IMG/VR virus record: IMGVR_UViG_3300031951_000044
Source of the DNA: a virus
Taxonomy: Duplodnaviria; Heunggongvirae; Uroviricota; Caudoviricetes
Strand: one strand, 5' to 3'
DNA length: 64,000 nt
The translations under genes and the position numbers were made by a program. A model generated the notes under the pieces. The model was not told the origin of the DNA. It did no database searches and saw only the letters and a list, made by a program, of their open reading frames with translations. Numbering within the stretch: position 1 is the stretch's first letter; each line of letters begins with the position of its first letter. Below are positions 1-64,000 of the stretch, piece after piece.

Positions 1-125
1 CCTGAAATCAATTCCAAGAATCGTTGTTCTTTGGTTTTAACATCTTTATTTCGTTGTTTATCAATCTGAGCAAGTTGTTCTTGCGTGAGTTCGATGACAA
101 TTCCGTTTTCAAGCGTTGCTTTCAT
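1..125 (-). CDS. hypothetical protein, C-terminal part beyond window edge; N-terminal 41 codons identical to gene 4159..4608
   Basis: 1..126 is an exact copy of 4483..4608 including the start codon (revcomp cat 123-125). Confidence 0.4.
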   Translation of the reverse strand, partial: MKATLENGIVIELTQEQLAQIDKQRNKDVKTKEQRFLELIS

Positions 126-126
126 T
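1..126. repeat. 126-bp exact direct repeat, copy 1 (copy 2 at 4483..4608)
   Basis: identical sequence read directly at both loci. Confidence 0.85.
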
Positions 127-177
127 TTATTCTATTTTGATGATGCAAAGATATATCAATTTTTTTGATTTTCCAAA

Positions 178-495
178 TCAAACAAGTTCAATTTTTAGTT
201 TCTTCGGAAGAAATTCAGTCCAAAATTCTCGATCGGTAAGAGGATTAAGATTTCCTTTTTGCATATTACAGCGACGACAACAAACAAATAGATTCTCAGG
301 AGAATTAGCACCTCCTTTCTTAACAGGTACAAAATGGTCAGCGGTCATACCATTTTTACTGTGCTGATGATTCCTCAGCTTAATAACTTTCTTTTCACAA
401 TACACACAATGGAAATCAGAATTAATCGCCATAATTTTATCAATGAACTTTTTGGTTACACGACGACGAGCGTTCTTTGATGGTGCTGTGTTCAT
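178..495 (-). CDS. HNH endonuclease
   Basis: HCVYCEKK...ADHFVPVKKGGANSPENLFVCCRRCNMQKGN = HNH motif with Cys pairs. Confidence 0.7.
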   Translation of the reverse strand: MNTAPSKNARRRVTKKFIDKIMAINSDFHCVYCEKKVIKLRNHQHSKNGMTADHFVPVKKGGANSPENLFVCCRRCNMQKGNLNPLTDREFWTEFLPKKLKIELV

Positions 496-553
496 TGTTG
501 GTTGTTTTGTTGATTAACAACACAAAGATACAATTAATTTTCAATCTAACAAC

Positions 554-763
554 TTAACGCTGAGAAAATTTTTGACCAAACTTATTAACAAACAATATAA
601 CATTATTTTCGTCAATGTGTCGGGTCATTACTTCATATCCTCGATAAATGATATCGGTGATAACTTCAATTAGGTTCCCTTCAAACACCTGATTATGAGG
701 ATAATGGTCAGTGAAATCCGAAGGAAGATGGGGGTACCAATAATAAATGTTAATTGTTTTCAT
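554..763 (-). CDS. hypothetical protein
   Basis: co-oriented tightly packed ORF. Confidence 0.4.
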   Translation of the reverse strand: MKTINIYYWYPHLPSDFTDHYPHNQVFEGNLIEVITDIIYRGYEVMTRHIDENNVILFVNKFGQKFSQR

Positions 764-942
764 AAGTTATATCCAATTAGTTTTTCATCTCGAATGATTA
801 GTTTAATATCTTGCTCTTTACACCAATCATAAATTACATTATCATAGGCATTATTAAAAAAACAATCCCTAAACTGTTCTCGCGTTCCTTCAAACATTTC
901 ACCATCTTCAAGAATAATAATATCTGTCTCCTTTTCTTCCAT
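760..942 (-). CDS. hypothetical protein
   Basis: co-oriented ORF, 4-bp overlap with downstream gene. Confidence 0.4.
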   Translation of the reverse strand: MEEKETDIIILEDGEMFEGTREQFRDCFFNNAYDNVIYDWCKEQDIKLIIRDEKLIGYNL

Positions 943-959
943 TTTAGAAATTTGTTATG

Positions 960-1169
960 TTAGATAATAAACCCTTTACGTTTCCTTACCTTATTGGGGT
1001 CAACACTTTTTGTCATGACACCATACCTATCCATCAAGGTCAAACCATTATCATCAATTTCGATAACCTTAAAAGTATGACATACACCCAAATATCCGGT
1101 TATCGACGAACGACTATACACATAATCACCCTCGTTAATATTTTTTGGTCTTGGATAAATGGGTTTCAT
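960..1169 (-). CDS. hypothetical protein
   Basis: co-oriented ORF. Confidence 0.4.
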   Translation of the reverse strand: MKPIYPRPKNINEGDYVYSRSSITGYLGVCHTFKVIEIDDNGLTLMDRYGVMTKSVDPNKVRKRKGFII

Positions 1170-1176
1170 TTTATTC

Positions 1177-1344
1177 TATTTTTTCCCTTACAACTGGTTC
1201 ATCGTCGAGAGTGTGTGAATATTCTGTATCAAGAAAATCTCCACCACCATCCATTACAATTTGCGCAGCTTCATCAGCATTTTCAGCTTCAACCTCATAA
1301 AATGATACATGAACCTCACGAAGTTCAACAATATATTTTTTCAT
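1177..1344 (-). CDS. hypothetical small acidic protein (55 aa, below ORF-track cutoff)
   Basis: manual translation MKKYIVELREVHVSFYEVEAENADEAAQIVMDGGGDF...; fills gap between called genes. Confidence 0.3.
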
Positions 1345-1477
1345 ATTTCTTATTGTGTTTACGGTTATACACTTTTGCTGAAGGTTTTACCTTCTGTATC
1401 ATTTTCCTACGCACGATTTGTGCTACGTGACGCTCAGAGAGACCATTCAAGTTTTCCATGTTATTTTATTGTTTTGG

Positions 1478-1498
1478 TTTGACAATACAAATATACAT
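1478..1498 (-). promoter_or_regulatory. phage promoter motif (gene strand TAtaTTTGtattgtcaaa; Bacteroidetes -7 TAnnTTTG)
   Basis: tttgacaatacaaatatacat on + strand; same motif recurs upstream of many minus-strand genes. Confidence 0.55.
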
Positions 1499-1536
1499 GG
1501 AATTTTTGAATCTGCAATACTCCCTTTGAAAATTAA

Positions 1537-1758
1537 TTACTCGATGATAAACAATTCCTCATCAAGTTTTTCAAGTTCTTCTTCTGAAAACTGACCATTA
1601 TCGAACACAATACATTCAACTTTATTGAATTCAGCTTCATCAATAGCTTGATCAACTTTTTTAATCAATTCATCAATATCGCTGAATTTAATCCCAACGG
1701 TGAATGATGGATTAAAGTCACCACGACTAACTATTTGTACAGTTGCTTGACGTTCCAT
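1537..1758 (-). CDS. hypothetical protein
   Basis: ORF preceded by conserved promoter motif at 1773-1793. Confidence 0.45.
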   Translation of the reverse strand: MERQATVQIVSRGDFNPSFTVGIKFSDIDELIKKVDQAIDEAEFNKVECIVFDNGQFSEEELEKLDEELFIIE

Positions 1759-1772
1759 GTTGTTAATTTTTG

Positions 1773-1793
1773 TTTAACGATGCAAAGATAATG
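1773..1793 (-). promoter_or_regulatory. phage promoter motif (TAtcTTTGcatcgttaaa on gene strand)
   Basis: tttaacgatgcaaagataatg. Confidence 0.55.
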
Positions 1794-1810
1794 AATTTTT
1801 CAATACCAAC

Positions 1811-1993
1811 CTACCATTCGATAAAATTTCTTATTGCATCAAGTTCCTCGGTGGTCAAATCACGACCTTCAACATCAATTTCGGGGGGATATTCATCATC
1901 ATTGTAATATGTAACGCTTGCAATTATCCCATCATCAAGCTGAAATTGCATTGTATATCCAACAATAACTGGTGTTGTTTTAATAATTTTCAT
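1811..1993 (-). CDS. hypothetical protein
   Basis: co-oriented ORF. Confidence 0.45.
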   Translation of the reverse strand: MKIIKTTPVIVGYTMQFQLDDGIIASVTYYNDDEYPPEIDVEGRDLTTEELDAIRNFIEW

Positions 1994-2205
1994 TAGAGAA
2001 TGGTTTTGGTTTGCAAAAATCGACGAAATGCAATGCGAATATCTTCAGATGTATAATCATCGTCAGCACAATCTTCCAAATCTTTAATCACAAATTGGAG
2101 AATTTCGTCATGATTATCAGGTACATCAATACCAATTGCACCATAAATCCATCGCAACTGAAATTCAAGATTATCAATTTCTTTGGTTGGAAATTTATTT
2201 TTCAT
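1993..2205 (-). CDS. hypothetical protein
   Basis: co-oriented ORF, start/stop overlap ATGA-type. Confidence 0.45.
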   Translation of the reverse strand: MKNKFPTKEIDNLEFQLRWIYGAIGIDVPDNHDEILQFVIKDLEDCADDDYTSEDIRIAFRRFLQTKTIL

Positions 2206-2216
2206 TGTTAAGAAGT

Positions 2217-2486
2217 TTAATCACAATCGTAATCAGTAGGATTTACCTTAGCAACACGTCCTCCGCACATAATCAAATCAAAAATATGACCATCTTTTTC
2301 GGTTGCAAATTCACGAACAATGGTATTATCCGCAACATTAATTTCGTTGACCATCATCCATCCACGATTTTCATATTCATCTGTTGTCCATTGAAATGCG
2401 TTATATGCAGCATCAAGTGGTAGAATGGTATCTTGCACCACATTTTTGCTTTTTGCGTCCCAAAGAATGATTGTAAGTGTGTTCAT
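2217..2486 (-). CDS. hypothetical protein
   Basis: co-oriented ORF; promoter motif 2508-2527 upstream. Confidence 0.45.
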   Translation of the reverse strand: MNTLTIILWDAKSKNVVQDTILPLDAAYNAFQWTTDEYENRGWMMVNEINVADNTIVREFATEKDGHIFDLIMCGGRVAKVNPTDYDCD

Positions 2487-2507
2487 TGGTTGTTGGTTTT
2501 TGGTTTG

Positions 2508-2527
2508 TTTGACAACACAAAGATAAG
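2508..2527 (-). promoter_or_regulatory. phage promoter motif
   Basis: tttgacaacacaaagataag (gene strand TAtcTTTG). Confidence 0.55.
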
Positions 2528-2544
2528 AAAATCTAATTAAACAA

Positions 2545-2688
2545 TCAAAATTGAATCACTTTGAAGTAAGTTACAGCAAATCCCAAAGACTTCATGAGAT
2601 TAACAGAATTAAATGTGTCATTCACAGTGCGTTTGATGGTTTTAACCTTGCTTTGGTTAACGTTGTGCTTAAACTCAATGATAATCAT
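2545..2688 (-). CDS. hypothetical small protein (46 aa)
   Basis: manual ORF MIIIEFKHNVNQSKVKTIKR... between two promoter motifs (2508-2527 and 2711-2732). Confidence 0.3.
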   Translation of the reverse strand: MIIIEFKHNVNQSKVKTIKRTVNDTFNSVNLMKSLGFAVTYFKVIQF

Positions 2689-2710
2689 CTTGTTTGGTTT
2701 TTTGGTTTGT

Positions 2711-2732
2711 TTGACAATACAAAGCTACAAAT
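2711..2732 (-). promoter_or_regulatory. phage promoter motif
   Basis: ttgacaatacaaagctacaaat (gene strand TAgcTTTG). Confidence 0.55.
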
Positions 2733-2787
2733 AATTTTCTATACTTGCAAATTTATTCGGATGAACAAATTTTATCATTCGGTTTTG

Positions 2788-2861
2788 TGGTCCCAACAGG
2801 ATTTGAACCTGTAACCTACTGATTATGAGTCAGTTGCTCTAACCGATTGAGCTATGAGACC
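2788..2861 (-). tRNA. tRNA with CAT anticodon (elongator Met or, more likely given adjacent TilS, tRNA-Ile2 k2CAU)
   Basis: gene strand ggtctca-ta-gctc...actga/CTCATAA/tcagt...caggTTCAAATcctg...tgggacc-a; 7-bp acceptor, G1-C72 paired (not initiator), C4-G69, anticodon loop cuCAUaa, T-loop TTCAAAT. Confidence 0.8.
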
Positions 2862-2887
2862 ATTTTCTACTACAAAGATAGCAAATT

Positions 2888-3490
2888 TTACGTTTCTTGT
2901 CTATTCATTACCAACTTTTTAACAATTTTTCTGATACCGGGATTAATAATAAATACTTCCGGAATAATTTTATGTCTGATTCGATTACGTGCAAATCGAA
3001 TATCATCATTTGATTTATCATCCCAATATGGAACACTTTTATCGTTACACCAATTTTGAAACGCTACCTTTGACGTGGTTAAAAATGGTCGAATAACATT
3101 TTTATTACAATAGTTGATTACTTTTGGTTTTCCATGAATACAGGAAAAAATATAAGTTTCAACAACGTCATCAAGATGATGTGCGGTAATAACCGTCCCA
3201 TTAATCGAATGAAAAAACTCATAACGAATGTTTCTCCAATATTCCTCAAGAGATTCAGTTTTAAGACGATTTCTCTTAGATAATCCAAAAATTATCTTAA
3301 CATTATTATTTTCACAATATTTGCGAATCTTATCTTCTACAAATTGTGAATGTTCAGTTCCATGATTGAAGTAAAGAACGGTTACATCCTTTTTACCTCT
3401 AATTAAAAAATCAAGAACAGCCATAGAATCAACACCACCTGAGCAAGCAAGGTAAACATTGTGGGGAATACTACCCATGATTTTAATCAT
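2888..3490 (-). CDS. tilS: tRNA(Ile)-lysidine synthetase, catalytic N-terminal domain only (200 aa)
   Basis: PP-loop SGGVDS; AHHLDDVVETYIF; IRPFL; WDDKSNDDIRFARNRIRHKIIP all match TilS signature blocks. Confidence 0.75.
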   Translation of the reverse strand: MIKIMGSIPHNVYLACSGGVDSMAVLDFLIRGKKDVTVLYFNHGTEHSQFVEDKIRKYCENNNVKIIFGLSKRNRLKTESLEEYWRNIRYEFFHSINGTVITAHHLDDVVETYIFSCIHGKPKVINYCNKNVIRPFLTTSKVAFQNWCNDKSVPYWDDKSNDDIRFARNRIRHKIIPEVFIINPGIRKIVKKLVMNRQET

Positions 3491-3731
3491 CGGAATCTAC
3501 GTCATTTCCATCATGGTCCATACTAAAGAACTCAACATCTGAACCAACATCATATACAGCTTGAACAGCGTCATAACCCACTTTCTTTTCTTCACCAGTT
3601 TTTACCCATTCACCAACACAATCACCTTCATTAATTTGATAAGCGAGAATTTCCAATGAATTAGGATAAAAATTAGGTTCTTCATGAAGAACTGTAACAA
3701 CAAATGTGCTTTTATAGAGTTCTTTTTTCAT
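3483..3731 (-). CDS. hypothetical acidic protein
   Basis: co-oriented ORF; promoter motif 3750-3773. Confidence 0.45.
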   Translation of the reverse strand: MKKELYKSTFVVTVLHEEPNFYPNSLEILAYQINEGDCVGEWVKTGEEKKVGYDAVQAVYDVGSDVEFFSMDHDGNDVDSDD

Positions 3732-3749
3732 CAGACTAATCTTTTATTA

Positions 3750-3773
3750 TTTGACAATGCAAAGCTACAAATT
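3750..3773 (-). promoter_or_regulatory. phage promoter motif
   Basis: tttgacaatgcaaagctacaaat. Confidence 0.55.
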
Positions 3774-3804
3774 AATTGATTCGGTTTTACGATTGTTAAT
3801 AACT

Positions 3805-4086
3805 TTAGTTCGTCACATCAGGTTCAATCTTTTTACCATCACTCAAATACACCTCAATCGTTGGTTGATTATCATTTTCCTTTTTGCTTAATGGTTCAGA
3901 AGTATCAAACTCATAACCATTTTGATAAGGAAAAATATCTTCATCGTAGAAATGACGATACAAATCCTCACAATTATCAATTACACCAGTTTCAATAAGT
4001 TTTACAACCTCCTTTTCTTGTTCCTCAGACAAGTCAACACGTACTTCACGCCAAGCGGTTTCTTTGAAGAAGAATTTTGTACTCAT
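3805..4086 (-). CDS. hypothetical protein
   Basis: co-oriented ORF. Confidence 0.45.
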   Translation of the reverse strand: MSTKFFFKETAWREVRVDLSEEQEKEVVKLIETGVIDNCEDLYRHFYDEDIFPYQNGYEFDTSEPLSKKENDNQPTIEVYLSDGKKIEPDVTN

Positions 4087-4158
4087 TGTTTTGTTGTTTT
4101 TGGTTTCTAATGCTAAGTTAAAAAGAAAAAATCAAACCACCAAATTTAGTTATTAACA

Positions 4159-4608
4159 TTAATTATACAACGGGTCACTTTTGGTTGTAACACCCTCCAA
4201 TTTGAAATGTTCTTCCACCGCAACAGCAGGGGCGGCGTGAGTTGCCTTTGTTGTAACACCCTCCAATTTGAAATGTTCTTCCACCATACCATTCAAGAAC
4301 ATCCTGATTTCCTGATAATTAAGGGCGAATTCCGATTCAAAAACTGACCAAACATTTGAATATGAGAACCAAAAATGGTTATTTTTCCAATCGTATTCGC
4401 AGACATAATTTCCATCTTTATCAAACCAAAACAAGAGATTTGGATATTTTTGGAAATCAACCTTCGGTTGATGAACATCAATTCCTGAAATCAATTCCAA
4501 GAATCGTTGTTCTTTGGTTTTAACATCTTTATTTCGTTGTTTATCAATCTGAGCAAGTTGTTCTTGCGTGAGTTCGATGACAATTCCGTTTTCAAGCGTT
4601 GCTTTCAT
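4159..4608 (-). CDS. hypothetical protein with C-terminal tandem repeat EEHFKLEGVTTK; shares 5' end with window-start gene
   Basis: 36-bp direct repeat gttgtaacaccctccaatttgaaatgttcttccacc at 4186 and 4250; 5' 126 bp duplicated at 1..126. Confidence 0.5.
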   Translation of the reverse strand: MKATLENGIVIELTQEQLAQIDKQRNKDVKTKEQRFLELISGIDVHQPKVDFQKYPNLLFWFDKDGNYVCEYDWKNNHFWFSYSNVWSVFESEFALNYQEIRMFLNGMVEEHFKLEGVTTKATHAAPAVAVEEHFKLEGVTTKSDPLYN

Positions 4609-4681
4609 TTGTTGTTTTGTTTAATACAAATATACACATAAATCTTTTATCTCCAACGAATGTTAATAACTATTTTTAGAC

Positions 4682-4873
4682 CTAATCATAAAATAGTTTC
4701 GCAATAGCTAAAAAGACGTGTGCAACAATTGTAGCGCCAATGGGTGATACGAGAAATAGAAGCAAATACAACGGTTCGTCCTTAGTAATCACATAATAAA
4801 GGGGCGAAATCAAAACCCCAATAGTGATAATTATACCAACGACAGCAATAATTAACCCAATAATGTATTTCAT
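4682..4873 (-). CDS. small membrane protein (2 TM)
   Basis: hydrophobic IIGLIIAVVGIIITIGVLI... ; co-oriented. Confidence 0.45.
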   Translation of the reverse strand: MKYIIGLIIAVVGIIITIGVLISPLYYVITKDEPLYLLLFLVSPIGATIVAHVFLAIAKLFYD

Positions 4874-4874
4874 A

Positions 4875-5195
4875 TTAAAGATTTTTGTTTGCGTAATCCT
4901 TACCTTTTTCAGTCAAGAAAAATACCTGCTCACCGTTTTCATCTTCGATGCTATCAATCATATTTTTATTCATCAATTGCTTCATTGTAGATTCAACAAT
5001 TGATAGTTGCATACCCTTAATAGCATCTTCCTCACTCATTACCAAATCATCACCACGTTTCCATCGCTCAAATACAACCTCACCGAATGCTTTGATTGCT
5101 GATTCCTTATCAACATCATTTTCAGTCAGAAATCCACTCTCATCAAGAGATTGGACAACCTGAGCAACAAATTCATTTACTGATTGTGGATACAT
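4875..5195 (-). CDS. hypothetical protein
   Basis: co-oriented ORF. Confidence 0.45.
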   Translation of the reverse strand: MYPQSVNEFVAQVVQSLDESGFLTENDVDKESAIKAFGEVVFERWKRGDDLVMSEEDAIKGMQLSIVESTMKQLMNKNMIDSIEDENGEQVFFLTEKGKDYANKNL

Positions 5196-5250
5196 TGGTT
5201 TTCTGTTTTTGGTTTGGTAAAGTTACAACAATAATTCGGAAGATGCAAAT

Positions 5251-5601
5251 TTATTTGAAGAGTTCGGGTGAACGTTTTTTCAATTCTTCAAGAAGTTTCG
5301 CATCATTTACTTTTTGTTGTACTTCTCGTTTTGCATTCATTTGCAAAACTTCATTGAGGTTTTTATCGAACGCTGGTACTTCTACATTATATGTGAATAC
5401 CACCTCATAACCATCCTCGTACTTCAAACGTTCTGTTGTGAAAAGAGCATCAGGATAGTTAGCGAGTACTCGCTGAACGTGTTTAAGATGTTCTTTAAGA
5501 GTTGTGGAGGTATCCACGCTTTCTTTTTGCTCACGATAGAACTTATCACCATCTTGGTAATATGAAGTATCACTATAAGAATGTGTTCCAATATATTTCA
5601 T
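5251..5601 (-). CDS. hypothetical protein
   Basis: co-oriented ORF; promoter motif at 5614-5632. Confidence 0.45.
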   Translation of the reverse strand: MKYIGTHSYSDTSYYQDGDKFYREQKESVDTSTTLKEHLKHVQRVLANYPDALFTTERLKYEDGYEVVFTYNVEVPAFDKNLNEVLQMNAKREVQQKVNDAKLLEELKKRSPELFK

Positions 5602-5661
5602 ATTCGTTTGGTTTAGTGATGCAAAGATAGATTATTTTTTTGGTATGTGCAACCACATTTG

Positions 5662-5692
5662 AAAAAAAAATGAGGTGACTGGCTACCACCTC
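5662..5692 (-). terminator. intrinsic terminator (minus strand)
   Basis: gene strand gaggtg-gtagccagt-cacctc followed by aTTTTTTTTTc. Confidence 0.6.
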
Positions 5693-5918
5693 TGTACCGT
5701 TTACCCGGTTGACGACCCACCCATCTCTTTTTATCCCACAACAGCGGATGGATGGTAGTTCCGTTGTGAGATCCGGGTCAAATCACGCTGGAGTCGAACC
5801 AGTTACGGTTGCGTCAACAACCGAAGCACCGCTGCATTTAAGTCACTTGTTCACTTTCGCTGTTGACGCAGTATACTGATGAACAGTTAACCGTGATTGA
5901 GATTGTAAAGTTACATCA
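5693..5918 (-). ncRNA. GC-rich structured RNA candidate with tRNA-like 3' module
   Basis: GC-rich island in 30% GC genome; T-arm-like ctggTTCGACTccag; 9-bp inverted repeat gcgtcaaca/tgttgacgc; aatcacg...cgtgatt pairing ~124 nt apart; no ORF. Confidence 0.3.
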
Positions 5919-6572
5919 TTAATCCGAGACTTGCAAATTTTTCTTATACTTATTTTTCAATATTCCATAAGATTTCGCCCATTTCCGTATTGCATTATCT
6001 GATACACCATATAATTCACCTATTTTCGTGTATGGTGTTGTTTCGATTAGCGTTTGTAATTCTTCTTTGGTTGGGCGATTTTTGACTTTACGTTTACCAT
6101 ATGTATTTTTAGGGTAAATCATTCTAAAATTTGGGTTAATATCACTCGGTTTACGATAGGTGATTGTAGTTCCGGTTGGGTATTTATAGTCTTCCCACCA
6201 AATTATATCCCTATCTTTGTAAAGAGGTAAAGTAGTTCTTACTGTCATATGTGTTAACCCAACATTGGGTATGTATGCGCACTCGTCTATATCAGGTAGA
6301 TAAATTGCATAATATTCAAAATCGTGAATCTCATATTTCTTTACTACCTCCCCGTTAGTTGTGCGAAAATTTTTCGTACAAAGAATCGCATTAACCTTAT
6401 CGTATTTAACTTGTAATCTAAACAATTTATTATTTGTCGTATCGTGACAAATTAAATCATATTGTAGATGTTCCGCGATTGGGATTGCAACTTGATACCC
6501 CTTTTTAGTTAAGTCTGCTATTACTTGTGTGACACCAATATCACCTTTGGTTTTTTCATTATTTAATCTCAT
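5919..6572 (-). CDS. putative free-standing homing endonuclease (PD-(D/E)XK-like N-domain + C-terminal HTH)
   Basis: YDLICHD...FRLQVKY (D...QxK) nuclease-like core; C-terminal ELYGVSDNAIRKWAKSYGI HTH typical of phage HEases; sits inside tRNA/ncRNA island. Confidence 0.4.
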   Translation of the reverse strand: MRLNNEKTKGDIGVTQVIADLTKKGYQVAIPIAEHLQYDLICHDTTNNKLFRLQVKYDKVNAILCTKNFRTTNGEVVKKYEIHDFEYYAIYLPDIDECAYIPNVGLTHMTVRTTLPLYKDRDIIWWEDYKYPTGTTITYRKPSDINPNFRMIYPKNTYGKRKVKNRPTKEELQTLIETTPYTKIGELYGVSDNAIRKWAKSYGILKNKYKKNLQVSD

Positions 6573-6637
6573 TATCGAATCTTTCCCTATAAATATAAGG
6601 AATAATTCAAAAGTTCGATTTAGGATGAAAAAGTTTC

Positions 6638-6710
6638 AGTACCCCCACCTAGAATCGAACTAGGAACCGAAAATTAGAAGTTTTCTATTATATCCATTTA
6701 ACTATGGGGG
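6638..6710 (-). tRNA. tRNA-Arg (anticodon TCT)
   Basis: gene strand gcccccA...gaaaa/CTTCTAA/ttttc...cctagTTCGATTctagg-tgggggt-a; anticodon stem 5 bp, T-arm canonical, acceptor 7 bp with G1-U72; D-arm not cleanly resolved by eye. Confidence 0.6.
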
Positions 6711-6732
6711 CAAAAGTCGAACCTAAAAATGT

Positions 6733-6830
6733 GCTCCCGGTCAGAATCGAACTGACAAGCCCGTTGGGGGCGACAGATTTTCTTACCACTTCGACTTTCG
6801 CCGCCCCAATATTGGGTTTGTGGTCTGGAC
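6733..6830 (-). ncRNA. tRNA-like element (canonical T-arm gtcagTTCGATTctgac) - cloverleaf not resolved manually
   Basis: perfect T-arm + GC-rich stem ggggcg/cgcccc; could be type-II tRNA, intron-containing tRNA or tRNA fragment. Confidence 0.3.
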
Positions 6831-7049
6831 TATACCATCGCCATAACTTTCGTTTTAGGCGTACCGTGTCTAGTCTCTGCACCTTCATGATTTTCATCAC
6901 GCTTGGCTCAGGATTGGCAGTTAAGCGTTCCCTGAATTTACGGTATTCTACATTCACCTTTTCAAGTGATGCACTCAAATTCTAACTACCTGAAAATGAG
7001 GTAGTTAAGTCTAAAGTCTGTTGTGTTTACCAATTTCACCACGGGAGCA

Positions 7050-7075
7050 TTAAGTCAAAGAACATCACAAAGATA
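7050..7075 (-). promoter_or_regulatory. promoter motif upstream of tRNA cluster (repeat copy 1)
   Basis: aagtcaaagaacatcacaaagatac (gene strand TAtcTTTGtgatgttctttg); identical 20-mer again at 7245-7264. Confidence 0.5.
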
Positions 7076-7244
7076 CAACATCCATTTCACATTTCCAAAT
7101 TAAATTGTTCCGGTGACTAAAAATATTAATGGTTAGGAATATTTGCGCCAAATAACAGCATAACGCTGTGTTCCTTTGCGTCAGAACATAAATCTTGGGA
7201 TTTGTAAGACCTAACGATACCCAAGCGTCACCGAAACAATCTAA

Positions 7245-7264
7245 TCAAAGAACATCACAAAGAT
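7245..7264 (-). promoter_or_regulatory. promoter motif (repeat copy 2) driving ~170-nt ORF-less transcript 7080-7240
   Basis: caaagaacatcacaaagata repeated. Confidence 0.4.
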
Positions 7265-7502
7265 AAGCATTATTTTCATATCTCCAACACTTACCTGAAA
7301 ATTTTCATATCTGTGGGTGTGCAAGTTCATGTGGTGGGATTACGGTTTACCCACATCGCTGGTCGCAGACCATGCAGTTGTCGCTTTACAATCACACATG
7401 AACATAGGTCGTTTACACAACCGAAGTTTCTCTTCTCCCGACCAAGGAGCGGTCTTGACCCACAGATATGATATTCAAAGAACTCTTTTACTTTTCGGTG
7501 GG

Positions 7503-7525
7503 GGTCGGTGACGTTTTCACCGACC
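7503..7525 (-). terminator. stem-loop downstream of AT-hook mini-gene 1
   Basis: ggtcggtg-acgtttt-caccgacc perfect 8-bp stem; weak U-tract. Confidence 0.35.
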
Positions 7526-7558
7526 CTCTCCACCTACTTAACCAAACCAACCAACCAA

Positions 7559-7717
7559 TTATCCTTGTGCTTCCTCAGCTTTCCTTGCTTCTCGCTCTGC
7601 TCGTTCGCGCAACTTTTGTTGACGCTTAGAGTCAGGTTTAACAGAACCTTTGGGACGACCGCGCTTGCGCTTTGCAGTTTCCACAGACGTTACCGGTGCT
7701 TCAAGAGTTGCTTCCAT
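7559..7717 (-). CDS. AT-hook mini-protein (52 aa), paralog 1
   Basis: manual ORF MEATLEAPVTSVETAKRKRGRPKGSVKPDSKRQQKLRERAEREARKAEEAQG; RGRP AT-hook; own TAacTTTG promoter at ~7745-7765. Confidence 0.4.
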   Translation of the reverse strand: MEATLEAPVTSVETAKRKRGRPKGSVKPDSKRQQKLRERAEREARKAEEAQG

Positions 7718-7857
7718 CGTTTTTCGTGTTTAAGGTTTGTGTTTCTGTTACCGATACAAAGTTAACTATTCTTATTCAATTTTGCAAGTCTTTTTTCTCT
7801 TTTTTTTCGGTGGGGGATCGGATGACCAATTTCACCCGACCCAAATACCCCACCTAC

Positions 7858-7996
7858 TTATGCTTCCACTTCAACAGTCTTATGTGCATCTCGCTCTGCT
7901 CGTTCGCGCAACTTTTGTTGACGCTTAGAGTTAGGGTTCACCGAACCTTTGGGACGACCGACTTTACGCTTCTCACTTACCACTACATTTTCCATG
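7858..7996 (-). CDS. AT-hook mini-protein (46 aa), paralog 2
   Basis: MENVVVSEKRKVGRPKGSVNPNSKRQQKLRERAERDAHKTVEVEA; tandem duplicate of 7559..7717. Confidence 0.4.
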
Positions 7997-8082
7997 TGTA
8001 CTTAGATTTTAGTTAGACATTTAATTTACCGAGACAAAATTACAACCTTCATTTGATTTATGCAAATCTTTTTTGTTAATTT

Positions 8083-8364
8083 TTAGTTAAGACACAAAAG
8101 TTTTACATCAATATTTGCTTGAACAGGTCCAAAGATTTCTTTGAGCATTTCCATTCCCTCCACAACATCTTCATGACGAGCAACAGCTACTTCATAAGGA
8201 TTGATTTCGTGAAATTTATGATTCAACCATTTATGCTCAGATGCACTAAAGGTGAAGGTTGCAAAGTCGTTGATTCTTGCTACGAGTTGGAACATGGTTG
8301 TTGTTGTTTTGGTTTGACCCCACAAAGGTATAACTATTTTCGTTACCTCCAAATACCTGAGCAA
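8083..8364 (-). CDS. hypothetical protein
   Basis: co-oriented ORF. Confidence 0.45.
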   Translation of the reverse strand: MLRYLEVTKIVIPLWGQTKTTTTMFQLVARINDFATFTFSASEHKWLNHKFHEINPYEVAVARHEDVVEGMEMLKEIFGPVQANIDVKLLCLN

Positions 8365-8370
8365 CTTTTT

Positions 8371-9225
8371 TTATCCCTCCACAAGTTCGCTCAATTCCCT
8401 AAAAATTTGTCGCTCACGATTTCCATAGGTTCCGAACATCTTATTCTCCGTACTATCACCTTTACCCAAAGAGTGCGTTGTGTATCGTGTCACACCTGAG
8501 AACAAACCCCACAAGGTATTACCCTTTTCTTTCAATTCGCGGAGCAAGTCATGTTCAAAAGTTGTGATGCGATTTCTTGTGGTTGTCGATACCGCATCAA
8601 TATCCATAAGATTAACATTATCCTTAACGTTAAACAATGTCTTGGTGACAAAATCTCGTTCCTTCGCACCAAACTCTGTTTCAAACATTCGTTTGATGGT
8701 TTCAAACATTTTTGCTTCTTCCTTCATTGCAACCTCCATACCTTTGCATACATCATCAATTCGCAATTCCATATTCTTGGTATGCTTAATCTTATTCTCC
8801 AATGTTCTGAAGACCGAGAAAAATGTATTCTGACATGAAATGGTCAAATTGCTTGGTCCGAACGCAAGACTTGTGGATCCATCGAATGAATTAATTCCGG
8901 TGATGTATCCAACAACTTTGTCAGAACCGAGCGAAAGGTCATTCGATTTAAGTTGGATGAATACTTTTTTACCCTCACCAAATAGACCACCTGAATGAAT
9001 TGGTAGACCAACTTGTGCGGAAACCCTATCCAAGAGTTCAACGAGTTGGTAATTCTGATATGCTTGATAACCTTCACCATGCACAGACAATACCTCATTA
9101 TTATCCTCACGGATGAGTGCTTTGCGATCCGGAATCACGATTCCGCTTGCTGTTACCATGCTTTCTTCACGAACGGTCCAGTTAAGTCCGGTTTCGTTCA
9201 AAACTTGTTCAATTCGATTGTTCAT
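8371..9225 (-). CDS. hypothetical protein (possibly DUF932-like phage/plasmid family); start reassigned to internal Met
   Basis: ORF-track start at 9342 would overlap upstream gene and promoter; MNNRIEQVLNETG... at 9225 lies just below promoter motif 9246-9266. Confidence 0.45.
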   Translation of the reverse strand: MNNRIEQVLNETGLNWTVREESMVTASGIVIPDRKALIREDNNEVLSVHGEGYQAYQNYQLVELLDRVSAQVGLPIHSGGLFGEGKKVFIQLKSNDLSLGSDKVVGYITGINSFDGSTSLAFGPSNLTISCQNTFFSVFRTLENKIKHTKNMELRIDDVCKGMEVAMKEEAKMFETIKRMFETEFGAKERDFVTKTLFNVKDNVNLMDIDAVSTTTRNRITTFEHDLLRELKEKGNTLWGLFSGVTRYTTHSLGKGDSTENKMFGTYGNRERQIFRELSELVEG

Positions 9226-9245
9226 GTTTGTTCTGTGTTTTAGAG

Positions 9246-9266
9246 TTTGACGATGCAAATATACAT
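9246..9266 (-). promoter_or_regulatory. phage promoter motif
   Basis: tttgacgatgcaaatatacat. Confidence 0.55.
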
Positions 9267-10081
9267 CAATTTTGTGATTCGCGCAACTTTTTAATCTCCG
9301 AGTTATCAACAATTTTGAAATCTTGTCGCGCAATTTTCTCAATCAAATCATCAAGATTAAATCGCATTGCTTCATCTTGTCGCCAACCATTCTTATAGAA
9401 TGTCGCATGAACGGTTTTCTTGTTAACTTTATGAATAAAGATATGTTCCGTTACCGTTCCACCTTTGTATTTGAACTCAATGGTAACACCATCTGCAATA
9501 GCTGACATAACCTTATTTCGTTGCTCTTCACGAACCCTTTGTTGAGTTTCTCGTACCAATTTATCCATCGGAGCGGAAATACTATACACTTTATTGTTCA
9601 TTTCATGGTAGACATGATATGCGCGAACAATCTGACTCTGAACTTCATCCATACGCTTTGCAATTTCCGCACAAAGCATCAAGTGAACAAAATCTTCAAC
9701 ATCAAATTTTGTGGATGAAAAACGCATACTTGACATCGACATTTCAATACCTTCAATTTCCACCTTATTATTAACATAATCGCGATTCTCTTTAACATAA
9801 ATGTTCAAATCACGACCCCAGTTTTTGCTATCCTTTTCTGTGATTCGCAACGTAGTAGAGTAACCGCCAAAATTCACATTAAGTCCAATGGTATCAGGTA
9901 CATCAACAAGACCTTTGAAGTAATATTCAAGATTACTATTGAGGTTCTTGATACCTACTTCATTCTCAGCATATACACTCTGAAGTTTCTCAAAAAGAAG
10001 GTCGTAAACCATCTTATCGGAATCGGTCATGTGTTCGTATGTTTTGCTCTTTTCCATTGTTGTTTTGGTTTGACGATGCAA
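9266..10081 (-). CDS. hypothetical protein (271 aa)
   Basis: co-oriented ORF; promoter motif 10069-10090. Confidence 0.5.
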   Translation of the reverse strand: MHRQTKTTMEKSKTYEHMTDSDKMVYDLLFEKLQSVYAENEVGIKNLNSNLEYYFKGLVDVPDTIGLNVNFGGYSTTLRITEKDSKNWGRDLNIYVKENRDYVNNKVEIEGIEMSMSSMRFSSTKFDVEDFVHLMLCAEIAKRMDEVQSQIVRAYHVYHEMNNKVYSISAPMDKLVRETQQRVREEQRNKVMSAIADGVTIEFKYKGGTVTEHIFIHKVNKKTVHATFYKNGWRQDEAMRFNLDDLIEKIARQDFKIVDNSEIKKLRESQN

Positions 10082-10090
10082 ATATATGTA
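10069..10090 (-). promoter_or_regulatory. phage promoter motif
   Basis: ttgacgatgcaaatatatgta. Confidence 0.55.
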
Positions 10091-10114
10091 TAATTCCGTT
10101 ACCTTTTACGATTG

Positions 10115-10393
10115 TTAATAACTAATTATGAATTTTTGGGGGTGTTTCTTCGCGCAAGAGTTACCAATATTAAAACAACCTTGACTTTTAGCACCAGTCA
10201 ATACTTCACAATTTTCATCTGTAACATCATTTGATACAATCAACCAATCTTCATTCATGTGAACCATTTTGGTTTCACCGGGTTTCATCGGAAGATAACA
10301 ACAAATGCAATAATTCCCATCACCTTCACCATATTTCTTACGATTTTTATCCTTAGCGGGAGAGACATACAAAGGGTGCGTGTATTGATTCAT
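10115..10393 (-). CDS. Cys-rich hypothetical protein
   Basis: CICCYLP...C...C pattern; promoter 10408-10428 (ttaatgcaaaggtataatg). Confidence 0.45.
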   Translation of the reverse strand: MNQYTHPLYVSPAKDKNRKKYGEGDGNYCICCYLPMKPGETKMVHMNEDWLIVSNDVTDENCEVLTGAKSQGCFNIGNSCAKKHPQKFIISY

Positions 10394-10460
10394 TGTTACT
10401 TTGGTTTTGATTAATGCAAAGGTATAATGAAAATTCTAATTCTGCAAATTTTATTACCCC

Positions 10461-10838
10461 CTAATATTCATCATCCCAATTATTGCTTGTTGGTGGAACA
10501 CGTCTTTGATAGACAGTACAAAAATCCTCTTCACCATACTTACAAGAATAAATACTACAATGTTCAGTATGAACATCTTTAATCATCCAAAGACATAGTT
10601 CTGTAAATTGTTCAGATTCAGATGGAACACATCTCGCAAAAGCCCAACCAACATTAATGTATTCCTTAACAATCTCTTTGCAGATTTCAAAAGATAATAC
10701 ACCATCTATTGATGCGGTATAATAATTAAAATCCGGAGATTTCTTTTTAAGAATATTATCAAATCTTGCTACTGCAATATTAACCTGTTCTTTAATTTTT
10801 TCAGAATCCGTAATAAGTTCATTTGGTTTAATTGCCAT
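10461..10838 (-). CDS. hypothetical protein
   Basis: co-oriented ORF; promoter 10851-10872. Confidence 0.45.
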   Translation of the reverse strand: MAIKPNELITDSEKIKEQVNIAVARFDNILKKKSPDFNYYTASIDGVLSFEICKEIVKEYINVGWAFARCVPSESEQFTELCLWMIKDVHTEHCSIYSCKYGEEDFCTVYQRRVPPTSNNWDDEY

Positions 10839-10874
10839 ATTATCTTTGGTTTAGTGATACAAAGGTACAAATAA

Positions 10875-11204
10875 TTATTGAACCACCAAATTAATTTTGA
10901 AAAGTTTATCCAACTCTCTCACAATCTGACCAAACACTTTAGCGTTCTCATAATCACCATCCTTCATTGCTTCCAACATCATATAACCATTAATGTCAGC
11001 AGAATCATGACATTCTACCATAACCATCATCATGTGATGTTGTGGAATTTCCCATTCACCACCATCAACGGGAAGTGAAGAAACGAGTTGGTAAACTTCA
11101 TCTTTGGTTACACAATAATCGTCCAACAAGTCATCGGTATCATGTATCACCATGAGTTTGTGTTGGAGTTCGTTAGAGATTATTTTTGAAATCGTGACCT
11201 TCAT
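10875..11204 (-). CDS. hypothetical protein
   Basis: co-oriented ORF. Confidence 0.45.
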   Translation of the reverse strand: MKVTISKIISNELQHKLMVIHDTDDLLDDYCVTKDEVYQLVSSLPVDGGEWEIPQHHMMMVMVECHDSADINGYMMLEAMKDGDYENAKVFGQIVRELDKLFKINLVVQ

Positions 11205-11545
11205 GGTTGTTTTGGTTTTATTGGTTCTACTCTTTCTCTCTTAACAATATTAATTACCTTAAAATAAGACTCAATCGGTCCATATCCGTGATTTGTCCTA
11301 ACTTCATATGGACGATAATCACTATACGATAAGTTAATAATTTTATGAGAATCATTAGGAAAACCAGTGCAATATTGCTTTTCATCTGAACACATTCCAT
11401 CTTTTAGTCTCAGACCCGTTAAATACCACTCACCATTTACAAGTCTTGACTCAACAATAGGAAAAACTTCATCACCCTCTTTCAAATCCTCATTTGAGAA
11501 AAATACATCCGAATCAATATCCTTAAAATAAATGCAAATTTTCAT
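11201..11545 (-). CDS. hypothetical protein
   Basis: co-oriented ORF; promoter 11556-11579. Confidence 0.45.
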   Translation of the reverse strand: MKICIYFKDIDSDVFFSNEDLKEGDEVFPIVESRLVNGEWYLTGLRLKDGMCSDEKQYCTGFPNDSHKIINLSYSDYRPYEVRTNHGYGPIESYFKVINIVKRERVEPIKPKQP

Positions 11546-11672
11546 TGTTATCTTTCATTTATGCAAAGGTACAAAAAATTCCGGTTCGATGCAAGTAAAA
11601 CTTTTCAACAATGGACCAATTTTTTGTTAAAAAGTTTGTGTATCTTTGCCCCAATGGTTGTTTAATTTATAT

Positions 11673-11858
11673 CTACTCATCCTTAAACAAAATTATATCA
11701 CCATCCCCATCAACATCAACGTCATCCCACTTACCCATCGCTCGATAACGACTGAGGACAGTATCGGTGTCTTTGCTATCAAAGACTTCCAATGTCCTCA
11801 TATTGTCAGCATCAATCACTCGTTGCTTATTCATGGTCGTCATTTTTAATTTATGCAA
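11673..11858 (-). CDS. hypothetical acidic protein
   Basis: co-oriented ORF; promoter 11848-11872 (ttatgcaaagctacaacaaaaat). Confidence 0.4.
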   Translation of the reverse strand: MHKLKMTTMNKQRVIDADNMRTLEVFDSKDTDTVLSRYRAMGKWDDVDVDGDGDIILFKDE

Positions 11859-12126
11859 AGCTACAACAAAAATTCAAAAATACAAGCGCCAACGAAAAAT
11901 AATTTTTGACCATACCCCACACTAATAAGGAACGTGCGTGTGCGCGAAGTATACGCAAAAGACTTCGTATTTCCAAATAGTTTGAAAGAAAAAGTTATTA
12001 ACAGAAAAAAAATGTTAAAATCCTTGCTTTTGTTATATTTATTGTTATATGTTCTTTAGCTATTGCAGAATCAAAAAGTTCTCCGTATCTTGCTGGGTTT
12101 TTGAGATTAATTCGGTCCTATTAGAC

Positions 12127-12240
12127 GTTATGGACGCTATTGTATTAAGCTGTATAGCGTCTATTGTATTAGGCGTTATGGACGCTATTGTATTAAGCTG
12201 TATAGCGTCTATTGTATTAGGCGTTATGGACGCTAATAGG
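12127..12240. repeat. 48-bp tandem repeat x2.3 (iteron-like) inside 650-bp noncoding region
   Basis: gttatggacgctattgtattaagctgtatagcgtctattgtattaggc repeated at 12127, 12175, 12223; flanked by ttaataagttaataagttaat micro-repeats. Confidence 0.8.
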
Positions 12241-12507
12241 ATTACTGAAGTCAAGATGAAATTGTAATAAAAAAATAAATTCAACACAAAAAAAATAGTT
12301 AAAGTTAATAAGTTAATAAGTTAATTTGGAAATTTAATATTTAATGTTATTCATTGTTCATCTATTCCAAATTAAAAAAAATATTCGTAACTTGTGAGAT
12401 TTTTCAACTTAACTCAAACCTATTATTAACCATAAAACGTATTGTATTATGTGTTATTGTATCTAATAGAAAAATTAGACTAAAAAACGAATTTTTAATT
12501 TTTATTA

Positions 12508-12702
12508 TTATTTTTTTTCAGAATATTGATGACATAACACAACTTCTTTGGTTTCCTCGTCAACTATCACACTGACTATTGGTTTATCAACTCTATATCT
12601 AATTTCATCTTCAAAAATACCTTCCTCACCATTAACAATCGAATAATCTAGAAATTCTTCTGGTAATGTTTTCAAAAATTCTAATAGTTCTTTTGTTTTC
12701 AT
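12508..12702 (-). CDS. hypothetical protein
   Basis: co-oriented ORF. Confidence 0.4.
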   Translation of the reverse strand: MKTKELLEFLKTLPEEFLDYSIVNGEEGIFEDEIRYRVDKPIVSVIVDEETKEVVLCHQYSEKK

Positions 12703-12741
12703 TATAAATTTTCTATTTTTTTTTAATCTTATTAAATAAGA

Positions 12742-12770
12742 GGGGGGGGGAGGGGGGGGGAAGGAAAGGA
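12742..12770. repeat. homopolymeric purine tract G9-A-G9 (C-tract in 5' leader of minus-strand gene)
   Basis: aggggggggg aggggggggg aaggaaagga. Confidence 0.9.
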
Positions 12771-12779
12771 AGACGGGAA

Positions 12780-12959
12780 TTATTCTTGCACAACAAAATA
12801 TTTGAACGCTTCAACCTCTTCTTTAAAAATATCATCCGGTCCATAATGTTTCTTTATAAAAACATTTGCTTCTTCCTCAGTTTCAAAACCATGTGTAATG
12901 TATTGTACATATGGTTTTTCATTAGGTAAATTAACAGTTCTGTATATTGTGTAACTCAT
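12780..12959 (-). CDS. hypothetical small protein (59 aa)
   Basis: manual ORF MSYTIYRTVNLPNEKPYVQYITHGFETEEEANVFIKKHYGPDDIFKEEVEAFKYFVVQE between the two G-tracts. Confidence 0.35.
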   Translation of the reverse strand: MSYTIYRTVNLPNEKPYVQYITHGFETEEEANVFIKKHYGPDDIFKEEVEAFKYFVVQE

Positions 12960-12979
12960 TTTATTATTTTTTTTGTTAA

Positions 12980-13010
12980 GGGGGGGGGGGGAGGGGAGAA
13001 GGAACGGAGA
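12980..13010. repeat. homopolymeric purine tract G12-A-G4 (second copy)
   Basis: gggggggggggg aggggagaaggaacggag. Confidence 0.9.
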
Positions 13011-13014
13011 TTAT

Positions 13015-13317
13015 TTATTCTGGATAACCTTTAAATTTTGTTGGTTTTTTATTTTCCATCTTTTCTTTCTCTAACACATGTTTTATAAATTCATTAATAT
13101 CGGAACTTAAATTAAACATTAAATTTGTTACAGTGGTACATTCTCTCCAATAGGTAAAAAGTATATAATTAAAAACCTTTACAAATGTTTTACGTTCAAG
13201 AATGTGATATTCCAGACCATCATTTGATGGTATAAAACGAATTCTTGTGTTTTTATCAATATAATAAATATTTTTCATTTTAAGAAAAATTAAAATATTG
13301 TTCACAATAGATATCAA
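13015..13317 (-). CDS. hypothetical protein
   Basis: co-oriented ORF. Confidence 0.4.
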   Translation of the reverse strand: MISIVNNILIFLKMKNIYYIDKNTRIRFIPSNDGLEYHILERKTFVKVFNYILFTYWRECTTVTNLMFNLSSDINEFIKHVLEKEKMENKKPTKFKGYPE

Positions 13318-13570
13318 TCATCGCTCTATCTTTATTTTTTTCCAATTTGTCAATTAAAGTTTTTGAAAGACATTCAACGACATATTGATTTTTGGGATTA
13401 AATCCTTCCTCATATTTAACACCAACCATATAATAATCCGCATATTGTTGTCCAATATGTCTTGACATGCTCGATAAAGCTTGTTCTTTTGTATTTGCAT
13501 CAACAATATTTAAGAAAACTGTTCTTCCTTCACCTGTCGCAAAATAATCAATCCAAAGCGTATAAATCAT
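13280..13570 (-). CDS. hypothetical protein
   Basis: co-oriented ORF. Confidence 0.4.
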   Translation of the reverse strand: MIYTLWIDYFATGEGRTVFLNIVDANTKEQALSSMSRHIGQQYADYYMVGVKYEEGFNPKNQYVVECLSKTLIDKLEKNKDRAMIDIYCEQYFNFS

Positions 13571-13947
13571 TTTTCTAGTTGTTCTATATATGTTTTTGTT
13601 ATCCTAACAACCAATTCCGACTCACTATCTAGTTTATAATAAGCTTCATTATATAATTTTTTATACCAATCTGAATTATATAAATCTTTATATATTTTAT
13701 CAATTATTAATAAATCAATATCTTTATTAATTTTATAATTACGTAAAATATCAAAAAGTCTTCTTATGATTGGTAAAATTAAATATGAGACACCGGTTTC
13801 ATCAAAAATATTTTCAGATAAAAGATTGTATTTTACAACCGCATCATTAAAATATTTTACAAGTTTAATTTTCTCATCATCTGATAAATTAACCAATAAT
13901 CCAGTATATTCCCACTTTTCCAGTGTTAGTTGTTCACCCCTTAGCAT
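13567..13947 (-). CDS. hypothetical protein
   Basis: co-oriented ORF. Confidence 0.45.
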   Translation of the reverse strand: MLRGEQLTLEKWEYTGLLVNLSDDEKIKLVKYFNDAVVKYNLLSENIFDETGVSYLILPIIRRLFDILRNYKINKDIDLLIIDKIYKDLYNSDWYKKLYNEAYYKLDSESELVVRITKTYIEQLEK

Positions 13948-13950
13948 TTT

Positions 13951-14154
13951 CTACAGTTCTCCAAACTCGTTTAATTTTTTTGTTATGTGTGCTATAGCCT
14001 CATCACGATTGTTCGCATAAAATGGGGTTATAACCACACTCACAAATGGATTTCCTTCACAATCATCAGTATAGTCTTTATGGTCTCCAAACCATCGTTT
14101 AACTTGGATATTACCGTTTGAATGTAGATATCCCCACCACATTAAGTCACTCAT
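13951..14154 (-). CDS. hypothetical protein
   Basis: co-oriented ORF. Confidence 0.4.
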   Translation of the reverse strand: MSDLMWWGYLHSNGNIQVKRWFGDHKDYTDDCEGNPFVSVVITPFYANNRDEAIAHITKKLNEFGEL

Positions 14155-14438
14155 TAGTTTAGAATTAAATAGTTATATAATATATTCTCGATTGAGAGCA
14201 TTTTATCAATCGTATCATTAAATTTTTTGATTTCTTTTTCCACAATAACTTTATTTGCTTTTTCAATAAAAGATTTATTATTTAGTGTTTTTTCAACTGA
14301 ATCCAAAAACTCCCAAAGTCTTTCTAATTCGCTAATTAAATTTTTAATCTCATCGAATTTATTAACCCTATCATTAGATGATCCATAAATTTCATATGTT
14401 ACATTATCAATTATTACCGTCTTTAATAACGTCTTCAT
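14154..14438 (-). CDS. hypothetical protein
   Basis: co-oriented ORF. Confidence 0.4.
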   Translation of the reverse strand: MKTLLKTVIIDNVTYEIYGSSNDRVNKFDEIKNLISELERLWEFLDSVEKTLNNKSFIEKANKVIVEKEIKKFNDTIDKMLSIENILYNYLILN

Positions 14439-14603
14439 ACTAATTTATTGTTTAAAAATCATTTTTTATCCGTTTTTTTAAGAAAAATTTGTACGCTAAA
14501 TAATAAACCAATGAGAGAAATAAATGCTATAATAAAAATTTCGTGTGATTGCATTGTAATATATGTTTAATGTTAGACAATAAGTTGGTGATTTGGTTGC
14601 CTA

Positions 14604-15185
14604 CTAATCATTCAATTCTTCCTCCAAATAATCAATTTCTTTTTGCAACTCATCAAGTTCAAGTCTAGCCTGTTCCAATCTTTCTCTTTTTTCTTCCTCC
14701 TCATTATCATTAATTTCAGTTTCATCTCTGGTAACGTTAGTTGAATCGGAATCAATTTGTATTCTATAGTTATATCCGTAACTTTCATCAGTAAAATACA
14801 AAGTTACCTCATCTGAGTTATTCAAATCAACTGAAACTTCTAAGTCATGTTCTCCTTCAAAAGCAATTAAAGTGTCTAACGTATTCATAATACTAGCTAA
14901 AGGTTCTTGTTCTTTTAAAAGAAAGAAATCAACCGCTTCCGGAACTTCATATGGGTCATCAATAATAACACTAAAATCATCACCATTTGAAGATTTAAAA
15001 ATAAGAGTAATCTCTTCAATTTCATTATTAAGATTGAGTTTTACCTCAAAATCCATTTCAGGATGAAAATCATTTTGAATTGTAATACTTTCATTAAAAC
15101 CAATTAAATTTTCCTGAACCAATTTGCTCATTTCTGTAATTCCATTGAATACTTTTTCAGTATCTCTAAGTTTAATTTTTTGCAT
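14604..15185 (-). CDS. hypothetical acidic protein with C-terminal coiled coil
   Basis: ORF 193 aa, E/D-rich C-terminus. Confidence 0.45.
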   Translation of the reverse strand: MQKIKLRDTEKVFNGITEMSKLVQENLIGFNESITIQNDFHPEMDFEVKLNLNNEIEEITLIFKSSNGDDFSVIIDDPYEVPEAVDFFLLKEQEPLASIMNTLDTLIAFEGEHDLEVSVDLNNSDEVTLYFTDESYGYNYRIQIDSDSTNVTRDETEINDNEEEEKRERLEQARLELDELQKEIDYLEEELND

Positions 15186-15238
15186 TTTTATTTGATTTAA
15201 AATTTTATATTAAATTATAGTTGAATTTGGTGTTAGAA

Positions 15239-15517
15239 TCAAATCAATTTATCCAAAATATTTTTCATGTATGTGCATTTTTCATATTCTTCGATGTGTG
15301 GTTGCGAAAAATATTGAATTGCTCTGGTTAAAGATTTAATTTTCACGTCTTTGGTTAAAGCTCTTGCTTTTGTTTTAATAAACCTTTCATCACCCATATC
15401 AATTAAATCATTATAAAATGACTCATAAAGAAATCTTGTCATTCTTTCATTATCAATTAGATTAGTTTCATTTTTTTCAAATTTTTCATCATCCAAAAAA
15501 AGGTGTGCGTCATACAT
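15239..15517 (-). CDS. hypothetical protein
   Basis: co-oriented ORF. Confidence 0.4.
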   Translation of the reverse strand: MYDAHLFLDDEKFEKNETNLIDNERMTRFLYESFYNDLIDMGDERFIKTKARALTKDVKIKSLTRAIQYFSQPHIEEYEKCTYMKNILDKLI

Positions 15518-15574
15518 TTTTTAATATTTTTAATTTGTTTCACAAAGATATGGAATCCTTTTCGATTTCCAAAA

Positions 15575-15889
15575 TTATTCTTCTCTAATAGAGATTTTTT
15601 TAATATATACAATAGTTGATTTTGGTATTGAAACACAATAACCAATCATGTTCTCATTTCTAAAATAACTATCAGTTAAGACTAGCTTATTTGCGTCCTG
15701 ATAAACGATAAATCCAAGTTGTGTTACCGTATCTTGTTGTGCTCCTGACCATTCCAGCATTTCGTCATATGTTCTCCATCCACCATCTGTTGCTGTAATA
15801 TCAACCCATTTTATTAAAACTGGTTGGTAATCCTGTGAATAAACATTAATTCCAATAGCTAAAAATATTAAAAAAAGTAAATTTCTCAT
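15575..15889 (-). CDS. secreted hypothetical protein (signal peptide)
   Basis: MRNLLFLIFLAIGINVYSQ N-terminus. Confidence 0.45.
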   Translation of the reverse strand: MRNLLFLIFLAIGINVYSQDYQPVLIKWVDITATDGGWRTYDEMLEWSGAQQDTVTQLGFIVYQDANKLVLTDSYFRNENMIGYCVSIPKSTIVYIKKISIREE

Positions 15890-16146
15890 TTTTGATTATC
15901 ATTTAAAAGATTCCAGAAAGAACCATAAACATTATTATAATAATTTCTTTCTTCACCCTGATATGGTCCTTCCATTCCTTGCATTCTACTCCAAATATTA
16001 ATATTATCTAAAATTTGACGATATCTATCGTCATTTAATGAATAATTTCTACAGAGATACATTTGGTTAAAAACATTTTCATACATCTCAACTTTTTGTT
16101 TCAAAGTTGGTTTTTTATAGTTTCCCCTCTTATCTTTCATAATCAA
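15886..16146 (-). CDS. hypothetical protein
   Basis: co-oriented ORF. Confidence 0.4.
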   Translation of the reverse strand: MIMKDKRGNYKKPTLKQKVEMYENVFNQMYLCRNYSLNDDRYRQILDNINIWSRMQGMEGPYQGEERNYYNNVYGSFWNLLNDNQK

Positions 16147-16180
16147 TTATTTATGACCAAAAGATAGAAAAACTTTTTCG

Positions 16181-16702
16181 TTATTTCAATATCTCACCAT
16201 TAAAAAGTCTTAACGAAGGTGTTTTTGAATAATCGGTAATTGTTACCTTCTCAACATAAATTCCCCACTTTTTAGCTTCAACTCTTGCTTGTTTTGTTAT
16301 GAGTGAACTTAAATTTGATGTATAAGATTCTTCCCAAGTTTTTGTTCTTATTATCTCATAAATAACACCACCGGTCATATCCGATAATGCATCAATTGCA
16401 TCATAAACTTCAACACCAAATATCTTAATATCTTCTATTTTATATTTTATATGTCCTCTAATAACAACATTAATTCCATCGCTGGTAACTATGCTTTGTG
16501 GTGGTAATGTAATTGTTGTATATACAACGGGATGTATTTCAATATCATCAAAAAATGGAATTTTAAACTGAATACCGGGTTTTACAACCTTTCTAAATTT
16601 ACCGAATCTAAATAAAACTCCTTGCTGATAATCCTTTAGGACTTTAAAAGGAATTATCTGCTCAATAATCTCAAGAATAAAATCAATTAGTTTTTCTAGC
16701 AT
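16181..16702 (-). CDS. SPFH/band-7 domain protein
   Basis: PGIQFKIPFFDDIEIHPVVYTTITLPPQSIVTSDGINVVIRGHIKYKIED matches SPFH core. Confidence 0.55.
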   Translation of the reverse strand: MLEKLIDFILEIIEQIIPFKVLKDYQQGVLFRFGKFRKVVKPGIQFKIPFFDDIEIHPVVYTTITLPPQSIVTSDGINVVIRGHIKYKIEDIKIFGVEVYDAIDALSDMTGGVIYEIIRTKTWEESYTSNLSSLITKQARVEAKKWGIYVEKVTITDYSKTPSLRLFNGEILK

Positions 16703-16756
16703 TTAATTCTTAATTATTAATAATATAATCCCCATTTTATAAATATCAAGAAAAGT

Positions 16757-16790
16757 TAAAATCCCCACTTTTTGGGTGGGGATTTTATTT
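16757..16790 (-). terminator. intrinsic terminator hairpin
   Basis: aaaatccccac-tttttg-ggtggggatttt, T-rich flanks on both strands. Confidence 0.55.
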
Positions 16791-16804
16791 AATTTTTGTG
16801 GTTA

Positions 16805-17020
16805 TTAAAGACTATAACCAATTTCGCTATTTTTTCTGCGCATGTAGCTAATTTCATATGCGGTATCAGCAGTTTCTTCATTAATTCTGCGTTCTGCCGC
16901 TAACATTCTGCGAGTGTGGTTGGGACTCATTCCGGTTTCAGAGATAATTCTGGAGACATCACCTTCGCGTCTACGTGCATTAAAAAATGCTAACTTTGCT
17001 GTACGATTAAGATTTTTCAT
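16805..17020 (-). CDS. hypothetical basic protein
   Basis: co-oriented ORF. Confidence 0.4.
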   Translation of the reverse strand: MKNLNRTAKLAFFNARRREGDVSRIISETGMSPNHTRRMLAAERRINEETADTAYEISYMRRKNSEIGYSL

Positions 17021-17097
17021 TTTATAAAAGTTTTAATTTGTTTATAACTCAAATATAGTAAACTTTTTGCACTTGACAAGCCTTAAAACGAACTTTT

Positions 17098-17421
17098 TTA
17101 TCTTTTTAAGATATTTTTGGACATGGTTTCCAAAATTTTTTTAATCTCGGAATATTCTCTCTCATCAAAGTTAACATGTTTGTGTAATAAATCAATGACA
17201 CCAAATAAATCTGCGTCAGTTATAATATAAGAAGAGGTCATTAGTGGTTTAGTATTCCACTTGTTTTTTGCTTTTTTAAACATAACTTTACCAATCTGAT
17301 TAGCTTCTCTGTTATCCCAAATAACATTTATGGTGTCACCATCAATTTTTTCTTTTCTTAACCAAAAAAGTCTTGGTAAAATATTTTTTATATTAATTAT
17401 TACATCTTCTCTAAATTCCAT
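17098..17421 (-). CDS. hypothetical protein
   Basis: co-oriented ORF. Confidence 0.45.
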   Translation of the reverse strand: MEFREDVIINIKNILPRLFWLRKEKIDGDTINVIWDNREANQIGKVMFKKAKNKWNTKPLMTSSYIITDADLFGVIDLLHKHVNFDEREYSEIKKILETMSKNILKR

Positions 17422-18125
17422 TATTTTTCAATTTTTAAATCAAAATTTGAAATAAATTCCTCAAAATTAAATAGAGATTTATTAATCTCATTTATAATAT
17501 TATCTAATTTGTCTTCCGGAAAATCTGTCGGGTCATTGAATTCATATTCATTTTTTATTCGATTGAAAAAATAATCTTTATCTCCGTGTACCATTATTTG
17601 ACCATTATATGATAATTTTTGGGACACTAACATCGCAGCTTGTGTAAATATCTTAATTTTAAGATTTGTTTCTTGATCTTCTGTTTTTGCTGGTTCTAAA
17701 ACTAGTCGATTTTTAATTACAAAATAATAAAAAACAGCATCGCCATTTTGATTTGGAAAAAAAGTAAAATCAGAAAACATGAATATTTTATCAAAATCAG
17801 CATACGTCCCTCCAATATTAACTTTTTGATTTTGTGAGACTTTTTTTAAACCAAATTCAATTCTATATTGCATTCCATCTTCTCTATCATCATGTGGGGA
17901 TCTTCCCGGTTCAAGTATAATATTATAGTCTTTTAAAAACGGAACTCTTTCAATGAAATAATTAACTGTAAATTTGTCTTTATATAATTCTAAAACGTTT
18001 TTTCCCAATTTATTTACCTCATCATATGACATGGATTTTCGTTTAGCTAATTTCTTTTCAATCCATTCATTAGAACCAACTTCTTGCTCTAAAATTCGTT
18101 TAATATTTTTTCTTAATCGACTCAT
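17421..18125 (-). CDS. hypothetical protein (234 aa)
   Basis: co-oriented ORF. Confidence 0.5.
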   Translation of the reverse strand: MSRLRKNIKRILEQEVGSNEWIEKKLAKRKSMSYDEVNKLGKNVLELYKDKFTVNYFIERVPFLKDYNIILEPGRSPHDDREDGMQYRIEFGLKKVSQNQKVNIGGTYADFDKIFMFSDFTFFPNQNGDAVFYYFVIKNRLVLEPAKTEDQETNLKIKIFTQAAMLVSQKLSYNGQIMVHGDKDYFFNRIKNEYEFNDPTDFPEDKLDNIINEINKSLFNFEEFISNFDLKIEK

Positions 18126-18178
18126 ATTATTTTTTTATATAAATATATACGAACCCTAAGTTAATTAAATTTTATTTC

Positions 18179-18685
18179 TCAACCAAAAATTAATACGAGT
18201 AAAACTAAAATACTACCACCAACAATTGCTCCAATTTTTAAATTCTTTTGCTTTTGAATTTCTTCATCTTTTTCAACAATAATTGTATTTAAATTATTAA
18301 TTTCAATGTTTTTATTCACAATTGTTGTGTCAGATAAAGCAATTTCTTTTCTTAATTTTTTAATTAATTCATCTTTTTTAAAGATTTCACTTGTTAGGTT
18401 AATAATTTTATATTTTTGCAATTCAACTTTTTCATTTAAATCATTAATTAAACTGACATAATAATATTGTACGGTATCGACTTGTGAATTTAATTTTTCA
18501 ATATATTCAAGAAGTTCAAGGTCTTTATCAATCTTCTGAACATTTTCAACTGAGAAGATGATACCAAGAGTGTCTGATTGATTTTTAATCACGTAAGCTG
18601 GTAATTCATCCCTATCCAACCGGATATTTTGACAATAACCGAATGAAACCAAAAGTAAAAATAATATTGATAAAATATTTCTCAT
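18179..18685 (-). CDS. secreted/membrane-anchored coiled-coil protein
   Basis: N-terminal signal, C-terminal TM helix. Confidence 0.45.
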   Translation of the reverse strand: MRNILSILFLLLVSFGYCQNIRLDRDELPAYVIKNQSDTLGIIFSVENVQKIDKDLELLEYIEKLNSQVDTVQYYYVSLINDLNEKVELQKYKIINLTSEIFKKDELIKKLRKEIALSDTTIVNKNIEINNLNTIIVEKDEEIQKQKNLKIGAIVGGSILVLLVLIFG

Positions 18686-19107
18686 TTTAATCTTTTGCTA
18701 ATTGAAAAAATTAACTCTTCACCTCGTTTTTCATTTGGTGTTGATTTAATCTTATTTATGTTTTCTTTTGTAATATTTTGTTCTTTCAATACATCATTCA
18801 ATTTACCTTTTGTTCTCTCAATGTCAATATCTTTCTTGTCTAACTGTTTATCAATTTTAACTCTTTCCGTTTGTAAATTAACAATAAATAAAGAATCTTC
18901 TTTAATTTGTTCTCTCAATTCCTTTCTTTGTTTTTCAATATCCTCATTTTGTTTTTTAAGTTCCTCATTTTCTTTTCTAAGATTAATTATTGTTTCGTTT
19001 TCTTTTAATTTACCCAATACAATCTTCCATTTATCAGGCAAAACTACATAAGAAATACCCAATAAACTAACAATAATTAAAATTATATATAAAAAATTTT
19101 TGTTCAT
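18682..19107 (-). CDS. membrane-anchored coiled-coil protein
   Basis: N-terminal TM, K/E-rich coil. Confidence 0.45.
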   Translation of the reverse strand: MNKNFLYIILIIVSLLGISYVVLPDKWKIVLGKLKENETIINLRKENEELKKQNEDIEKQRKELREQIKEDSLFIVNLQTERVKIDKQLDKKDIDIERTKGKLNDVLKEQNITKENINKIKSTPNEKRGEELIFSISKRLK

Positions 19108-19109
19108 AA

Positions 19110-19469
19110 CTATAAATATGGATTATGTTCATTATTATGTGAATTAATTTTATCGAACAATTCTTTTCCAACTAAATTCTCAATATCTTTACAATTGGAA
19201 TCAATTAAACTTTCAGAATCAATCGAAATTATCACATCAGGTATTTGTGGATGATTATATCCTAATGCTAACAATTCTTTATCAGTTATCCTTAACAAAT
19301 CATCAACCGAAATTAAATAATCATTTGAGTTAGATGTTAAAAATTCAGCAGCATTCTTAATCGCAATTTTAACATCATTTTCAAAATCAATTTTTGTTTT
19401 ATTTGGATGCGAATATTCAAATATATTCATACTTTGCCAACCTATATTTTCAATAACAAATTTTTTCAT
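19110..19469 (-). CDS. hypothetical protein
   Basis: co-oriented ORF. Confidence 0.45.
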   Translation of the reverse strand: MKKFVIENIGWQSMNIFEYSHPNKTKIDFENDVKIAIKNAAEFLTSNSNDYLISVDDLLRITDKELLALGYNHPQIPDVIISIDSESLIDSNCKDIENLVGKELFDKINSHNNEHNPYL

Positions 19470-19611
19470 TTTTTATTTTCATTTTTAAGACGAATTATCA
19501 TTAGAATTAAGATGAATAAACCACCAACAAAAAATAAAATATCGAATCCACAAGCTAATGCCCATCCAGCGGATTCTAAACATTCCGAACATTTTGGTGA
19601 TTCAAAACAAA

Positions 19612-19827
19612 TCATGGATAAACAACTTTATCAATAATTTTAGTTTTACTAAATAGATAAAGATTCTTTTTTGCTTCTTCTAAAGTTTTAAATCTTGCGG
19701 TCTCATAAAAACCAAAAGAAGCTATTTCACAATCCACCCACTTATCTTTAAATAACCAATGTTTCTTCTGTATAACATATAAGATATTTCCACTTGGATA
19801 GGTTCTTTCAACGATTCTTAAATTCAT
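19612..19827 (-). CDS. hypothetical protein
   Basis: co-oriented ORF. Confidence 0.4.
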   Translation of the reverse strand: MNLRIVERTYPSGNILYVIQKKHWLFKDKWVDCEIASFGFYETARFKTLEEAKKNLYLFSKTKIIDKVVYP

Positions 19828-20204
19828 TTTATTAGTTTTTTAATTTGATTACCACATCCCGGACAAACCCAACACTTATTCGGATAAACAATTCTTTTAT
19901 TAATATGGTCTAATTCTGCATTTTTATATGCCCAAGGTGGAATCCAAGGATTTTTATTACAACATTTAGTCACCAACATAGAAAATTCAACATCATTACC
20001 ATCAACCCATTTTTTCCATTCTTCTTCGGGTACTGATGGATGATGAACTTCCACATATTCGACCCACTTCAATCGACCTTCTGAGATATGAATCTCATAA
20101 ACATCTCTAACCTCTTCAGCAATAACCGCAGCAAAACTATCTCCTTCTGACCATTTTTCAATGGTCTCATCTGTCACTATTGGTATATATTTATTATCAG
20201 TCAT
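19824..20204 (-). CDS. Cys-rich (zinc-binding?) hypothetical protein
   Basis: CCNKNPW...CWVCPGCGN. Confidence 0.45.
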   Translation of the reverse strand: MTDNKYIPIVTDETIEKWSEGDSFAAVIAEEVRDVYEIHISEGRLKWVEYVEVHHPSVPEEEWKKWVDGNDVEFSMLVTKCCNKNPWIPPWAYKNAELDHINKRIVYPNKCWVCPGCGNQIKKLIK

Positions 20205-20208
20205 TTTT

Positions 20209-20403
20209 TTATTTTTTATAACCCATTTCTACTGCTGTATCATAAGAAACATTATGTGCTGTTACACAATGTACTAAGATACCAAACACATAATAAAAAA
20301 CAGTAACATCTGTTTTTTGAACACTTACTTCGCCAATTTTACCCCATCCCCAAGGACCAACAACTACTTTTTTACCAAACAATGAATTTCTTCGATTGTT
20401 CAT
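20209..20403 (-). CDS. hypothetical protein
   Basis: co-oriented ORF. Confidence 0.4.
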   Translation of the reverse strand: MNNRRNSLFGKKVVVGPWGWGKIGEVSVQKTDVTVFYYVFGILVHCVTAHNVSYDTAVEMGYKK

Positions 20404-21380
20404 TTTTTAGAATCATAAGATTTGTTAATAACTTTAAAAGAACCATTTTCATGATTAATTACAACACCCTCAAAAGGTTTACCTTCAATTTTATCAATAC
20501 CAACCGAATATTTTTGAATCAACTCATTAGTTAATTCGACATCCAATTCAATGATATCAACGAATGGTAATTCCAATTCTTGCGCAACATTTCTAAAATA
20601 GAATCTATCGTTCTTTCTATGATATTTACGTTCTTTAATGTTATATACAGAAAACATTACCCACCCTTTTGGTTTTTGAGAATGTGGATTGTTTCCAGAA
20701 CTTTGAATCCCTTGACCAAACGACTCACCACGAATGCACAAAGAAACATTATGTTTTTTGCAATAGTCAATAAGCTTATTTTTAATGTTGTAACGAGCAA
20801 CATGTGCGGTATAGTTATTTACCGCATCCAACTTCATTTCCAAGTTTCTTCCAAGAACACCAAATTCATCAGTTTCAATGTTATAATAGAAACTACAACT
20901 TTGTCCATCAACTTTAGATGTAACATCAACAATTGAACCGAATGGAAGTTCATCAATGATATTCTCAAATCGAATTTCATCAGTGGGACCAATTCCAACC
21001 GGAAGATAACCTTTTGCTTGAAGATCTTGTGGTTGTGGTGCTTCATAATGAACAACACCAATTTGTTCACTCACATCAGAGCCAACTTGAAGATTTGATA
21101 AATCAACTGGAAGTTGTTCAAACCTAACAATAATACCTTCACTAAATTCGCCACGAAGTTTTACAGCTTTGATTCGTTTTGGTGAATATTTTCGATACTC
21201 TTCAGTCCAAGGTTCAATAGGAAGAACCGCATCAGGTCGAATATAAACAATTTTCTCACCACCCTTATAAAGTCCTTTTTGTGTAACGCATTGAAACCCA
21301 AGAATCTTAACAAGATCAAGTCTATCTGCATCAGGATGAGCTTTGACTTCAGAAATAATTTCAATCGTTGCGTCTTTCAT
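20400..21380 (-). CDS. putative RNA ligase with N-terminal tRNA-binding (Myf/EMAP-like OB) domain
   Basis: N-term HPDADRL...VLPIEP...KLRGEFSEGII = tRNA-binding OB fold; nucleotidyltransferase motif I TSKVDGQSCSFY (KxDG). Confidence 0.55.
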   Translation of the reverse strand: MKDATIEIISEVKAHPDADRLDLVKILGFQCVTQKGLYKGGEKIVYIRPDAVLPIEPWTEEYRKYSPKRIKAVKLRGEFSEGIIVRFEQLPVDLSNLQVGSDVSEQIGVVHYEAPQPQDLQAKGYLPVGIGPTDEIRFENIIDELPFGSIVDVTSKVDGQSCSFYYNIETDEFGVLGRNLEMKLDAVNNYTAHVARYNIKNKLIDYCKKHNVSLCIRGESFGQGIQSSGNNPHSQKPKGWVMFSVYNIKERKYHRKNDRFYFRNVAQELELPFVDIIELDVELTNELIQKYSVGIDKIEGKPFEGVVINHENGSFKVINKSYDSKK

Positions 21381-21436
21381 ATTTTGCTTATTTTATTATG
21401 CAAATCTAAGAAAAAAAATTTCAAATTCCAAAAAGA

Positions 21437-21646
21437 TTATCTAAAAACTTTTGGTTTAAAGAACTCATTATTTTCGGGTTTGTAGAATTTTAGTTTCCAT
21501 TCATCATCGCCACGTCTTTCAAACCGTTTATCCGCACTAAGATCTGAATATGCTCTAACCGCTAATTTAATATCAAATCCTTCATATAACACAACATCAG
21601 CTTTTGTTGTAATTTTATATTCAACTGGTTTTAGTTCTTTACTCAT
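21437..21646 (-). CDS. hypothetical protein
   Basis: co-oriented ORF. Confidence 0.4.
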   Translation of the reverse strand: MSKELKPVEYKITTKADVVLYEGFDIKLAVRAYSDLSADKRFERRGDDEWKLKFYKPENNEFFKPKVFR

Positions 21647-21947
21647 TTTCTTCTAATTTAATTATTTTTAACATTTCACCTTTCACAAAAAAAGCAACAA
21701 ATTCGTACCATATTGAGTTAATATTTTGATAAAATCTAATCTCACCAGTATAATTTAGTTTTTCAGTTTCTCCATGATTACCATATTCATCAACATCAAC
21801 CAATAATAGATTACCATTTTCATCGATTTTCAATAAATTAAGAAGTCTATGATGACTTTTGGTTTTCCAACCAAATTCATAATCTTTTAACTCGTCAGGT
21901 AGATGTTTTTTATCAATATATAAATCATCAAACATTCCCATAATCAT
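21639..21947 (-). CDS. hypothetical protein
   Basis: co-oriented ORF. Confidence 0.4.
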   Translation of the reverse strand: MIMGMFDDLYIDKKHLPDELKDYEFGWKTKSHHRLLNLLKIDENGNLLLVDVDEYGNHGETEKLNYTGEIRFYQNINSIWYEFVAFFVKGEMLKIIKLEENE

Positions 21948-22194
21948 CTGCTACATTAGTTGTTATTTCGACTTCATAACCCAAATGTTTCAATACTTGT
22001 TTAAGTATTGTTGCTGTATCATCATTATGCAATTCCAATTCTTGACCATTAACTTTGGTTATTGTACCATAATGAGTACAACAGCCATCAGCGCAATTAT
22101 AACAATATTCGTTTAATTCTATTTTTAGTTTTCTTTTTTCCATTGGTTTAACACCATAAAGATAAAAAGAAAAAGTCAAAAGGTCAATTCCCAA
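21928..22194 (-). CDS. Cys-rich hypothetical protein
   Basis: CYNCADGCCTHYG. Confidence 0.4.
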   Translation of the reverse strand: MGIDLLTFSFYLYGVKPMEKRKLKIELNEYCYNCADGCCTHYGTITKVNGQELELHNDDTATILKQVLKHLGYEVEITTNVADDYGNV

Positions 22195-22564
22195 TAATTA
22201 AATCATTATGGTCCAACTTATCCATTCCCTTCATTTTATCTTCAACCTCATCATACATATATGCTTTAACAACAGCAACAACGGATTGTTCAGCTTGTGC
22301 TATCTTTGATTCCATCCAATCATCAAGTTGTTCATCATCACCCAATTGCTCCCACATTTTATATGCTAATGTTGCAATTGTAAATAATTGTTGTTTTGCC
22401 ATATAAGAACCGTCCTTATCTTCATTAACTTGTTTTTTTGTTTTCTCAATATGCTGAAGAACTTCCGCCATTTGTTTTTCGGTAAGAATGAATTTTGCCA
22501 TTTTTTGAAGTGTTTTATATATAAATATAACAAAAAAATAAAATGGTGATATTTCTATCACCAT
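22184..22564 (-). CDS. hypothetical protein
   Basis: co-oriented ORF. Confidence 0.4.
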   Translation of the reverse strand: MVIEISPFYFFVIFIYKTLQKMAKFILTEKQMAEVLQHIEKTKKQVNEDKDGSYMAKQQLFTIATLAYKMWEQLGDDEQLDDWMESKIAQAEQSVVAVVKAYMYDEVEDKMKGMDKLDHNDLIIGN

Positions 22565-22566
22565 TT
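22532..22566 (-). terminator. intrinsic terminator (minus strand)
   Basis: aaatggtgata-tttc-tatcaccattt 11-bp stem followed on gene strand by TTATTTTTTT. Confidence 0.65.
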
Positions 22567-22624
22567 ATATTTGGGACCAAACGCTTGCAGGTCGCTCCAC
22601 CACTTGGTTTAAAAAACCAAGAAA

Positions 22625-22882
22625 TTAAAAATCATCATAACACCATATTGGTGTTTTTTCACCAACATAAGAACCGCTCACATTAAAATCAAAAAACTCT
22701 CTTGCTTCTTCATAATTCATACCATCTTTTTTCAGAATGTCAATACATTTTGATACCGAATATATTAATCGCATATCAACCTCATCAATACCGATTATTG
22801 CATTATCAAATCCGTCAGCTTTCATAAAGCTAGCATCATCATATATCTCTAAAATTTTTTCTATCATTTTTTTAAAATTCAA
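22625..22882 (-). CDS. hypothetical protein
   Basis: co-oriented ORF immediately upstream of terminator. Confidence 0.45.
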   Translation of the reverse strand: MNFKKMIEKILEIYDDASFMKADGFDNAIIGIDEVDMRLIYSVSKCIDILKKDGMNYEEAREFFDFNVSGSYVGEKTPIWCYDDF

Positions 22883-23021
22883 TATCTTTAATTGCTTTCA
22901 AGTCTTTAAAATCATTAAAATTAAATTCTTCATCTTTTTTACCTTTTACATTGTTGTAAACCATTTTTCCGCCAATGTATACCAAAATAACACCAAGAAT
23001 GATTTTGAAAAGTTTTCCCAT
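22872..23021 (-). CDS. small membrane protein (49 aa)
   Basis: manual ORF MGKLFKIILGVILVYIGGKMVYNNVKGKKDEEF... Confidence 0.3.
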   Translation of the reverse strand: MGKLFKIILGVILVYIGGKMVYNNVKGKKDEEFNFNDFKDLKAIKDIEF

Positions 23022-23025
23022 TTTA

Positions 23026-23325
23026 TTATTTTGTTTTAGTTGTTAGAGCTTCAGCTTTTGATTTAATGATTTCACTTACACCAATTTCATTTTCTTTGGT
23101 AAAGATAACGCTATTTTTCAAAACTGCAAAAGGAATGTGGATTAAAAAGTTTTTTCCATTAAAATAACTAAAATCTTGTGTTGTATCCAAGCAACCCTTA
23201 ATCGCTTTCAAAAAAATCGAAAATTGTGTTTCATCAACAAATCTTTCATCAACCACTTTTCCAAATGTATCATTCCAGATGATAATTTCAAAAACTTCTT
23301 TTTTCATTTTTGTTATTTTTGACAA
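23026..23325 (-). CDS. hypothetical protein
   Basis: co-oriented ORF; promoter motif 23316-23338. Confidence 0.45.
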   Translation of the reverse strand: MSKITKMKKEVFEIIIWNDTFGKVVDERFVDETQFSIFLKAIKGCLDTTQDFSYFNGKNFLIHIPFAVLKNSVIFTKENEIGVSEIIKSKAEALTTKTK

Positions 23326-23341
23326 AGATAACTAAAACTTT

Positions 23342-24142
23342 TCAAACTGGCAAATTAATTTTGTTCAAAATTTGATTTGAAACGTGTGTGTATATTTCTG
23401 TGGTTTTAACATTTGAATGACCAAGAATTTTTTGAATAATTCTTAAATCTGTTCCATTTTCTAATAAGGATGTTGCAAAACTGTGTCTAAGTGTGTGTAT
23501 ATGTCCATCAGATTCAATATATTTTTTGTATATTTTCTGACAACTACCTATTGAATATTTAGTACTGTTTTGTCCATTGAAGAGATATTCCTTTGGGATA
23601 TAATTTTTATAATAAGTTCTTAATAGTCTTAATACATTTTGAGATAATGGAACAACTCTATCTTTTCTTCCTTTTGCGTTCTTAATGTGGATTAACATTC
23701 GCTTGGAATCAATATCCTCTATTTTAAGATTAATTATTTCTGAGACTCGTAGACCAACTGAAAAAGTTAAGGTGAGAATTGCTTTGTGTTTGAGATTATC
23801 AATCTTATTTAATTTATCAATGATTGAATTTGAATCAATTACTTTTGGTAGTTTCTTCTCAGATTTAGGTCTTTTAAACGATATTTTATCATATTTTTTA
23901 TTAAGACCAAATTTGTAGAGAAATCTTATTGCGTTAATGATTTGGTTTTGTTGTGCTGTTGAAGTGAATTTATAATTATCTAAATAGGATTGAAAATCTT
24001 GAGCATTACAATGTATTACTTGTTTACTACCAATGTGATTTAAGAAATTTTTTATATGTGAAAGATAATTATCTTTTGTTCTTGGTGAATAGTTTAAATA
24101 TATAAACTTTTCTTCACAAATCTTAATAATTTTATTATTCAA
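23342..24142 (-). CDS. tyrosine site-specific recombinase (Xer/IntI-like, 266 aa)
   Basis: GLRVSE (box I Arg); HTLRHSFATSLLENGTDLRIIQKILGHSNVKTTEIYTHV (H-x-x-R, catalytic Tyr); apparent TTG start. Confidence 0.8.
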   Translation of the reverse strand: MNNKIIKICEEKFIYLNYSPRTKDNYLSHIKNFLNHIGSKQVIHCNAQDFQSYLDNYKFTSTAQQNQIINAIRFLYKFGLNKKYDKISFKRPKSEKKLPKVIDSNSIIDKLNKIDNLKHKAILTLTFSVGLRVSEIINLKIEDIDSKRMLIHIKNAKGRKDRVVPLSQNVLRLLRTYYKNYIPKEYLFNGQNSTKYSIGSCQKIYKKYIESDGHIHTLRHSFATSLLENGTDLRIIQKILGHSNVKTTEIYTHVSNQILNKINLPV

Positions 24143-24200
24143 GTCCTTTATTTTTAAGTGGTTAGATTATACTTACTTATATATACTAGTTATGTATAAT

Positions 24201-24407
24201 TTATTCCCAAATGATAACGCCTTTCATATTACCATGTGGATTAGTAAAAACGCCTTCATCATCTAAATCATACATATCCATAGTTCCAGAAAAATCAACT
24301 TGAATTGTGTTTAATTTTCCGTCCAAATTCCAATGAAGTGTTTTTACTTTTTTAATACCCCAGTCTTTACCGTGAATGTCGGTTATTTTAATTTTTGGTT
24401 GTTTCAT
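24201..24407 (-). CDS. cassette ORF, hypothetical
   Basis: first ORF upstream of recombinase; followed upstream by attC-like site. Confidence 0.45.
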   Translation of the reverse strand: MKQPKIKITDIHGKDWGIKKVKTLHWNLDGKLNTIQVDFSGTMDMYDLDDEGVFTNPHGNMKGVIIWE

Positions 24408-24439
24408 AAACTTTTATTTTAATTTGTGAATAAACTATA

Positions 24440-24533
24440 CATAACAAGGTGTATATGTAATTTTTTTTACAAAGGTACGAATAAGTTTTGACATTTCCAA
24501 ATAAAAAACTACATATACACCCAATCGTTAGGC
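24440..24533 (-). repeat. attC-like imperfect palindrome (site A) with internal TAccTTTG promoter
   Basis: +strand cACATAAC-aa-GGTGTATATGTA ...48 nt... TACATATACACC-caatc-GTTAGGc. Confidence 0.6.
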
Positions 24534-24537
24534 GCAA

Positions 24538-24756
24538 TTACAACAAACCCTTCGAGAAAAGTTGTGCAATTTGATTTTCGGTTAAATCTTCGCCTTTGAG
24601 CATTGCAGGTTCATTTACTCTTGTGCCATCGTGTTTAATTGTGTAGGTAACAGGATACTCTTTCTTCGGGTCAACAAATTTGACCAAGTAACTGCGCCTA
24701 ACAACGTATTGCTGAACATTGCCAGCTTCGTCTTTAACTTCAACTCTGATTTTCAT
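24538..24756 (-). CDS. cassette ORF, hypothetical
   Basis: ORF bounded by repeat elements. Confidence 0.45.
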   Translation of the reverse strand: MKIRVEVKDEAGNVQQYVVRRSYLVKFVDPKKEYPVTYTIKHDGTRVNEPAMLKGEDLTENQIAQLFSKGLL

Positions 24757-24823
24757 ATTTATTTTTTTGTTTTTAATTCAACATTTGTGTTTCAAATTGG
24801 CAACGTCAGCAATACGCAAACCG

Positions 24824-25105
24824 TTATATGCCACCTTGCGGTCTCAGCAACAAGTACCATCCGTTTTTTATGACATCTTCCCAAATCAATACTTCTGCAT
24901 TCAAAGATTGTGCTTGTTCAGTTATACCACCTTGTGCAAGTTGCCAAAGCATATTCATATTCAAAACATCTTCACGACTGATAAAGTATTGTTTTTTCAG
25001 TTCCAATTTTGACCAATCCCATGTTAACCCTTTCCTTCCCAAATCAAAAAGGCGGCATATAACAGCAGTTTGGCAAGATGCGGGGTTTTGTACTTCGTTT
25101 GACAT
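24824..25105 (-). CDS. cassette ORF, hypothetical
   Basis: stop codon overlaps aaaccGTTAtatg core. Confidence 0.4.
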   Translation of the reverse strand: MSNEVQNPASCQTAVICRLFDLGRKGLTWDWSKLELKKQYFISREDVLNMNMLWQLAQGGITEQAQSLNAEVLIWEDVIKNGWYLLLRPQGGI

Positions 25106-25171
25106 ATTGTTTTTTATTTAAAAATTTGTAATTCTAATCGTCTTTAGTGCTGTAAATCCCGCACCTCGCCA

Positions 25172-25557
25172 AGCTGCGAAACGTTATGTGTAAGTGTTCC
25201 ACCCATCGTTCTAATCAACATCTATGTTTAAAATTTTAAAAGAAAAATTATTTGTTAAATGGTTCACTAAACATAGTTTTAGGATATGTTTCTTCCTTTC
25301 TACTTGAAGGGTTAAATATAGTTACTCGTCCAACACCATACGGTTGGTTATCATATTTAATAACCAAATAATCCTTTTTATTATGAAGTTGGTAATTATC
25401 TTCTGGTGCGTTTTTACATGTGACGTATAACCCATCTTTAAAGTTTTCAAATTTTTTAACTATGTTTCCCATAATCTATATATTAATTTTTCTTTTAAAA
25501 TTTTTGTTCAGTTCTCCGATTAAACATTCCACCTTAATAATCCACACCTACACATAA
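25172..25557 (-). mobile_element. conserved cassette frame copy 1 (12-bp terminal IRs GTTATGTGTARG, ~80-nt conserved subterminal arms, inner IR AAATTTTAAAAGAAAAAT) carrying ORF 25248..25472
   Basis: arms near-identical to those at 29257..29820 while enclosed ORFs are unrelated. Confidence 0.55.
25248..25472 (-). CDS. cassette ORF, hypothetical (74 aa)
   Basis: inside conserved frame. Confidence 0.45.
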   Translation of the reverse strand: MGNIVKKFENFKDGLYVTCKNAPEDNYQLHNKKDYLVIKYDNQPYGVGRVTIFNPSSRKEETYPKTMFSEPFNK

Positions 25558-25610
25558 CAAATGATAAACAACATTAAAACGATTGTTTATCATCGGACGT
25601 TATTCCCCAT

Positions 25611-26063
25611 TTAAAAAACCTCAAATGGAGACACGTAATACATATTTGGTTTATAATCTGCGTATGATACCGTTTTCTGTTGTAAATATATCTTTATACA
25701 CGATGAATCTTTTGCAGTCAACCAAAAATATTTCACATTCTTACTATATTTTTCATCGTTAATTCTATATTCTTGCCCCTTTTGAATACAAATATTTTCG
25801 TCAATAACTTGATTTCTGTTAAATTCAATAAACGCTCCATAATCTCCAATTACAATTCTTTCATATCCTTTTGAAATTATTGTACCGTTTGCTGTTTTTA
25901 ACTCAAATTCAGAATCACCATTGATATTCAAACATTTTGGTATTTCAGACAAATATTGGTTTCTTACCTTGTCAGATAATTCTGATGGAAGTTTTTTGTA
26001 TTTATATTGTAATGCTAATTCGTCTTGTAACATAAAAAATTGGATAAAAACGGGGCATAACAC
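25611..26063 (-). CDS. cassette ORF, hypothetical (150 aa)
   Basis: ORF bounded by repeat elements. Confidence 0.45.
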   Translation of the reverse strand: MLCPVFIQFFMLQDELALQYKYKKLPSELSDKVRNQYLSEIPKCLNINGDSEFELKTANGTIISKGYERIVIGDYGAFIEFNRNQVIDENICIQKGQEYRINDEKYSKNVKYFWLTAKDSSCIKIYLQQKTVSYADYKPNMYYVSPFEVF

Positions 26064-26178
26064 ACGGTATAAAAAATTGGGGCGTGTGTGCGTTCCCGAA
26101 GGTTTGTACTATTAATTATCATTGTATCGGTGCGAAAGTTTATATCTTTTAATCCCCAACTTTTCATACCGTCAACCG

Positions 26179-26481
26179 TTATGCGGGATCGAGAACAATG
26201 CCGTGCGCTTTAAACACCGCCTCGACCTCTCCGATCCCGACCGCCCACACAATATCGTGTCCTCCGGATCCATCGCTTATATGCAGTCGTTCCTGTTCTG
26301 CGAGAATCTCTCGCACCATCGCCTTCACCTCGCTCTCGGTGAACACGCGCTCTTTCTTTTCCGAGCTCGCCTGAGGCTTTTCGCCTGAGCAGCGGCGGCA
26401 CGGTCTTGGTGGATTGATGCTGATGTGACCTCCGCACTTGGAGCACTTGCCGCTCGATGGGCCTAACTTCCTTTTTGCCAT
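26179..26481 (-). CDS. GC-rich cassette ORF, zinc-ribbon-like protein
   Basis: CSKCGGH...CRRCSG; ~60% GC versus ~30% genome background; flanked by ...caaccGTTATGCgg (26171-26185) and attC-like 26521-26581. Confidence 0.5.
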   Translation of the reverse strand: MAKRKLGPSSGKCSKCGGHISINPPRPCRRCSGEKPQASSEKKERVFTESEVKAMVREILAEQERLHISDGSGGHDIVWAVGIGEVEAVFKAHGIVLDPA

Positions 26482-26520
26482 TGTACCTTTTGCTTTTTAC
26501 CGAGTGAAAAAGAATGACCC

Positions 26521-26581
26521 CGCATAACAGTCGGGTTGCCGTTATTGAATGCACAACGGCAACCCGCCGAACCGTTATGTG
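26521..26581 (-). repeat. attC-like site (site F) upstream of GC-rich cassette
   Basis: cgCATAAC-agtcg-GGTTGCCGTT-attgaatgcac-AACGGCAACC-cgccgaacc-GTTATGTg. Confidence 0.55.
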
Positions 26582-26586
26582 TAATA

Positions 26587-26994
26587 CTACATTTGTTCTC
26601 CGATTTGAGTTTCATCTGCAATATCTTTTTCTTTTCTTTTTTCTCCACGCTCTTTAAGAGTAATAATATTATTTCTCAAAGAATTTATTTTTCTTTCGTA
26701 TTCTTTGAATTTTAAATATTCATCATCATATATTTTTATTCTTTCAACATTTTCTGGTGTGTTTTCAGCCAAAGCCCAAGAATAAGTTGCTTGTAATCTT
26801 TCACCAGTTTCTTTACAAGTAAATTCATAACTGCCATTATCTCGTTGAATAACATTATTCATTATCGTTCCAATTTTAATTGGTTTACTTTCAAGTTTGT
26901 TAGGTATCCAAACCATATCTAATCTGTAAATATATTCCATATCAGATTTTGGTTTTCCATTGTCTTTATCTATTAAACAATCAAATATTCCCAT
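26587..26994 (-). CDS. cassette ORF, hypothetical
   Basis: ORF in array. Confidence 0.45.
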   Translation of the reverse strand: MGIFDCLIDKDNGKPKSDMEYIYRLDMVWIPNKLESKPIKIGTIMNNVIQRDNGSYEFTCKETGERLQATYSWALAENTPENVERIKIYDDEYLKFKEYERKINSLRNNIITLKERGEKRKEKDIADETQIGEQM

Positions 26995-26995
26995 T

Positions 26996-27595
26996 TTATT
27001 TATTATTAAATATGTTTATAATTTTTCGAATTTCATCTTGTTTCCAAGGTCTATTCTTACTGCCATCTTCAGAAATTGTTAAATAATCACCATCATATCC
27101 CAATGCTCTTTCAATTAACCAAGGTCTTGATTCTTGTTCAACTGCAATCCACCCATCTTTTGTTTTACCAATTGGAGTACTTCCTTCCTTAATTTCTTCA
27201 CTACCATCTAATGGTAATAAATCTCTTGTTTCATTATAAATTATTCTTGTATCTTTGAATAGTTCATACACTAATCCAACATCTTCACCAGTCCATTCAG
27301 TATCTTCTGTTTGATGTTCATATTTTTTAGCAAGAAAATAACCATCAGATTCTGTTCTTAAAACATATTTTTGATGTAATATTTTTCTACATTCTCTATT
27401 ATAATGGTCAATAGTGTTTTGAATATCTTCTTGTCCTTTCCAATAGTTGTCTTCGCCTACCGAAAGCGAATCACCATTTTGTGGCTGTTCACCAACAAAT
27501 TTTTGATTATCTAAACAAGCCAGTATCATTTCAAAGGAATCTTCCGATATTACAATGTTTCCTTTACCGTCTTTTTTTGCTTCAATTTTCATCAT
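26996..27595 (-). CDS. cassette ORF, hypothetical (199 aa)
   Basis: ORF in array. Confidence 0.45.
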   Translation of the reverse strand: MMKIEAKKDGKGNIVISEDSFEMILACLDNQKFVGEQPQNGDSLSVGEDNYWKGQEDIQNTIDHYNRECRKILHQKYVLRTESDGYFLAKKYEHQTEDTEWTGEDVGLVYELFKDTRIIYNETRDLLPLDGSEEIKEGSTPIGKTKDGWIAVEQESRPWLIERALGYDGDYLTISEDGSKNRPWKQDEIRKIINIFNNK

Positions 27596-27599
27596 AGTT

Positions 27600-27917
27600 T
27601 TAAATTTTAGTTTTTAACATTTCTTTATAAGCATTACCTGTATCAAATTGTTGTTCAAATGTTGGATTTGGATAATGTTCGTTTTTAATCCAATTATCGT
27701 GATGTTCAAATGTTCTCCATTCATTATCACGTAATTCTTTTACCATATTCATCAATCCAGTTCCAACTTTCATATCAGAAGGAATTTCAACTCCACCATC
27801 TGGTGTAACTTTTACAATTGTTTCTAATTTCATATTATTTATTTTTAAATTTTTCAAATTTATTTTGTCCAACCCACAAAAAAGAAAAGAAAAAGGTTCA
27901 GTTCTCCGAATGAGCAT
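27600..27917 (-). CDS. cassette ORF, hypothetical
   Basis: ORF in array. Confidence 0.45.
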   Translation of the reverse strand: MLIRRTEPFSFLFCGLDKINLKNLKINNMKLETIVKVTPDGGVEIPSDMKVGTGLMNMVKELRDNEWRTFEHHDNWIKNEHYPNPTFEQQFDTGNAYKEMLKTKI

Positions 27918-27941
27918 TTGTAGTTTAAATCCGTACTACTG

Positions 27942-28033
27942 CTAACATCGTGTATAAAACATAGCCAATTAAGGTCTGTGGTTTATATTAAGTATTGTGC
28001 GTGGCTACGTTTCATACACCCAACCGTTAGGTG
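27942..28033 (-). repeat. attC-like site (site G)
   Basis: CTAAC-atc-GTGTATAAAAC ...48 nt... GTTTCATACAC-ccaacc-GTTAGGTG. Confidence 0.55.
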
Positions 28034-28042
28034 TAATAAATT

Positions 28043-28231
28043 TTACTCCAACACACCCTTCAAAGTTCGTTTCTTCATTTCACCAAAGTTTCTTTCTTCT
28101 TCTGCCAATTTTCGTAGTTCTTCTTGAAGTTCCATTGGTATTTTATCACCATACTTACCAAGTATCTGAAATAATAATGTTTCCCTACCTAAAGAAACTT
28201 TCATATCAATTAACAGTTGTATATCTTTCAT
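28043..28231 (-). CDS. cassette ORF, hypothetical
   Basis: ORF in array. Confidence 0.4.
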   Translation of the reverse strand: MKDIQLLIDMKVSLGRETLLFQILGKYGDKIPMELQEELRKLAEEERNFGEMKKRTLKGVLE

Positions 28232-28250
28232 AATCCGTAAAATTTACATA

Positions 28251-28383
28251 CACCTAACAAAGTATAACCAAAAGTGGGGTGTAGTTCCAACATTCAGATA
28301 TTGTGCTTCTAATTTACTTTTGTAGGTAAGTCAGGGTTCGGCACTTCTAATCCCCACCTTCGGTTATACTCAACCGTTATAAG
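28251..28383 (-). repeat. attC-like site (site B), nested hairpin
   Basis: CACCTAAC-aa-AGTATAACC...aaGTGGGG...CCCCACctt...GGTTATACT-caacc-GTTATAAG. Confidence 0.6.
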
Positions 28384-28395
28384 TAATAAAACAAA

Positions 28396-28626
28396 CTACT
28401 TTATTCTGTTTATTTTTATAATAAATATTTTAGTGAAAATCATCCAGATCATAAATAAAGTTGAAGACGAAACTAAAATATTTACCAAAAATTGTTTTAC
28501 ACTGAATCCAAAGTGTGATAAATACCACCACCCACTAATAGAACTACCTATTGTTAAAAATAAACAGAATAAAATAAACAGTGTATATAATATACCATCT
28601 AGCGTAATTTGACCTTCAATTTTCAT
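28396..28626 (-). CDS. cassette ORF, small membrane protein
   Basis: hydrophobic 76-aa ORF. Confidence 0.4.
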   Translation of the reverse strand: MKIEGQITLDGILYTLFILFCLFLTIGSSISGWWYLSHFGFSVKQFLVNILVSSSTLFMIWMIFTKIFIIKINRIK

Positions 28627-28656
28627 ATTTAATTATTATTTAGTTTGTTTTACATA

Positions 28657-28813
28657 CTTATAACAACAAATATAAGAAATAAATTTTGATTTATCTAATT
28701 TTTATAGGTAAAATTTACTTCTCATATTTACAACCGTTATGCAAAAGTGTGGCAAGAAAGTTTTGTCTATAATTTGAAATTTTGGAGTTGCCACACCTTC
28801 GCATAACAACGGC
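28657..28813 (-). repeat. two adjacent attC-like sites (possible ORF-less cassette)
   Basis: cTTATAAC-aa-CAAATAT...ATATTTA-caacc-GTTATGCaa overlapping GTTATGC-aaaa-GTGTGGCAA...TTGCCACAC-cttc-GCATAACaacgg. Confidence 0.45.
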
Positions 28814-28858
28814 TAAAACGACAATATTTAAAAACTTTCCCACCGCACAATTGAACAA

Positions 28859-29182
28859 TTAAGAATTACCAAGTATAATGTCAATCACTTCTTTTGGTGC
28901 TTCTATCAATTCATCTTCACGGTATTTTCTCCATCCTGCCTGATTTTCTTCTTGTGAAATACTGTGAGCAATCACCCAAGTAAATTCTCCTTTTTCAGAA
29001 TACTTTTCTACAAATTCCTTTTGAGCAATTACATGTTTGCACAAATAAAATACCTGCGTTCCTGCATAGCAAGTTTGTGCAATCACTTCCATTACTTCCA
29101 AAGCACTCATCTGGTTCTTTGAATTGGTGTCGAATTTTCTTTTCACCAAATTGTTTACGTCAAATTTTGTTTTGATTTCCAT
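28859..29182 (-). CDS. cassette ORF, hypothetical
   Basis: ORF in array. Confidence 0.45.
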   Translation of the reverse strand: MEIKTKFDVNNLVKRKFDTNSKNQMSALEVMEVIAQTCYAGTQVFYLCKHVIAQKEFVEKYSEKGEFTWVIAHSISQEENQAGWRKYREDELIEAPKEVIDIILGNS

Positions 29183-29256
29183 TTTACTTTTTGTTTTTAA
29201 TTATTATTATTTAATTGATTAATTATTTCCCTCGCAAAAGTTTTTAAATACTGCGT

Positions 29257-29820
29257 TTAGCCGATATACGTTATGTGTAAGCGTTCCGTTCATCGTTCTA
29301 ATCAACATTTCGGTTGAAAATTTTAAAAGAAAAATCAAAATCCATAATGAAACCATTTATCATCATTTGGTAGTTGTTCTTTTAATTGTTTGTTTATTTT
29401 TCCCACTATATTTTGAGCAGTAACCGAAGTTATACCTTTAACATCAAAATCATAAGCAATTTGACCGATTGAATATACAAACATTCTCAGTAATTCTCTT
29501 GGTATATCAAATGTTATATCCACATCATAAGTATAGTTTTTACCAGAAAAGTTTATTTCGTCACTTATTGGTCGCATAACTAAGTGATGTAAATCTTCAA
29601 ACCAATCCTTACTCAGTCTTTCACAACCTTTTTTCATCATTGACTCTACCCAAGTTCCAGATGAATTCCACTCTTCTCTTGTTAGAGAAATTTTAACCAC
29701 CTTTTCAAAATAATTGATAGTTGTAATTTTTTGTTTATAATTCATATATTTTTCTTTTAAAATTTTTGTTCATTTCTACTATTTAACATTCTACCTTAAT
29801 TAACCACACCTACACATAAC
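29257..29820 (-). mobile_element. conserved cassette frame copy 2 carrying ORF 29335..29745
   Basis: acGTTATGTGTAAGcgttcc...ttctaatcaacat...aaattttaaaagaaaaat | ORF | atttttcttttaaaatttttgttca...ccacaCCTACACATAAC. Confidence 0.55.
29335..29745 (-). CDS. cassette ORF, hypothetical (136 aa)
   Basis: inside conserved frame. Confidence 0.45.
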   Translation of the reverse strand: MNYKQKITTINYFEKVVKISLTREEWNSSGTWVESMMKKGCERLSKDWFEDLHHLVMRPISDEINFSGKNYTYDVDITFDIPRELLRMFVYSIGQIAYDFDVKGITSVTAQNIVGKINKQLKEQLPNDDKWFHYGF

Positions 29821-29909
29821 AAGGTGTATAAGAAAGTTTGCTATAAAGTTCAGTGGTTAATTTGAAAGTTCATCTAAGCAAACCTTCTCATACACCCAAC
29901 CGTTATAAG
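29813..29909 (-). repeat. attC-like site (site C)
   Basis: CACATAAC-aa-GGTGTATAAG...CTCATACACC-caacc-GTTATAAG. Confidence 0.6.
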
Positions 29910-29916
29910 TAATAAT

Positions 29917-30162
29917 TTAAAATTTATTTATTATTTTATTTTCAATATATTCTTTAACTTTTGACGGTAATATTTGTGTTGGAAATGACCCTTCCGCACC
30001 AACATACATTTCACTACTTGCAACATCACTTGCATCTATTTTATAATATTGTTCATCTGGTGAACATATCGTTACATGAGTTACCTCACCCCATCTACCA
30101 GAACCAACCCAATAAAACCATAGGTCATTTCCAATATGTATTTTTCTTTTCGTTTTTTTCAT
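29917..30162 (-). CDS. cassette ORF, hypothetical
   Basis: ORF in array. Confidence 0.45.
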   Translation of the reverse strand: MKKTKRKIHIGNDLWFYWVGSGRWGEVTHVTICSPDEQYYKIDASDVASSEMYVGAEGSFPTQILPSKVKEYIENKIINKF

Positions 30163-30244
30163 AGGTATAAATTGTAAATTACATACTTATAACAGCAAAT
30201 AAAACACATTAAAACGATTGTTTATCATCAGACGTTATAAACAA

Positions 30245-30523
30245 TTAAATTATTTTCCGCAACAGTTCATCTTTATCCAAAAAAATATCATCCTGTTTAT
30301 ACCAATCATAACTAGATAAATGTCCACCTGAAGGATAGAATTGTTCATTAACTACAACCAAGTAATCAATTTCAATTCCATCCATTTGTTCCATTGTTTC
30401 GCCTTTGATATAAGGTACCCCATGAACAATTCTAATCTTTTCAATTTTACTTTTAAATATTTTTTTGGATAAAAGTATATATACTTCTTGTCCAACATCA
30501 TACTTTACATTATATGTTTTCAT
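30245..30523 (-). CDS. cassette ORF, hypothetical
   Basis: ORF in array. Confidence 0.45.
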   Translation of the reverse strand: MKTYNVKYDVGQEVYILLSKKIFKSKIEKIRIVHGVPYIKGETMEQMDGIEIDYLVVVNEQFYPSGGHLSSYDWYKQDDIFLDKDELLRKII

Positions 30524-30541
30524 AATAAAATAATTTAACGT

Positions 30542-30664
30542 GTTTATAACAACAAATATAAAACATTTATTTCAGCGTTCCAAATTTATTGTTGGTTTAT
30601 ATTTATATACTGTTTTTCAATTTAAGTTTAGTTTAAAACGTTTTATATTTGCAACCGTTATAAG
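30542..30664 (-). repeat. attC-like site (site D), perfect L boxes
   Basis: gTTTATAAC-aa-CAAATATAAAAC ...75 nt... GTTTTATATTTG-caacc-GTTATAAG. Confidence 0.6.
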
Positions 30665-30670
30665 CAAGTG

Positions 30671-32674
30671 CTACATCTCGTTTCCAAATATAGTCCCTAC
30701 ATGTAAATCTTTTTCTTTTCTTTTTTCTTCCCACGCTTTTTTTATTTCCATAGAAAGAAATGGTAAAATCGAAAAAAGTAGTTTATTTAAGTGTTTTAAA
30801 ACATAGTAAAACTCTGTTTCATATTTAATTCTCATATTGGAATTTGTGTCAGATTCATAAAATTCATTTTTAATATCCTCCGTCAACAAAGATGAATAAT
30901 AGTTTATAAATTCAACAAAACCCCTTACTGCTTTATTCAAATCAAATTCATTGACAAGTAAATCAAATTTATTTTCCAACTCTTTTACTTTAAAAAAAAT
31001 ATTTTCATCAACTTTTGTTTCATCATAATCATATATATATAGATTATTAAATAAATAACGGAGAAAGTTTCTTATTTTAAAATATTGTTTACCAGAGTTT
31101 TTTAATGAATCTTCCGAAAAGACAATATCGTTTTTAAAATCTGACAGTAAAACCCATAGTCTTAATACATCAGGGTTATATGTTTCATACAGCTTTTCCA
31201 AACTTCCGCCATTACCTTTTGATTTTGATAGTTTTTCTAATGTGTTATCAACAATAAATCCGTGTGTTATTATTCTTTTTGTTGGTACTCGACCAATCAT
31301 TGATGCTAATATAATCGAACTTTGAAACCACCCTCTGTGTTGGTCTGAACCTTCAATGTATATATCGGCAGGTTTATCATACATCATAAATGTAGAACCA
31401 CTATCAAACCAAACATCCAATATATCATTACTATTAGGTATTTTAACACCCCATTTTCTTTGTCTTGAAATACACCAATCTTTGCGTGAAAATATTGTCG
31501 TTGATAAACGATTTCTGTCTTTTGATGATAACTTTATTTCTTTTAAACAAGTCTTTATTTTGTTTAAATCAAAATCAAGATACGTTTGTTCCGTTAATAC
31601 TTTATACACCTTATTCCCTTCACGCCAATCAATTGGATAATCGTGTGTGTAAATTTCACGTTTATATACAAACTTTTCATCAATTTTAAAATCTTCTATG
31701 TGTTTTAATAAGCCGATTTTATCGCACACATTTTTGGGGGTTATGTTATTATCCATTAAAATTCGATAATCTTCATCACCGTGTCCACCGCAAAGATGTA
31801 CTATACCTGTTTTATCATCTGAAACGTAGTCATCATAAATAATTGGACATAAATCTCCATTGTGGTTATGATATGACTTAATATTACTCACATCAAACAA
31901 ATCATAATCTAAATTATTTTCAATAGCAAAACTTTCACTACAAATAATATTGTCAACAGTTTTAACATATTTTATATTATTACTTAAACATACTGCCTGA
32001 TTTCCGTTTACAGTCCATTCTGTTGTTGTCCAAACAAGTAATTTAAAACTATCAGAGTTGAATAGAAAATACAAAGATTCATCTTCTATTTTTTTATATT
32101 CAATTTCTGAGTTAGCCAATACTGTTTTTAATGTTGGTGAGTACCAAGTAGGCTTATTCTTTTTAAGAATTAGACCCGCATTTAGTAGTTGGTGGTATAT
32201 ATATAATTCTCTTTCTATAAAATCAATATCCATAGTTTTAAACCTACCTTCAGTTGGATAAATCCCGAAAAGTTCAAGAGTTTTATTTTGAATATCACAA
32301 TATTTGGTTGCGACTAATTTAGCATTTTGAATTAAATCACCACTCATTTCTTTTGCTTTATTTTCAATGGGTAAACCATGACAGTCCCAACCAAATGAAA
32401 CCCTAACTTTCTTACCTTTTGTTAAGTAATATTTTACAACAAAATCTTTCAAGGTTTTGTTTAAAAAATGTCCCAAATGTAATTCTCCATTGGCGTATGG
32501 TTCACCATCTTGTATAATGTATTCATCATTTGAATTTTCATACAAGTTGTTCACATAATCTTTGATAGAAGCGTTCAATAAAGTAAGTTTATCTCTATCT
32601 AACTTCTGTGTAATTTCTTCTTTTGGTAATAATACTTTATTCATTATTTTAAATTTTATTTTCCCACCACACAA
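30671..32674 (-). CDS. ileS: minimalist isoleucyl-tRNA synthetase-like class I aaRS (667 aa)
   Basis: PYANGELHLGH (HIGH), GWDCHGLPIE, WTTTEWT, DWCISRQRKWGV, DVWFDSGST, EGSDQHRGWF, KLSKSKGN (KMSKS) - IleRS signature blocks; CP1 and C-terminal regions much shorter than bacterial IleRS. Confidence 0.7.
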   Translation of the reverse strand: MCGGKIKFKIMNKVLLPKEEITQKLDRDKLTLLNASIKDYVNNLYENSNDEYIIQDGEPYANGELHLGHFLNKTLKDFVVKYYLTKGKKVRVSFGWDCHGLPIENKAKEMSGDLIQNAKLVATKYCDIQNKTLELFGIYPTEGRFKTMDIDFIERELYIYHQLLNAGLILKKNKPTWYSPTLKTVLANSEIEYKKIEDESLYFLFNSDSFKLLVWTTTEWTVNGNQAVCLSNNIKYVKTVDNIICSESFAIENNLDYDLFDVSNIKSYHNHNGDLCPIIYDDYVSDDKTGIVHLCGGHGDEDYRILMDNNITPKNVCDKIGLLKHIEDFKIDEKFVYKREIYTHDYPIDWREGNKVYKVLTEQTYLDFDLNKIKTCLKEIKLSSKDRNRLSTTIFSRKDWCISRQRKWGVKIPNSNDILDVWFDSGSTFMMYDKPADIYIEGSDQHRGWFQSSIILASMIGRVPTKRIITHGFIVDNTLEKLSKSKGNGGSLEKLYETYNPDVLRLWVLLSDFKNDIVFSEDSLKNSGKQYFKIRNFLRYLFNNLYIYDYDETKVDENIFFKVKELENKFDLLVNEFDLNKAVRGFVEFINYYSSLLTEDIKNEFYESDTNSNMRIKYETEFYYVLKHLNKLLFSILPFLSMEIKKAWEEKRKEKDLHVGTIFGNEM

Positions 32675-32772
32675 AAAGAAAAGAAAAAGGTTTCGTCTTT
32701 CAAATCAAGTTCTGTGCTATAATACCGCACCTGCTTATAACAGCGTGTATATGCAAGTGGCGGGTTTGTGGT

Positions 32773-33036
32773 TTATTCAACATAAGTACCTTTTACTTTT
32801 GTAATTTGATATCCAAAAAATAATAAAGCTGATTTTAAAAGTTTATTTCTATCCTTGTTCTGTCTAATATATATTCTTTTTTCATTATCATTTTCGGTTC
32901 TACAGTTAGTTAACTTACCTTTAAACGCTGTTATAATTGCGCATTCATATTTTTGAATATGACTATATATTCTATTTAAACTTGATTCGTTAATGTTATT
33001 AAACTCATTTATGAGTTTTCTCATTTCAGTACTCAT
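32773..33036 (-). CDS. hypothetical protein
   Basis: ORF; upstream of last repeat element 32700-32770. Confidence 0.45.
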   Translation of the reverse strand: MSTEMRKLINEFNNINESSLNRIYSHIQKYECAIITAFKGKLTNCRTENDNEKRIYIRQNKDRNKLLKSALLFFGYQITKVKGTYVE

Positions 33037-33059
33037 GATTTTTATTTTTCAATAAATAT

Positions 33060-33374
33060 CTATACCTTATCCAATTCTTCAGACAATTCTCTCAAGAATG
33101 ATTCATCGCCATCATCACCCGATAAAAACCAATCAACTCTTTGTACATAAATTCTTGCAATTGTTAATGATTTAATTGCTTCTTGCAATTTTTCTTGAAT
33201 TTCTTTTGAATAGGTTGGATAATATTTTTCTTCTGGATATTTTTCAAGATATTCATCACTACACCAACGTTCTTCTTTTGGTCTTTCTTTTCCTTGTCTA
33301 TTTAAAACTCTTTCAATATCATCAATGATATCATTAAGTTGATATTTTTTATAATCAAAATAACCTCCTGACAT
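33060..33374 (-). CDS. hypothetical protein
   Basis: co-oriented ORF. Confidence 0.45.
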   Translation of the reverse strand: MSGGYFDYKKYQLNDIIDDIERVLNRQGKERPKEERWCSDEYLEKYPEEKYYPTYSKEIQEKLQEAIKSLTIARIYVQRVDWFLSGDDGDESFLRELSEELDKV

Positions 33375-33386
33375 GTTTTTATTTTT

Positions 33387-33962
33387 TTAGTACCACCAAT
33401 TAATTAAACCCTTACCATTGTGAACATCTTCATATGCTTTACCTTTATGTTCGGTATACATATCAACATTATAGATATCGCCTTTTAAAATATCAAAAAG
33501 TTCATTCCAAACTTCTTTCTCAATTTTTGAAGATTCCTCAAAAATTTTCCAGTTCGCTTGTCTTTCTTCTTCGCTTTCTTCATCAAAAACCAATCTTTTA
33601 CTGGTAGAACCTTCAATTGGTTCAAATTTAAAATCTCTAAAAACTGTTTTATAACCAAGTCTAGCTTCCGCCATATCATGAAATTTATCTTCGAGAATGC
33701 AATCCGTTAAATAAATTGCTCTCTTCATATAATAAAGTTTCAATCTAAGTGTTGGTTCATATTCATTGCTGAACTTTTCCATTGATTCTTTCTGTGTAAT
33801 CAAAGACCTTCTTAGCATTGAGATAGTATAATACCGGTCCCAACCACCAAAGGATTTAAGTTCTCTCCTGAACCTCCAAATGTTCTTAAAAAATCTTGGA
33901 ATATCCCATCGGATAAATTCCCAAGTATTTCTAAAATAATATGAAAAACTATGTTTAAACAT
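33387..33962 (-). CDS. hypothetical protein
   Basis: co-oriented ORF. Confidence 0.45.
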   Translation of the reverse strand: MFKHSFSYYFRNTWEFIRWDIPRFFKNIWRFRRELKSFGGWDRYYTISMLRRSLITQKESMEKFSNEYEPTLRLKLYYMKRAIYLTDCILEDKFHDMAEARLGYKTVFRDFKFEPIEGSTSKRLVFDEESEEERQANWKIFEESSKIEKEVWNELFDILKGDIYNVDMYTEHKGKAYEDVHNGKGLINWWY

Positions 33963-33965
33963 TAG

Positions 33966-34109
33966 AAAGGAAATTGTGAAAACGTTCTTTGTTGTTGCTG
34001 CTTTTTCGCTTTAAGTGCATGTGTTGTGTTTCCAACACCATGACATCTTTGTGATGCACAGGAAGATGCAAAAATAACAATAATAAGTGCAAAAATTAAT
34101 TTTTTCATT
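33966..34109 (-). CDS. small lipoprotein (48 aa)
   Basis: manual ORF MKKLIFALIIVIFASSC...; TAgcTTTG promoter at 34117-34138. Confidence 0.35.
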
Positions 34110-34119
34110 TGTTTTTTGT

Positions 34120-34794
34120 TTAGACAAAGCTAATCATTCTATTTGACATATCCAAATCAATGTTCAAAGGTTTGTTTTGATAAACATAATTTTCACCAAG
34201 AGAACACGCATTAATAAAATTAATATTGTCTCTTTGCATATAACCATAAGAATAATGAATATGACCAAAACAATGAATTATTGGATTAATTCTTTTAATT
34301 TCTTCGGTCAAAATTTCGCATCCAACGGATTGTCCCTGAATTGTTTTGTCCAAACAACCAAACGGTGGACCATGTGTAATTAATATATCAATATTCTCCG
34401 GTATTGCTTTCCATTTTTCTTTAAGTTTTTCACCGTTTCTTGGAAGATTAAACGCCCAATTATAAAATTCTGGTTGCCAAGGTGAGCCATAAATTTTGAC
34501 CCCCTCAATTTCAACCATATTATCCTGAAGATAAATTATATTTGAATATTCTTGAACCAATTCCTTTGATTGGAGTGGGTTATCTTCAAAGAAGAAATCG
34601 TGATTACCAGCAATGAATACTTTGTGTGTATAGGAATCTAAATCGGTAAACCATTCAAGGAACAATCTAACCTCTTCTCTATAACCACGCGAAGAAATAT
34701 CACCACAATGAATAATCATGTCTCCACCCGGAAGATGTTCTTTCGGAATGTGATGATGTTTTGTGTGGGTATCAGATATTATTGTAATTAACAT
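34120..34794 (-). CDS. calcineurin-like metallophosphoesterase
   Basis: IISDTH...HCGDI...GNHD...HGPPFG motifs. Confidence 0.65.
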   Translation of the reverse strand: MLITIISDTHTKHHHIPKEHLPGGDMIIHCGDISSRGYREEVRLFLEWFTDLDSYTHKVFIAGNHDFFFEDNPLQSKELVQEYSNIIYLQDNMVEIEGVKIYGSPWQPEFYNWAFNLPRNGEKLKEKWKAIPENIDILITHGPPFGCLDKTIQGQSVGCEILTEEIKRINPIIHCFGHIHYSYGYMQRDNINFINACSLGENYVYQNKPLNIDLDMSNRMISFV

Positions 34795-34842
34795 TTTTTG
34801 TATTTATATGCAAATATAAATAAAAATGTTTAGAAAAACAAA

Positions 34843-35913
34843 TTAATTGTTTAAAACAATTTTTTTGGTTTTATCGTTTAATCTTAATAAATATATTCCA
34901 GCATTTAGCTGAACTGATCCATTATTCAAATCATGAATAAATCTCCCAGAGATATCACAAATATTAGCTATTTTGTATTCATGTTGGTTGGTTAATGAAA
35001 CCAATCCATTTTGTATTAAAATTGCATCAAAATTATTATTAACTGAAACTATTGGTGAATATGTATAATCACCATCATAATCAACTTGTTTTAAGCGATA
35101 ATATATTATTTTATCATTATTTACATTAAAATCTGTATAATTATACAATATATTTTGTTGTGAGTAACCAATTGAAATTATATTGGCTATTTTATAGAAA
35201 TTAAACGCATCAAATGACTTTTCAATTTCAAAATGCGAATTATCCACTTCTGATGATGTCAACCACTCTAAATTAATTTTATTTTCAATTGACCTCACAT
35301 TAAAATAAACTAACTCAATTGGTAAAGTTGTAAACGAATGTGTGAGTTTCACATTATCAATTCTTACTGTCCCATCGACCGAGCCACCCCAAAAATAAAT
35401 TTTAAAATTTGCTGAACCAGTCACCAATTGATTAATTCCCGCACCAAGTGAAACGCAACTTGTTGATGTTGAATTAAATATTGATTGAGAAACACCATTC
35501 ATATATACAGCAAGGTTGGTGGGTCCAGTGGATGATCTTCTGAAACTAAAACTTAATTGATTTAAATAAAACGAAACATTTGGATATGTTGATATTGTAA
35601 ACTCATAATAATGAGCGAGATTTATTGCTGGACTAGTCCAAGATTTTGTTATAAAGGATGTGTTGTTATTTGTACAAATCAAATCGGGGCATCCGGCTGC
35701 ACATCCATCATTAATGCTACTACATCCCGAACCAAGTGGTAAAGTTGTTGTCACAGGTGTTGCATTAAAATATGGAAAAATATAATCAGGATTATTATTA
35801 CATACATTAAAATCATAAAATACCAAATCTGTTTGTGAGAAAGTTTTAATGTTGAAAACAAAACCAAAAATTATTATAAATATATATTTTAATTTGTTAT
35901 TTATTATTTGCAT
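34843..35913 (-). CDS. secreted protein with T9SS (Por) C-terminal sorting domain
   Basis: signal peptide MQIINNKLKYIFIIIFGFVFNIKTFSQ; C-terminus ...NAGIYLLRLNDKTKKIVLNN typical Por_Secre_tail. Confidence 0.55.
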   Translation of the reverse strand: MQIINNKLKYIFIIIFGFVFNIKTFSQTDLVFYDFNVCNNNPDYIFPYFNATPVTTTLPLGSGCSSINDGCAAGCPDLICTNNNTSFITKSWTSPAINLAHYYEFTISTYPNVSFYLNQLSFSFRRSSTGPTNLAVYMNGVSQSIFNSTSTSCVSLGAGINQLVTGSANFKIYFWGGSVDGTVRIDNVKLTHSFTTLPIELVYFNVRSIENKINLEWLTSSEVDNSHFEIEKSFDAFNFYKIANIISIGYSQQNILYNYTDFNVNNDKIIYYRLKQVDYDGDYTYSPIVSVNNNFDAILIQNGLVSLTNQHEYKIANICDISGRFIHDLNNGSVQLNAGIYLLRLNDKTKKIVLNN

Positions 35914-35969
35914 ATTTTTAAGCGAAAGAATGTTTTTATAAACATAAGTATTTATATATAAAAAATAAA

Positions 35970-36347
35970 ATGAATATAAGAACAAAAATTAAAAAACTTT
36001 TAAAGGAATCGGATAGACAAAATAATTTAAAAGATTTTATTGTGGATAATATAGATTTTGATGGGTATGATATTAGACCAACAAAAAATCCATTAAAAAC
36101 CGGTTTGGAAATATTCGTGAATGAATATGATTTTGAAATCAAAAGACGTGGTATGAAACGAGCATTTATTGAGTATTTGCAAGGTTTACCAAGTTGGATT
36201 AGTTTACCGTATTCTTATTATGATATTGAGCATTTAATGTATGCTTTGGGTTATGATGAAATCAAAGATAAGAATATGGAAGATGATGAAATCGCTAATT
36301 TATTTTATAACGAGGTTGCAAATATATTTTTAGATAGTATTATCTAA
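35970..36347 (+). CDS. hypothetical protein (plus-strand island)
   Basis: only sizeable + ORF not shadowing a minus gene here. Confidence 0.4.
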   Translation: MNIRTKIKKLLKESDRQNNLKDFIVDNIDFDGYDIRPTKNPLKTGLEIFVNEYDFEIKRRGMKRAFIEYLQGLPSWISLPYSYYDIEHLMYALGYDEIKDKNMEDDEIANLFYNEVANIFLDSII

Positions 36348-36879
36348 ATAACGGAATTTTAGTGTGATTTTCGTCAACCCACCCATCTGCTTCAGATTCC
36401 TTAAAAAATGGACCGTATTTAATATTTCTTTCCCTTTCTGTAAGACCTCCTGTTCTTTGTACATACCATGCAACAGGTTTTCTATTTAGCATTTCATCGT
36501 GTTCATTAATAATATCAATGATATCTTGCCAACCATATTTTGTTGACCATCTTTCACCGTTTTCTAACCAAGAAAAATAAAATCCACCACTATGATTATA
36601 TTCTGGATAAACTGAGAAACCCTCACCATTATCATTAATAAATTCTCTGATTGGACCATCATCAAAATATTCATCACCAAGTTTTGGTTCTGAAAATGTT
36701 AAATGTTTTGGATGTTTATTAACCGGAATTACAAAATCTGGAATATTCCAACTTCTTTCATCATCTTCACTTAAATTATTCCATTCTTCCCATTGCTCAC
36801 GAAATTCATTATTAATTAAATAATAATGGGAATTTTTATCTCTATCTATGAAGAAACTTTTATTTATTTTGTATTCCAT
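36340..36879 (-). CDS. hypothetical protein
   Basis: co-oriented ORF. Confidence 0.45.
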   Translation of the reverse strand: MEYKINKSFFIDRDKNSHYYLINNEFREQWEEWNNLSEDDERSWNIPDFVIPVNKHPKHLTFSEPKLGDEYFDDGPIREFINDNGEGFSVYPEYNHSGGFYFSWLENGERWSTKYGWQDIIDIINEHDEMLNRKPVAWYVQRTGGLTERERNIKYGPFFKESEADGWVDENHTKIPLFR

Positions 36880-37222
36880 ATCTAATTATTCTAGTTTTTA
36901 ATCCCTTTTCAGTTACTATATCAATCATATGTTTCGTCCCTCTAGATTCGCCATCCCAAAATGCTATTAGAGCGTCAGCATATTCAGACATTTTAATATT
37001 TCGAAGATAACCAGCTTTTTTTTTATATTCATCCCAATTCGCCAAAAAAATCTTAAGACCATATCTCCTTTCATTTGCATATCGTTCACCAAGAGCATCG
37101 GCACCTTTAGCGCCTCCACTCACTATCTCGATATCCTTTTGATTTATTAAAATTTTATCGCAAGTTTTCTTTAATAATTCATAATCATTAAAGTCTCTAC
37201 TACCCGCTATTATTACTTTCAT
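36860..37222 (-). CDS. SLOG-family protein (DUF2493-like)
   Basis: IIAGSRDF...VSGGAKGADALGERYA...AFWDGESRGTKHMI. Confidence 0.55.
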   Translation of the reverse strand: MKVIIAGSRDFNDYELLKKTCDKILINQKDIEIVSGGAKGADALGERYANERRYGLKIFLANWDEYKKKAGYLRNIKMSEYADALIAFWDGESRGTKHMIDIVTEKGLKTRIIRYGIQNK

Positions 37223-37230
37223 TAAACATT

Positions 37231-37740
37231 TTATTTTAATATTTGGTTTAAATAATCAAACATGGGTTTTAATTCATCGCAATATAACTCACGATTAAAT
37301 TCCTCATTTTCTTTACGATACGCATTCACCATTGAACTATCATTACTTATAGAATAACTCGCATTTGCAAGTCTATCGCAGACCTTAACGAATCTAGCAA
37401 CAGGAATATCGCGAATACCCTGATAGTATTTAGCATTCGCTCGGTCTTTTCGCGTCCTACCTTTTTCATTCGTTAATGCATAGACAGCTTCTGCAATTTG
37501 CTCACCGAATTCCTTTTTGATGTCGTTGTAACTTATAAAGTAAATATCCTCTAGTGTGTCGTGTAACCATGCGGATGCTTGCGCTATTTCCAAATCATCA
37601 TCTTTAAGGAGATATTGGAACTGACTTGCAAATTCACTGACCATTTTAAGATGAACCTCATAAGGTTGATTATCATATTTTTGATTCACAGCATTGTGTG
37701 CTTTGATTGCAAACTCCCTTGCTTTATTTACTATATTCAT
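37231..37740 (-). CDS. HD-domain phosphohydrolase
   Basis: H...WLHDTLED...D motif. Confidence 0.6.
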   Translation of the reverse strand: MNIVNKAREFAIKAHNAVNQKYDNQPYEVHLKMVSEFASQFQYLLKDDDLEIAQASAWLHDTLEDIYFISYNDIKKEFGEQIAEAVYALTNEKGRTRKDRANAKYYQGIRDIPVARFVKVCDRLANASYSISNDSSMVNAYRKENEEFNRELYCDELKPMFDYLNQILK

Positions 37741-38198
37741 TTTTCTTCAACAATTTTAATGATTTGACTTAATTTTTGCGTATATTCTTGTAAATCAAAT
37801 ATACGTGTCTCTGATGTTAGTAATTCGTTATTTAACCCCTTTACTATAAAATTTTCAACAAAGAACTTAGCCTTATTTAAATCCTCAGATGCGTATATAT
37901 AATATTTGTTACCAAAATCCGGATAAACATAGTATATATCACGATTTTTATTTGTGCCTAACATATAAAAAATATTTCTTATGATTGGGTATCCATATGC
38001 CCAATGTAATCGTTCCACAACCGGAACATACGTTTTTACATCATCAGCTAGAACGTGATCCCAAGATCCCGGAAAATCCTCGCTCTTACCATTATATTCA
38101 ATAAATTCCATTTTAATTAAAATATTTTTATCTATAATTATTTTATAGTTCACCCAAACTTTTAAATAAAGCTTCAATCCAAATATTCGACTCTTCAC
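37737..38198 (-). CDS. hypothetical protein
   Basis: co-oriented ORF. Confidence 0.45.
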   Translation of the reverse strand: MKSRIFGLKLYLKVWVNYKIIIDKNILIKMEFIEYNGKSEDFPGSWDHVLADDVKTYVPVVERLHWAYGYPIIRNIFYMLGTNKNRDIYYVYPDFGNKYYIYASEDLNKAKFFVENFIVKGLNNELLTSETRIFDLQEYTQKLSQIIKIVEEK

Positions 38199-38757
38199 AG
38201 TTTTCTTCTTGTTCCTTTAATTTTTTGGAAGAATATTCAAAATCTTTTTTCAATTCATCATATTTTTCTTTTAAAAAAACATCCAAGGACATTGTTTCAA
38301 GTCGATTTTTTAATTCAGAAATTCTTTCGTCATAATAACTTATATCACAATCTTTTTGAGCATATGAAAGCTGTTCCATAACAAAATTTCTAAAACCAAT
38401 ATGTTCATCAGTTGGTACTACCCACTCATTTGCTTCTTTAAAAATTTTATCAACTAATTTTTTATTTTCTAACCTTTTACTAATTTCTTTTTCACAAAAT
38501 TCTAAATCTTCAATAATTTTTTTCTTCTCACTTTCATATGCTTCATGTGGATATTGTTCTAAAAACAATAATTCATGTTTAACCTCATCAAGACTTTCTA
38601 GATAATATGGGTCAACATATCTCTTCCGATAAGAAGAATCTAACGACTCATCTCGCATATGAATAGCTGCGCTGAATGCTCTTGTACATAATTTAGCAAA
38701 ATCTTTAAAATTCGTAATTTCACCCTTTTCAATTCTTTCCGTGAATGCTGTTGGCAT
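38143..38757 (-). CDS. hypothetical protein
   Basis: co-oriented ORF. Confidence 0.45.
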   Translation of the reverse strand: MPTAFTERIEKGEITNFKDFAKLCTRAFSAAIHMRDESLDSSYRKRYVDPYYLESLDEVKHELLFLEQYPHEAYESEKKKIIEDLEFCEKEISKRLENKKLVDKIFKEANEWVVPTDEHIGFRNFVMEQLSYAQKDCDISYYDERISELKNRLETMSLDVFLKEKYDELKKDFEYSSKKLKEQEENCEESNIWIEALFKSLGEL

Positions 38758-38806
38758 GTTAACTTGATTTTATGTTTAAATTTAATGCAAATATAATTAA
38801 TAAATT

Positions 38807-39265
38807 TCACTTATGCAAGAAGTTATATTTTTTGCACCATTCCTCTTCATTAAATCGCTCATCAACATAACCATACTTTGTCTCAATCCACTTAGCGTGT
38901 TCCGTATGTCGAGGTTCCCAATTGCGAATTTCATCTTTGGAGTCCTTCACCAACTGTTCTATTTCTCCGATGTATCTATCGCACATAACATCCCTAGTAT
39001 CTTTGGTGAAATTCCAATAAACATTTTTGAATCCCATTTCATAAATCATGTCACGAATTTCCTTGCATGGTTCCCAAGGATATGGAATAGATTCCCGAAA
39101 ATAAATTTCAATACTCCAATCATAATAATCACAACCTATTTTAAGGTCATCAAGTTTAATTTCCGGTTCATATTTCTCGAAAGCATCAAAAAGCATGTCA
39201 ATAATTTTTGCTTCCGCTAATTGACCGTCAATTAACATATCTGCTAATGTTTTGTGATTATCCAT
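38807..39265 (-). CDS. hypothetical protein
   Basis: co-oriented ORF. Confidence 0.45.
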   Translation of the reverse strand: MDNHKTLADMLIDGQLAEAKIIDMLFDAFEKYEPEIKLDDLKIGCDYYDWSIEIYFRESIPYPWEPCKEIRDMIYEMGFKNVYWNFTKDTRDVMCDRYIGEIEQLVKDSKDEIRNWEPRHTEHAKWIETKYGYVDERFNEEEWCKKYNFLHK

Positions 39266-39536
39266 TTAATTGTAGTTTAATTTGTTCGTCCAATTCATTT
39301 ATATTCTTATTAGAGGTATCCAAGAATTGCTCGAAAATTCTTTTTAAGAAATCAACTTCTTGATTATGAAGGTTGCAATATGGTTTATCAAATGCATCTA
39401 TACCATCAGCAGATAATGTAATATCAATTCTTATATTATTTGATTGGATTTTATTTAATCTTTCTAAGATTCGAATAAGTCCCTCAATATTAGTTAATTC
39501 ATCTTTATAGTAATTTACTAAATTTTTATCAATCAT
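39258..39536 (-). CDS. hypothetical protein
   Basis: co-oriented ORF. Confidence 0.4.
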   Translation of the reverse strand: MIDKNLVNYYKDELTNIEGLIRILERLNKIQSNNIRIDITLSADGIDAFDKPYCNLHNQEVDFLKRIFEQFLDTSNKNINELDEQIKLQLNG

Positions 39537-39539
39537 TTT

Positions 39540-40613
39540 TTAATCTTCTTTATTCCAATAAGGTTTTTGATATTTTGGTCTTACCAAATCCCAAATTAGT
39601 GGTTTATAATTTCTATTATCCAACATCGAATACAATATTTTTTGATATCTTGGAATCACATTCGATTGTATCCATAATGCTTTATCTTTTCTATTTTCAA
39701 GTTGTTGATTATTGAGTTCATCTTTTTTTGTATTGCAGACTGATAAAATGTAATCAAAAGACTTGTTCAAGTCAAATATCTTACCTCTAACCCACTTATC
39801 AAATTCATCTGGAACTTTATTCAAGAACGCATAAATATCATCTTCGTTTTTCAAACATTCCCAAATATCAACGTTTGAAAAATTGGTTATTAATTTATGC
39901 AAACGAACATATTCATCAAATTTAATTTTGATTCGATAGTTAGATGGTTCAAATTTAATAATATAACCCTCTCTATTTTCTTCAAAAGAATTCTTTAATG
40001 ATTTATAATCAAATACATTTCCATATTCTTTAACAATATGTGAATTGGGTATTTGACAACGATTAAATTCTTCTTTGCACTGAGACCAAGAAAGTTCCTT
40101 ATCTTTATGATAGATGGATAAGAAAAATAGTTTTTCCTCATTATAAACCACAACAATCGTGTTTTCAACATAAATTATTTCAACTAGATATGTGTATTCC
40201 GGATTTAACAAATCAACACGATACAAATTATGTAATATTTCCTCAGCTTTTTGCGCTTGTTCAGACATAAAAGAACCTCTGGTTGCTACATTCCACTTAT
40301 TATCATAATAATAAATAATTCCAAGTGATCCATCACATTTATCTTGCACAATCGGATTTTCTTTTACAATAATATTAAACGCGGAGTGATTTTGTGGTAA
40401 TTCTTCATAATTAAAAAACTTTGAGAATCCTCTAGCAATTAAATTACCGTTCTCATCAAGAATGAGACCACGACAATTAAGCGTAATATCGTCCCACTTA
40501 TTATCAAACTGAGTTTTTCTTGAGTAATTATAAATAAAAAGATTTTTGGTTGGGTGTTTTGTTTCTTCTACCCAACCATCAATAACATATTGCTTTATTT
40601 TATTATGATTCAC
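39540..40613 (-). CDS. RNA ligase, T4 Rnl1-like
   Basis: motif I KCDGSLGIIYY (T4 Rnl1 KEDGSL); 357 aa. Confidence 0.6.
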   Translation of the reverse strand: MNHNKIKQYVIDGWVEETKHPTKNLFIYNYSRKTQFDNKWDDITLNCRGLILDENGNLIARGFSKFFNYEELPQNHSAFNIIVKENPIVQDKCDGSLGIIYYYDNKWNVATRGSFMSEQAQKAEEILHNLYRVDLLNPEYTYLVEIIYVENTIVVVYNEEKLFFLSIYHKDKELSWSQCKEEFNRCQIPNSHIVKEYGNVFDYKSLKNSFEENREGYIIKFEPSNYRIKIKFDEYVRLHKLITNFSNVDIWECLKNEDDIYAFLNKVPDEFDKWVRGKIFDLNKSFDYILSVCNTKKDELNNQQLENRKDKALWIQSNVIPRYQKILYSMLDNRNYKPLIWDLVRPKYQKPYWNKED

Positions 40614-41026
40614 GATAATTTTTTTATAACAATTTTTCTTAACTGCTCACCAATTGGTTCTGGTAGGTTATCTATTCCAAACCAACCACACTGTGAATGT
40701 TCATGACCATCTTGTGCTGTTTCCAAATTAACATCAAATTCATTATCAACCTCACAAAAATAAACATACAAAAGACCTTTCATTTTTTCGCCATTCCTTG
40801 TCATTTTTGCAATTAATGAAATTAATTCAATATCTTCGTTTATTTCAATATCAGTTTCTTCAAAAAATTCTCTATATGCTGCATCGATTGGTGCTTCATC
40901 TTCTTCAATTCCTCCAGATGGTATACTCCATTCACCTCCTCTTATTTTTTTTAAAGAGCGTTTACATAAAAGAACTTTGTCATCACATTTGACCAAAATT
41001 CCAGCATATCTTTTATTTTTCTTCAT
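40610..41026 (-). CDS. NUDIX hydrolase
   Basis: Nudix box GGIEEDEAPIDAAYREFFEETDI. Confidence 0.65.
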   Translation of the reverse strand: MKKNKRYAGILVKCDDKVLLCKRSLKKIRGGEWSIPSGGIEEDEAPIDAAYREFFEETDIEINEDIELISLIAKMTRNGEKMKGLLYVYFCEVDNEFDVNLETAQDGHEHSQCGWFGIDNLPEPIGEQLRKIVIKKLS

Positions 41027-41427
41027 GTTGTATGAGGTGGATTATGTCTTATTGAAGTTTGTGGTCTACGTTTATTTTTCAAATAATTATTAACCACCCC
41101 GATTATATTACTCGCACCAATCGGATTTGCGCTATGTGAATATACCAATGGAAGTTCTTGGTTTGTATCTTCAACATGATGAATTAACCACTTAATTAAA
41201 TCATAACCAGTGCATTCATTAATGTTATCGTAATCTAATATGTAATTGGTTGCAACATTTTTAAAATATTCTTTCATTGATTCGGGACCAAGATCGTGAT
41301 CCAAAGAAATTAACTCAACATCTTTAAGTTCAATTTTTTTAATTAAATTCTTAAATTCGTCGCAAGTTCTAACAACTTCCCAACCACCATCTAATGGTGT
41401 ACGAATATCATCCAAGTAAATTTTCAT
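41023..41427 (-). CDS. hypothetical protein
   Basis: last gene of minus block. Confidence 0.45.
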   Translation of the reverse strand: MKIYLDDIRTPLDGGWEVVRTCDEFKNLIKKIELKDVELISLDHDLGPESMKEYFKNVATNYILDYDNINECTGYDLIKWLIHHVEDTNQELPLVYSHSANPIGASNIIGVVNNYLKNKRRPQTSIRHNPPHTT

Positions 41428-41474
41428 GTTTTTTTTTGGTAAAGATACGATAATTTCAGTACAATGTCAATTTA

Positions 41475-42062
41475 ATGATATTTATGGTTATGAAAAAGAT
41501 AAAATTAACAGAATCGGATTTATATAGAATTGTTAGAAAGGTTCTTCTTGAACAGGAGGAAGAAAAGAGAAGTTTTACATTTTCTCCGGGAGCATTTGCA
41601 TCTTTTATAACATCATCATCAGGTGAAAGATTTGTTAAACATCTTAATAACAAATATGATGAGATTGTTGTTAATGGGCATTTGGATTTAAGTGAAACAC
41701 AAATTCAATCCTTACCGGATAATCTTAAAGTTGGGGGAAGTTTGTGGTTAAATGGAACACCAATTCAATCCTTACCGGATAATCTTCATGTTGGGGGAAG
41801 TTTGTATTTACGAGGAACACCAATTCAATCCTTACCGGATAATCTTGACGTTAAGGGATTGTTGGATTTAAGAGGAACACCAATTCAATCCTTACCGGAT
41901 AATCTTCGTGTTGGGGGAAGTTTGTGGTTAAATGGAACACCAATTCAATCCTTACCGGATAATCTTAGGACTGGATTAGAAATTGATATTATCAATACAC
42001 CATTAAGTAAAAATGATGAATTAGTTGCGAACTATAGAAAAAAATATATAATTGTTAAATAA
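41475..42062 (+). CDS. LRR-like repeat protein (5 x 20-aa GTPIQSLPDNLxVGGSLWLN)
   Basis: 60-bp tandem DNA repeats 41695-41975. Confidence 0.55.
   Translation: MIFMVMKKIKLTESDLYRIVRKVLLEQEEEKRSFTFSPGAFASFITSSSGERFVKHLNNKYDEIVVNGHLDLSETQIQSLPDNLKVGGSLWLNGTPIQSLPDNLHVGGSLYLRGTPIQSLPDNLDVKGLLDLRGTPIQSLPDNLRVGGSLWLNGTPIQSLPDNLRTGLEIDIINTPLSKNDELVANYRKKYIIVK
41695..41975. repeat. 60-bp in-frame tandem repeat x ~4.7
   Basis: caattcaatccttaccggataatctt... repeated. Confidence 0.85.
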
Positions 42063-42418
42063 TGAAAATAAAAATAAATAACAAAAACTTTAACGTAATA
42101 CTTAAAACTTCTGTAGAAGGAAGAACTGAAGGTATGATGGGTAAACGATTTAATGGTTTTGATGGAATGTTATTTATAATGGACAAAAATGAAGAACAAT
42201 CATTTTGGATGAAAAATTGCATTGTAAATCTTGATATCATATTTATAGTAAATGATACTATATCAAAAATTCATGAAAATTGTCCTCCTTGCAAATCAAA
42301 TGACTGTCCAACATATTCAGGTCAAGGTAACATAGTTCTTGAGCTACCCGGAGGTTCTTGTTCGCATCATGATATAAAAGTTGGTGATAAAGTTGCATAT
42401 TTCAAAAAATCTTCTTAA
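42062..42418 (+). CDS. DUF192-family protein
   Basis: GMMGKRF...GMLFIMDKNEEQSFWMKNCIVNLDIIFI pattern. Confidence 0.5.
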   Translation: MKIKINNKNFNVILKTSVEGRTEGMMGKRFNGFDGMLFIMDKNEEQSFWMKNCIVNLDIIFIVNDTISKIHENCPPCKSNDCPTYSGQGNIVLELPGGSCSHHDIKVGDKVAYFKKSS

Positions 42419-42449
42419 TTTTGCGGTCTAACCTAAAAAATTAAGAAAC

Positions 42450-42761
42450 ATGAAATTAGAATTCAAAGAAACTTTCACAACCATTAAGCGTATTATTAAT
42501 CATATGTTATTTGTTGTTGCGGTTGCTGGTGGAATCACAGTTGGTTTTTTGGTCGGTATTAATTACAATAAAATTGTTCCTCAACCAAAAACAAAAATCA
42601 AATATGTTAATAAAAAAGATGTTAATATTGCAATAGATGAGGGAAATAGATTGATTTTGATTGATAACTTTAGTGGTGATTATGTGATTTACTCAGACAG
42701 TGTAGGAAAATCAATTTTCAATAGTTATGCAAACCAAATCATGACAAAAAATGAACCATAA
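42450..42761 (+). CDS. membrane protein
   Basis: N-terminal TM helix. Confidence 0.45.
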   Translation: MKLEFKETFTTIKRIINHMLFVVAVAGGITVGFLVGINYNKIVPQPKTKIKYVNKKDVNIAIDEGNRLILIDNFSGDYVIYSDSVGKSIFNSYANQIMTKNEP

Positions 42762-43305
42762 ATTTTACTTAAATGTTTGGGTCTATATTATTATTTGTTT
42801 CACCATCTTTATGTTTTTCATAATTAAACCTGAGGAAAAAACTACATTAGATGATGGTGATTTATTTTATCTAGCGGAAACAGATAATTCCCCAAATTGT
42901 TTAAAGATGTATTACTTCATCGAGAAGTATTCGGATGAATATAATATCCCAAAATATATCGCATACAATGTAGCATACAAAGAAACTAGATATTTGGGTC
43001 CATTTCATTGGGGTTATAATCACGCACAAGGTTCAAAAGCCGGTGCTCTTGGTCCTATGCAAATTATGCCAGCAACATCTGAATTTATTAATAAAGAACC
43101 AATTGGCGGAAAAAAGCTAAAAACCGATATTGAATATAATGTGCGTACTAGTATGAAGTTATTACGCTATCTCCACAATAAATACAAAAAGTGGGATATT
43201 GTTTGTGGTGTTTATAATACTGGTAAAGTACTTGTAAACGATTATGCTATGTATTGCTCAAATACTAAAGATTATAAGAAAATGTGGATTAAACCTCAAA
43301 ATTAA
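42751..43305 (+). CDS. lytic transglycosylase (SLT domain), membrane-anchored
   Basis: GALGPMQIMPATSEF motif; N-terminal TM. Confidence 0.6.
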   Translation: MNHKFYLNVWVYIIICFTIFMFFIIKPEEKTTLDDGDLFYLAETDNSPNCLKMYYFIEKYSDEYNIPKYIAYNVAYKETRYLGPFHWGYNHAQGSKAGALGPMQIMPATSEFINKEPIGGKKLKTDIEYNVRTSMKLLRYLHNKYKKWDIVCGVYNTGKVLVNDYAMYCSNTKDYKKMWIKPQN

Positions 43306-43636
43306 AAAGAAGAACATCATTAGGTTTTAAATCATTTTCATTCTTTAAAAGTGTATTGAGTTCCATCGGATTCTTAATAATAAAATTACCCTTTTTATTT
43401 AACTTTGATAAAATACCGCTCATAGTGTCACCAGATGCGACTTTATATATTAATGCAAAATATGGTTTATCGCCTTTTACATTATATTTTAAATTACCGG
43501 TTTCCATTAAGCAAGATTCTGAATAACCGCCCTTGCAAATACGATGTTCCCCCGGTTTTAATCCGGTTGCATCTTCATTAACAATTGATTTTCTTAAATC
43601 AATTAATTGTTTTTCTGTTATTATAATTTTAGCCAT
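43289..43636 (-). CDS. hypothetical protein
   Basis: ORF. Confidence 0.45.
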   Translation of the reverse strand: MAKIIITEKQLIDLRKSIVNEDATGLKPGEHRICKGGYSESCLMETGNLKYNVKGDKPYFALIYKVASGDTMSGILSKLNKKGNFIIKNPMELNTLLKNENDLKPNDVLLFNFEV

Positions 43637-44001
43637 TATTCTAATGTTAATAGATATTTTAGTTTATTAAATTGACCAAGCATTTCATCTCTTATATTTA
43701 ATAAGTCAGTGTCTGTTTCGCCTGAAAATTCACCACTTAACGAAATTAAAAACTCAACTGCTGAATCTATAAAGTCTTGAAGTGACATATTTTTTATGTC
43801 AAACAACTCAATTGTACCATCTGTTAATTCAAATCTTCCATATTTACCCATAGAGATTTCAACAAAGTCATCAATCAAACCACTTAATTCATCATATGTT
43901 TTACCATATGCGTTATGTTTTGCATAAGATTTTGTTTGCCAATGTAAAATTCTTAATTGTTGTTGTAATTCAACGAATGTCAAAACTATCGTGTCTTTCA
44001 T
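43636..44001 (-). CDS. hypothetical protein
   Basis: ORF. Confidence 0.45.
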   Translation of the reverse strand: MKDTIVLTFVELQQQLRILHWQTKSYAKHNAYGKTYDELSGLIDDFVEISMGKYGRFELTDGTIELFDIKNMSLQDFIDSAVEFLISLSGEFSGETDTDLLNIRDEMLGQFNKLKYLLTLE

Positions 44002-44004
44002 TTT

Positions 44005-45033
44005 TTATAAAAATAATTGTTTTATTATCATACCAAGAATATCATCAGTCTGAGGTATTAAACTAGATTTCTCTTGTTCTTTTTCTGGTTTTACTTCCTT
44101 ATCAACATCTAAATCTTTAGTCATCTCAGAGCCAGAAAAATCACTATTCCAAGCTTGTGTAGATTGTGGTGTCGATGCATATTTTTCAATTCCGTTAAGG
44201 ACTGTGTTTTTTCCAAGTTTTGCTTCTAGCTCATCTGGACCAATAAAATTAGCCACACCTAGATAATCAAGTAAACCTAAATACCATTTAGTTCTTCTCA
44301 TCAAAGATCTAACTGATCTATTACCCCAAATTCTACCAACCCCACCAACAACATATTTTGACCATAATGATGGGTCTAAATCTTTGTACGTTCTAAACGT
44401 TTTTGTTTTTGCTCCGGGTTTTAAAATATCTTTTATAGTATTTAAAAGACTTATTTTTTCACCAGAAGCGACCGCACCTTTTGCTGCGGTTTTAGTTGTG
44501 GTTGTACCTAATTTATATTCTTTAGCACCCTTCGCTAAAAGAGTAATCCATTCATTAATAACCTTCATAAGACCACCAATGACGGGTATTTTTTCGCCTT
44601 TCTTTAGAATTTGAATAAGTCTCGGTAAGATTTCATCGCTATTTTTTAACAACTTACCAAATTCAGGTACTTTTCTACCAGCATTTGCTAAATCAGAACT
44701 AGTTTTAGCACCTCTTAAAATCTTCGCTCCTTCACCACCTAGTTTAAGTACACCAATTACGGGTTTTGCAAACACATCTCCAAGATAGGGAATTGCTGAA
44801 ATCATCGACAACATACCAAATAAATGGTCACCTTGTCGAATATAATCTAACCCATTTACAATATCAACAACCCCAGTTGGGTCAAAAATACCTACAACAT
44901 CCCCTAGCGTGTTCCACCAAGCAGCTTCGGTAATTACTTGTTTCTTTTCTGGATGTAATAAGAATAATGTCTCAACTACAAACTCTCTTTCAGCTAGAGA
45001 TAGTAAACCCCATTTTATTTCTAATTCTTTCAT
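44005..45033 (-). CDS. hypothetical protein (342 aa)
   Basis: ORF. Confidence 0.5.
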   Translation of the reverse strand: MKELEIKWGLLSLAEREFVVETLFLLHPEKKQVITEAAWWNTLGDVVGIFDPTGVVDIVNGLDYIRQGDHLFGMLSMISAIPYLGDVFAKPVIGVLKLGGEGAKILRGAKTSSDLANAGRKVPEFGKLLKNSDEILPRLIQILKKGEKIPVIGGLMKVINEWITLLAKGAKEYKLGTTTTKTAAKGAVASGEKISLLNTIKDILKPGAKTKTFRTYKDLDPSLWSKYVVGGVGRIWGNRSVRSLMRRTKWYLGLLDYLGVANFIGPDELEAKLGKNTVLNGIEKYASTPQSTQAWNSDFSGSEMTKDLDVDKEVKPEKEQEKSSLIPQTDDILGMIIKQLFL

Positions 45034-45075
45034 AACATCTTTTTGTATAAATATACTGACGTTATGAATAATTTA

Positions 45076-45309
45076 TTAATTTTTATTTTCCAAAAGATAA
45101 ATTTTCCTTTCCAAATAAAATTTTGCTTTTTTTAAATCCTCTAACTCTTTATTGGGGTCTTTTTTACCTGATCTAGCGACATATTTAACTACGTTAAAAA
45201 GATAAGCGTCTTTTTCCAAAGACCATGCTTCACAAACTTTTATCACTTCATAGACATTTTCTTTTCCACCATAATGATTTGGGTGGTTAACCATTTCTTT
45301 ATTTTCCAT
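45076..45309 (-). CDS. DUF3310-family phage protein
   Basis: HPNHYGG...VIKVCEAW...KYVARSGKK...EDLKKAKFYLER. Confidence 0.55.
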   Translation of the reverse strand: MENKEMVNHPNHYGGKENVYEVIKVCEAWSLEKDAYLFNVVKYVARSGKKDPNKELEDLKKAKFYLERKIYLLENKN

Positions 45310-45349
45310 CTAAAATTTTACAGAAAAATAAAAAAAACAACTTAAATTG

Positions 45350-46174
45350 TCAACTAAATTCAAAGTTATCAATTATTTCGGATAACTCATCATATAAATG
45401 TTTTAATTGTTTAATAAAATTATCCCATAAAGGTTGATTATATTCTTTAAATAAATTTAAAACGACTAAATATTCTGGTATAATTTCATCATCAAATGGT
45501 TCAATTAGGTGTTGAAATTCAGATGTTAACTTTAGCTTTTCAAGTAAATTAGTAAAATCGTCAACATTTTCCTCTCTACCAGACATTTTTCTTATTATTT
45601 TTTTTGCTTTTGGTAGTATTTCATATCCTTCAGCAAGATGTACAACAATGTTTTTTAGAGTATTTTTTAAATCATTTAATTCTTCTCTATTATTAACATA
45701 ATTTAATTCATTCAAAATTTCATTATGTAATGCTTCTAGAATTTCGCCCGTCCACGCTCTAAATTCTATGCTGGTACCGTAATAAGTTTCAACGTTTTTA
45801 CTATCATAATAACTTAAATACTCATCAGTTTGTGACGTTGTTAAATCAGGGTCCGTTGCATGTAAAAACTCATGATATAGTTTATTATATAAATCCTTAT
45901 CAGATTTAATTAGTAAAGGATTTACAATAAGTTCAATATCAAACAATTTTTTATTTGTACTTACATCTTGAACGTGAGCATAATGATTTATAGATGTGTC
46001 CAAATAAACAGTAACCTCATACATTGTCCCATCGTCAACCCTAACAACAATATCATCAACTTTTTCCCGATTAAAAACTTTTTTTTTCTTTTTAAGTTTA
46101 AAAATTTTGGGAATTAAGTTTTTAATATTGCGTTTTGTCGCAATATCCAATCTATGACGTATTGTGTCACCCAT
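45350..46174 (-). CDS. hypothetical protein
   Basis: ORF. Confidence 0.5.
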   Translation of the reverse strand: MGDTIRHRLDIATKRNIKNLIPKIFKLKKKKKVFNREKVDDIVVRVDDGTMYEVTVYLDTSINHYAHVQDVSTNKKLFDIELIVNPLLIKSDKDLYNKLYHEFLHATDPDLTTSQTDEYLSYYDSKNVETYYGTSIEFRAWTGEILEALHNEILNELNYVNNREELNDLKNTLKNIVVHLAEGYEILPKAKKIIRKMSGREENVDDFTNLLEKLKLTSEFQHLIEPFDDEIIPEYLVVLNLFKEYNQPLWDNFIKQLKHLYDELSEIIDNFEFS

Positions 46175-46176
46175 TA

Positions 46177-46314
46177 ACGCTTATAGTACTTTTGAATTGT
46201 GTTCTTAATTGATTCACTTACAACTTTAGAATTTGATTGAACAGCTTGTTGAACTTGCTGTTGTGTCTGTTGTTGTTGAGTTGTTGTCTTATTTTTGCAT
46301 CCGCAGCCCATGTT
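46177..46314 (-). CDS. Q-rich mini-protein (45 aa)
   Basis: manual ORF MGCGCKNKTTTQQQQTQQQVQQAVQSNSK...; divergent from 46383 gene. Confidence 0.25.
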
Positions 46315-46382
46315 TAATTATTTTTAAGATATTTATTTATATAATAAATATTCTAGGATTTGGAATAAATAAAGATTAAACG

Positions 46383-47432
46383 ATGAAAGAGAGATTAAAA
46401 TTAATTAAAGAAGCGATTAAAGAGGAATTCAATAAAAATGTTTTTGTACTAAACCAGCCTATGTGGACGGTGTTTAACAATGATATTAATAAAATAATTA
46501 ACTTTTTAAACAAAAAAAATTATGATAGAATTGATATTCCGATGTCTTTATCAATTTATAACAATGAACTAACAAAATTACCGGATAACTTAAATATAAA
46601 TGGTAGTTTGATACTAATGGCAAAAAATTTAATAGAGTTACCAAAAAATTTAACGGTTCGTGGAAATATAGACGCTAGAGACACAAGTATTGTCAATTTA
46701 CCTGAAGATGTAACATTAATAAGAGGTAATTTTTATCCTAGTATAGAGTTGGGAAGTAAAAAAAGAAGAGACAATAATGAATGGAATCTTGATTTAGTAG
46801 CTAAAGATAGTGTTGGAGAAAGAGCAAATGCTTTATACAAATATATAACCAAAACCTTTGATGACTCAGAATTTGATAATATCAATAATTTTGATGTTTA
46901 TGATATCATTCCAGAACCAACTAAATACGAAAAAATGTTTCGATTTGAAATACCAAAATTAGATAATAGTGAGTGGGCGGTTGGAACATATTATGAAACA
47001 GAAGGTACAGCAATAGAATTTAAAAAAGATGAAATTGAAACCATTGTTGATAGTCTTGATATTGATGTGATTGAACCGTATTTAAATAAAAAACAAATGT
47101 TAAAAGACGCATTAGAATATATTTCAGATGCAATATATGATGACCCAGAAGGATGGGGAATTGATCCTGATGATATTGATGAAGATGGTGGATATAATGA
47201 AGATGTAATTTCAGAAAGAATTGATTTTTATTCTGAATTGGCTAGAGAAGATATTATTCAATTTTATAAGGATAATGGTATGGAAAATAAGATAAATGAT
47301 TACTTAATACTTAAGGATTTTGTTGCTGATATTATAGAAAGTGATGGTTTTGATTTCTTAGATCAATATTACAATAATATTGGTGAACAAAGAATTAATT
47401 TAAACGACTATTATATTGCGAGAATAGATTGA
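46383..47432 (+). CDS. LRR-like repeat protein with acidic C-terminal domain
   Basis: LTKLPDNLNINGSLIL...LIELPKNLTVRGNIDA...VNLPEDVTL. Confidence 0.5.
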   Translation: MKERLKLIKEAIKEEFNKNVFVLNQPMWTVFNNDINKIINFLNKKNYDRIDIPMSLSIYNNELTKLPDNLNINGSLILMAKNLIELPKNLTVRGNIDARDTSIVNLPEDVTLIRGNFYPSIELGSKKRRDNNEWNLDLVAKDSVGERANALYKYITKTFDDSEFDNINNFDVYDIIPEPTKYEKMFRFEIPKLDNSEWAVGTYYETEGTAIEFKKDEIETIVDSLDIDVIEPYLNKKQMLKDALEYISDAIYDDPEGWGIDPDDIDEDGGYNEDVISERIDFYSELAREDIIQFYKDNGMENKINDYLILKDFVADIIESDGFDFLDQYYNNIGEQRINLNDYYIARID

Positions 47433-47462
47433 TTTTTTTAACAAAAAAATTATTTTGTTTTT

Positions 47463-48221
47463 ATGGAAACAAAAAAAGAAGAATCTAAAGTAAATTTCAT
47501 GTTGAGTCCTGATTGGATTATTCAACAACCAATCGATTTTGAACATAAAAAATATGTCCTTTTATCATTTTTAAAGAAATGTGAGGAAAAATTCAGTCAA
47601 GGTGAAATTTATCCATATTTTATAGAATTGTCATTACATTTTGCAAATGCTCATGTTCTTGAAAAAGAACACAAAATATTTTATACAGATAAAGTATTCA
47701 AATCTGCGGATGATGAACTTTTGATAAATGAATTAAAGAGTATTAAAATTCCAGATTTTTCACCAAATGAGAATTTAGAATTAATAAAAATAAATAAATT
47801 TTTTGGACTCAGAATTTATGAATATTTTTCTGTTGCAAAATCAATGTGGACATTAGCGTTTGAATCCACAAACTTAAGATTTAAAAGAAATAAATCAAAT
47901 TGTGATTTGAATAAAGGTTTTGTTATTTATAAGAATTTATTTAATAAGAAAAATTATATTTGGGAATACTCAATTGAAAACGAAATAAAAAGTATAGATA
48001 ACAAATGTATATTTAATTTAATTCTTGAGATTGAAACTGAAATTAAGAGTCCACTAAGAACTATAAAAAAATACACAACATTTAATCAAGAAGTTGTTAA
48101 CTCACTACCAGTTATTGAAATGTTTTCAACACAGAACTTCCCTGTTTCTGGTACGCTGGCCCCCATTTTTAAAAGAAAACTTATGAGTTATATATATCAG
48201 AACAAGAGAAAAGAAGACTAA
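47463..48221 (+). CDS. hypothetical protein
   Basis: ORF. Confidence 0.5.
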   Translation: METKKEESKVNFMLSPDWIIQQPIDFEHKKYVLLSFLKKCEEKFSQGEIYPYFIELSLHFANAHVLEKEHKIFYTDKVFKSADDELLINELKSIKIPDFSPNENLELIKINKFFGLRIYEYFSVAKSMWTLAFESTNLRFKRNKSNCDLNKGFVIYKNLFNKKNYIWEYSIENEIKSIDNKCIFNLILEIETEIKSPLRTIKKYTTFNQEVVNSLPVIEMFSTQNFPVSGTLAPIFKRKLMSYIYQNKRKED

Positions 48222-48224
48222 AAA

Positions 48225-48515
48225 TTAAATTCTTTTTTTAATAATTTCAATAGCCTCACTTATTTCATTATAATCTCTACTTGGAGCAAAAAGTTCTGCT
48301 TTTGTTGTACCTTCTTCAATTATCATAAACGCGGGAACAAACTCGTTTTGTGTTACCTCCTTAAACAAATCATATTCCAACTCATTTTCATCAATATCCA
48401 AATCATGATATGTAATATTATTCTCAGATAACATATTTTTCATTATGTCGCAAAAAGGACAACCTTTCATTGTATAAACAACCAATATTTTATTTGTTTT
48501 CATTATTTTTTGCAA
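48225..48515 (-). CDS. glutaredoxin/NrdH-like redoxin
   Basis: VVYTMKGCPFCDIMK (CPFC active site). Confidence 0.6.
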   Translation of the reverse strand: MQKIMKTNKILVVYTMKGCPFCDIMKNMLSENNITYHDLDIDENELEYDLFKEVTQNEFVPAFMIIEEGTTKAELFAPSRDYNEISEAIEIIKKRI

Positions 48516-48873
48516 TTTTTTTTAAACCCATTATGAATAGATTTAAATCATTAATATTTTCTGGTTTATAAAAAATTTTAATTTTCGTTTCACCATTAAT
48601 TGACTTAAAGTATATAAACAGATTTTGAGTTGTTTTTATGATTATCTCCTCACTATCAATTTTAAATTCATTAATACTATTAACATTTTTATATTCAAAA
48701 TATAACTTATTATCGTTCTTTAATAAATCTTGATATTTGATTTTAAAACTTTCACCAAAACTAATGACGGAATGAAAAAATTTATCATTTCCCTTTAATA
48801 GATTCAATATTTCATAATCATTTTTAAAAAATAAAGTGGTAGTTTCGTTATACATTTTAATTAATTTAAACAA
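48490..48873 (-). CDS. hypothetical protein
   Basis: ORF. Confidence 0.4.
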   Translation of the reverse strand: MFKLIKMYNETTTLFFKNDYEILNLLKGNDKFFHSVISFGESFKIKYQDLLKNDNKLYFEYKNVNSINEFKIDSEEIIIKTTQNLFIYFKSINGETKIKIFYKPENINDLNLFIMGLKKIAKNNENK

Positions 48874-49133
48874 ATTTGACCAATCTTAGTTGAAATGAAT
48901 GTCTTGTCTATTTTTTTGTTTGTGGTTAATGCGACCACAATTTCAATTAATTGTTTTTTGGTTAATTCGGCTTCTTTGGTTTCTGCATAATTTTCATAGG
49001 ATTTATTCTTGATTTCTTCATAAAATTTTTCTCTATCGGACTCACCAATTAAAGCCAATAAATCATTAGGATTTTTTTCAAAAAAATTAATTATATTATT
49101 TAAATAAATTTCAACCTCAATATTTTTATGCAT
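48861..49133 (-). CDS. hypothetical protein
   Basis: ORF. Confidence 0.4.
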   Translation of the reverse strand: MHKNIEVEIYLNNIINFFEKNPNDLLALIGESDREKFYEEIKNKSYENYAETKEAELTKKQLIEIVVALTTNKKIDKTFISTKIGQICLN

Positions 49134-51114
49134 ATTTAATAACTAATATGTTTTTAATTTCCTCACTTCTTTTATCCAAATTAGGTAAATCCGCTAAATC
49201 CACCCATTGAACAGATTTCATTTCTAATAGCGATTCGGGTAATTTTACTAGGTTTGGATTATCTGATATGCTAAAAAATTCTAAATTTTCACAATTTACA
49301 ATTGTTTCTGGTAAAGTTTTCAAAACTCTCCTTAGAGTTAAAATTCTTAAGTTAGTAAAGTTACCAATATTATCTGGAATATCTATAGCTATATTTATAT
49401 TTTTATCATTGTTTTCAATATTAATAATTTCAACACTTTCTGGGATTGTTTCAAATATATTGTAATCAGGGTATAATCTAATTACTTTTGTAATTTCAGC
49501 GTCCGGTAATTTTATATCAACACTATTAGTATTAAATTCTGAAATACTTGATATTATTTCCTTCCTCATTGAGTTTTTTATTGTTGCCATTTCTGGTAAT
49601 AATAAGAATTCAATTTCATTTGAACTTAATTTATTTGATGAGGTTTTAATCGAGTTGGCTAGTTCTTTTATTTTCTGAAGTCTAAGTTCTTTCATTTTTG
49701 GAAGGTTCAGTTTAAGTAGAACAAAATCGCTAGGTGTTAAATCTTTTATTGATGCATGTTTAATATGCTCAAATCGTCTATTGATATAATAACTTCTAAC
49801 AGTAGATGGACTTCCAGAAATCATTTCTTTAGTAATATTTCTATCATTAGCATAGGATAAATATTTTTTCATTAAATCCGATGTTAAATTTAAATATTGT
49901 TCCGTAGTTAAAGTTGGTGAACCTATTTCAAGCCACATTCCCGTTACTTCCTCCGGTTTTTTATTAACTTCCGCCGCTATTCTATTAAAATATTCGATAG
50001 GATTTTCTCCAACCGCTGAACTAGATATATTTTGAAGTCTATTAACCATAATTAATTCCTCTTCACTAAATGGTCTCCAAATAAATAAATTTCTTAAATT
50101 TTTAATTCTTGGTATTTTTTCTACAATCGTATCCCAACTGGTAATGCGACTTCCTGAGAAATTACCACTATTTGTTATGTCAGCAAGATAATAATTAGTA
50201 TCATCGTCAACTAAAATAACAAAATATTTATTTATTGGCTCTTCCTCATTTAAATCAAAAACAAAGTACATTGTTCTTTCTTTACCCATCGAACCAAATC
50301 TGTATGAATAATAATAATTTGAGTCTTGAGGTGGTCTAGATATACACCAAGATGCTTTATCGGAACCTAATCTAACACACTGCTCTTTGCTTTCTGGTTC
50401 AAAGATAAGTAAATTATCTTTATTATATATTTTTTTTATACTACTATATTTTTCTTCACCTGAAAAATCACTTTTTTTAGTTTGCCCAAAAGTTCGATAT
50501 AAATCATCAAAAAAATATTCAAACTCTTGCTCGTTTTTAAAGTCTAATAAACTTTTTGCTTCAAGAGGTATACTAAACATATTTTCAGTAAAAAAACTTA
50601 TACTTGCAAGTAATATGTTTTCGTCTATATTTTTTATTTTTTTTGAAATCTTATCATAGATTATTTTTGAATAGTTACTTTGAACCATTTCTTTAAAAGA
50701 TTCAAAATCTTTAAAATTTTTAAAGTTCGAATCTTTTTCAGATAATTCGTCTTTAATTTCATTAAAATATTTTACAGTTTTCTTTAGCATTGGGTCAACC
50801 GTTCCGCCCATTACTTTCTTAAAGTAAGAAATAATATTTTCTTTTTGTTTTTTTGATTCTTTTTCACTTTCTTTTTCTTTAACTAATGATTTTAAATCCT
50901 CATAGTTATATTTAGTAATATCTCTCTGTGATGGTTCTAGTGATTGTTGGTAATTCTCAAATGAATTAATAATATTAACGATATTTTCATCGGAATCATC
51001 AGTTTCTTGTTTAAATTTGTCTAACATCGTTTTTTTAATTCCACTAGACAATTCATTTAACAAAATGGTGGATTCTTGTACTAGAATTTTTTTAAGAACT
51101 TCTAATGTTTTCAT
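49126..51114 (-). CDS. large hypothetical protein (662 aa) with C-terminal LRR-like repeats
   Basis: ...NLRILTLRRVLKTLPETIVNCENLEFFSISDNPNLVKLPESLL. Confidence 0.5.
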   Translation of the reverse strand: MKTLEVLKKILVQESTILLNELSSGIKKTMLDKFKQETDDSDENIVNIINSFENYQQSLEPSQRDITKYNYEDLKSLVKEKESEKESKKQKENIISYFKKVMGGTVDPMLKKTVKYFNEIKDELSEKDSNFKNFKDFESFKEMVQSNYSKIIYDKISKKIKNIDENILLASISFFTENMFSIPLEAKSLLDFKNEQEFEYFFDDLYRTFGQTKKSDFSGEEKYSSIKKIYNKDNLLIFEPESKEQCVRLGSDKASWCISRPPQDSNYYYSYRFGSMGKERTMYFVFDLNEEEPINKYFVILVDDDTNYYLADITNSGNFSGSRITSWDTIVEKIPRIKNLRNLFIWRPFSEEELIMVNRLQNISSSAVGENPIEYFNRIAAEVNKKPEEVTGMWLEIGSPTLTTEQYLNLTSDLMKKYLSYANDRNITKEMISGSPSTVRSYYINRRFEHIKHASIKDLTPSDFVLLKLNLPKMKELRLQKIKELANSIKTSSNKLSSNEIEFLLLPEMATIKNSMRKEIISSISEFNTNSVDIKLPDAEITKVIRLYPDYNIFETIPESVEIINIENNDKNINIAIDIPDNIGNFTNLRILTLRRVLKTLPETIVNCENLEFFSISDNPNLVKLPESLLEMKSVQWVDLADLPNLDKRSEEIKNILVIKYA

Positions 51115-51350
51115 TAGATTTTATAATTTTAAATTAATTTATTAATAAATATTAGCATTTCCCTTTAAATTTTTATATAAATAAATATTTTTTTATAAAA
51201 AAATGGAAACAAATAAAAAAACTTGTAGCAAATGTAAGAAATCGCCGGTGAAGTTCCAAAACCCGTTGGTTTTACTTGCCATTTACATATCACTAACATC
51301 GATTTATGGTAATTATTTATTTTTTAAAAAATTAATTAATTATCTTAGTA

Positions 51351-52277
51351 TTACTTTTTAAATCTAACGACTTTCTTTATCAATAAGTCACCTAGATGTC
51401 CACTTCCTCTAAAACCCTTACCCTTAACTCTTAGAGGAATTGACGTGTCGAATGTTTCCGGTAGCGTAATCGTTAGATTACCGCTTGGGTGAGGTATTTC
51501 TATCTTATCCAGATTTAACTCGTCTAATGTAAAGATTTTAGTATAAACAAGATCATTATCTATACGTTCAAAATTATTTTGAGGTTCAATATTAACTTTA
51601 ATTATTAAATCTCCATACATACTATTTTTAAAATCTCCTTTACCTTGAACTCTGTATAGTGACCCGTTTTGAACACCAATTGGTAAATTCATATTAAGAT
51701 TATCTGTCTGTGTTTTAAATCCATTACCTGAACAACTAAAGCAGGGATTAACAATGGTAGATCCATTACCGGAGCAAGTATCACATATTGTTTGGATTGT
51801 TTGTGAAAAAAATCCGTTTCCAGTTCTTTTTAGTTTGGTACCGGAACCGGAACAATCTGAACATTTTTTTCGTTCTCCACCATTTCCATTACAAGAATTA
51901 CATGCAATATTTCTTAAATATGTAATTGGTTTATTTATCCCCAAAAAAGAATCAACAACACCGATAGAAACAGTAATAATTTTCTCAGGTGCAGAAGGTC
52001 TTCTGGTTCTATTTTGATTAAATAGATGATTTAATAAATCGTTAATATCTCCAGCACCACTAGAAAAACCAAATGGATTTTTCCTTTGATTATCATACAC
52101 GTTTCTTTTTTCTGAATCGGATAAATTCTCATACGCCTCACTAATTTCTTTAAATTTATCAGCACCATTTGGATTTACATCTGGATGATATTGTTTACTC
52201 ATTTTACGATAAGATTTTTTTATCTCGTCAACTGATGCTGTTTCTGGTACTCCTAAAATTTGATAATAATCTTTCAT
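51351..52277 (-). CDS. dnaJ: DnaJ-like chaperone (J domain + CxxCxGxG zinc finger)
   Basis: YYQILGV...YHPDVNP (HPD); CNSCNGNG...CSDCSGSG...CDTCSGNG...CFSCSGNG. Confidence 0.75.
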   Translation of the reverse strand: MKDYYQILGVPETASVDEIKKSYRKMSKQYHPDVNPNGADKFKEISEAYENLSDSEKRNVYDNQRKNPFGFSSGAGDINDLLNHLFNQNRTRRPSAPEKIITVSIGVVDSFLGINKPITYLRNIACNSCNGNGGERKKCSDCSGSGTKLKRTGNGFFSQTIQTICDTCSGNGSTIVNPCFSCSGNGFKTQTDNLNMNLPIGVQNGSLYRVQGKGDFKNSMYGDLIIKVNIEPQNNFERIDNDLVYTKIFTLDELNLDKIEIPHPSGNLTITLPETFDTSIPLRVKGKGFRGSGHLGDLLIKKVVRFKK

Positions 52278-52922
52278 GATATGAATTACTTAATAGTTTT
52301 ATTTAAAAATAAAAAACAAAGAAAAATAATAAAGAAATTTAACACTTTCAATCGCGCAAAAGATTTTTTTAAGAAAAAAATAAAAGAAAGTGAATTAATT
52401 AAATTTCCGAAATTAATTGAAACTGGACGACCAATAGAGCACGAATTAGCTATTGTTGGAATTAAAAACACAAAACATAATATATTATATAAAAGAGATT
52501 CTGTGGGTAGGTCAATTAAAATTGAGTTGGAGGATAATACAAGAGAAATTATAGAGTTAAGTCCGTATAACTTAGAAGAACAAATTTTTGATATTAAAAA
52601 TCAAAAAAGAATATTTTTAACTGAGTTTATAGGCCGGTATTTACCTAAAAAAAATATAAAAATGGTTTCCAAACTAAACCATAAAATTATTGTTCAAAAT
52701 GAAGAAAAAATTAATCTTTTTTCATTAAAAAGTGAAGATGATGCTAATAGATTTATATTAATATTAAGCTCTATTTTTTTGGAGAATCGAAGAGTTGATA
52801 CTCTTTTTGTTAGAGATATAGATACACTACAAAGAAAGTATTTATATAACCTATTAATTGATGCTGGTTATGATAAACAAGCATTATATAGAAAATTTAC
52901 AACTCATCCTTCAAAAAAATGA
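52260..52922 (+). CDS. hypothetical protein
   Basis: plus-strand ORF between minus blocks. Confidence 0.45.
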   Translation: MIIIFHDMNYLIVLFKNKKQRKIIKKFNTFNRAKDFFKKKIKESELIKFPKLIETGRPIEHELAIVGIKNTKHNILYKRDSVGRSIKIELEDNTREIIELSPYNLEEQIFDIKNQKRIFLTEFIGRYLPKKNIKMVSKLNHKIIVQNEEKINLFSLKSEDDANRFILILSSIFLENRRVDTLFVRDIDTLQRKYLYNLLIDAGYDKQALYRKFTTHPSKK

Positions 52923-53118
52923 AATCAGTACCTGAAATATCGATTTTAAATTGATTATTTGTTATTACCATTCCATTTAATTCAGTTAAGACACTATTGT
53001 AAACACCTTCTTTTAGTTCAAAAACAACGGTTGTTTTACCCTCCAGTAAGTTCTGAAGTTTATCTGTTATTTCTGCTAAATCATTTAAAATCCTAGTACT
53101 TTTATTATTCGATTCCAT
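52897..53118 (-). CDS. hypothetical protein
   Basis: ORF. Confidence 0.4.
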   Translation of the reverse strand: MESNNKSTRILNDLAEITDKLQNLLEGKTTVVFELKEGVYNSVLTELNGMVITNNQFKIDISGTDFIFLKDEL

Positions 53119-53229
53119 ATTGAGATTGGTTTTTGTTTATGAATTAATTCTTCTTTTTTCACTAATTTTAGTTGTTGGATAATTTTTTGCTTTTCAAATT
53201 CAAGCTCAATTTTATCTTTCTCAATCTGG

Positions 53230-53646
53230 TTATTGTACCACGTCATCAATTTTGAGTTCTCCATCGTCTTCGGATATTTCTTTTATAACTTCAATTTTCA
53301 ATAATTTTAAAGAATCTAAATTATTTTGATCAAACAAAGCTTTCAATTCATTAACTTTATTTTTAAATAATTTTTCTTTATCTTCACGTTCCCTATTTAT
53401 CCTAATTATTGTTTTTATATTCTTAAGCGTATTACTTAAAGACTCTTCCTTAAATTCTGAAACAAATGAAAAAAATCTAAACTCACTATCTTGATTCTCA
53501 TTTTCAACAACTTTAGAATCCTCAATGACTGATTTTGGTATAACCCATTTAGATGGAAATTTTACATCTATTGCTAGATATTTCTCTAATTTTCTTATTG
53601 AAAATAGAAATTCAAATATATTATTTAATTCTTTAAAGAAATCCAT
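53230..53646 (-). CDS. hypothetical protein
   Basis: ORF. Confidence 0.45.
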   Translation of the reverse strand: MDFFKELNNIFEFLFSIRKLEKYLAIDVKFPSKWVIPKSVIEDSKVVENENQDSEFRFFSFVSEFKEESLSNTLKNIKTIIRINREREDKEKLFKNKVNELKALFDQNNLDSLKLLKIEVIKEISEDDGELKIDDVVQ

Positions 53647-53701
53647 ATTTTATGATGTTATATAGGTTATGAAATAACTAATGCAAGTCCCGATGAAGAT
53701 A

Positions 53702-53754
53702 AGTTCCCTACTACGAAAATCCATTTTCTTAGGTGGAGTTTGTAGTAGGGAACT
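53702..53754. other. 13-bp perfect inverted repeat with 27-nt loop (intergenic stem-loop)
   Basis: agttccctactac...gtagtagggaact. Confidence 0.6.
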
Positions 53755-53828
53755 CACAAAGTTTAATATTGTCCTTATGAGGACTAATGTTGAAAATACA
53801 AATAAGAATTTTTCAACATCAAATATCA

Positions 53829-54008
53829 TCAAGCTTCGGCTTTACGATGATTAATAATTTCCTCTCTTAGTTGTTGGAGGGTCGCTTTAATTGATTGTGC
53901 TGTTTTTCTTGCTCTTGTACCCGCAGAGTTATTTCCTTTTTGGAAAAATTTATTGGTATCCAATTCAAGTTCAGCAACTAATTGCTTAATTATTTCAATA
54001 GTATCCAT
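53829..54008 (-). CDS. small basic protein (59 aa), possible DNA-binding
   Basis: manual ORF MDTIEIIKQLVAELELDTNKFFQKGNNSAGTRARKTAQSIKATLQQLREEIINHRKAEA. Confidence 0.3.
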   Translation of the reverse strand: MDTIEIIKQLVAELELDTNKFFQKGNNSAGTRARKTAQSIKATLQQLREEIINHRKAEA

Positions 54009-54057
54009 TTTTTTTAATCTTTTTTTAGTTTATTTATATAAAAATAAGATTTTTAGG

Positions 54058-54534
54058 TTAAAGGTAAACAATATTTAAGTTTTTATCCAATTTTTTATAT
54101 AATTCGGTTAACATATCCAAATCAGATTTTGTATATTGTGCATTAATATCAAAAATATTATGATAAAATTTATCTATTGAATCTCTAACTATTTCATTTT
54201 TTTGGGTATAAAATGCGTCAATAAAAAAACTATAAAAATATTCTTTATGTTCACCGGTTAAATTAAAGATTATTTTTTCTTTTTTAAAATTTTGAACAGT
54301 TTTATTCCAACACCATTCGAAATGTTTAATTTTCTCATCATCATTTAAGATAATTGTTGTTTCGGTTTTTTCATCAAAACTACCCAAATACGTTTCCTGT
54401 ATTAAAGAGGTTAAACTAATTGTAAAATCGAAAAACAAATCAAGTTTTTCAATAATAATATTATTCATATTAAACCAAAGAGTAATATCCTCAGGATTTA
54501 ATGGTTTAGATATCCAGTTAATAAAATTCTCCAT
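54058..54534 (-). CDS. hypothetical protein
   Basis: ORF. Confidence 0.45.
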   Translation of the reverse strand: MENFINWISKPLNPEDITLWFNMNNIIIEKLDLFFDFTISLTSLIQETYLGSFDEKTETTIILNDDEKIKHFEWCWNKTVQNFKKEKIIFNLTGEHKEYFYSFFIDAFYTQKNEIVRDSIDKFYHNIFDINAQYTKSDLDMLTELYKKLDKNLNIVYL

Positions 54535-54587
54535 ATGTTTTTATCATATGGAGAATTTATAGTTAATTTAATAAAGTTTTAAAGTCT

Positions 54588-55979
54588 TTATTGTGTTTTT
54601 TGATTATAATTAATCATTTTAAAGATTTTATTCATTTCTTCGTTAATTTTATCTTTTTTAGAATCCTCAGTTGATTCTAATGTTTTAAAGATTTTATTAA
54701 CTTCCATTCCTTTTTTTGCATCAGTTTCACCAGCAAAATCAGTTACCGGTTGAGGTGCTTTGTTATATGACTGTCGCTTTAATGCTGCTAAATAATTCTT
54801 TTTTCTCTTTTCATTTATTTTTTCACCTAAGTCTGTTTTTTCAGCATTTGCATAATCTGACGAATTTCCTGTTTTTGACGAACCTTTGATGTTCATCTCA
54901 ACCCACTCTTCATTAGGTTTAATTTCATCATAGTCTATATTCTCCATACCTGCGGTCTGTGCAAAGTTTTCAATATATTCATCAACCGCTTTTGAGGGGG
55001 TATATGCCTTTTTAGTCATTTTAGTCAATTGACCGTTTCCTTTTGGAAATGTTTTAGGGTTCATATCAAAATCACCTTTTGAACCGTCTTTTAAATATTC
55101 TTTAAACTTTTTTGTGACCGATTTAATGTAGTCATCATTTTCTTTACCAGACTCTTTATGTGATTTTTTATAAACATCTAAACCCTTAGCAGATTTTTGT
55201 TCGTTTACAATATTTTCGATAAATGTGACCATTTCTTCTTCTGTCATTGTAACTTTATCACTCTTTTTAGGTTTTCTATTATCTTTAAAAGCTTTTTCTG
55301 CCTCAAGTCTAGTAACATCATAAACTTTACCAACTAAACGATACATATCGTTCAAACCACCACCACTTCTATGTGTTGTGATACAATCAACATTTGATTC
55401 TTTAGGTGGGCAAATTCTATGACCGCTTTTTAATTCGCTGATATCGAACTTTAAAATTTTTTCAAAATACTTGATTAAATTATTATATTCCTTTTCTTTA
55501 GAAATTTCATTAATTATTTCAATGGATTCACTAACTTTAGCTTTTCCTTTACCTTTCCAACCTTGTTTAGCTCTTTTAGCAAAATAAAGCTGACTCATTT
55601 TAGTTTTGTTTGAATCAGGAACTTTTTTACCTTCTTCTTTATATTTTTCATTTTGATTTTTTAACTTCTTAATTGCAGCATCAAGTTCAGAAATTGACAT
55701 ATCGACATATTCACCCGTCTGTTCAACATCAACATCACCTTTCCACTTCTCATCTAATTCGGAATATTCTTCAACTTTAAATTTTTTACCGTCAACTTGA
55801 AATTCTTTTTTATTTTCTTTTCTTGCGGTGGCTAGTGCTCCAGTAAACGCATTACCTTCTTCAACCTCTTTACCCATATCTGTTTTTAATTTTTTAACAA
55901 TTGATTCAGCTTTTTCTTGGATGGATTCTTCAAGAACTTGATTTATTAAGGATGTGATATATTTTTTTTCGTTCTCCAT
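54588..55979 (-). CDS. lysine-rich hypothetical protein (463 aa)
   Basis: ORF, K/E-rich. Confidence 0.5.
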   Translation of the reverse strand: MENEKKYITSLINQVLEESIQEKAESIVKKLKTDMGKEVEEGNAFTGALATARKENKKEFQVDGKKFKVEEYSELDEKWKGDVDVEQTGEYVDMSISELDAAIKKLKNQNEKYKEEGKKVPDSNKTKMSQLYFAKRAKQGWKGKGKAKVSESIEIINEISKEKEYNNLIKYFEKILKFDISELKSGHRICPPKESNVDCITTHRSGGGLNDMYRLVGKVYDVTRLEAEKAFKDNRKPKKSDKVTMTEEEMVTFIENIVNEQKSAKGLDVYKKSHKESGKENDDYIKSVTKKFKEYLKDGSKGDFDMNPKTFPKGNGQLTKMTKKAYTPSKAVDEYIENFAQTAGMENIDYDEIKPNEEWVEMNIKGSSKTGNSSDYANAEKTDLGEKINEKRKKNYLAALKRQSYNKAPQPVTDFAGETDAKKGMEVNKIFKTLESTEDSKKDKINEEMNKIFKMINYNQKTQ

Positions 55980-56010
55980 TTTTATTTTTAATTATAAATA
56001 TCGTTATATT

Positions 56011-56781
56011 TTAAATTATTCCTTTTTTTTGCATTTCATAAATGAGAATATTTTTAATTATATTTTCAGATATATTATGTTTTTCAGAAATCTTTTTAAT
56101 AATATTATTAAGTTGTTCATTTTCAAATAACTTCAACGACTTAATGTTGCCTTGATTGCAGTATGGAAAGGTCTTACATTTTTTCTTAACTTCAACAAAT
56201 TTACCACCGGGGTACTGTGTTTTAGAGGCTCCTCTCCAATCTTTTTTATTCATGCTTTTAGCTAAGAATGCTGGACCCGAATACTGACCAGCAGATGATG
56301 CGCCAGTAGCTTCTTTTGTTTCGGTTTTCTTTCCTTTTTTTTCCAGTTTTTCTAATTTATCGTAATATTTTGGATCTTCGGTAAGATGATCCATAGCAAT
56401 TTCTTTTCTAGAACCAGTTTTACTAACATGTTCTTTTTCAACATTCATACCTTTCTTTAATTGTTTTTCTAATGTCGTTTTTTTAACATTATGTTTTTTT
56501 GCTAATTGATTTAACGTTTTATTATCTGCCATACCACCTTTAAGGGTCTCTTCTTTGGTTTCACCATTAGAAAGTGACTGAATATATGCACCAGATGACC
56601 CCGATGTTGTCGCTTCTTTTGTTATTCGTTTTTTAGTTTTTTTATTTTTTTCTTCGTTAGCATTAACTTTCATCTGATTTTTTAAATCTGATGCTTTTAT
56701 TGCCATTTCACCTCTAGAAACATCACTTTGTGCTGCTGCTTGTGAAAATGCGCTATCTATTGTATCTTTAATGTTTGCCAT
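56011..56781 (-). CDS. lysine-rich hypothetical protein (256 aa)
   Basis: ORF. Confidence 0.5.
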   Translation of the reverse strand: MANIKDTIDSAFSQAAAQSDVSRGEMAIKASDLKNQMKVNANEEKNKKTKKRITKEATTSGSSGAYIQSLSNGETKEETLKGGMADNKTLNQLAKKHNVKKTTLEKQLKKGMNVEKEHVSKTGSRKEIAMDHLTEDPKYYDKLEKLEKKGKKTETKEATGASSAGQYSGPAFLAKSMNKKDWRGASKTQYPGGKFVEVKKKCKTFPYCNQGNIKSLKLFENEQLNNIIKKISEKHNISENIIKNILIYEMQKKGII

Positions 56782-56785
56782 TATA

Positions 56786-57031
56786 TTATGCTGATTTTAT
56801 TCTTGATTCCCAGTAAGATCTCTGGGTATACATGAATCCATAAAATTCACGTAACATTCTTACAACAATGTCCTTAACATCGCTTTCAATCTTACCTCTA
56901 GAAATTTCTTTTCTAATCACATCAATCATTTTATCCTCAAACTGATTTAGTGTGTTAGAATTTAAGAAATCTTTAATTTCTTTTCTAATCATTACTTCAA
57001 TATCTCTTTTATCGGTATCGGTTAGTGCCAT
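56786..57031 (-). CDS. hypothetical protein
   Basis: ORF. Confidence 0.4.
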   Translation of the reverse strand: MALTDTDKRDIEVMIRKEIKDFLNSNTLNQFEDKMIDVIRKEISRGKIESDVKDIVVRMLREFYGFMYTQRSYWESRIKSA

Positions 57032-57037
57032 GTGATA

Positions 57038-57622
57038 TTATTTTAAAGGTTCAGTTTTTTTTCTTATTGTAATTATTTTACCCCATCTAACTTTAAATTT
57101 ATCATAAAATTTTTGAAGTTTATCGATAAATGCCAAATATTCTTCATCTACTTTATTCATAGTGCCATTTACATAAATCCCGTTTGTTTCACCGACAGAA
57201 AAAATAAATTCTAAATCCATATCAATTATTTTACCTGACCATTCAACATCGCTAGAGTATAAATTAAGAGGATAAAATTCAACTAGATTTGAAACTTCCT
57301 CTATGAATTCATTCATTGTATCTTGAAATGCAGCTTTTTCATCGATAGTTAACTGTAAATCGGAATTTGTTTTACCATGAACAACAATAAACCCACCAGA
57401 AACTCTATATTTCTGTTGTTTATCCTTAGGTGTGACTTCATCACGTAATTCATCATCTTCGATATCTTTTTCAATTTCTTTAGCCATATTAATTCTTTCT
57501 TGTTCAGAAATTAAAGAAGCATTATTCCAAATTTTTTTAATATCTTCCATTACCAAATCATTTTTCTGTAATGATCTAGATTTTTTAAGTAATTCTTTTA
57601 TTTCGTCGTAATTATTTTTCAT
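57038..57622 (-). CDS. hypothetical protein
   Basis: ORF. Confidence 0.45.
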   Translation of the reverse strand: MKNNYDEIKELLKKSRSLQKNDLVMEDIKKIWNNASLISEQERINMAKEIEKDIEDDELRDEVTPKDKQQKYRVSGGFIVVHGKTNSDLQLTIDEKAAFQDTMNEFIEEVSNLVEFYPLNLYSSDVEWSGKIIDMDLEFIFSVGETNGIYVNGTMNKVDEEYLAFIDKLQKFYDKFKVRWGKIITIRKKTEPLK

Positions 57623-58208
57623 ATTCTAATTTTTTAATAAAGGTTGAGAAGGGAAACGATGGGTTTAAATCGGTATAAAATGAGTTATAATTACTCCTAC
57701 AAGTAATTCCTTCGTAAGTTTCAACTGAAACAGATTTTGTATTATGTCCAATAAATTTATATTTCATTGACATTTCCATTGTTATATTTTTACATAATTC
57801 AATTAATGAGTTTATTTGTTCGTCGGTATAAGTATCCCAAAAAAAATAATCTCTCCACTTCTTCTCATAAATATCTTGTTTTTTAATAATTCCCAACCAA
57901 TTTGAATAATAATCTTTCATAGGAACTTTCTCAACCCAACCAATATTTTCTAAACATATATGTATTAAATCATTTTTATTACTTGATAAAAAATATTCAG
58001 AAATACACTCTGGGCTTATAAAACAAAAAATCTCACCATTTTTCTTTATAAAATAGTGAGGTATTTTTTTGCTTTTACCGTTAAATCTATAAATTAGTTG
58101 ATTTTTGAAATCATCAAAATATCTAAAGGAGTTTGAAAGTAATATTTGTTTTTTACTTTCATTTTTCTCAAAGATATCTGTTGTTAATTTAAACTCATTA
58201 TTCACCAT
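57612..58208 (-). CDS. hypothetical protein
   Basis: ORF. Confidence 0.45.
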   Translation of the reverse strand: MVNNEFKLTTDIFEKNESKKQILLSNSFRYFDDFKNQLIYRFNGKSKKIPHYFIKKNGEIFCFISPECISEYFLSSNKNDLIHICLENIGWVEKVPMKDYYSNWLGIIKKQDIYEKKWRDYFFWDTYTDEQINSLIELCKNITMEMSMKYKFIGHNTKSVSVETYEGITCRSNYNSFYTDLNPSFPFSTFIKKLEYEK

Positions 58209-58938
58209 TTTTGGTGTAGACTAATTTTTTTATTGTTGGTTCTGTTTGATTTTGAGTTTCATCAATGACTGAATCTTCTGTGATTGATTGTTTTTTTAAT
58301 AAAATTTCCTCCATTTTTTTAATTTCTTCTTCTGTTGGGTTAATCGGTTTTTCTTCTGGGAGTTGTTCGTTCTCCCACTTTGATAACTTTTTACTCAATT
58401 CCTCAATATCTTGCGTATCTTGTTGGATTGATTTGGTATTAATATCATTAGTTTTAACTTCTTTATCTTCTTTTTGTTTTTCAGTAAAAACAACCAGCAT
58501 GTGTGCAAAAGTCAATGAAATAAATGGTAATAACCCACCGGTAAAGAAAGCTAATATTCTTTTCTGAGATGGTATATCTAACAACTCAATTCCCATAGGT
58601 TCAAATAAAGGGCCAATTAATTCAACCCAATTTTTAAATGCAACTGATGTTTCATCAATAAATGAGTAGGCAAAAAAAAGATTACCTAGAAATTGGATTA
58701 TTGTTACGATTATAAATGGTATATAAATAAATCTACCCATTTTAACAGAAACTGCGGCTAATGCAGATAGTGCAGCGATTTCAATTGCTATTGATAAATA
58801 GATAGACCAAACAATTGGATTTGATAATTCATACATAGTTGTTACATGAGAAATAGAAACAAATGCAACCAATAAAATTGGTATTATAAAGCAAGTTACT
58901 ATTATGTTTTTCAAGTTATTTTGTATCCAATTTTTCAT
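58198..58938 (-). CDS. integral membrane protein (4 TM) with hydrophilic C-terminus
   Basis: multiple hydrophobic helices. Confidence 0.5.
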   Translation of the reverse strand: MKNWIQNNLKNIIVTCFIIPILLVAFVSISHVTTMYELSNPIVWSIYLSIAIEIAALSALAAVSVKMGRFIYIPFIIVTIIQFLGNLFFAYSFIDETSVAFKNWVELIGPLFEPMGIELLDIPSQKRILAFFTGGLLPFISLTFAHMLVVFTEKQKEDKEVKTNDINTKSIQQDTQDIEELSKKLSKWENEQLPEEKPINPTEEEIKKMEEILLKKQSITEDSVIDETQNQTEPTIKKLVYTKNGE

Positions 58939-58939
58939 G

Positions 58940-59371
58940 TCATTGATTTATATTTTTATAATTGCGCCATGTCGAATAGAACCAAACAATTAAAGTGATA
59001 ATTAATAACAATGTTCCAACCCAACCATTCTCATTCCAAGTAATAATAGATGTGATATGACCAAAAATCATTATCATGGACATAATAATTACTTTTGTCC
59101 AAGGTGTTCTTCCAACACCTGTCGGTCTTTTTAAGTACTGACAAAATGTTTCTTGTCTTATTTCATCTAACCTATATTTTAATTTACGACCAGCATTATT
59201 GATCACTTCAACACCAATTATGGCGTTATCTTCATCTTCTAATGATGGTGTATATATGGGCCAAGAATTTAATGTTAATAATCTTTTTACAATATACCAT
59301 TCATTTGTTTCGATTATGAATATTCCCTCACCAACATTTGGAATCCAAACATTATTTTTTATGTCTTTCAT
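58940..59371 (-). CDS. membrane protein
   Basis: C-terminal TM helices. Confidence 0.45.
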   Translation of the reverse strand: MKDIKNNVWIPNVGEGIFIIETNEWYIVKRLLTLNSWPIYTPSLEDEDNAIIGVEVINNAGRKLKYRLDEIRQETFCQYLKRPTGVGRTPWTKVIIMSMIMIFGHITSIITWNENGWVGTLLLIITLIVWFYSTWRNYKNINQ

Positions 59372-59630
59372 TTTTTAATTGATTAATGGGTATTTTATTT
59401 TTATCGCTCAATTCCTCCAATTCAAGAAAATCCCACATATTATTTTGTAGGTTTTTATTTAATGTTTTTTCAGTGATTGTTCTTTTTTCCAAAGAATCTA
59501 TTTTATTCTCAATTATCGTTATTTTTTTATTAACTCTAGAAATTTCGCTACCAGCACCACAGCTTCTAAAGAAGATTAAAAATAGAAATACCAGAACAAT
59601 AATATTAAAATATTTTTCAATTATTTTCAT
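59352..59630 (-). CDS. membrane-anchored protein
   Basis: N-terminal TM. Confidence 0.4.
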   Translation of the reverse strand: MKIIEKYFNIIVLVFLFLIFFRSCGAGSEISRVNKKITIIENKIDSLEKRTITEKTLNKNLQNNMWDFLELEELSDKNKIPINQLKNERHKK

Positions 59631-59655
59631 TTTTTTTTGTTTTTTTTAATAAATA

Positions 59656-60456
59656 TCACATATATTCAAATAACTCTGATGATTGGTTTCTAAGCTTTCT
59701 CAATGCTCTTTCTTTTATTTGACGAATACGTTCTTTGGTAAGATTAAAATCATTTCCAATTTCCTCAAGTGTTCTTGTTGATCCACTTAAACCAAAATAA
59801 TCATCAATAATAACTTTCTCCCTCTCATCAAGAATATTCATAACATCAAATAATTTTTGTTTTAATGTGTCCTGAGTTGAGAACCCTGAGTCGGGTGATA
59901 ACGCATTTGGGTTTACAATTACATCAATCAATGAATCACCATCTTCATTAATATTCATATCTAATTTAACAATTGACGGTAATGAAGAAAATCTATCTGA
60001 CAGGTTATCACCAGTTTTTTCAGACTTTTTCTTTTCCTTTTGTAAATCTTGAATTACGTTTACAGGAATTCTAATTGATCTAGATTTTTCATTTAATGAT
60101 TGAATTACTGATTGTCTAATCCACCAAACAGCATATGAAATAAATCTTAATTTTTTGGTCCAATCAAAGCTATCAATTGCCTTAATCAAACCCAAATTAC
60201 CTTCAGCAATTAAGTCACCCAATTCCAGTCCTTGATTTTGATATTGTTTTGCCACACTAATGACAAACCGTAAGTTACCCTCAAGGAGTTCTTTTTTAAT
60301 ATCATCTATCTGCTCTTTATTTGCGATGCCGCTATTCATTACTTCAGAAAGCTCTCTTTCCCTTTCAGGAGTCATTACTTTAAATTTACGGATATCTTTT
60401 AAGTACCCATAAATTTCTTCTTGGTTAATTGAAACTGTAGTGTTTTTGTCTTTCAT
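59656..60456 (-). CDS. sigma-70 family RNA polymerase sigma factor
   Basis: region 2 LRFVISVAKQYQNQGLELGDLIAEGNLGLIKAIDSFD; region 4 TLEEIGNDFNLTKERIRQIKERALRKLR. Confidence 0.75.
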   Translation of the reverse strand: MKDKNTTVSINQEEIYGYLKDIRKFKVMTPERERELSEVMNSGIANKEQIDDIKKELLEGNLRFVISVAKQYQNQGLELGDLIAEGNLGLIKAIDSFDWTKKLRFISYAVWWIRQSVIQSLNEKSRSIRIPVNVIQDLQKEKKKSEKTGDNLSDRFSSLPSIVKLDMNINEDGDSLIDVIVNPNALSPDSGFSTQDTLKQKLFDVMNILDEREKVIIDDYFGLSGSTRTLEEIGNDFNLTKERIRQIKERALRKLRNQSSELFEYM

Positions 60457-60460
60457 TTTA

Positions 60461-61024
60461 TTAATATTTTGAGTTTTTTAAAAAATTTTTTTCTTCTTCG
60501 GTTAATGATTCATAACCAGTTTTATTTATCTTATCTAAAATGTCATCAATTGTATAATTTATTTTTTGACTTTCGGTATTGTCTTGTGGTGTAAAAATTG
60601 TGACACCAAAAGTTGTGCCGCTTATCGGCAAAGGTAATGAAATTTCCCCTTCAAAAATAGAAAAATTTGGTCCAACTCCTTTTTTTTCTGGAATAAAATT
60701 TCTAGTGTCCAAATCAACATTTTCTGTTTCGTTCTCTAAATCAAATAAATGATTATATAAATTTTTTGGCATATTTACTGACAACTTGTCAGAATAATTT
60801 AATAAAAAATATTGATTTACTAATAATGCGAGAACTTCAGAAACATAATCCTTTAATTCATTAAATTCTAAATCAGTTTTAAAATTTATAATCATAGAAT
60901 TATCACCATAATTAAATTTTAATTTTGGTGAAACAACAATCGGTGAAAGACATTCGGTAATTAAAGTAATTTTATTTTCGTTATCTTTAAAATCCGAATA
61001 AATAAACAATAAGTATGTTTCCAT
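60461..61024 (-). CDS. hypothetical protein
   Basis: ORF. Confidence 0.45.
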   Translation of the reverse strand: METYLLFIYSDFKDNENKITLITECLSPIVVSPKLKFNYGDNSMIINFKTDLEFNELKDYVSEVLALLVNQYFLLNYSDKLSVNMPKNLYNHLFDLENETENVDLDTRNFIPEKKGVGPNFSIFEGEISLPLPISGTTFGVTIFTPQDNTESQKINYTIDDILDKINKTGYESLTEEEKNFLKNSKY

Positions 61025-61063
61025 TTTATTTTTTTCTGATATTTATGTTTAAAACTATTTAAT

Positions 61064-61465
61064 ATGTCTAAAAAAATTAAATTAACCGAATCTGAATTAA
61101 TTACTGAATTAAAAAAATTTTTATTAGAGCAATCTGATAATGATGAGTTTAATGATGAAGAGATTGATGACTATAATCCAAGACAAGAATTAATTAATAA
61201 ATTAAAGCAATTAATAGATTCTAATGATGAATTTGATGAAGCTGTCATTGATGATATTGATTCAGATGGTAAGCCACATAGAAGAGCTAGAGGCTCGATA
61301 TATGTTGATTTATTTGTTCCTGAAACTGACGATAAAGAATTTGATCGTAATGTTGCCATGAAAATGATGGAATATTTTGCCAGCCAAATTAAAGAAAATA
61401 ATTATGTGGGCGGTGTTGCATTTAAAACTGGTGATTTAACAAATCCATTTGATGCTAAATTTTAA
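61064..61465 (+). CDS. acidic hypothetical protein
   Basis: plus ORF in intergenic gap. Confidence 0.4.
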   Translation: MSKKIKLTESELITELKKFLLEQSDNDEFNDEEIDDYNPRQELINKLKQLIDSNDEFDEAVIDDIDSDGKPHRRARGSIYVDLFVPETDDKEFDRNVAMKMMEYFASQIKENNYVGGVAFKTGDLTNPFDAKF

Positions 61466-63789
61466 TTAACAATCTTACTAATGTTATTTTCTTTCTTAAT
61501 TTTAATTATACTATCAGCCCAATTTGATACTAATGGATTATGTGTAATAATTAAGATTTTGTCAAAATACTCCTTTATTTTCTTGAAGAACTCTCCAACC
61601 ATTTCTAAATTATCATCAGATACTTTACCAAAAATCTCATCGAATACTATAATATTCGGTTTCGGTAATGAACAAACTTTTGACAGAACGGACCTAAGGG
61701 CTAGACTTGCAATTGTTCTTTCATAACCAGAACCTGTGACCATAAGTTTTTCAATTCCGCTTGAGTTATCCGTCATCCAGAACTCAACTTCATTTTTATC
61801 ATTTATTTTAATTTGAAGAGTAAATAATGCGGAATCCTCAAGAAGTCTTTGGAGTTCAGAATTAATTAATGGAATCATAGATTTCATTATAATTTTTGAA
61901 ATTCCATTTTTACCGTAAATATCAAGATATATTTTATATATTTTCTCTTTTTCAAATTCTTCAGCAATTTTAATAATTCTCTTATTGTTCTCATCTATTT
62001 TCTGATGATAAGATTTAATCTGGAAATTGTTGTTATTAATTTCTTTGTTTACCCTATCTTTATCCGAATTTAATTCATCAATCCTAACTTTTGCTTTTAT
62101 TAGCAGACCATCAATCTTTTGATTATCTGCAATTTTACTTTGTGCATCATTATATCGATTAATTTTTTCCTCAATAGAGTTTATTTTAATATCGCAAGCA
62201 TCAATACTAACTTCAAATTTCTCCTTAATTAATTTTGCTTTTTCATATTCATCAAATTCTTTCTTTAATTTAGTAAAACTTTGTTCACTAACAGATAATG
62301 AATTTAGTTCATTATTAATTAAATTTAATTTGTCGGTTAAATCATTTTTTCTAGAAATTTTTTCCTGCGTATATGTTGCATTTATTAATTCAATTCCGCA
62401 GTGCTCACATTTTATCCCATTTGAGTACTTAGACATTAATGAATCAATTTCTCGTAATTGACTACCTATAACAGCAACTTCACTTTTTCTAGTTGTGATT
62501 TTTTCTTTAACTTCATCATGTTTATCCTCATGATAAAATTCCGATGGTTCAACTACTTTAAGGACGGATAATTCTTTTTGATAATCAGTCTTTTCTTTGG
62601 TTATCTTTATAATGTCGTTTTTAGCTTTTTCGGGTTCAAAGATAATCAAATCTTTGTCAATATCAGAATGTTTTGTTTTTAATAAATCTTCGCGGTATTT
62701 TTCACCGATTTTAATCTTCTCGATAACCTCATTTAATTTAACATCAAGTTCTTTATTAGAATCGTTTAAAATACCAATCATTTTTTCATGTTCAATATTG
62801 TCATTTTTTAATTGCTCAACATTAAACACATTTGAAAGCATTCCTTTTGAATAATTCGAGTAAAGCTCTTTAGCTATTTCTTCTTTCTTCTTAAGAACAT
62901 CTAACCCAAGGAATCTACTTAAAACTTGACCTCTAGCGGTGGGTTTTGCTTCTAAGAGTTCTTCTAGATTGGAAGATGTTGTTAGAATAGTCATTAAGAA
63001 ATCTTCTTGTTCACCAATTGATGTTTTTATAAATTTCTCAGTCTCTCTTCTTTGTTCTCCTGTGAAATTTTGAAGCTCACCATCTGGAAGAACTTTAAAA
63101 AAATCAAGTTCGGTTTTTACATTCCACTCACCTGTTTTATTTAATTTTCTTTCTGCGGTTCTAATAATCACATAATCTTCACCATCAATATTAATAGTTC
63201 CCTTTACAGTGACCTTATTCTTATCTGAGAATTTATTAAAGATATCTTCAGCTTTTGAAGTTCTAGATGTTGAGTTAAAAAATAGATATAAAAGTAATTC
63301 CAGCCCTAAAATTGTTTTACCCCCGAAATTTTTTGGATTCGACTCAATAACACTAATACCTCTTAATGTTTCATAATCCAAAACTTGGTCCTCACCATAC
63401 GATAAAAAATTTGAAAATTCAATTTTTTTGATATACCATTTTTTAAATGGTGAAATATCTGGGTTACTTAATACCAAATTATTTTCAACAATGTTGTTTA
63501 TTCCAACAACATCCTCATAAGAATTCTCAAGACCTTTTTGAGTTAAATAATTTTTAACAACATCAAGTTGATAATTTTTATCTAGAATGTTAAAAGAGGT
63601 GTCAACAGTTGTATCCTCTTCTTCTTTCTCAAGGATTGTTTTTAAAACAATGTTAACATTAGAGGTATTATACTTCTTTGAAAAATATGTTTTGACACGC
63701 TTAATTCTTTCCTGCGTGAAATTTTCTGGTGAATCCTCCCAAACAATCTGTACATAGGGGTTATCTAATTTTTCTATTGAAATATTCAT
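61462..63789 (-). CDS. Rad50/SbcC-like recombination ATPase (T4 gp46-like)
   Basis: Walker A NPKNFGGKT; long coiled coil with CxxC hook (CEHCG); C-terminal signature/Walker B ...IIVFDE...ILIITHN. Confidence 0.7.
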   Translation of the reverse strand: MNISIEKLDNPYVQIVWEDSPENFTQERIKRVKTYFSKKYNTSNVNIVLKTILEKEEEDTTVDTSFNILDKNYQLDVVKNYLTQKGLENSYEDVVGINNIVENNLVLSNPDISPFKKWYIKKIEFSNFLSYGEDQVLDYETLRGISVIESNPKNFGGKTILGLELLLYLFFNSTSRTSKAEDIFNKFSDKNKVTVKGTINIDGEDYVIIRTAERKLNKTGEWNVKTELDFFKVLPDGELQNFTGEQRRETEKFIKTSIGEQEDFLMTILTTSSNLEELLEAKPTARGQVLSRFLGLDVLKKKEEIAKELYSNYSKGMLSNVFNVEQLKNDNIEHEKMIGILNDSNKELDVKLNEVIEKIKIGEKYREDLLKTKHSDIDKDLIIFEPEKAKNDIIKITKEKTDYQKELSVLKVVEPSEFYHEDKHDEVKEKITTRKSEVAVIGSQLREIDSLMSKYSNGIKCEHCGIELINATYTQEKISRKNDLTDKLNLINNELNSLSVSEQSFTKLKKEFDEYEKAKLIKEKFEVSIDACDIKINSIEEKINRYNDAQSKIADNQKIDGLLIKAKVRIDELNSDKDRVNKEINNNNFQIKSYHQKIDENNKRIIKIAEEFEKEKIYKIYLDIYGKNGISKIIMKSMIPLINSELQRLLEDSALFTLQIKINDKNEVEFWMTDNSSGIEKLMVTGSGYERTIASLALRSVLSKVCSLPKPNIIVFDEIFGKVSDDNLEMVGEFFKKIKEYFDKILIITHNPLVSNWADSIIKIKKENNISKIVN

Positions 63790-63792
63790 TCG

Positions 63793-63978
63793 TTAAATAG
63801 TTTTTTGCTCTTCATTTTGTGTATCACCTGATGTTTTAGCACTAATCTCCTTAATTCTCTCCATCATTACTTTTTTATACATTTCACTGTATATTTTCTC
63901 AACACGATTACGTTCTTGTTTAATACGTTCATTACGTGCTTTAATTTTTTTTCTATGTTCTTTCTTTTTTTGTCCCAT
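63793..63978 (-). CDS. small basic protein
   Basis: K/R-rich ORF. Confidence 0.35.
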   Translation of the reverse strand: MGQKKKEHRKKIKARNERIKQERNRVEKIYSEMYKKVMMERIKEISAKTSGDTQNEEQKTI

Positions 63979-64000
63979 TTTATTTATTTTTAGATTCTTC

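Follow-up and report, generated by a model that had tools for sequence, protein, structure and literature searches.

In bacterial isoleucyl-tRNA synthetases (IleRS), a C-terminal zinc-binding module reads the wobble base N34 (G34 or lysidine), and tRNA-Ile is discriminated from tRNA-Met by this single nucleotide. AUA is generally a rare codon in bacteria. Phage genomes also offer several types of intergenic stem-loops: the PeSL “mobile regulatory cassettes” of T4-type phages are repeated promoter/stem-loop modules that bracket small variable genes, and comparable RNase III hairpins lie between the early genes of T7. The zinc-binding domain (ZBD) is described as essential to N34 recognition in bacterial IleRS in PMC11685878, which also cites engineered, C-terminally truncated versions that activated Ile but did not charge tRNA. 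Huge phages carry genes for aminoacyl-tRNA synthetases (aaRS), tRNAs, tRNA modification and tRNA ligation, according to Al-Shayeb et al. 2020 (PMC7162821), and up to 15 aaRS genes per genome were reported there; hence, the opinion of an initial annotation of the present locus that a phage aaRS is unusual is not supported. A homologue of the lysidine synthetase TilS has been noted in jumbo phage MIJ3/PA5oct, with its function called unknown and no adjacent tRNA(CAU) named (PMC6892783).

Here we describe an IleRS encoded in a 64,000-nucleotide stretch of viral DNA (hereafter the window, meaning this whole stretch). As phage aaRS genes are already known, what appears to be new is the short architecture of this enzyme.

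Identity and architecture of the window IleRS

The minus strand of the window contains a single uninterrupted ORF at 30671..32674, counted as 667 aa from a TTG in the ORF list. The 657-aa product of the ATG at 32644 is identical to a database protein (P0001) and the N-termini of its family align there; thus, the start is probably at 32644 and the ten extra codons from the TTG at 32674 are unlikely to be part of the IleRS. The ORF was therefore correctly delimited in the initial annotation except for its start, and all the motifs listed there (PYANGELHLGH, GWDCHGLPIE, WTTTEWT, DWCISRQRKWG, DVWFDSGST, EGSDQHRGWF and KLSKS) are found in the translation. The features of the gene are as follows:

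30671..32644, minus strand: IleRS coding sequence, 657 aa from the probable start, TAG stop at 30671-30673
32468..32479, minus strand: HIGH signature HLGH, aa 56-59
31625..32077, minus strand: editing (CP1) domain, ~aa 190-340
31421..31441, minus strand: junction …KWGVKIPNSNDILDVWFDSG…, where an insertion of cellular IleRS1 is absent in alignments
31220..31234, minus strand: KMSKS signature KLSKS, aa 471-475
30713..31114, minus strand: helical anticodon-binding domain (ARD1/Anticodon_1), the last domain present

The ORF is matched by the Pfam tRNA-synt_1 profile (1e-65) and by the NCBIfam ileS profile TIGR00392 (7e-115, 385.1 bits), the latter far ahead of the rival class I profiles valS (168 bits), leuS (113 bits) and metG (111 bits), which upholds the proposed assignment to IleRS over any other class I enzyme. 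The score stays below the ileS equivalog cutoff of 621.4 bits, a shortfall that fits the absence of ~250 residues rather than a divergent core. The window protein is also closer to the mupirocin-sensitive type 1 enzymes than to the mupirocin-resistance type: the MupB and MupA profiles reach 148 and 128 bits against the 385 of ileS, and in a PDB search IleRS2 structures score 160 bits against 277 bits for IleRS1, with the best match (3e-81) being an IleRS1. Neither the HUP-2 catalytic domain nor the ARD2-ARD3 C-terminus of type 2/mupirocin-resistant IleRS was found in the window IleRS, which ends without such C-terminal domains. Its AlphaFold2 model is confident (pLDDT 92.5), and IleRS1 structures top the list of fold matches (TM 0.8 on the query), the type 2 match being worse. 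By similarity, then, the catalytic (HUP-1-like) part is type 1, and from its sequence the ORF is an IleRS of bacterial type 1 ancestry.

Recoded stop codons occur commonly in some huge phages. With TAG or TGA read as sense, the gains in ORFs were only modest, and readthrough of the IleRS TAG adds 17 residues and no domain; this option was rejected.

Loss of the HIGH or KMSKS signatures, the sign of a pseudo-enzyme that the initial annotation had warned of, is not seen, as both are intact family-wide. H56, G58 and H59 do not vary among 64 sequences (family consensus H[ILA]GH), and no variation is seen in the family at K474 and S475 of the KMSKS signature (K[FL][AS]KS), whose loop has low pLDDT in the model, as expected for a mobile loop. 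The residues of the Ile synthetic site, D87 (motif GWDCHGLP), W412 (DVWFDSG) and E431, Q435 and W439 (EG.DQHRGWF), are invariant in all 68 family members. The first Pro of the GPP motif (GPPYANG), which we take to be the equivalent of T. thermophilus Pro46, is Glu in the window IleRS; among the 68 members this position is P in 46, E in 18 and C in four. The editing residues whose survival had been left to check, namely the Thr-rich peptide and Asp342, have their equivalents: WTTTEWT occupies aa 205-211 inside the CP1 domain, and T206-208, T211, N215, H283 and D292 align to E. coli T241-243, T246, N250, H333 and D342. In the phage family these residues are invariant or at least 90% conserved.

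Measured against the ten nearest cellular relatives (~910 aa each), the enzyme has lost material at defined places. The CP1 region had been put at ~80 aa shorter than usual, which is right as a total, but just 33 aa of it are missing from the editing domain itself and the rest is a separate ~53-aa insertion of cellular IleRS1 (E. coli ~476-529); for this region, between WCISRQR and DVWFDSG, the median length is 20 aa in the phage family versus 73 aa in the relatives. The C-terminus is shorter by 132 aa than in the nearest relatives and by ~153 aa than in E. coli because the protein stops at E. coli ~785, so that the earlier figure of ~150 aa for the post-KMSKS part agrees with E. coli and is somewhat high for the nearest relatives. 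The helical anticodon-binding domain is recognized by PF08264 (31.3 bits, cutoff 25.1) and corresponds to the helical aa 511-644 of the model; its signature residues R525, N526, Y596 and R605 are invariant in the family. The protein ends ~13 aa beyond it, and the junction and zinc-binding domains are absent: alignments revealed no Cys motif of the C-terminal treble-clef ZBD (CxxC…CxxC) in the window IleRS, and no separate copy of the ZBD was found elsewhere in the window.

The family comprises ~70 protein clusters of 626-699 aa with 47-100% identity, encoded on contigs of up to 603 kb, with others of 533 and 519 kb. The same domain architecture is kept down to 47% identity across these clusters without disruptions, and the boundaries of the deletions are precise and constant (for example, ranges of 51-51 and 19-22 aa). 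An unannotated 635-kb genome of an uncultured phage (LR745206.1) encodes a 735-aa IleRS whose C-terminus is likewise lost, as do the proteins P0072 and P0078; on sequence grounds, these represent a separate huge-phage lineage. The neighbours of the IleRS gene differ among all the relatives examined, and in one of them (L006) it is clustered with two other aaRS genes. A megablast search with 24 kb of the window against GenBank phages returned no match. Apparent differences in cassette content among four contigs (L001-L004) were traced to a gene-caller artefact, all four being 100% identical to the window.

TilS, a probable tRNA-Ile2 and the hairpin-repeat array

The initial annotation had remarked that IleRS must accept a lysidine-modified anticodon. 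This was apt, since the same window encodes a TilS and a probable lysidine substrate:

2888..3490, minus strand: minimal TilS, 200 aa, single domain
2787..2861, minus strand: tRNA with CAU anticodon (ARAGORN and Rfam), 26 nt downstream of TilS

The TilS is matched by TIGR02432 (126.4 bits, cutoff 93.6) and PF01171 (3e-33); against the profile of the full-length equivalog it reaches 60.9 bits versus a cutoff of 606 because the C-terminal tRNA-binding domains are absent. Its homologues of ~200 aa make up a large family, and a back-translated search of IMG/VR recovered one weak locus. The tRNA has a G1-C72 pair, an anticodon stem without a G-C run and ileX as its best E. coli match, and from these features is most likely tRNA-Ile2, the substrate for lysidine formation, rather than tRNA-Met. 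The linkage of TilS and tRNA(CAU) recurs in two other contigs (L130 and L132). Ile accounts for 9.3% of codons in the window, with AUA (26.4 per 1000) exceeding AUG (22.4 per 1000). Near the IleRS are genes for tRNA-repair-type RNA ligases and phosphoesterases.

Between the IleRS and a tyrosine recombinase lies an array of small ORFs and structured repeats:

32645..32765, minus strand: IleRS 5' flank, with the right arm of a repeat element (ATATACACGCTGTTATAAGC) lacking the left arm, then a shared leader (AACCTTTTTCTTTTCTTTTT…)
30548..30659, minus strand: full structured repeat, starting 11 nt past the IleRS stop
24443..30659, minus strand: small-ORF array, ORFs of 45-200 aa without Pfam hits and nine full hairpin repeats between them
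30659-30548, ~30240-30186, 29904-29818, 28738-28655 and 28378-28250, minus strand: full repeats of the array
28028-27940, 26180-26059, 25601-25556 and 24529-24443, minus strand: the remaining full repeats
23342..24142, minus strand: Xer/IntI-like tyrosine recombinase, 266 aa, downstream of the array end and co-oriented with it

The repeat hairpins are bulged and conserved at their AAC/GTT ends, with an inner helix that varies and shows strong covariation; degenerate copies are also present in the array. The hairpin scan demanded at least 8/9 pairs at the first nine inner positions, which biases the percentage of paired bases there; this bias does not touch the covariation or positions 10-12 of the 14-position inner helix, which were not selected for. 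In a 14-mer scan of viral contigs, the loci listed were mostly chance single matches, so that the analysis was confined to those with several structured copies. The repeat next to the IleRS stop is a member of the covarying family with a supported fold and has the layout TTATAAC-GGTTG-arm … arm'-TT-GTTATAA; its right arm overlaps a promoter-like site, TTTG-N20-TATATTTG. The flanks are not explained in full as Bacteroidota promoters, as TAnnTTTG occurs in the right arm only in AT-rich subtypes, and the promoter-plus-core pattern is not enriched. The style of promoters and ribosome-binding sites nonetheless points to a possible Bacteroidota host. G·U pairs favour the coding-strand fold of the repeats.

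The recombinase is matched by Pfam Phage_integrase (2e-37) and NCBIfam XerA (195 bits); the integron integrase profile TIGR02249 gives 161 bits versus a cutoff of 265. Among PDB entries it matches XerA at 4e-37 and IntI4 (2a3v, 320 aa) at 4e-28, the latter split into two stretches. The additional domain specific to IntI is absent from the recombinase, which at 266 aa is too short for this insertion. Homologues of the recombinase stand beside the same repeats in at least five other viral contigs, and repeats and a dedicated recombinase tend to occur together (Fisher p 2e-5). Its downstream, co-oriented position is shared by the window and contigs L127, L104, L061, L119 and L077.

The IleRS gene had been described as bounded on both sides by attC-like elements. 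At its 3' end there is indeed a full structured repeat, but at the 5' end (~32700-32770) only a right arm and leader are present; over ~120 nt, this flank shows homology to the junction that follows the full element at ~27.95 kb. The idea of a longer hairpin ahead of the IleRS, which would take in part of an 87-aa ORF, was rejected (z -0.63), a small local hairpin being preferred in the centroid structure. The further description of the gene as carried as a cassette receives weak support in this sub-lineage, where contig L136 has the same leader before its IleRS and a degenerate 3' element amid different neighbours, but seven other relatives are without such flanks. Array-bearing contigs share too little synteny with the window for an IleRS insertion or deletion to be deduced.

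Proposed function of the short IleRS and its alternatives

We favour, with a probability of roughly 60%, the reading that the window IleRS is a working, streamlined type 1-derived enzyme of a very large AT-rich phage, as judged from its sequence and predicted structure. The assignment to a phage is indirect, since the window has no structural hallmark gene; PHROGs searches with eight unannotated large proteins, the IleRS and the TilS recovered no structural hallmark. The conserved catalytic core would activate Ile with ATP and move it to tRNA-Ile, the editing site would hydrolytically clear Val-tRNA-Ile, and the helical anticodon-binding domain would be retained; what has been shed would be peripheral loops, the 53-aa catalytic-domain insertion and the C-terminal junction with the zinc-binding module that reads G34 or lysidine. 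We infer that the enzyme adds Ile-charging capacity during infection for a proteome with 9.3% Ile, and that the phage tRNA-Ile2(CAU) and minimal TilS may be its partners in decoding the abundant AUA. With the module lost, anticodon recognition might be relaxed or moved to A35 via the helical domain and the acceptor stem, and a smaller IleRS may trade stringency for size and speed. The retained proofreading site makes sense only if aminoacyl-tRNA is made. Against this reading we count the replacement of the GPP Pro by Glu in the window IleRS and 18/68 members, the score below the ileS cutoff, and the engineered truncations, by whose precedent the window IleRS should be inactive in the transfer step.

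That precedent bears on two further readings. The lost C-terminus agrees with a phenotype of activation without transfer. In the first reading the protein would be a repurposed paralogue, for example one that forms Ile-AMP or transfers Ile for some other acceptor, or a free-standing factor in editing or tRNA binding, and would no longer charge tRNA for translation. It is well documented that aaRS paralogues whose tRNA-binding parts are truncated can have new functions, the IleRS homologue SbzA among them (PMC9437257), and the pocket Pro is Glu or Cys in one third of the members. Nevertheless, the invariance of the editing residues and of R525, N526, Y596 and R605 is hard to explain without a tRNA substrate, and the gene lies among tRNA, tRNA-modification and tRNA-repair genes, or beside two other aaRS in the relative mentioned above, so that we regard repurposing as unlikely. 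Alternatively, as truncated IleRS is inactive in transfer according to PMC11685878, some compensation might be expected: the wobble base could be read in trans by a phage or host protein, such as a small zinc ribbon, or the enzyme could be confined to a dedicated phage tRNA with other features that substitute for the reading of its anticodon. The phage does have its own tRNA(CAU), and a cassette ORF at 26179-26481 on the minus strand has CSKC-x11-CRRC, with the Cys spacing of the ZBD of the closest relatives, and is weakly matched by four ZBD queries. These matches are, however, insignificant (E 0.36-8.6), and on this ground the ORF was rejected as a stand-alone ZBD in trans; moreover, its ribbon is N-terminal with an unrelated remainder and no Pfam hit, it has no homologue adjoining the IleRS in other phages, and the variable neighbours of the IleRS speak against a fixed partner. 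The need for a partner thus seems to us slightly less probable still than repurposing.

A protective role, by which the phage enzyme sustains charging when the host IleRS is blocked by a mupirocin-like inhibitor, shut off or degraded, draws on second IleRS copies that confer mupirocin resistance, a known reason for duplication (PMC9437257), and on models of translation takeover by phages (PMC7162821). It is improbable for a catalytic domain of the mupirocin-sensitive type 1 with a canonical HIGH, MupA/MupB scores of only 128-148 bits, poorer matches to type 2 structures and no link to inhibitor biosynthesis genes. The large deletions relative to cellular IleRS and the score below the equivalog cutoff could also mark a decaying, functionless remnant, but the conservation pattern effectively refutes this: undisrupted architecture in ~70 clusters down to 47% identity, invariant catalytic residues, precise and constant deletion boundaries and a confident model leave such decay with a negligible chance.

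Going beyond the favoured reading of a working enzyme, we tentatively raise two linked proposals, which we think more probable than any of these alternatives though still rather doubtful. The family may be a “wobble-blind” IleRS that charges tRNA-Ile without the module held indispensable for transfer and for discrimination of G34 or lysidine-34 from C34; if true, this would overturn the truncation-based view that the C-terminal domain is required. In this lineage the gene may in addition be cargo of a new integron-like shuffling system of huge phages, in which bulged AAC…GTT hairpins, folded on the coding strand, would serve as sites for a dedicated short recombinase of the Xer/IntI kind that stands downstream at the end of each array; if mobile, such arrays would give large phages a new way to exchange genes. 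A conserved and widespread natural IleRS without ZBD makes the need for the module directly testable, as the 657-aa protein is small and easily expressed, and may reveal an alternative mode of recognition or show that less stringency is tolerated. In combination with the minimal TilS and tRNA-Ile2, the enzyme illustrates how AT-rich huge phages can equip themselves for reading AUA, and compact sets of enzyme and tRNA could interest designers of engineered translation systems.

Comparison with known systems

Like integrons, the window array has small ORFs in one orientation with an imperfect hairpin behind each, and an adjoining tyrosine recombinase of the Xer/IntI branch; the repeats resemble integron sites in their AAC…GTT ends, unpaired spacer and variable inner helix. 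The label “attC-like” given to them is overstated: they are real and structured, but the recombinase type, its place, the boxes and the strand all depart from integrons. Specifically, the integron integrase lies upstream, by attI and Pc, and is usually divergent, whereas the window recombinase is downstream and co-oriented; the repeat ends TTATAAC/GTTATAA break RYYYAAC/GTTRRRY at two degenerate positions on each side; and attC is recombined as the bottom strand, whereas the window repeats are favoured on the coding strand, in what is here a phage setting. Compared with PeSL and the T7 hairpins, the repeats are similar as modules bracketing small variable phage genes, with some copies overlapping a Bacteroidota-type promoter, but differ in having a dedicated recombinase and a conserved bulged architecture. 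As an alternative to recombination sites, they might be RNase III or other processing sites with a purely regulatory role.

Bacterial type 1 IleRS, represented by H. pylori (8WNF/8WNJ), P. megaterium IleRS1 (8C9E), S. aureus (1FFY/1QU2) and E. coli IleS, share with the phage enzyme a HUP-1-type core, canonical HIGH/KMSKS and Ile-pocket motifs, a CP1 domain with the Thr-rich peptide, His and Asp, and the helical anticodon-binding domain. They are only 25-35% identical to it and have 910-940 aa rather than 657 aa, the phage version having an editing domain reduced by 33 aa and no counterpart of E. coli ~476-529 or 786-938. The IleRS of LR745206.1 likewise stops right behind the anticodon-binding domain without junction domain or ZBD; in contrast to the window IleRS, to which it is ~34% identical, it keeps the 53-aa insertion and has WTTQPWT as its Thr-rich peptide. 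The engineered truncations lack the same part of the protein, but the phage family, a natural one, is conserved and retains an intact editing site, implying that it handles tRNA.

[quoted passage not shown] The searched text of that paper treats the presence and phylogeny of aaRS and makes no mention of IleRS, lysidine or lost domains; neither the missing wobble module nor the link to TilS and tRNA-Ile2 is described in it. The window TilS resembles that of MIJ3/PA5oct in being a phage-encoded homologue of lysidine synthetase, and differs from it as a ~200-aa single-domain member of a very large family that is linked to its presumed tRNA-Ile2 substrate.

Identity and architecture of the short isoleucyl-tRNA synthetase

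The isoleucyl-tRNA synthetase (IleRS) reported in the initial annotation is a real finding and its assignment is secure. All the motifs quoted there are found in the translation of the frame:

30671..32674, minus strand: IleRS open frame, 667 codons from TTG

Translation almost certainly begins from an ATG at 32644, because the resulting 657-aa product is a 100% match to a protein in public metagenomes (P0001) and its homologues align from that methionine. Gene models were no better when TAG or TGA was read as sense; hence, the standard code applies. Pfam searches recovered tRNA-synt_1 (1e-65) and Anticodon_1 (31.3 bits, exceeding the cutoff), and the NCBIfam ranking placed ileS first at 385 bits (short of its equivalog cutoff, 621), well ahead of the other class I enzymes valS (168), leuS (113) and metG (111). 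The suggested check for likeness to IleRS2 and mupirocin-resistance enzymes spoke against it: MupB and MupA score 148 and 128 bits, and the closest solved structures are type 1, i.e., mupirocin-sensitive, bacterial IleRS (H. pylori 8WNF, 2.6e-81; S. aureus 1FFY, 1.3e-73), with the type 2 structures ranking after them at ~1e-45. An AlphaFold2 model built from an alignment of 64 sequences is confident (mean pLDDT 92.5, pTM 0.86), being uncertain only in the KMSKS loop. Its best Foldseek matches are IleRS of H. pylori, P. megaterium (IleRS1) and S. aureus, with ValRS and LeuRS ranking far lower; the TM-scores of ~0.8 normalised to the query and ~0.58 to the target fit a model that corresponds to the core of a type 1 IleRS.

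To measure what has been lost, we aligned 68 family members with their ten nearest cellular relatives of ~910 aa and, separately, with E. coli IleS (Ec) from MG1655.

Shortening of the phage IleRS family relative to its cellular relatives
N-terminus: 8 aa
HIGH to editing domain: 12 aa
Editing domain (CP1): 33 aa
After the editing domain: 11 aa
WCISRQR to DVWFDSG (Ec ~476-529): 53 aa
Before KMSKS: 10 aa
After the helical anticodon-binding domain: 132 aa

The ~80 aa previously ascribed to a shorter CP1/editing insertion sums two separate losses, in the editing domain and between WCISRQR and DVWFDSG; the ~150 aa given for the C-terminal shortening is correct when E. coli is the reference. The phage protein ends at Ec ~785 and therefore has nothing of the C-terminal junction domain or of the zinc-binding domain (ZBD; CxxC…CxxC) that in bacterial IleRS reads wobble base 34. 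Deletion boundaries are uniform across the family (e.g., ranges of 51-51 and 19-22 aa). "Minimalist" is an accurate label for a form conserved family-wide.

The catalytic and tRNA-binding core is retained. HIGH (H[ILA]GH) and KMSKS (K[FL][AS]KS) are present in all members, contrary to what a pseudo-enzyme would show, and D87, W412, E431, Q435 and W439 of the isoleucine and adenylate site motifs are invariant (68/68). The sole variable pocket position is the first proline of GPPYANG (P in 46 members, E in 18, including the window enzyme, and C in four), which we take to be the equivalent of T. thermophilus Pro46 (Nureki et al. 1998). By alignment the editing site is intact, with T206-T208, T211, N215, H283 and D292 matching Ec T241-243, T246, N250, H333 and D342, including the T-rich peptide and the Asp342 equivalent, and its residues are invariant or nearly so. 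The R525, N526, Y596 and R605 signature of the helical anticodon-binding domain is likewise invariant.

Protein searches delineated a family of ~70 clusters (626-699 aa, 47-100% identity), some on contigs of 256, 396, 519, 533 and 603 kb. Beyond it, scores drop from 610 to 348 bits, where ordinary ~910-aa IleRS of 31-35% identity begin, one of them labelled Arcobacter. A second lineage (LR745206.1, P0072, P0078) has lost the C-terminus and retained the 53-aa insertion; LR745206.1 is a 635-kb "uncultured phage" with an IleRS ORF of 735 aa. Large phages have therefore lost the C-terminal module more than once. Another database protein, P0073 (807 aa), retains the zinc knuckle. In the literature covered by our searches, no natural IleRS lacking the ZBD was found. 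A paper on IleRS describes C-terminal remodelling as a continuing means of tuning turnover; its text does not mention phage and uses truncation wording once, in an unrelated sense. Phage aminoacyl-tRNA synthetases (aaRS) as such are not the rarity first supposed, as huge-phage genomes encode up to 15 each, together with tRNA-modification and tRNA-ligation genes (Al-Shayeb et al., PMC7162821). What appears to be new is the architecture of this IleRS and its genomic partners.

Genomic partners and proposed function

The window (G+C 25-40%) is densely packed with mostly co-oriented and mostly unannotatable ORFs. In its genes isoleucine accounts for 9.3% of codons, AUA (26.4 per 1000) exceeds AUG (22.4 per 1000), and 60% of arginine codons are AGA. 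There are only two tRNAs, with anticodons CAU and UCU:

2787-2861, minus strand: tRNA(CAU), starting 26 nt downstream of TilS
2888-3490, minus strand: single-domain TilS, 200 aa (catalytic-domain profile 126.4 bits, cutoff 93.6)
6639-6711, minus strand: tRNA-Arg(UCU), matching AGA, the dominant arginine codon

In the tRNA(CAU) positions 1 and 72 pair and the anticodon stem lacks a G-C run; it is therefore not an initiator. All of its top matches in E. coli carry a tRNA-Ile annotation, and the single one that we inspected is ileX, the lysidine tRNA. The window TilS does not have the C-terminal domains of cellular TilS. This ~200-aa form makes up a very large family (910 matches, on contigs up to 462 kb), and at two of the three divergent loci that we looked at it has a CAU tRNA for a neighbour. 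Phage TilS has one earlier record, which gives its function as unknown (PMC6892783). Judged by sequence, TilS, tRNA(CAU) and IleRS form a predicted phage AUA-decoding set.

The genes around IleRS look like a tRNA-repair and maintenance neighbourhood, the second RNA ligase lying 3' of it and the others 5':

20400-21380, minus strand: RNA ligase, DRB0094/PHA02142 type
34120-34794, minus strand: metallophosphatase
37231-37740, minus strand: HD protein (SpoT-like)
39540-40613, minus strand: RNA ligase, T4 Rnl1 type
~40610-41026, minus strand: NUDIX

In the related contig L006 the short IleRS is flanked on one side by a class Ic aaRS of Glu/Gln type (8191-9732, 513 aa) and on the other by a class IIa aaRS of unusually small size (12486-13607, 373 aa). 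Another relative, L005, has an IS605 OrfB/TnpB-like gene at 14497-15801, 2.6 kb from IleRS.

Across the window, TTTG-N17-23-TAnnTTTG is enriched in upstream regions (9% vs 1% of random positions) and Shine-Dalgarno motifs are depleted there, which we take to suggest a Bacteroidota-type host. The window contains no capsid or terminase gene, and the phage assignment is indirect: it draws on the style of the genome, the size of the contigs, the presence of T4-like genes and IMG/VR relatives. Also encoded are a sigma-70 factor (59656-60456), DnaJ (51351-52277) and an SbcC/gp46-like protein (61462-63789). A 60-nt tandem repeat (41681-41966, plus strand; 4.8 copies, 84% matches) lies in frame inside a 195-aa ORF (41475-42062), giving 20-aa protein repeats.

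Our main explanation, which we hold at a probability of about 0.6, is that of a working IleRS charging tRNA-Ile without the wobble-reading module. It would activate isoleucine and charge tRNA-Ile, proofread valine via the retained editing site, and add charging capacity for a phage proteome rich in isoleucine, working beside the phage-encoded tRNA-Ile2 and TilS as the pair that decodes AUA. With the wobble-reading module gone, tRNA recognition would have to rest on the helical domain and other contacts. In S. aureus IleRS the only base-specific contact of this domain is with A35 (PMC11685878); by analogy, recognition at position 34 is probably less stringent in the phage enzyme.

The strongest argument for tRNA handling is the invariance of editing-site and anticodon-binding residues over deep divergence, whereas the strongest against it comes from engineered C-terminal IleRS truncations, which activate isoleucine without charging tRNA (PMC11685878). 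The rivals are that the protein is a repurposed paralogue, that it bypasses an inhibitor or a defence, that it is a decay product, a reading at odds with the signatures kept in every member, or that it needs a partner. With regard to the last, one ORF lies in the array of small-ORF units and hairpin repeats between IleRS and a tyrosine recombinase:

26179-26481, minus strand: cassette ORF, 100 aa, with an N-terminal zinc ribbon CSKC-x11-CRRC

Its ribbon spacing equals that of the IleRS ZBD in the nearest relatives, and it sits in a locally G+C-richer stretch; its similarity to IleRS C-termini is insignificant and it has no Pfam match.

Hairpin repeats, the flanks of IleRS and the recombinase

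The array and its surroundings comprise:

23342-24142, minus strand: tyrosine recombinase, 266 aa, at the downstream end of the array (24443-30659, minus strand)
30548-30659, minus strand: full repeat, starting 11 nt past the IleRS stop codon

Nine full structured repeats, all on the coding strand, lie between IleRS and the recombinase, each 3' of a small ORF without a Pfam match. They consist of an outer helix, (T)ATAAC/GTTAT(A), a GGT(TG) bulge conserved on the 5' side, an inner helix of 12-20 bp and a variable loop. Among the matches listed, the same repeat is arrayed in other viral contigs, with nine copies in 8 kb of L014 and two to five each in L104, L127, L100, L039, L061 and L077. Of the cells in 25 distinct arm pairs, 96% are paired, a figure biased at the first nine inner positions, where the scan demanded at least 8/9 pairs; covariation is free of this bias, with double changes in 12 of 14 inner pairs and a score of 0.651 against 0.175 for shuffles (0/500 reach 0.651), while slid controls do not exceed 0.145. 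Many coding-strand pairs are G·U, and the fold is therefore favoured in mRNA or top-strand DNA.

The initial annotation had IleRS bounded by attC-like elements and carried as a cassette. The 3' full repeat stands, but the 5' flank holds the repeat right arm and leader only, with ~120 nt of homology to the junction on the downstream side of a full repeat at ~27.95 kb. L136, whose IleRS is 75% identical, has the same leader 5' of the gene and a degenerate repeat 3'; its DNA homology to the window covers leader and gene only, and none of its IleRS neighbours is present in the window. No such repeats surround IleRS in L008, L137, L009, L010, L005, L006 and L007 (80-47% identity), where the gene is tightly packed among differing neighbours. 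Hence, a cassette is plausible on sequence grounds for this sub-lineage alone and does not characterise the gene family. This leader (~90 nt), whose polypyrimidine block (AACCTTTTTCTTTTCTTTTT) is identical in each case, lies 5' of the window IleRS (32650-32700, minus strand), a 77-aa array gene (27849-27941, minus strand) and the L136 IleRS (1448-1540); a 105-aa ORF call (27600-27917) probably extends too far, through this leader. The block in the IleRS leader is also complementary to the purine-rich 3' end of the IleRS coding sequence (32673-32693 with 30705-30725; 21 nt, 95%), which may be mere low complexity.

Recombinase homologues (45-78% identity) adjoin the repeats in five contigs found through the repeat alone (L127, L104, L061, L119 and L077), always downstream of the array and co-oriented, and some hairpin subtypes are near-identical between phages with recombinases this divergent. 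Among the loci listed, a homologue occurs in four of seven multi-copy loci vs one of 111 others (Fisher p = 2e-5). The enzyme is Xer-like (XerA, 195 bits; PDB 4a8e, 4e-37); against integron integrases it scores 161 bits with TIGR02249 (cutoff 265) and 4e-28 with IntI4, in two stretches, and its 266 aa leave no room for the IntI-specific insertion. Array and recombinase are alike to integrons in layout but fall short of the features that define them, and constitute a separate and possibly more novel lead.
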